DNA of 18,188 bases from Archangiaceae bacterium (lineage in GTDB: Bacteria; Myxococcota; Myxococcia; Myxococcales; Myxococcaceae): NCBI GenBank assembly GCA_043750125.1, contig JAYVCD010000182.1, positions 1 through 18,188 on the forward strand. Direction: 5' to 3'. Positions 1-18,188 of this stretch are shown one piece after another. The notes under the pieces are model-generated. The model ran no database searches and had not been told where the DNA came from. It saw nothing but the letters and a program-made list of their open reading frames with translations. The position numbers and the translations under genes were made by a program. Position 1 is the first letter of the stretch; every line of letters starts with the position of its first letter.

Positions 1-2
1 AG

Positions 3-554
3 TCCGAGACCGCCCGGTCGATCGCCCGGGTGCTCACCAAGCCCTACGACGCCAAGCGCCTCATCTCGTGGATCAGCAGCACCGTGAAGCTTGCCCGCAT
101 GAGCCGCGCGACGAGTCAGATCGTGGCCAGCCGGCCGTCTCGCCCGCGCGTGAATCTTCAAGGGTCGGGCGCAAAGCAGGTTCCCTTTCGGGTGGTGGTG
201 CTCGATTCCGACCCCGCGGTGCGACCCGGCTACGAAGTGCTGCTCAAAGGTTTTGCCCGGGCCAGCGGGTACCCCAGTGCCGACGTGACCTTCGCTTCGG
301 ACGGCGGCAGTTGCCTGCTGCAGCTGAGCGAGGGAGGCGCCCACCTGGTGGTGCTCGACACCCAGGGGTTGGGAACCCAAACGGGGCTCTGGTCCGAACG
401 GATTCGGGCCACGCCTGGGCACGGGGCGCTGCCGATTCTGCTGATCCAGGGCCCGGTTGCAGTCGAAGGGCCCCCGACGCACACCGCCAGCGTCCGCAAG
501 GGAGCCCTGCCCGAGGATTTCCTGCGCGCGCTCAATGCCCTGCTGCGCGGATGA
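3..554 (+). CDS. Response regulator-like protein, 5' partial: end of one receiver domain plus an atypical C-terminal receiver domain
   Basis: The frame is open from the window edge (SETARSIARVLTKPYD..., the 'KP' end of a REC domain). It continues FRVVVLDSDP...VTFASDG...HLVVLD...LPILLI...RKG..PEDFLRALNALL, a second REC fold. Confidence 0.7.
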   Translation, partial: SETARSIARVLTKPYDAKRLISWISSTVKLARMSRATSQIVASRPSRPRVNLQGSGAKQVPFRVVVLDSDPAVRPGYEVLLKGFARASGYPSADVTFASDGGSCLLQLSEGGAHLVVLDTQGLGTQTGLWSERIRATPGHGALPILLIQGPVAVEGPPTHTASVRKGALPEDFLRALNALLRG

Positions 555-590
555 TTTGAACCCCGATTCCGGGTTACGAGTGCGTGGCCA

Positions 591-1646
591 ATGACGCGGG
601 CACTACAAGGGATGCTGCTCGGCGAGCTCTCGGCACAGCTGGGCAGCCGCACCCGCGCGCTCGAGACGATCAAGTGGCTCTACGCCCAGCGACCTACGCC
701 TTCGGCGCTGCCCGAGCAGTTGGCTGGGGTGAGCCAGAAAATCTGGGCGCCTTTTCGCGAGCGCGCCGCCCTCACCGTGCCCAAAGTCAAAGAGCGGCAG
801 ATCGCCCCCGACGGCACGACCAAGTACGCGCTCGAGTTCGACGGGACCCTGGTCGAGACCGTGCGGATCCCCACCTTGCATCGCAGCACCATCTGCGTCT
901 CGAGCCAGGCGGGCTGCAGCCGACGGTGCGTCTTCTGCGCCACCAAAGAGCTGGGGTTCCACCGGCAGCTGCTCGCCGAAGAGATGGTGGCCCAATACCT
1001 GGTCGCTCGCGCCGAGGCCCCCCCGGAAGCGCCGGCCCGCAACGTGGTCTTCATGGGCATGGGCGAGCCGTTCGACAACCTCGACGAGGTGCTGCGCGCG
1101 GTGGAAGTGCTGACCCAATCGCCGGCTCCGCAGCTCAAAGCCACGTCGGTCACCGTGTCCACCTCGGGCGTGCTTCCGGGAATGAAGCGGTTCCTCAACG
1201 AATCGCCCGCCTCGTTGGCGCTTTCGCTGAACGCCACCACCGACGCCCAGCGGGAAGCGCTGATGCCCCAGAACAAGAGCTGGCCGATTGCTGCGCTGCT
1301 GGGTGAGCTGGCCGAAGACGCAGGCCGAAACCCCCGGCGTCAGCACTTCATCGAGTACGTGATGTTCGAGGGTGTGAACGATTCGGACGAAGACGCCGAG
1401 CGCCTGGTCCAGCTGATGAAGCCGCTTCGGGCGCGGGTCAATTTGATCCCCCACAATCCCTTCCCGGGCTCGCCGCTGAAGGCCCCCACCGACGCGCGGC
1501 TGCGGCTGTTTCACCAGCGGGTCGTCGCCCGGGGACAGCTGTGCCTGGTGAGGTGGCCGCGGGGCCGGGAAATCGCCGCCGCCTGTGGGCAGCTGGTGCT
1601 CTCAGCCACCGCCGAGGGCTTTGAGAACAGCGCCGCCCCGCTCTAA
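591..1646 (+). CDS. rlmN: RlmN/Cfr-family radical SAM RNA methyltransferase
   Basis: TICVSSQAGCSRRCVFC (CxxxCxxC plus the upstream conserved Cys), NVVFMGMGEP, SLNA, IEYV..GVNDS, VNLIP, and C-terminal AACGQL with the catalytic Cys. Confidence 0.9.
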   Translation: MTRALQGMLLGELSAQLGSRTRALETIKWLYAQRPTPSALPEQLAGVSQKIWAPFRERAALTVPKVKERQIAPDGTTKYALEFDGTLVETVRIPTLHRSTICVSSQAGCSRRCVFCATKELGFHRQLLAEEMVAQYLVARAEAPPEAPARNVVFMGMGEPFDNLDEVLRAVEVLTQSPAPQLKATSVTVSTSGVLPGMKRFLNESPASLALSLNATTDAQREALMPQNKSWPIAALLGELAEDAGRNPRRQHFIEYVMFEGVNDSDEDAERLVQLMKPLRARVNLIPHNPFPGSPLKAPTDARLRLFHQRVVARGQLCLVRWPRGREIAAACGQLVLSATAEGFENSAAPL

Positions 1647-2563
1647 AGCAGCGTCATCGCCAGCGCGCCGCCCAGCGCAGCGGCCAGCGGCACCGAGAGG
1701 TTGTCGTCGATGCGAAGGCTCAACAGCTCGGCCAGCGCGCCCAGCAAAGAGGCCGTCGCGCAGATCGCGAGCGTCGCGCCGATCGCCAGTGCCGGGTGCA
1801 ACAGCCGCAGCAGCGCAAACGAAACGAGCAGCCCGCTGATGAAGAACGTGAGCGTGCCTTCCAGTGACCTTCCGTGCAGCAGCTTGATGCGCCCGAACCT
1901 GCGGCCCACCAGCGCGGCGAGGGGATCTCCGACGCCCAAAATGCTGACCGCGACGACACACAGCACGTCTGACTGGGTCAGCGTCAAGGCCACCAATGCG
2001 GTCGCATACCAGGTCGAGGAATTGACCCGACGGGCCTCGTGCACGTGCGAAATCGGTTTGAAGAACCCCATCAGCGCCCGATTGACGCGGGGGCTGCGCC
2101 GGCGGGCCAGTTCCATCAGCCAGAAGGTCACCGCGTACACCGAAGCCGCGCAGGTCAGCAGCAGGGGCGAATCGATGAGCTCGATCAGCACGATCGCGAA
2201 GGCCGCCCCGGCGACGTGAAAGGCACTGCGGGCCCAGTTGGTCGGCCGCAACGTCGGAACGTGAATCTGCTCGGCGCGCAGCGAGGTCGCGATCGCCTCG
2301 TAGGACGGCTGAAGGTGCTGCTTGAACGTGAGCCAGCGGGTCTTCAAATCGGAAGTCGACGCCTCGAGGGTGGGCAGCTCGGTGCGCAGCGCGCCCGCGA
2401 CTGACGCCAACCGTTCTCGTTGCTCGAGCCGCTGCTGCAGCTCGTAGAGCCGCACTTTCAAAGCGGACGCCGCAGTGTCCCGCCAACGAATCGGGTCAAT
2501 CTCGCTCAGCAGCCCGTGCAGCTGAAGCACGAGCGCACGGTCGGCGTTGGGCTCTGGGTTCAT
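1643..2563 (-). CDS. CTP-dependent diacylglycerol/polyprenol (phytol/dolichol) kinase-family membrane protein with a ~105-aa soluble N-terminal extension
   Basis: Multiple TM segments plus RSAFH, GDPLAALVGRRFG, RSLEG and DDNLSVP motifs typical of the SEC59/DGK1/VTE5 family. Its stop overlaps the rlmN stop (convergent). Confidence 0.85.
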   Translation of the reverse strand: MNPEPNADRALVLQLHGLLSEIDPIRWRDTAASALKVRLYELQQRLEQRERLASVAGALRTELPTLEASTSDLKTRWLTFKQHLQPSYEAIATSLRAEQIHVPTLRPTNWARSAFHVAGAAFAIVLIELIDSPLLLTCAASVYAVTFWLMELARRRSPRVNRALMGFFKPISHVHEARRVNSSTWYATALVALTLTQSDVLCVVAVSILGVGDPLAALVGRRFGRIKLLHGRSLEGTLTFFISGLLVSFALLRLLHPALAIGATLAICATASLLGALAELLSLRIDDNLSVPLAAALGGALAMTLL

Positions 2564-2618
2564 GACTACCCGGAAGGTAGCTGCCCCGCGCCGCGGCCGC
2601 GGAATCTTGCGCCGTTGG

Positions 2619-2642
2619 TGACAGACCGATGACGGTCAGTCA
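2619..2642. promoter_or_regulatory. Inverted repeat, probable transcription-factor operator in the divergent intergenic region
   Basis: TGACAGACCG-ATGA-CGGTCAGTCA: 10-bp arms with 1 mismatch, ~55 bp upstream of the lipid kinase start, with no U-tract. Confidence 0.5.
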
Positions 2643-2855
2643 TCGACGCAGCGCCCGCCGCGGGGGACCGCGACGATTTTAAAGGGACGTTGGAAAGGTT
2701 GGGGCTCGTTGCATTTATCGGGGGGGCCGCGCCCGCCAGTGCGACCGGCAGGCGCAATGGGCCGGCAATGCAATCCTGGGGTGACAGTTCGAGGGCTGCC
2801 GAGGCTTCAGGGATTCGGAATTGTCGAGCCCCGGTGTGGTTGAATCTGCTCGTTC

Positions 2856-4793
2856 ATGGCCCGCGGAGTCCTTTGCCCCAAATGCGCGATGATCGCTGCG
2901 GCCACCGCGACCGTTTGTCCCCGGTGCGCCACTGTCTTCGCGTCAGGCATTGACGCGTCGGAACGATCGCCCAACCACGGCTCGGCCTTGACGGTAGACG
3001 AGGACGGCCCCCGAGGGGCCACCCGGCCGTTCAAGGCGTTCACTCCCGACGCGACCTTTACCGACCACGACCATGCAGGGGCGACGGTCGACCTCGACGG
3101 CGCCGATTCGCAGACGATGGAGCTGCGCGCACTGCAGGGTCCGACCCCCGAGCAGGCCCAGGAGCCCCAGCCGAAGGGGACCTCTGCACCCCGCCGGACC
3201 CAGGCAGACCCGGTGGCGCAGGTCAACGCTCCGGCCGCGCGCCGCCCGGGTGCGCTGGCTCAGCACCAGGCCGCCGCTGCCGCCGTCCCGCCCTCACCCC
3301 GGAAGGACCCGATGACCGGGGAAAAACTGGGCGAGTACATCGTCGAAGAGAAGATCGGCACCGGAGGAATGGGCGTCGTCTACAAGGCACGCCAACCGCA
3401 AATCGGCAGCACGGTCGCGATCAAAATCCTTCGGGGCGACGTGATCGTCGACAAGCGCGACCTGCAACGGCTGCTCGACGAGGCGCGGGTGGTCAACGCG
3501 ATCAAGCACCGGGGAATCATCAACATCTTCGGCGCCGGAGAGCTGCCGGACGGACGGCAGTACCTGGTGATGGAATACCTCGATGGCGAGACGCTCGAGA
3601 AGCGGCTCGAGCGGGTGGAACGGCTTTCGACCGCCGACGCGCTGCCGATTCTCGATGAGGTGCTCGCCGCGCTCGCTGCCGCGCACGGCACCGGCATCGT
3701 TCATCGCGACCTCAAGCCGGCGAACATCTTTCTGGTCAAGCAAAGCGACGGGCCCGACCTGGTCAAGCTGCTCGACTTCGGGCTCGCGCGACGGCAGATG
3801 CAGGAAGTCAGTCGAATCGCTGGAACGCCCGACTACATCTCGCCTGAGCACGCGCGGGGGCGACCGGCGGGCCCTCCGGCAGATCTCTACGGCTTTGGAG
3901 TGCTGGCGTTTCACCTGCTCACCGGAGAGCTGCCGTTCAAGGGCAACACTCCGATGGAAATGATGGAACAGCACGTTCACTCTGCGCCGCCGGTGCCGAC
4001 GGAAATCAACCCCTCGATTCCCCCCGCGATGAGCGGGCTGATCCTCGCGCTGATGGAAAAAGATCCGGCCCGCCGACCCGACGCAGATCGCGCGCGGCAA
4101 GACCTCAAGGCCGCGGGTCGGCAGCTGCAGACGAAGGCAGGGCTCGAAACCTCGAATCCCATGGGCGGCCGACCTGCGTTTTCCGCCCCCCACCGCGCTG
4201 GGCTCGATTCGAGGCTCAAAGAGCTCACCCGGAAAGGGGACCTCGCCTTGCTGCTTCGCACTGCAACGCGCAACTGGCCCTGGGTCCTGGCCGGCTTTGC
4301 GCTGTTGTGGGTGGTAGGGGTGGTGGTCTGGATGAGGTTGACCCCGAACGTCCCCATTCCGCCCGCCACGCCCTTCCCCGGTTCGGTCAAGAAGGCCGCG
4401 GCGCCAGTGAGAGTCGCGCCGCAAATCGAGGTGAAGCGCGAAGTCCCGGTCGAGCCCGGTGCCCCCAAACCTTCCCCCCCCGAACCTTCCCCCATCGAAG
4501 CCCCACCGCTCGAAGCGCCCGCCGCTGCCGTGGCCGCACCGGAAAAGCACGACCTGGCCCGGGCGCCGCCCCTGAAGGAAGAGGTCGCTTTGAACAAGTG
4601 GCGGCTGAAGATGAAGAACGAGCTGGCGGTGCTCGATGCGCAGCTGTCGGGGAACCTCGAGCAGTTTCGCCCGGCACTCAATGACCTCGCCTTCGACATC
4701 GAGGGGGTCAACAACCCGCAAGGGCAGCAGTCGACCCAGGACCGGCTCGAAGCGTTGAAAGTGAAGTTCGAGCACGAAACCGAAAGCCGCTGA
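2856..4793 (+). CDS. Membrane-anchored Hanks-type Ser/Thr protein kinase with an N-terminal zinc ribbon
   Basis: CPKC-x10-CPRC at the N-terminus; GTGGMGVVY, VAIK, HRDLKPAN, DFG, GTPDYISPE, DLYGFG; TM WPWVLAGFALLWVVGVVVW; Pro-rich linker; helical C-terminal tail. Confidence 0.95.
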   Translation: MARGVLCPKCAMIAAATATVCPRCATVFASGIDASERSPNHGSALTVDEDGPRGATRPFKAFTPDATFTDHDHAGATVDLDGADSQTMELRALQGPTPEQAQEPQPKGTSAPRRTQADPVAQVNAPAARRPGALAQHQAAAAAVPPSPRKDPMTGEKLGEYIVEEKIGTGGMGVVYKARQPQIGSTVAIKILRGDVIVDKRDLQRLLDEARVVNAIKHRGIINIFGAGELPDGRQYLVMEYLDGETLEKRLERVERLSTADALPILDEVLAALAAAHGTGIVHRDLKPANIFLVKQSDGPDLVKLLDFGLARRQMQEVSRIAGTPDYISPEHARGRPAGPPADLYGFGVLAFHLLTGELPFKGNTPMEMMEQHVHSAPPVPTEINPSIPPAMSGLILALMEKDPARRPDADRARQDLKAAGRQLQTKAGLETSNPMGGRPAFSAPHRAGLDSRLKELTRKGDLALLLRTATRNWPWVLAGFALLWVVGVVVWMRLTPNVPIPPATPFPGSVKKAAAPVRVAPQIEVKREVPVEPGAPKPSPPEPSPIEAPPLEAPAAAVAAPEKHDLARAPPLKEEVALNKWRLKMKNELAVLDAQLSGNLEQFRPALNDLAFDIEGVNNPQGQQSTQDRLEALKVKFEHETESR

Positions 4794-4865
4794 AAGTCGC
4801 CCCACGCGCACACATTGCGCAGGGCTTGCCCGTCGAAGCGGGGGGGTGTAGCTGCCCGGGTAGCC

Positions 4866-5909
4866 ATGGCCAAGGAAGCGAAGAAGAAACCTGACGCGCC
4901 GAAGAAGGCCTTTCCGCGCCCCTCGCTGGTCACCCACTCTGACGCGCTGCCGCTGGAAGGCGCGCTGCTGAAGGCGATGTACGAGAACATGGTCAAGTCG
5001 CGCGCTCTGGAAGAGCGGCTGATCGCGATGTACAAATCAGGGCACGGCTATTTCTGGATTGGAGGACCTGGCGAAGAGGCCTTCAACACCGCGCTCGGGA
5101 TGCTGATCAAAAAAGGGCAGGGCCCGGCGTTCGACTTTCTCCACTTCCACTACCGGCAGTCGGCCACGTTGCTGGCGATGGGCGAAGAGCCGATCGGCTC
5201 GCTGCGGCAGATGAAGAACACCGCCACGGACCCCTACTCCCACGGGCGCAACTTCGCCGGCCACTTCAGCAAGAAAGAATGGAACGTCGCTCCGGTCAGT
5301 TCCCCGATTGAAGTGCAGTACGCGATGGCCCCGGGCACCGCGATGGCGCAGAAGCGGTTTGGTGGCGACGGGATCACGATCGTCACCGGCGGCGACGCGG
5401 GTACGGCCGAAGGAGACTTTGCTTCCTGCCTCATCTGGTCGACGCGGCCAGGCAACGAGCTGCCGATTTTGATCTGCGTCACCAACAACAAGTGGGGCAT
5501 CTCGACCCCCTACGCGACCCAGCAGGGTGTCGAAAAAATCTCGGACCGCGGCGTGGCCTTTCAGATGCGCACCAAGACGATCGACGGCAATGATCCGATC
5601 AGCTGCTACCTCGAGCTCACCGAGGCGATGGAATACGTCCGCACCGAGCGCAAGCCGTACCTGGTCGAAGCCAACGTCTCTCGCCTGTTCGGTCATTCGT
5701 CGGCGTCCGGAGCAAACTTCGCAACCGGCGAGGCCGACTGCATTCCCCTGTTCGAAGCGAAGCTGCTCAAGCATGGAGTGCTCAAGAAGGGCGAGGCCGA
5801 GGCGCTGAAGGCGAAGTGGACCGACGCGATCGCCGAGCAGGCGCGGCAAGTGCGTGACGAGCCGCAGCCCGAGGGCAGCTCCATCTTCAACCACATTTTC
5901 GCGGAGTAA
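4866..5909 (+). CDS. bkdA1: TPP-dependent 2-oxoacid dehydrogenase E1 alpha subunit (probably branched-chain, esg-like)
   Basis: R.LEERL, HYRQ, TPP-binding motif GDAGTAEGDF...NNKWGIST, DGND, RLFGHSS. ATG at 4866 is preferred over the TTG at 4815. Paired with the E1 beta gene. Confidence 0.85.
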   Translation: MAKEAKKKPDAPKKAFPRPSLVTHSDALPLEGALLKAMYENMVKSRALEERLIAMYKSGHGYFWIGGPGEEAFNTALGMLIKKGQGPAFDFLHFHYRQSATLLAMGEEPIGSLRQMKNTATDPYSHGRNFAGHFSKKEWNVAPVSSPIEVQYAMAPGTAMAQKRFGGDGITIVTGGDAGTAEGDFASCLIWSTRPGNELPILICVTNNKWGISTPYATQQGVEKISDRGVAFQMRTKTIDGNDPISCYLELTEAMEYVRTERKPYLVEANVSRLFGHSSASGANFATGEADCIPLFEAKLLKHGVLKKGEAEALKAKWTDAIAEQARQVRDEPQPEGSSIFNHIFAE

Positions 5910-5914
5910 TTTCA

Positions 5915-6970
5915 ATGGCGAGCATGGCCCAGGCCATTCGAATGGCGCTGCACTACGCGGAAGAGAATCTCGGCGTCACCGACATCTTCGGAGAGGACGT
6001 AGGTCCTCCCCTGGGCGGGGTGTTCACCGTGACCCAGGGCTTGAAGACGACCTGGAACACTCCGCTGGACGAACGGGGAATCATCGGGGTCGCGATGGGC
6101 CTGGCGATGGCCGGCCAACGCCCGGTCGCCGAGATTCAGTTCTGCGACTACATCTACAACACCATCGACCTGCTCAAGCTTGCGGGAAGCACCTGCTGGT
6201 CGAGCCACGGCGACTGGAATCTGCCGATGGTGGTGATGACTCCGGTCGGCAGTGGAATTCGCGGCAGCATCTACCACTCGCATTCCTTCGACGCGACGGC
6301 GACCCACATTCCCGGCTGGAAGATTGTGATGCCCAGCAACCCGCTCGATGCCTACGGGCTGATGATTTCCGCCTGCCGCGAGAAGAACCCGGTGATGTAC
6401 CTGAAGCCCAAGGCGCTGCTGCGGGTGCGCGGTGAAGAGGCGATTCCCGGTGAGCCGGGCGATGACAAGCAGTTGTCGAAGATGATCGACGCTCCGCTGG
6501 GAGACCGCTCGAAGTGGGCGCCCCGCTGGCCCGAGCTGACCGACTACGCGGTGAAGATCGGCGAAGGGAAAATCGTGCACCCCGGCAGCCGGCTCACGGT
6601 GGTCAGCTACGGCCGCACGCTGCCGCTGTGCGTGAACGCGGCGAAGACTTTGGCCGCCGAGGGCATCGACGCGGAAGTCATCGACCTGCGCAGCCTTTGG
6701 CCGTACGACTGGACGATGATCAAGGCCAGCGTCGAGAAGACCGGCCGGGTGCTCTACGTGAATGAAGACACCGAGGTGACCAACTTCGGAGAGCACCTGG
6801 TGCGGCGCACGGTCGAAGAGTTGTTCTACAAGCTCAACGCCGCGCCCAGGCTGCTCGCGGGCAAGTTCATTCCTGGAATCGGGCTGGCCGATGCGCTTGA
6901 GCTGATGTCGGTGCCCCAGCAAAACGACATCGAGCAGGCGATGCGCGCCCTGTCCGCCGAAGAAGCCTGA
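5915..6970 (+). CDS. bkdA2: 2-oxoacid dehydrogenase E1 beta subunit
   Basis: FGEDVG...GGVF, NTPLDERGIIG, PVAEIQFCDY, YHSHS, PSNPLDAYGL, EVIDLRSLWPYD, SVEKTGR. Starts 5 bp after the alpha stop. Confidence 0.9.
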   Translation: MASMAQAIRMALHYAEENLGVTDIFGEDVGPPLGGVFTVTQGLKTTWNTPLDERGIIGVAMGLAMAGQRPVAEIQFCDYIYNTIDLLKLAGSTCWSSHGDWNLPMVVMTPVGSGIRGSIYHSHSFDATATHIPGWKIVMPSNPLDAYGLMISACREKNPVMYLKPKALLRVRGEEAIPGEPGDDKQLSKMIDAPLGDRSKWAPRWPELTDYAVKIGEGKIVHPGSRLTVVSYGRTLPLCVNAAKTLAAEGIDAEVIDLRSLWPYDWTMIKASVEKTGRVLYVNEDTEVTNFGEHLVRRTVEELFYKLNAAPRLLAGKFIPGIGLADALELMSVPQQNDIEQAMRALSAEEA

Positions 6971-7040
6971 CCCCGAGAAGGGGGATGTGCGCCCAGGCAC
7001 AGTCGACAACTCAAAAATGTTGGGCGTAGGCTGTCGCGCG

Positions 7041-8072
7041 ATGCCTCGACTGACATTACCGATTCTGATGATCCTGGTCGCTGCCAGCAGCTGTGGCCGT
7101 TCGACTCCCTACACCTACCCGCCCGGAACTGTTCTGCCGGGCCAACCGGGAATGATGCTCCTCCCCGACGGAGGCGTGGGCCCGATCATCCCGACGATGA
7201 CGTGCAAGCCGATCGACAGCGACCTGTTCACGTTGCCGCCGAAGACCAAAAAACCGATCGACGTGCTGTTCGTGATCGACGACTCGGCGAGCATGAAGAA
7301 CGACCAGGAAGCGCTGGCGGCGAACTTCAAGTCGTTCATCGAGAGCTTCATCACCAGCGAAGTCGACTTTCACCTCGGCACGGTGACGACCGACATGATC
7401 AAGCCAGGTCGGAAAGGAGAGCTGGTTCTTCCGGGCTCTCCGATGGTGCGGTTCCTCGTTCCGTCGACGCCGAACCTCACCCTGGCGTTCGAGGCGATGG
7501 CGAACGTCGGGGTGAATGGGAGCCCCGACGAGAAGGGCCTGGCGGCGGCCAGAGCGGCCCTGTCCGAGCCGCTGCTGAGCGGCGCGAACAAGGGGTTCCT
7601 GAGGAAGGAAGCCGACCTCGGAATCGTGATCGTCGCCGATGAGGATGATCACGACAGTGACACGGTCGCCAACTACGTGAGCTTCTTCAAGGGCCTGAAG
7701 ACCGACATTGCAGCGATGAGCATTTCGTCCATCGCGCTGCAAAACGGAATCATCTGCAGCACCGCGAACTGGCGCTACGTCCAGGTCGCCCGGGCATTCG
7801 GGCCGCGCGGCCTGGTCAGCTCGTGCACCCCCGACTACGCGGAAACGCTCAAAGCCATCGGCGGCCGGCTGGTCGGCTCTCATTGCGTCATCGGCCTGAA
7901 GCGGTGGCTCGAGGAAGGGGCCCGGGTGCACGTGCTCGTCAATGGCGCCCCGTCCAACTTCATCCCCTACCCTCCTGACGAGGCGTACGCGAACGGGAGC
8001 ATTCAGTTGCTGACCTGCCCCTCCGGCGGCGGCACGGTCGAGATCGTCTACGAGGAATGTGTAGAGAACTAG
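7041..8072 (+). CDS. vWA-domain lipoprotein (myxobacterial type)
   Basis: Signal peptide II MPRLTLPILMILVAASS-C; MIDAS motif DVLFVIDDSASM; DFHLGTVTTD, EKGL, FLR.EADL.IVIVADEDD; Cys-containing C-terminal region. Confidence 0.8.
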   Translation: MPRLTLPILMILVAASSCGRSTPYTYPPGTVLPGQPGMMLLPDGGVGPIIPTMTCKPIDSDLFTLPPKTKKPIDVLFVIDDSASMKNDQEALAANFKSFIESFITSEVDFHLGTVTTDMIKPGRKGELVLPGSPMVRFLVPSTPNLTLAFEAMANVGVNGSPDEKGLAAARAALSEPLLSGANKGFLRKEADLGIVIVADEDDHDSDTVANYVSFFKGLKTDIAAMSISSIALQNGIICSTANWRYVQVARAFGPRGLVSSCTPDYAETLKAIGGRLVGSHCVIGLKRWLEEGARVHVLVNGAPSNFIPYPPDEAYANGSIQLLTCPSGGGTVEIVYEECVEN

Positions 8073-8101
8073 TCGCTTTGTCGGCTGGGACTGCGGGCGC
8101 G

Positions 8102-8443
8102 TCAGACGAATCTGAGCTGGGCGCGCTCGGGCAGCTGGCTGGGGGGGCGGTCGGTGACCCAACCGTACTCGAGGGCGCTCAGAAAGCCTTTCTCTACCCA
8201 GACGAGCAGGGTCCCGATCGGCTGGCCCGAGTCGTAGGCCCAGCATTGACCCGGTACCGGGCCTTGCTCGAAAGCAGATGCGAGGGGCGAACCCTCGAGA
8301 GCGAGCTCGAGGAATGTGACTGGGCCGCCCGACACCTGGACGTGCGGAACCTGACCCAGCAATGCCCCCTGGCCCTCGAAGTCTCGGGCCTCGATGACGG
8401 CGACGAGCAATTCTCGAACGCGCACGAGGTCCCAATCGGCCAC
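8102..8443 (-). CDS. Small conserved-looking hypothetical protein (113 aa, GTG start)
   Basis: This is the 3' part of ORF 8102..8626 that does not overlap the upstream gene. GAGG precedes the GTG at 8443. The translation is protein-like: RELLVAVIEARDFEGQGALLGQVPHVQVSGGPVTFLEL...GTLLVWVEKGFLSALEYGWVTDRPPSQLP. Confidence 0.7.
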   Translation of the reverse strand: MADWDLVRVRELLVAVIEARDFEGQGALLGQVPHVQVSGGPVTFLELALEGSPLASAFEQGPVPGQCWAYDSGQPIGTLLVWVEKGFLSALEYGWVTDRPPSQLPERAQLRFV

Positions 8444-8478
8444 GAGACCTCGCCCCAGGCCCGCCGCAGAGCGCCGAG

Positions 8479-11400
8479 CTAGTAGATGCCCTTCATCGAC
8501 GGGTCGGCCAGCCCGAAGTCCCGCATCGCCTGACGCATGAAGAACGGCGCTTCCTCGTACTTCGACAGCTCGAGGCAGGCCTTGTTCGAAGCGCAGGTGC
8601 ACGAAGAGTTGTCGGTGGGGTTGCAACCCGGGCGGCCGTTCGAAAGCTGGCCGTTGGGAGCGACGTAGCTGATCGACGGGTCGTACTTCACCCGCGGCTG
8701 ACCGTTGGTGATGGTCGGCAGGACCCAGTCGGGAGCCCCGTCGAGATCTGCGTCGGGGCCCGGCGTCACTTCATAGGCGCGGGCCAGCAGCTCATTGCCC
8801 CACTCGAGCATGCGGGCCGAGATTCCCTTCTCGACGCGCTTGCCCAGAATGGTCTCTTTTCCAAAGCTCTTCGCGATGTACGTCTTCCCTTTCGGAACGT
8901 GCAGCTCGATGCGGTTCGGGAAGCCCGGGTCGGTGTCGGCGCCGACTTCCCAGATGTTCATCTGGTTGAGCCAGGTCTGCTGCTGGTTCTCGGGCAGGTA
9001 CATCAGCGTCCACGCGATGAGGAACTTCTGCTGTTCCCATCCGACCTGGGGGTCGATCGCCACCGAGGTGGAAGAAGCCGTCTCGCACTGCAGGCTCTCT
9101 TCGCGCTGGAAGCAGGTCTCGGGCGTCGCCTTCCACCACTGGGTCCAGCCGACTGCCTTGCTGGGGTACTTGGTGGTCTGCTCGACCGAAGGAACCCCCT
9201 GGGTCGAGGCTGCCACCCGCGGGCCTTTGAGCACGTCATCGCCGGTCAGGTTGTTGCCGAGCCAGCGGCGGTAGCCTTCGGGGAACAGGTCGGCCAGCGA
9301 GACCGAACGGTAGCGCGCATCGAGGAAATCGCGCCGCGAGTCGCTGATGAAGTTGTCGACCGACTCGGTGAACAGCATCGCCGTCCAGGCCTTCTCGTAA
9401 TACGAGCCGGCATTGACCGTGAACTGCGAGTCGTACTCGCCCTTGGTGGTGGCGAGCGCATTCTCGAGCGGGCGACCGCCGAAGGCGACGTTCCCGTAGT
9501 AACCAGTGGCGCCGTTGGGCATCGTCATCACCGTGGGTCCGGCGTTGCCGGCGGTGTCGAGGGTCGAGCGCAGAATCTTGGTCTGCGCGGCGCCCTGGGT
9601 TCCCATCTGGTGGGGGCCTGCCTGCGGCCGGGCCAGCTGCTTCGAGAAGTGATCGAAGCCCAGGCCCGAGGCGAGCATGTTGTCACCGAACAGCTCGATC
9701 GACAGGTACGGCCAGAGGCCATCGAAGTCGTAGCCCTGCTCCACCGCGAAGTCGCGATAGATGTTGGCGATCAGCCCGATGCCCTTGGCCGAGTCGCGCA
9801 GCTTCTCGTTGTAGCGGGTGAGCGAACGGGTCGCCGCGCCCCGGACGCTGAACGACTGCCGGTTGCGCCGGTAGTTGTCGAAGATGTGGTTGACCTCTTG
9901 CTGGGTGATGAGGAAGTCGAACAGCTCGTACGGGTCGGCGCCGTTGTCATGACGGTAGACGCTGAGGTTGCCCAGGTCCGCCCAACGGTCGGTCGCGAAA
10001 CCATACGGAACGCGCAACCGTAGGTTCGGGTCGACCGCGTGGGTTCCGCGGCCGGAGCCCGGCTCTGCCATGTCGGCCCACGCGACGTAGTCCACCGGCT
10101 GCTGGCGGCAGCGGCTGTACTTCCCGGCGACGTTGACGATCAGCCCGTCGAACATCGGGTGCCACACCCCACTGACCGCATCGTCCCAGTGCGCGGGCTT
10201 GAAGTTGGCCGGGTCGACCTCTTCGCAGGACTGGATCATCTGGAACTCTTTCTGCAGTTCCGAATAGTGAATGGTGCGGGTGTCCTTGGGGTTCGCCAAC
10301 GTCGGAGCGCCCACCTCGAACCGGATTCCCAGAATGCCGCCGAAGTTGTCGAGCTTGGCGATCGCACCCGTGCCTCGCGGAGTGCCGGCCCGGTAGGAGG
10401 CATCGGTGAAGACCGAGACCACGTCGCCGTAGAACATGCGGGCGGCCGCGAAGTCGTAAGCGCCGAGCCCGATCATGTCTTGAGTGGCTTCGCCCGCGTA
10501 GTCCATGGTCGAGGACTGCATGAACATCGTGAGCAGGTTCTTCTTTTCGTTGGCGTTGATCGGGTCGAAGTAGCGCGGACCGACGCAGGCGCCCGTGCCA
10601 TCGAGGCCGGTGCACTTGGTGGTGTTGACCCCGTTGTCCGTGCGCAACTGCCAGTACTGGGGACGGTAGTTGAACGCGTCTGCCGAGCTGACGAAGTTGT
10701 GCCGCAGCCCGATCGAGTGCCCCATCTCGTGGGTCACGACCGCGTAATGCGCCCGCTGCGCGAGGTACTTTCGCATCGCGGCGGCCCGAACGGCCTGCAC
10801 GTCTTTGCTCTGGGTACGGTCGAACTTTCCGAACTTCTCTTCGAGCAGGCTCGCCACATCGGCGATGGCCAGCGGGGCCGGAGCCTCGTTCATCACGCAC
10901 GCGCCGCGCTCAGAAAGCGCGAGCTCTTTGGCCTGGCGCACTTCACGCTGCAGCACCGGGTTCGCGCCGCGCAACGGCGAGGCGAGCTCTGAGAGCATGT
11001 CGCTGCTCAGCTTCCCGTCGCCACCAGCGAAGGACTGCATCATCTTGGTGGTCAGCGCCGCTTCGGTGGCGGTGTTGAGGGCGTGCTTGCGGCGCGCCTC
11101 GTAGATCGGCTTGGTGCTCGAGGGCGCCTTCGCATCGAGGCGAATGTTCGCGCTGTCCCGCGCAATCTGCTTCAGGTCCTTGAACAGCGGGCTGGCCTTG
11201 AGGCCCGCGACCCGGGTGCGAACTTCGGCGGTGTCGGCCAGGCCCACCGCTTCGGCGAGAAAGCGGTCGCGCTCGCCGGCGGTGAGCTGGGGCAGGCTTC
11301 CCTTGCTGGACGCGGCTTCGGCGGCGCTGGCCCAGTCGCGAATGTAGTCGCCGTCGGTGATTTCAGGCGTGGTCAGCTCGCCTTTGATGTAGCGCGAGGT

Positions 11401-13233
11401 GTCGACGATGCTCTGGCTCCACAGGTCGGTGACGTGGGACCAGACGTTGATGCTCGCCGAGACGATTTCACCGGTGAGCGGGTCATTGGCGTCGACCATG
11501 ATTCCCCAGGGCGAAGGGGTCTGGGGGGTGGTGATGGTGTTGACCTGGTGGTAGCGCAGGTCGCCCTTGCGCGCGTTGAGCGCGGCGCGGCAGGTGGTGA
11601 TGACCGCGGTGTCGTTGTCCCTCTCAGCGTTGAAGCAGTTGAGCGCCGTCACATCGTCGGGAAGACGGGGCGAGCCGCAGGGGCCGGGGTCATGGGCTTC
11701 GACCGGGCTGTGGCAGAGCACCAACATCTCGGGAAGCGCTGCGAGCGCGCGGACTCCGGGGGCGTACTTGCGCTTGGCGCCGATGCTCTGGGCCAGGCTG
11801 GTGCAGTCTTCGCCGACATAGGCGCGGCCGTCGCGGCAATCATCGACTTCGCCGGCGAGATCGATCGCATCCTGGTTGTCGTCCATCTGGCCGTTGTAGA
11901 CGGGGAAGGTGGTTTCGCACGCGGTGCCCTTGGTGCGAACGCACTCGGAGTAACGCGCAGTCTGGACTGCGCTGCGCAGGGCAACGTCCCATTCGTGGGC
12001 GGCCTTGCGGGTGGCATCGAAGAACTCGGGGCTCGAGCCGCTGGCGTAGTACCAGGCGATCGGACGCACCTTGCGGTCCTTGAAGGGCAAGGTGCAGGCC
12101 TGGCGGAAGGTGTCGCAGCGCGAGCCGCTGCCGACTGCCTTGCACTCGTCTTCAGTGCCGTCTTTGTCGAGGTCGCGGTGGGGGTCTGCACCGACCGGGG
12201 TGGAGGTCGGGGTGAAGCACGAGACCGGGCCGGTCATCGCTGCGGGGTCGGTGTAGACGTGGCTGCGTTCCCAGATGTTGTAGCGGTTGATGAACCGGTG
12301 CCACTGGGTGTCGGTCATTCCGTAGTTGCGCGCGTAGCCCTTTCGATCAGAAGTGAAGGCGCCGAACGCCTGGAACTTGAGGCCGTCCCAGTCCTGCGCT
12401 TCGTAGTCGTTGTCTTGGACTTTGCGGAACGACTGACGAATCGTGAGCTCGACCGGAGAGCATTGCGCGGCCGGAGCGACGCCGCCCGCGAAGTCCGCGT
12501 CGTACATGCAGGCCGGCACCATTCCACCGCCGAAGCGGGCGAGGTCGATCATCAGCGGTTTGGCAAAGGCCTTGTTGGTGACGTCGAGGTAGCCCACCGC
12601 GGGGTCAAAGTGGGGAGCGTCGGGGTGGCCCGGCTCGTTGACGAAGTACGCCAGGGGCTCGTACGAGATGCCGCCGTAGAGCCCGATTTGCGAAAGCGAG
12701 TCGTAGTCGAAGTTGTCGGTGCTGAGGTTCTTCGACCAGTCGACGCGCATCTTGGTGCGCTCGTACCAGGGGCGATCTTTGTCGTTCTCTTCGATGACGT
12801 TGAGCTGCTCGCCGGTCGACGGGTTGTAGTCGCGCTTCACGTCGAAGTGCTTCGAGATCTTGTAGGCGGCGACGACGATTCCGTCGTTGGTGGCCTTTCC
12901 GGCTCCGCGGCCATCGCTGCCTTCGATGCGCTCGTACGCGAGGCGGGCGATGAGCAGATCTTCCTGCACCGTCCACTTGATCCGGCTCAGCGGCTGGGCA
13001 TACGTCGAGGTGAAGAGCCCGTCTTGTCCGGCGCCGTAGCCCACGTCGACCAGCGTCCCCTGGGACCAGAATTCCGGGTCATCGCTGATCGCCTTGAAGT
13101 CCTTCCCGATGAAGAACTCTTTGTCGAAAGAATCGGGCTGGACGCGCACGATCGGCGGTTGCTCCTGAGCGCAGCTGGCCAGAAGTGCGGCCGTGGCGCA
13201 GAGCCAGAGCGATGAGAGGAGGCGCGTCTTCAT
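8479..13233 (-). CDS. Giant (1584 aa) lipoprotein, zinc metalloprotease of the metzincin type
   Basis: Lipobox LLAS-C; HEMGHSIGLRH at 10699-10731; Met-turn SSTMDY near 10505; DxDxDG loops (DLDKDG, DLDGAPD); many paired Cys. Confidence 0.9.
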   Translation of the reverse strand: MKTRLLSSLWLCATAALLASCAQEQPPIVRVQPDSFDKEFFIGKDFKAISDDPEFWSQGTLVDVGYGAGQDGLFTSTYAQPLSRIKWTVQEDLLIARLAYERIEGSDGRGAGKATNDGIVVAAYKISKHFDVKRDYNPSTGEQLNVIEENDKDRPWYERTKMRVDWSKNLSTDNFDYDSLSQIGLYGGISYEPLAYFVNEPGHPDAPHFDPAVGYLDVTNKAFAKPLMIDLARFGGGMVPACMYDADFAGGVAPAAQCSPVELTIRQSFRKVQDNDYEAQDWDGLKFQAFGAFTSDRKGYARNYGMTDTQWHRFINRYNIWERSHVYTDPAAMTGPVSCFTPTSTPVGADPHRDLDKDGTEDECKAVGSGSRCDTFRQACTLPFKDRKVRPIAWYYASGSSPEFFDATRKAAHEWDVALRSAVQTARYSECVRTKGTACETTFPVYNGQMDDNQDAIDLAGEVDDCRDGRAYVGEDCTSLAQSIGAKRKYAPGVRALAALPEMLVLCHSPVEAHDPGPCGSPRLPDDVTALNCFNAERDNDTAVITTCRAALNARKGDLRYHQVNTITTPQTPSPWGIMVDANDPLTGEIVSASINVWSHVTDLWSQSIVDTSRYIKGELTTPEITDGDYIRDWASAAEAASSKGSLPQLTAGERDRFLAEAVGLADTAEVRTRVAGLKASPLFKDLKQIARDSANIRLDAKAPSSTKPIYEARRKHALNTATEAALTTKMMQSFAGGDGKLSSDMLSELASPLRGANPVLQREVRQAKELALSERGACVMNEAPAPLAIADVASLLEEKFGKFDRTQSKDVQAVRAAAMRKYLAQRAHYAVVTHEMGHSIGLRHNFVSSADAFNYRPQYWQLRTDNGVNTTKCTGLDGTGACVGPRYFDPINANEKKNLLTMFMQSSTMDYAGEATQDMIGLGAYDFAAARMFYGDVVSVFTDASYRAGTPRGTGAIAKLDNFGGILGIRFEVGAPTLANPKDTRTIHYSELQKEFQMIQSCEEVDPANFKPAHWDDAVSGVWHPMFDGLIVNVAGKYSRCRQQPVDYVAWADMAEPGSGRGTHAVDPNLRLRVPYGFATDRWADLGNLSVYRHDNGADPYELFDFLITQQEVNHIFDNYRRNRQSFSVRGAATRSLTRYNEKLRDSAKGIGLIANIYRDFAVEQGYDFDGLWPYLSIELFGDNMLASGLGFDHFSKQLARPQAGPHQMGTQGAAQTKILRSTLDTAGNAGPTVMTMPNGATGYYGNVAFGGRPLENALATTKGEYDSQFTVNAGSYYEKAWTAMLFTESVDNFISDSRRDFLDARYRSVSLADLFPEGYRRWLGNNLTGDDVLKGPRVAASTQGVPSVEQTTKYPSKAVGWTQWWKATPETCFQREESLQCETASSTSVAIDPQVGWEQQKFLIAWTLMYLPENQQQTWLNQMNIWEVGADTDPGFPNRIELHVPKGKTYIAKSFGKETILGKRVEKGISARMLEWGNELLARAYEVTPGPDADLDGAPDWVLPTITNGQPRVKYDPSISYVAPNGQLSNGRPGCNPTDNSSCTCASNKACLELSKYEEAPFFMRQAMRDFGLADPSMKGIY

Positions 13234-14255
13234 GTGGATTCTCCAAACAGACCAGACACTGCGGCTTCGATGTCGAAGCTGGCGTCGAGGTACAACGTGG
13301 TGTTGCGATTGAACAACGGAAAGTAGCGGGTGCCGGAGGTGTTGATCTGCGGCGAGAAGGTGAGCGCGCCGACGGTGAGGGCGATCGGCCGGAACAGCTG
13401 CCAGGTCACCGAGAGATCAAAGGTGGTGTAGCTGCGCACCGGAGTGTCGACTGCCGCGGCGATCGGCCCCAGCTCGGCGGGCGCGGCGGACAGCGGGTAG
13501 AGCCAGAGGTGGGTGAGAAGGAAGGTGGCGTTGATCGACAGCTTCTCGATCGGGTTGAAAGCAATCGAGGGCCCGTGGGTCAGATCCGAGTGGGCGTTTC
13601 GCTTTCCGGTGGTGATGAACTCGGCGCACTCGGCCGCCAGGGGATTGCCGCACGCGATGCTGGGAGATTCGTTCTGGGCGGTGGTGTACCGATGAAACCG
13701 GTAGCTGTAGCGGCCGCCGTACGCGACGGTGAACCCGAAGGGAAAAGCGCGAGAGACCGACAGCCCGGGGCCAATCGCCAACAACCGGGTGGCCGCGCGC
13801 GACGTCTTCGAGGTGGGGAAGGCGATGCGAAGATCCGCCCCGACGTGGATCTTGGAATGTTTTTCAGTCCACCCGGTGAGTCCCCCTTCCAGCGCAAGGT
13901 CCGAGAACTCGACCTCATTGCGGCGGGTGGTGCTTTCAGACGGGGTGAATTCCTGAGCCAGATACAGCCGGGCCCGAACGAAGAGCAGGTCGTTGAAGTG
14001 CCATTCGGGTGCGATTCCGAGTCGGTGGGACCAGGTCGGGTTGTAGTGGGGCTCGGCTCCTCGATCGAAGGTGTAGGCGGTGGCCTGGTGCCCGTACGTC
14101 AGCGCGGACCCCCGATATTTGGGCTTCGCCTTCGTTTCGACCGCTGTTGTTGTGGTCTGAACGACCTGCGCCTGTGCCACGAAACTGGCGACGATCGCGA
14201 TCAGTCCGACAAGCCCGGCGCGGTTTGTCGTTCTAAGGGGGTGCCAGGAAGACAT
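13230..14255 (-). CDS. Outer-membrane beta-barrel protein (~12 strands)
   Basis: Signal peptide ending AQA; about 12 amphipathic strands with aromatic ends (LGIAPEWHF, LFVRARLYL, FSDLAL, VGADLRIAFPT, FTVAYGGRYSYRF, TTFDLSVTWQL, TLYLDASFD). ATGA overlap with the protease gene. Confidence 0.8.
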   Translation of the reverse strand: MSSWHPLRTTNRAGLVGLIAIVASFVAQAQVVQTTTTAVETKAKPKYRGSALTYGHQATAYTFDRGAEPHYNPTWSHRLGIAPEWHFNDLLFVRARLYLAQEFTPSESTTRRNEVEFSDLALEGGLTGWTEKHSKIHVGADLRIAFPTSKTSRAATRLLAIGPGLSVSRAFPFGFTVAYGGRYSYRFHRYTTAQNESPSIACGNPLAAECAEFITTGKRNAHSDLTHGPSIAFNPIEKLSINATFLLTHLWLYPLSAAPAELGPIAAAVDTPVRSYTTFDLSVTWQLFRPIALTVGALTFSPQINTSGTRYFPLFNRNTTLYLDASFDIEAAVSGLFGEST

Positions 14256-14268
14256 TGCGGCGGCCTTG

Positions 14269-14284
14269 TGCAGGATACAGGCCA
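14269..14284 (-). promoter_or_regulatory. Putative sigma-54 (-24/-12) promoter for the barrel-protease operon
   Basis: TGGCCTG-TATC-CTGCA, with GG and GC at the consensus spacing, just upstream of ATG 14255. Confidence 0.5.
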
Positions 14285-14396
14285 GCTCAGTGACCCATCA
14301 GGGCTCACCGGTCAATGACTGACTTCCCCGCTTTGTGGCTTCGAAGCGGCAACAGATTCATGTCCCGAGCTCTTGGGGACGAGGGCTGAAAAGACT

Positions 14397-16040
14397 TCAG
14401 CCGGCGTAGAACTCCAGGCCGACGGTGACGCGGTACTGCGGGTAGAAGAACGGAACACCAGAGATTTGGGGGATGGGCAGGGCGATGTTGAGGGGGTTGA
14501 TGATCAAGTAGAAGAGGCGGTGGGCCTTCCACTCGAGCCCGAGCGGACTGAGCCCGAAGTAGAGGCCGACGCTGCCCGCGGGCGCCCCATAAAAGTTCGA
14601 GAGCAGCACCGAGGTCCCCGCGCTCAAAGTCGAGCGGAGGTTGAAGTTCTCGTAAGCCAGGGGGAACCGCAGAATACCGGTCAGAAAGGCATTGATGACC
14701 CCGCGACGAACCGGGGTGCCGTTGAGCGCGAACCACGGGTTCCACTCTCCATCGAGACCGATCGACCAGCGCCGGGTCAACCGCAGCCTCGCGCCCAGGG
14801 TCACCGCGAGCGCGGCTTTGTCGAAGGAAGCGCCGACCGCTGCGTACCCGCCGAAAGCCATTTGCGAAGGATCCACCGGCAGCGCCTCGGCGACCGCGGT
14901 CACGGTCGGAGGCGGAGGTGCGTGCTCGTCGATGCCACCGTCGGCCTGGGCCTGTGCGCTGCCGATCGTGAAGGGAAGCGCGAAGCAGACGGCCAGCAGG
15001 CCGGCGAAGGTGCCGAGGCGTCGGGCCCGTCGGCTCAGAGCGAGGAAGGCGAAGAGGGTGCCCAGTGCGGCCGCCTGGGTAGTCGAGGCGCAGCCGCAGC
15101 CGGCAGGCTTGGGGATCTTCGCTTCTGGAGCATCACACCAGCCGTTCTCGAAAGTGCAGCCCGGCTTGAAGCCCAGGTATCGATCGAGCGCGGCGTCGAC
15201 CGCGGCCATCTTCTGGTCCTTCGTCTGGCTCGGGTCGAGCGTCGCGCGGAGCAGCGCGGCCGAGGCATCGGTCGCAAGCTCCCGCTTGTGTCTGCGCAAG
15301 TCATCGGGGTCGTCGCAGACATCGAGCACTGCGGCGTGCGCCGGCCCATCGGCCGACTCGACCAGGGTCTTGTTGACGAACGCGAGCCAATTCAAGGCCA
15401 CGGTGATCTGCATCCCATCGACGCTTCGGTACGAGTGGGTGAAGCTGTCCTGCACCGCGTGCATCGCCTGGCCCATTCGAACGTAATAGGTGGGCAGAAG
15501 GGCCTCGACGCCGCCGCGGATGGACAGGTGCACGGCCAGTGAGGTGCGCTTTTCAGAGTCGACATTTCCGGACGCGTCGAGGCCCTCGAGGGCTTCGGCG
15601 ATTCGCCCGCGAATGAAGGCCCGACAGGCTTTGATCGAGGCTTCGGTGCCCGCGGGCTCTTTCTGGCTCGCGTCGCGCAGGCAGTGCTCGGCCTGATCGG
15701 CCGGGTCGCCGTGAATCTCGGCCAGCTCGGTCAAATCTCCAGAGCCGCGGCCCTTGAGGTCGTTGTCGCGAACACCGATGACGAGGGTCACGGCTCCGAG
15801 GTCCGCCATGTCGTCCTCGGGCTTGAACTGCAGGTCGATAATCAAGGCTTCCTCGTTCGCGGTGGCGGTCAGGGGTGCGGCCGTTTTCAGCTCGGCCCGC
15901 ACGGTGCGAAGTGCGAGCGACGTGATCCGCTCGTGGCAGCCGGCCGCGAAGGCGTTCTTGATCGTGTAGCCCTGCGCGGCACTTGACGCGACGCACACCC
16001 CGCACAGCGAAGCGAGGAGCCCGGGTGCCAGGGGCCTCAA
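14397..16040 (-). CDS. Exported Zn-dependent PLC/P1-nuclease-like protein with an internal MYXO-CTERM-like signal, a second signal peptide and a C-terminal 8-strand beta-barrel (547 aa)
   Basis: TTG start at 16040 overlaps the upstream stop (TTGA). Signal peptide ends SSAAQG/Y. Motifs CHERIT, RDND, EHCLR, GQAMHAVQDSFTH. Then GCGC-hydrophobic-RRARR, a second hydrophobic segment ending AQAQA, and amphipathic strands ending YRVTVGLEF. Confidence 0.8.
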   Translation of the reverse strand: MRPLAPGLLASLCGVCVASSAAQGYTIKNAFAAGCHERITSLALRTVRAELKTAAPLTATANEEALIIDLQFKPEDDMADLGAVTLVIGVRDNDLKGRGSGDLTELAEIHGDPADQAEHCLRDASQKEPAGTEASIKACRAFIRGRIAEALEGLDASGNVDSEKRTSLAVHLSIRGGVEALLPTYYVRMGQAMHAVQDSFTHSYRSVDGMQITVALNWLAFVNKTLVESADGPAHAAVLDVCDDPDDLRRHKRELATDASAALLRATLDPSQTKDQKMAAVDAALDRYLGFKPGCTFENGWCDAPEAKIPKPAGCGCASTTQAAALGTLFAFLALSRRARRLGTFAGLLAVCFALPFTIGSAQAQADGGIDEHAPPPPTVTAVAEALPVDPSQMAFGGYAAVGASFDKAALAVTLGARLRLTRRWSIGLDGEWNPWFALNGTPVRRGVINAFLTGILRFPLAYENFNLRSTLSAGTSVLLSNFYGAPAGSVGLYFGLSPLGLEWKAHRLFYLIINPLNIALPIPQISGVPFFYPQYRVTVGLEFYAG

Positions 16041-16249
16041 CCGTTGCGTCGCGAGCTGACCAGCATCACTCCGCCGGCCGCGATCATCAGCGCTCCGGCG
16101 ATGGGGGCGATGGGCACCGAATGCTCCCGTTCCGCCGTCGCGTGAATCGGCCCGAGGTCGAGGACGGTGTCTCGGGACGTGTACCGAATGCCCCCGTAGA
16201 CGAGGCCAAGCAAGCCCAGTGCAATCAACACCATTGCGGCGATTTTCAT
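16037..16249 (-). CDS. Small two-TM membrane protein (70 aa, DUF3185-like)
   Basis: MKIAAMVLIALGLLGLVYGGIRYT...VLDLGPIHATAE..SVPIAPIAGALMIAAGGVMLV-SSRR: TM, short loop, TM, basic tail. Confidence 0.8.
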   Translation of the reverse strand: MKIAAMVLIALGLLGLVYGGIRYTSRDTVLDLGPIHATAEREHSVPIAPIAGALMIAAGGVMLVSSRRNG

Positions 16250-16261
16250 AGCGCCCGACAG

Positions 16262-16277
16262 AGCAGCCGGCGTGCCA
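16262..16277 (-). promoter_or_regulatory. Putative sigma-54 promoter
   Basis: TGGCACG-CCGG-CTGCT, one mismatch to the consensus TGGCACG-N4-TTGCW. Confidence 0.65.
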
Positions 16278-16432
16278 CGAACTTTCTGACATGTCGGTAT
16301 TTCTTCGCAGCAGAGGGGCGCCCTGCCAGATCGACCTCTTCGGGCTTCGAGCTCTGCACCGAAGGGAACGGAAGGGGCGCGAGGCAAAATAGGACGGTGA
16401 GGCACTCTTGCGCGCGGTGAAGAACGGACATG

Positions 16433-16458
16433 AAAAAGCCCGCGGGCTGCGCGGGCTT
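16433..16458 (-). terminator. Rho-independent terminator
   Basis: Minus strand AAGCCCGCG-CAGCC-CGCGGGCTT-TTT: a 9-bp perfect stem running into a T5 tract, ~27 bp after the stop at 16485. Confidence 0.85.
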
Positions 16459-16484
16459 CAGTTCAAATGAAGTGAGGTCTAAGA

Positions 16485-16901
16485 CTACTTGCGGTGATCC
16501 CACCCTCGGCGAACGAATGGCTTGGCTTCTTCGAATTTCATCCCCGTCTGACCAGAGTCCCATTCACCCGACAGCTTGGTCTCGAGCCTCTCGTCCCACT
16601 GGGTGAACTTCTGGCCGTATTCCTCGCGGGCGCCAAACCCGTAGGCGACCGCCGGCTCGACCTTCTCGAAGTCCGGAGGATTGGGCTGGTTCGCAGGGGG
16701 AATCGCCTCGCTTCCCGCCGCCTGTTTCACGGTGTCGGCGACGCCCTGGCGAAGCTCTTTGCCACTGTCGACGTGGAGATCCGCCTTGGTCTGGGCCCAA
16801 TCTCGCTTGAGTGCTTCCTTCGCGTGGTCCCACGCGCTGCCGTGCTTCTCTTCCTTCCAATAGCTCGGGTGCCACTGACTGTTGCCTTTTGAAGTCGCCA
16901 T
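16485..16901 (-). CDS. Hydrophilic hypothetical protein (138 aa) with repeated Trp-bounded helical motifs
   Basis: ATG 16901 preceded by AGGGA. Motifs WDHAKEALKRDW, WDERLETKLSGEW, FEEAKPFVRRGW. Has its own promoter and terminator. Confidence 0.8.
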   Translation of the reverse strand: MATSKGNSQWHPSYWKEEKHGSAWDHAKEALKRDWAQTKADLHVDSGKELRQGVADTVKQAAGSEAIPPANQPNPPDFEKVEPAVAYGFGAREEYGQKFTQWDERLETKLSGEWDSGQTGMKFEEAKPFVRRGWDHRK

Positions 16902-16941
16902 GTTGTTTGTCCCTGGGTTGTGTTGCGTTTGAGCGGCACTT

Positions 16942-16957
16942 TGCAAACACCTCGCCA
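16942..16957 (-). promoter_or_regulatory. Putative sigma-54 promoter
   Basis: TGGCGAG-GTGT-TTGCA with correct GG/GC spacing; the predicted +1 is ~30 nt upstream of ATG 16901. Confidence 0.6.
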
Positions 16958-17071
16958 TGAACCCTGATGGAAACGTGGCTGTTTGCGACGCCCTTTCGAT
17001 GCAACCTCACCCCGGTGAGACAACATTGAGCGCAGGTACGAGCGGTATTCTTTGTGCTTGGCCGGAGCTTC

Positions 17072-18133
17072 ATGAATTCTCCGCTCACCCCAGGGATCCT
17101 CGCGGCAGTGGTGCTGTGCTGCGCGTGCGATTCGAAAGTGTCGTCGTACCGAATTACCAGCCACGTCCCGTCAGACCCGGACGCATTCTCGAATGCTCTG
17201 TATCAATCGACGGCCGCGCAACTGACTGCGGGCCACCACGTCGAGCTGGTCAACAACGGAGCGGTCTTCGATCGCCTCGAAGAAGAGCTGGCCAAAGCGC
17301 GCGTGAGCATCAACCTGGTCCTCTTCATCTGGCGACCCACCGAGCCTTCGCAGCGCATGGTGAACGCGATCACCGCCCGCGCGAAGGCGGGCGTCACCTG
17401 CCGGATCATCGTCGATGCCATCGGAAGCTCGGAGTTCGAGGACGCAGTGAAGCCTGCGTTGGTGGCCGCGGGGTGCGACGTGCGCACCTTCAGGCCCGCG
17501 AAGAGCGGAGCGACCGGAGATCGCAACCACCGAAAGATCGTGGTCATCGACGGAAAGGTCGGGTTCACCGGAGGCTTCGGAATCGAGAAGCCCTGGTTGG
17601 GCAACGGGCGTAAGCCGGACGAATGGCGGGAATCGAACGCGATCGTCGTCGGGCCGGCGGTGAACATGATGCAGCAGGCGTTTGCGGACAATTGGCAGGA
17701 AGTCGGCGGGCCGCTGCTTCCTTCCACCGATTTTCCGGTGCCCGACGTGACGGGGCCGACGCGCGCGGCGTTCGTTTCGAGCACCGAATCGGCGCACCTC
17801 ACGCGGGCCGAACGGCTGATTCAGCTGGTGATCGCCTCGGCGACGCGGCGGGTGTGGATCGCCAATGCGTATTTCGTCCCTTCGCCCGGCGTGGTCGAGC
17901 TGCTGCTCGAGAAGAAGCGCCAGGGCGTCGACGTGCGAATCATGGCTCCCAGCGATGCCACCGATCACAAGCAGGTCCTACGCGAGCAGCGCGCGACGTA
18001 CCCGAAGCTGCTCGCCGGAGGCGTGCGCATCTGGGAATACCAGCCATCGCTGCTGCACTCGAAGACGATGCTGGCGGACGACCACCTCAGTATCCGCTGC
18101 ACGGAGTGGTGGTTGCGGGCAGCGACGGACTGA
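17072..18133 (+). pseudogene. cls: Cardiolipin synthase / phospholipase D family gene, truncated just after the second HKD motif
   Basis: GGAG SD before ATG 17072. HKD1 RNHRKIVVIDG...GG.GI, WRES, IANAYFVP, HKD2 LHSKTMLADD. The expected following GSxN segment and C-terminal helices are absent in all three forward frames after ~18090. Confidence 0.75.
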
Positions 18134-18188
18134 AGGGTGTTGTCAGCTCGCCGACGGCGTGATCGCGGCCGGGATGGTCAGGGGTCCG
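18090..18188 (-). mobile_element. Probable right end of an IS66-family insertion sequence (reverse orientation), continuing beyond the window
   Basis: The cls-like sequence stops at GTATCCGCTGCACG, which resembles IS66 GTA(A/T)(G/C)CG termini. The minus strand carries a 3' ORF end GPLTIPAAITPSAS* (18143-18187) stopping ~50 bp inside the terminus, where tnpC would end. Confidence 0.55.

What the first reader, a model, noticed from the sequence alone, without database searches (positions are those of the whole stretch)
14397..16040. Candidate bacterial secreted polyprotein: MYXO-CTERM-sorted enzyme and OM beta-barrel in one ORF
Seen: a 24-aa signal peptide, a ~290-aa metalloenzyme-like domain, then KPAGCGCASTTQAAALGTLFAFLALSRRARR (GCGC at 15090-15101, RRARR at 15018-15032). 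This is followed with no stop or Met by LGTFAGLLAVCFALPFTIGSAQAQA (ends 14943), a Pro-rich spacer and 8 amphipathic strands ending in a BAM-type VGLEF. Known: GC(G)C-TM-Arg cluster is the MYXO-CTERM sorting signal processed by myxosortase, normally at the extreme C-terminus (for example TraA, whose partner TraB is a separately encoded OM barrel). Inference: the Arg cluster serves as both the CTERM tail and the n-region of an internal type I signal peptide. The out-in-out topology would allow myxosortase and SPase I to release a surface-anchored enzyme and its barrel partner at 1:1 stoichiometry from one translation product.
Basis: partly seen in the sequence, partly recalled or inferred. Interest (0 to 1): 0.88.

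Follow-up and report, generated by a model that had tools for sequence, protein, structure and literature searches.

The report
Surface enzyme fused to its barrel
One myxobacterial gene joins a surface-anchored enzyme to its small outer-membrane barrel partner through a membrane hairpin made of an "end-of-protein" sorting tag and a "start-of-protein" export signal, so the cell probably cuts the product back into two proteins.

Summary
ORF 14397-16040 (-) encodes a signal peptide, a 289-residue Cys/His/Asp-rich domain, GCGC + hydrophobic helix + RRARR, a second hydrophobic segment ending AQAQA, a Pro-rich linker, and an 8-strand OmpA/OmpX-like barrel.

It is not an assembly error. The same junction is present in all 120 aligned full-length sequences, and 114 pass all five motif rules. 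A contig from a second run carries it without an indel.

Relatives encode the two halves as adjacent genes, in either order. In those, the enzyme ends in a true terminal MYXO-CTERM-type tag and the barrel starts with its own signal peptide, at exactly the fusion point. The genome has myxosortase, SPase I and a T2SS secretin.

A complex prediction places the enzyme on the barrel's long, presumably extracellular, loops (0.73; best control 0.00).

Best reading: a polyprotein cut by myxosortase and signal peptidase I. Cleavage is inferred, not shown.

The idea is in print for another protein, MXAN_5598 (mBio 2025). Earlier notes of this scan report the same junction type in other families. This is therefore a new, large member family of a known but untested kind. 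Kinship of the enzyme domain to zinc phospholipase C was tested and not established.

The parts
14397..16040 (-). Whole ORF, 547 codons plus stop (TTG start)
   Evidence: The database copy has the same length (P0002). Single copy in the genome.
15969..16040 (-). N-terminal Sec signal peptide, residues 1-24. The predicted cut leaves Tyr25 as first residue.
   Evidence: Family consensus is A-x-A followed by Y/F-T-I. No SignalP run was possible.
15102..15968 (-). Enzyme-like domain, residues 25-313, with invariant His, Asp, Glu and Cys residues
   Evidence: AF2 model of this domain has pLDDT 87.2 and pTM 0.89. Invariant in 30 sequences spanning all three gene arrangements: C35 H36 E37 R91 D94 Q116 H119 R122 H194 D198 H202 R205 H235 D240 C242 C295 C302 (numbering checked).
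15018..15101 (-). Internal MYXO-CTERM-type tag, residues 314-341: GCGC, helix 322-336, RRARR
   Evidence: TIGR03382 matches positions 1-27 of 27 at 14.3 bits against a 15.85 cut-off. Helix 322-339 in the AF2 model. Conserved in 119 of 120 sequences.
14943..15017 (-). Internal signal-peptide-like segment, residues 342-366. RRARR serves as its n-region. Candidate SPase I sites lie after A364 or A366.
   Evidence: It aligns with the N-terminal signal peptides of separately encoded barrels in relatives.
14859..14942 (-). Linker, residues 367-394, containing a conserved Pro-rich motif (HAPPPP...DPS)
   Evidence: Low pLDDT. The region from the second hydrophobic segment to the barrel varies from 30 to 112 residues among homologues.
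14400..14858 (-). 8-strand outer-membrane beta-barrel, residues 395-547
   Evidence: AF2 gives 8 strands. Foldseek matches the OmpA transmembrane domain 1bxw at E 8.2e-06, and also Ail, NspA, OprF-N and OmpW.

Best explanation
This is a conserved in-frame fusion of a two-gene myxobacterial module. The module consists of a secreted, probably metal-dependent hydrolase that carries a MYXO-CTERM surface-sorting tag, and a small 8-strand outer-membrane barrel that is its partner.

Shown:
- The fusion is real and old.
- Its joint is exactly the enzyme's sorting tag followed by the barrel's signal peptide, with a single Arg cluster between them.
- Relatives carry the same two halves as separate adjacent genes.

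Inferred mechanism:
1. The N-terminal signal peptide sends the enzyme domain through Sec.
2. The tag helix stops transfer, with the Arg cluster in the cytoplasm.
3. The second hydrophobic segment re-inserts with its N-terminus inside and its C-terminus outside, and takes the barrel part across.
4. Signal peptidase I cuts after the A-x-A site and frees the barrel for BAM insertion.
5. The tag Cys is lipidated and myxosortase cuts behind it.
6. [quoted passage not shown]
7. A small two-helix remnant stays in the inner membrane.

The outcome is two proteins made in a 1:1 ratio from one translation product.
For: Conservation:
- 644 proteins of 300-958 aa match at E <= 0.001, and the 120 listed are all 535-686 aa.
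- All five junction rules hold in 114 of 120 sequences.
- The 15 fused loci from other genomes, down to about 29% N-domain identity, show the same junction.
- Among the 149 best 50%-identity representatives found with the N-domain profile, 93 carry the barrel.

Separate-gene relatives:
- Order enzyme then barrel: L016-L018 and L039 (one genus) and L021-L023 (another genus). The barrel ATG overlaps or closely follows the enzyme's stop, right after the Arg cluster.
- Order barrel then enzyme: 11 loci. The enzyme ends in a terminal Cys-helix-Arg tag. L037 scores 16.3 bits on TIGR03382, above the 15.85 cut-off.

Tree of 35 N-domains: fused and enzyme-then-barrel forms interleave in one clade (support 100/99). 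Fused forms sit on the deepest branches. With midpoint rooting, parsimony needs two fissions or about six fusions.

No independent translation of the barrel: no start codon is available in this gene, and Met occurs near the joint in only 16 of 120 sequences.

Machinery in the same genome:
- myxosortase core NF040914: 139 bits against a 100 cut-off
- GspD: 616 bits against 351
- SPase I: 131.5 bits against 47

Complex prediction:
- Score 0.73 (three runs: 0.70, 0.73, 0.74); best of 3 controls 0.00.
- The mark was reached by 58 of 80 solved complexes and 2 of 110 mismatched pairs.
- Runs agree in at least 92% of contacts; partner pLDDT is at least 80.
- Contacts lie on loops 436-445, 481-487 and 529-533. 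These are the long odd-numbered loops of the barrel, opposite its termini.
- An enzyme tethered on the periplasmic side could not reach them.

Precedent in print: PMC11980579 proposes the same processing for MXAN_5598 and shows that MrtX cleaves the tag of TraA.
Against: - No cleavage product has been observed for any member. All processing steps are inferred.
- The tag scores below the curated cut-off in this protein. TIGR03901 gave no hit for it at E <= 10.
- Known myxosortase substrates end shortly after the Arg cluster. Whether MrtX accepts a tag that continues into another helix is untested.
- No signal-peptide predictor was available, so the internal SPase I site rests on simple rules and on homology to N-terminal signal peptides.
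- The complex prediction used my own alignments cut from a single fused protein, so its calibration holds only roughly.
- Loop sidedness is inferred from the usual OmpA-type topology, not measured.
- The tree root is a midpoint root, so the direction of change (fission or fusion) is not proven.
Confidence: 0.7

Rival explanations
1. Uncleaved two-helix membrane protein. The hairpin is a permanent inner-membrane anchor, both domains stay attached to it, and the beta domain either reaches the outer membrane on its linker or is not a membrane barrel.
For: The two helices and the short Arg loop form a normal helical hairpin. Linkers of 30-112 residues could span the periplasm. No cleavage data exist.
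Against: Relatives make the halves as separate proteins with a terminal sorting tag and an N-terminal signal peptide. The small-x-small site is kept in 119 of 120 sequences, which a mere anchor would not need. The predicted contacts are on the barrel's long outer loops. The barrel matches OmpA-type membrane barrels.
Confidence: 0.1
2. Only one of the two cuts happens. One case: myxosortase releases the enzyme while the barrel keeps the hairpin as an inner-membrane tether. The other case: SPase I releases the barrel while the enzyme stays anchored in the inner membrane.
For: Either enzyme might fail on an atypical substrate: a tag that is not terminal, or a signal peptide that is not N-terminal. 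The paper reports that the surface-localisation defect without MrtX is not absolute.
Against: Both motif sets are conserved together, with 114 of 120 sequences passing all rules. Both are equivalent to functional signals in the split relatives. A barrel tethered by two helices would be an unusual BAM substrate.
Confidence: 0.14
3. The barrel is also, or only, made from an internal translation start, so the fusion is only apparent.
For: In split relatives the barrel start codon lies exactly at this point. 16 of 120 homologues have a Met near the joint.
Against: This gene has no ATG, GTG or TTG in frame between RRARR and the hydrophobic core. 104 of 120 homologues have no Met there.
Confidence: 0.03
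4. Assembly or sequencing artefact, or a recent stop-loss pseudogene fusion.
For: The genome is a fragmented metagenome-type assembly of 460 contigs, 89.4% complete. Two relatives carry frameshifted copies (L009, L012).
Against: Hundreds of independently assembled homologues are fused the same way. A contig of another run shows no indel. Both halves are under clear conservation.
Confidence: 0.01

Closest known systems
MXAN_5598 of Myxococcus xanthus (internal MYXO-CTERM protein; PMC11980579, passages read)
   Same: A surface domain, then an internal MYXO-CTERM motif, then a C-terminal outer-membrane beta-barrel. The authors suggest a fusion of two genes and propose that the N-terminal part is processed and surface-anchored.
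   Different: That protein is described as a large adhesin joined to a barrel with an OmpA cell-wall-binding domain. Here the cargo is a 289-residue enzyme-like domain, and the protein ends with a bare 8-strand barrel. The passages I read do not mention an internal signal peptide. Sequence kinship was not tested. Table S1 of that paper (supplement, closed) may list further internal-tag proteins, possibly including this family.
TraA / TraB of Myxococcus xanthus (PMC11980579, PMC3325183; passage and search listing only)
   Same: A MYXO-CTERM surface protein and a barrel-containing partner encoded by adjacent, overlapping genes. This is the same logic as the split relatives found here.
   Different: They are two genes, not one. 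TraA is a polymorphic recognition receptor, not an enzyme-like domain. No sequence similarity was seen in any search here.
Internal sorting tags cut by other sorting enzymes: the Haloferax volcanii ArtA substrate with a non-terminal tripartite signal (reference 46 of PMC11980579; title seen only) and the NCBIfam family 'midcut-by-XrtH' (name seen)
   Same: A tripartite 'C-terminal' sorting signal located mid-protein and still processed, or named as such.
   Different: Different sorting enzymes (archaeosortase, exosortase) and different signals. No barrel partner or internal Sec signal peptide is known to me for these.
Polyproteins resolved by signal peptidase at internal signal peptides: viral glycoprotein precursors (search listing) and the Bradyrhizobium cytochrome b/c1 precursor FbcH (recalled, not checked here)
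   Same: One translation product with alternating stop-transfer and signal sequences is cut by signal peptidase into separate membrane or secreted proteins.
   Different: In those cases a single protease class does the cutting. Here a second, intramembrane sorting protease and a lipidation step would act on the same hairpin, and the two products go to the outer membrane by different routes.
Autotransporters (type V secretion; established knowledge)
   Same: A passenger domain and an outer-membrane barrel in one polypeptide.
   Different: Autotransporters have one signal peptide, no internal membrane hairpin and a 12-strand barrel through which the passenger passes. Here the barrel has 8 strands, too narrow for that, and the joint carries two membrane signals.

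Membership tests
MYXO-CTERM sorting signal (NCBIfam TIGR03901 / TIGR03382) | Signature with an invariant Cys (often GCGC) at the start of the signal | tested here: met
   GCGC at residues 314-317. Gly-Cys present in 119 of 120 sequences and C-x(0-2)-C in 50 of 120.
MYXO-CTERM sorting signal (NCBIfam TIGR03901 / TIGR03382) | Hydrophobic transmembrane helix followed by a cluster of 2-5 basic residues | tested here: met
   Helix 322-339 in the AF2 model. RRARR at 337-341. At least 3 basic residues in 119 of 120 sequences, and helix hydrophobicity above the bar in 116 of 120.
MYXO-CTERM sorting signal (NCBIfam TIGR03901 / TIGR03382) | Located at the extreme C-terminus | tested here: not met
   206 residues follow the Arg cluster. 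In split relatives the same tag is terminal.
MYXO-CTERM sorting signal (NCBIfam TIGR03901 / TIGR03382) | HMM score at or above the curated cut-off | tested here: not met
   TIGR03382 scores 14.3 bits against 15.85, and only when the protein is cut after RRARR. TIGR03901 gives no hit at E <= 10. Among 57 fused relatives, TIGR03901 matches 18 and TIGR03382 matches 4 at E <= 1, with best E values of 1.8e-4 and 0.0012. The terminal tag of relative L037 scores 16.3 bits, above cut-off.
MYXO-CTERM sorting signal (NCBIfam TIGR03901 / TIGR03382) | N-terminal signal peptide on the same protein, and a myxosortase in the genome | tested here: met
   Residues 1-24 look like a signal peptide (by inspection). 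NF040914 scores 139.1 bits against a 100 cut-off in G000.
MYXO-CTERM sorting signal (NCBIfam TIGR03901 / TIGR03382) | Cleavage by MrtX and lipid anchoring | not testable with these tools
   Needs a wet-lab experiment.
Sec / signal peptidase I signal peptide (internal copy) | Basic n-region, hydrophobic h-region, small residues at -3 and -1 | tested here: met
   The segment consists of RRARR, then residues 342-361, then A-Q-A. h-region present in 119 of 120 sequences and small-x-small in 119 of 120. These are rule-based counts, as no SignalP was available.
Sec / signal peptidase I signal peptide (internal copy) | Equivalent to a functional N-terminal signal peptide | tested here: met
   In L016-L018, L021-L023 and L039 the barrel gene starts with Met plus this segment.
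OmpA/OmpX-type 8-strand outer-membrane barrel | Eight antiparallel strands with long loops on one side, short turns on the other, and a fold match to solved barrels | tested here: met
   AF2 gives 8 strands. Odd-numbered connections are 4, 8, 11 and 11 residues; even-numbered ones are 4, 5 and 5. Foldseek matches 1bxw at E 8.2e-06, with 21 matches at E <= 0.001.
OmpA/OmpX-type 8-strand outer-membrane barrel | Match to a curated barrel family HMM | tested here: not met
   Only DUF3575 below cut-off: 13 bits against 21.1, and 21 of 59 relatives at E <= 1. No NCBIfam hit.
Zinc-dependent phospholipase C / nuclease P1 superfamily (Pfam PF00882 and relatives) | Match to the family HMM above cut-off | tested here: not met
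   No hit for this protein. Sub-threshold hits in 2 of 59 close relatives and in 4 of 10 distant relatives, at E 0.009-0.091.
Zinc-dependent phospholipase C / nuclease P1 superfamily (Pfam PF00882 and relatives) | Profile-profile or fold similarity | tested here: inconclusive
   hhalign against 11 true PF00882 proteins from the same phylum gives probability 1% and E 0.053, with only 19 columns aligned over the H-x3-D-x3-H motif. The best Foldseek PDB hits are clostridial alpha-toxin and Bacillus PC-PLC, but at E 0.18 and TM about 0.24. The Atlas gives leads only: VWA7_N, Het-C and Zn_dep_PLPC. A profile search of PDB sequences gave 0 hits.
Zinc-dependent phospholipase C / nuclease P1 superfamily (Pfam PF00882 and relatives) | Conserved set of His/Asp/Glu metal ligands, with the mature N-terminal aromatic residue as a ligand | tested here: inconclusive
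   Invariant residues are H36, E37, D94, H119, H194, D198, H202, H235 and D240, and position 25 is always Tyr or Phe. The mapping onto the nine PLC ligands is from recall and was not verified.
Autotransporter (type V secretion) | 12-strand barrel, and no membrane segment between passenger and barrel | tested here: not met
   8 strands, and two helices at the joint.

The most novel reading that the evidence does not exclude
A widespread bacterial polyprotein whose 'linker' is a self-removing membrane hairpin. One hairpin is recognised by two unrelated membrane proteases: myxosortase on the first helix and signal peptidase I on the second. The two products are sent by different routes, T2SS for the enzyme and BAM for the barrel, to meet again on the cell surface as a 1:1 enzyme-barrel complex. 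Because the hairpin is cut out anyway, genes can fuse and split at this joint without loss of function. This family has done so at least twice. The enzyme would define a new family of surface metallo-hydrolases of predatory myxobacteria that need a dedicated barrel as a docking platform.
Probability: 0.5. Interest if true: 0.72.

Novelty: new member of a known kind. Interest (0 to 1): 0.58.

Why it matters
Natural polyproteins resolved at the membrane are textbook for viruses but rare in bacteria. If processing is confirmed, it would show three things:
- MYXO-CTERM tags work when internal.
- Signal peptidase I uses internal signal peptides in a native outer-membrane protein.
- Sorting signals can act as evolutionary joints that let operons fuse and split freely.

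This family is large: 750 representatives at 50% identity match the N-domain profile. It is compact, and it occurs in fused and split forms. That makes it a cleaner test case than the giant adhesin mentioned in print.

It also points to an uncharacterised pair, a surface enzyme and an 8-strand barrel, with a confident predicted interface. The pair matches no Pfam or NCBIfam model above its cut-off.

Tried and rejected
- Shorter homologues. 41 hits. Comparison with the query shows that most begin or end mid-domain, so they are fragments or frameshifts. Only P0148 (214 aa, on a 6171-nt contig) looks like a stand-alone barrel that starts at the second hydrophobic segment.
- Conserved neighbours. 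The downstream 341-aa and 1584-aa genes and the two upstream ORFs gave no tblastn hit in any of the other loci then held (flanks about 1.5 kb). The gene therefore stands alone, not in a conserved operon with them.
- Promoter and terminator scan of 14100-16600: nothing found.
- PDB sequence searches with profiles A1 and A3: no meaningful hit.
- Kinship to zinc phospholipase C: tested four ways and not established.
- Lipoprotein signal at the joint: rejected. The Cys within the second hydrophobic segment (LAVC) is preceded by Val, and it is not conserved in the homologues.
- RNA evidence: no RNA holder was listed for this stretch.
- Contigs of runs X3 and X4 break between 15010 and 15031. This is a part without cover, not evidence of anything.
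- Literature. No paper in the library holds both 'MYXO-CTERM' and 'phospholipase C'. The search for 'internal signal peptide', 'polyprotein', 'signal peptidase' and 'outer membrane' listed 15 of 60 papers. Going by the 15 listed titles and abstract starts, about half were viral polyprotein papers. The rest were mostly on type IX secretion and signal peptidase in Bacteroidetes. None described a bacterial fusion of this kind.
Full report
**What is there**

The minus-strand ORF 14397-16040 translates to 547 residues from a TTG start. The public copy of the same protein has the same length (P0002). Its parts are as follows:

- a signal peptide (residues 1-24)
- a 289-residue domain (25-313)
- GCGC (314-317)
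- a hydrophobic stretch (322-336)
- RRARR (337-341)
- a second hydrophobic stretch ending AQAQA (342-366)
- a Pro-rich linker (367-394)
- a beta-rich C-terminal part (395-547)

AlphaFold2 with a 57-row alignment gave mean pLDDT 84.3 and pTM 0.79. It shows helices at 322-339 and 345-357, a disordered linker, and exactly eight strands between 395 and 546. Foldseek against the PDB matched that part to 8-strand outer-membrane barrels. The best match is the OmpA transmembrane domain 1bxw at E 8.2e-06. Ail, NspA, OprF-N and OmpW also match, and 21 matches reach E <= 0.001.

**It is a real, conserved gene**

A search among proteins of similar length found 644 proteins at E <= 0.001 among 8000 scored candidates. 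The 120 listed are all 535-686 aa and 50-63% identical. I aligned the query with 119 of them, leaving out P0002 as identical, and counted features of the joint with simple rules:

| Feature | Sequences (of 120) |
|---|---|
| Gly-Cys before the first helix | 119 |
| C-x(0-2)-C | 50 |
| At least three Arg/Lys in a 7-residue window | 119 |
| First helix above the hydrophobicity bar | 116 |
| Second hydrophobic segment | 119 |
| Small-x-small site after it | 119 |
| All five required features (Cys, basic cluster, first helix, second segment, small-x-small site) | 114 |

The six failures are near-threshold or parsing cases. A Met near the joint occurs in only 16 of 120. This gene has no ATG, GTG or TTG in frame there, so the barrel cannot be translated on its own.

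The gene is single-copy in its genome. A contig of another sequencing run (X2) spans 14700-15400 with one substitution and no indel. Contigs of X3 and X4 cover parts without indels. All these runs come from the same study as the probable source, so this is weak independent support.

**Relatives have the two halves as two genes**

In 301 genomes sampled from the same phylum, 37 had a match at E <= 1e-5, including the window's own genome. I cut out 39 loci and mapped open frames against the two halves. Among 35 loci with a complete N-domain there are three arrangements:

- **Fused:** 16 loci, including this one.
- **Enzyme gene followed by barrel gene:** 6 loci. L016-L018 are from one genus and L021-L023 from another. 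L039, a partial locus of the first genus, shows the same.
- **Barrel gene followed by enzyme gene:** 11 loci. The automatic label of L036 as 'enzyme first' is an artefact of a long open frame.
- **Unclassified by the script:** 2 loci. L038 also has a weak barrel hit upstream. L037 is cut by a contig end.

Two further loci (L009, L012) are fused copies with a frameshift inside the enzyme domain.

All 15 fused loci from other genomes, down to about 29% identity in the N-domain, have the same joint of Cys, helix, Arg cluster, hydrophobic segment and A-x-A-type site. In the most compact of them (L024) the barrel follows immediately after that site.

In the barrel-first loci the enzyme ends in a true terminal Cys-helix-Arg tag. 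L037 scores 16.3 bits on TIGR03382, above the 15.85 cut-off.

In the enzyme-first loci the barrel's ATG lies right at the Arg cluster:

- It overlaps the enzyme's stop as ATGA in L021.
- It overlaps the enzyme's tail out of frame in L016.
- It lies about 30 bases downstream in L018.

In all three, the barrel then begins with a signal peptide that resembles the internal segment of the query residue by residue. The second hydrophobic segment of the fused protein is therefore the barrel's former signal peptide. The segment before it is the enzyme's former C-terminal tag.

**Direction of change**

A maximum-likelihood tree of the 35 N-domains has two well-supported clades, each with support 100/99:

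- The first holds the barrel-first loci and the two unclassified ones (13 rows).
- The second holds fused forms (16 rows) and enzyme-first forms (6 rows), interleaved. Fused forms sit on the deepest branches of this clade.

With the midpoint root, parsimony needs two fissions from a fused ancestor, or about six independent fusions. Either way, genes have fused or split repeatedly at exactly this joint. That is expected if the joint is removed from the mature products anyway.

**Size of the family**

A profile of 30 N-domains found 750 representatives (50% identity clusters) at E <= 0.001, and 432 at E <= 1e-30. I analysed 149 of the best 150, leaving out P0128 as a fragment:

- 93 carry the barrel after the enzyme domain.
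- 56 do not.
- 47 of those 56 are 325-438 aa long.
- 33 of the 56 pass a crude test for a terminal tag. Several more look like tags by eye.
- Nine are longer proteins (523-726 aa) in which my comparison found no barrel after the enzyme domain. Several appear to carry a different C-terminal extension.

**The tag and the machinery**

TIGR03382 matches the internal tag over all 27 model positions at 14.3 bits, just below the 15.85 cut-off, when the protein is cut after RRARR. TIGR03901 gives no hit for this protein. Among 57 fused relatives, TIGR03901 matches 18 and TIGR03382 matches 4 at E <= 1. Several public annotations of homologues read 'MYXO-CTERM domain-containing protein'.

The genome encodes the needed machinery:

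- a myxosortase core domain: 139.1 bits against a 100 cut-off
- a GspD secretin: 615.9 bits against 351
- signal peptidase I: 131.5 bits against 47

**Do the halves bind?**

A complex prediction was run with residues 25-317 and 367-547, each as a 57-row alignment.

- Scores were 0.70, 0.73 and 0.74 (median 0.73). The best of three controls scored 0.00.
- The mark was reached by 58 of 80 solved complexes and 2 of 110 mismatched pairs.
- The runs agree in at least 92% of contacts, and partner pLDDT is at least 80.
- The calibration holds only roughly because my own alignments were used.

The model supports binding but does not show it. Contacts lie on barrel loops 436-445, 481-487 and 529-533 and on enzyme residues 61-73, 100-101 and 172-180. 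Several of these residues are invariant or nearly so: A65, L66, D69, F72, G485, Y484 and A486.

In the model the odd-numbered connections between strands are long (4, 8, 11 and 11 residues) and the even-numbered ones are short (4, 5 and 5). In OmpA-type barrels the long loops face outward. This is established knowledge, not measured here. An enzyme sitting on those loops must be on the cell surface. That fits MYXO-CTERM sorting, and it requires that the enzyme be detached from the barrel's periplasmic N-terminus.

**Mechanism proposed**

Shown:
- the architecture
- its conservation
- its equivalence to two separately signalled proteins
- the presence of the processing machinery

Inferred:
- Sec export of the enzyme domain
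- stop-transfer at the tag helix, with the Arg cluster inside
- re-insertion of the second segment and export of the barrel part
- SPase I cleavage after A364 or A366; alignment with the A-R-A sites of homologues favours A364
- lipidation of the tag Cys and cleavage by myxosortase
- T2SS transport of the enzyme and BAM insertion of the barrel
- reunion of the two on the surface

The MYXO-CTERM pathway steps follow the working model and the TraA experiments in PMC11980579 (passages read).

**What the enzyme domain is**

It matches no Pfam or NCBIfam model above its cut-off. The model of the domain alone is confident, with pLDDT 87.2 and pTM 0.89, but has no significant PDB neighbour. The best hits are clostridial alpha-toxin and Bacillus PC-PLC at E 0.18 and TM about 0.24.

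The following residues are invariant across 30 sequences of all three arrangements:

- five His: 36, 119, 194, 202, 235
- three Asp: 94, 198, 240
- Glu37
- three Arg and four Cys

The first mature residue is always Tyr or Phe. This suggests an extracytoplasmic, disulfide-bonded metal-dependent hydrolase.

From recall, the order aromatic-1, His, Asp, His, His-x3-Asp, His, His, acid resembles the nine zinc ligands of phospholipase C and nuclease P1. The tests are inconclusive:

- PF00882 hits are sub-threshold only: 2 of 59 close relatives and 4 of 10 distant relatives.
- Atlas gives leads to VWA7_N, Het-C and Zn_dep_PLPC clusters.
- A profile comparison with 11 true PF00882 proteins of the phylum aligned only 19 columns over H-x3-D-x3-H, at probability 1%.

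I therefore call it a probable metallo-hydrolase of unknown substrate. I do not call it a phospholipase C.

**Comparison with what is known**

[quoted passage not shown] It describes MXAN_5598 as an adhesin region, an internal tag, and then an outer-membrane barrel with an OmpA domain. The authors suggest it is possibly a fusion of two genes like TraA and TraB, and propose that the N-terminal part is processed. It cites work showing that LPXTG and an archaeosortase signal work when internal (titles seen).

So the kind is in print, as an untested proposal for another protein.

Earlier notes of this scan (unchecked AI notes) report the same tag-plus-signal-peptide joint in several other protein families of other genomes. 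That suggests a recurrent myxobacterial theme. I did not test those notes.

What this case adds:
- a different, compact and very large family with an enzyme-like cargo
- explicit evidence that the second hydrophobic segment is the partner's signal peptide
- fused and split forms side by side in a tree
- a confident predicted interface on the barrel's outer loops

**Verdict**

- Observation: confirmed.
- Interpretation: supported by every computational test available. Cleavage is unproven.
- Novelty: a new member family of a known, experimentally untested kind.
- Interest: moderate to high for cell-envelope and protein-sorting specialists. The family offers a clean, directly testable model.

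Noticed in passing
window 13230-14255 (-): The gene directly downstream encodes a 341-aa protein with a signal peptide. By the Atlas's structure comparison it resembles outer-membrane barrels of the Phenol_MetA_deg (PF13557) type (TM about 0.6), and its nearest clusters are myxobacterial. It has no Pfam or NCBIfam hit. It is not conserved next to homologues of the studied gene.
   Followed up: partly
window 8479-13233 (-): A 1584-aa protein with a lipoprotein-type signal (…LLASC), an HEMGH zinc-protease motif near residue 835, and a sub-threshold DUF4953 Met-zincin hit. Its start overlaps the stop of the 341-aa barrel gene, so the two may form a barrel plus lipoprotein-protease pair.
   Followed up: partly
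window 14859-14942 (-) and homologues: The segment just before the barrel (HAPPPP...P-x-x-P-G-P-x-D-P-S) is among the best conserved parts of the protein, yet it is modelled with low confidence. Its role is unexplained. It could be a plug, a periplasmic contact or a BAM targeting aid.
   Followed up: no
homologues P0019, P0036, P0088 and others: Many homologues carry a Thr/Pro-rich, mucin-like insert between the internal signal peptide and the barrel. The region from the second hydrophobic segment to the barrel is then up to 112 residues long. This insert probably causes the weak GltJ (22 of 57) and Mucin HMM hits.
   Followed up: no
representatives P0212, P0220, P0239, P0256, P0283, P0307: Proteins of 630-726 aa have the same enzyme domain, but my comparison found no barrel after it. 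They appear to carry a different C-terminal extension. These may be other partner fusions.
   Followed up: no
L009 (G165) and L012 (G299): These are fused-type copies whose enzyme domain is split over two frames. They are either frameshifted pseudogenes or assembly errors.
   Followed up: no
L025-L036, L038 (barrel-first loci): A sister clade has the opposite gene order, with the barrel gene upstream of the enzyme gene. Several genomes (for example G023, G087, G092, G240, G290) carry members of both clades.
   Followed up: partly
window 16037-16405 (-): A 122-codon ORF just upstream has two hydrophobic segments and a weak hit to a sortase-signal model (NF058582, 19.4 bits against 27). It may be chance.
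   Followed up: no
window 591-8072 and 17054-18133: Ordinary neighbours: RlmN-like radical SAM methyltransferase (591-1646), Ser/Thr kinase (2856-4793), 2-oxoacid dehydrogenase E1 alpha and beta (4815-6970), a CglD/MIDAS-adhesin-like protein (6987-8072), and a cardiolipin-synthase-like PLD protein (17054-18133).
   Followed up: partly
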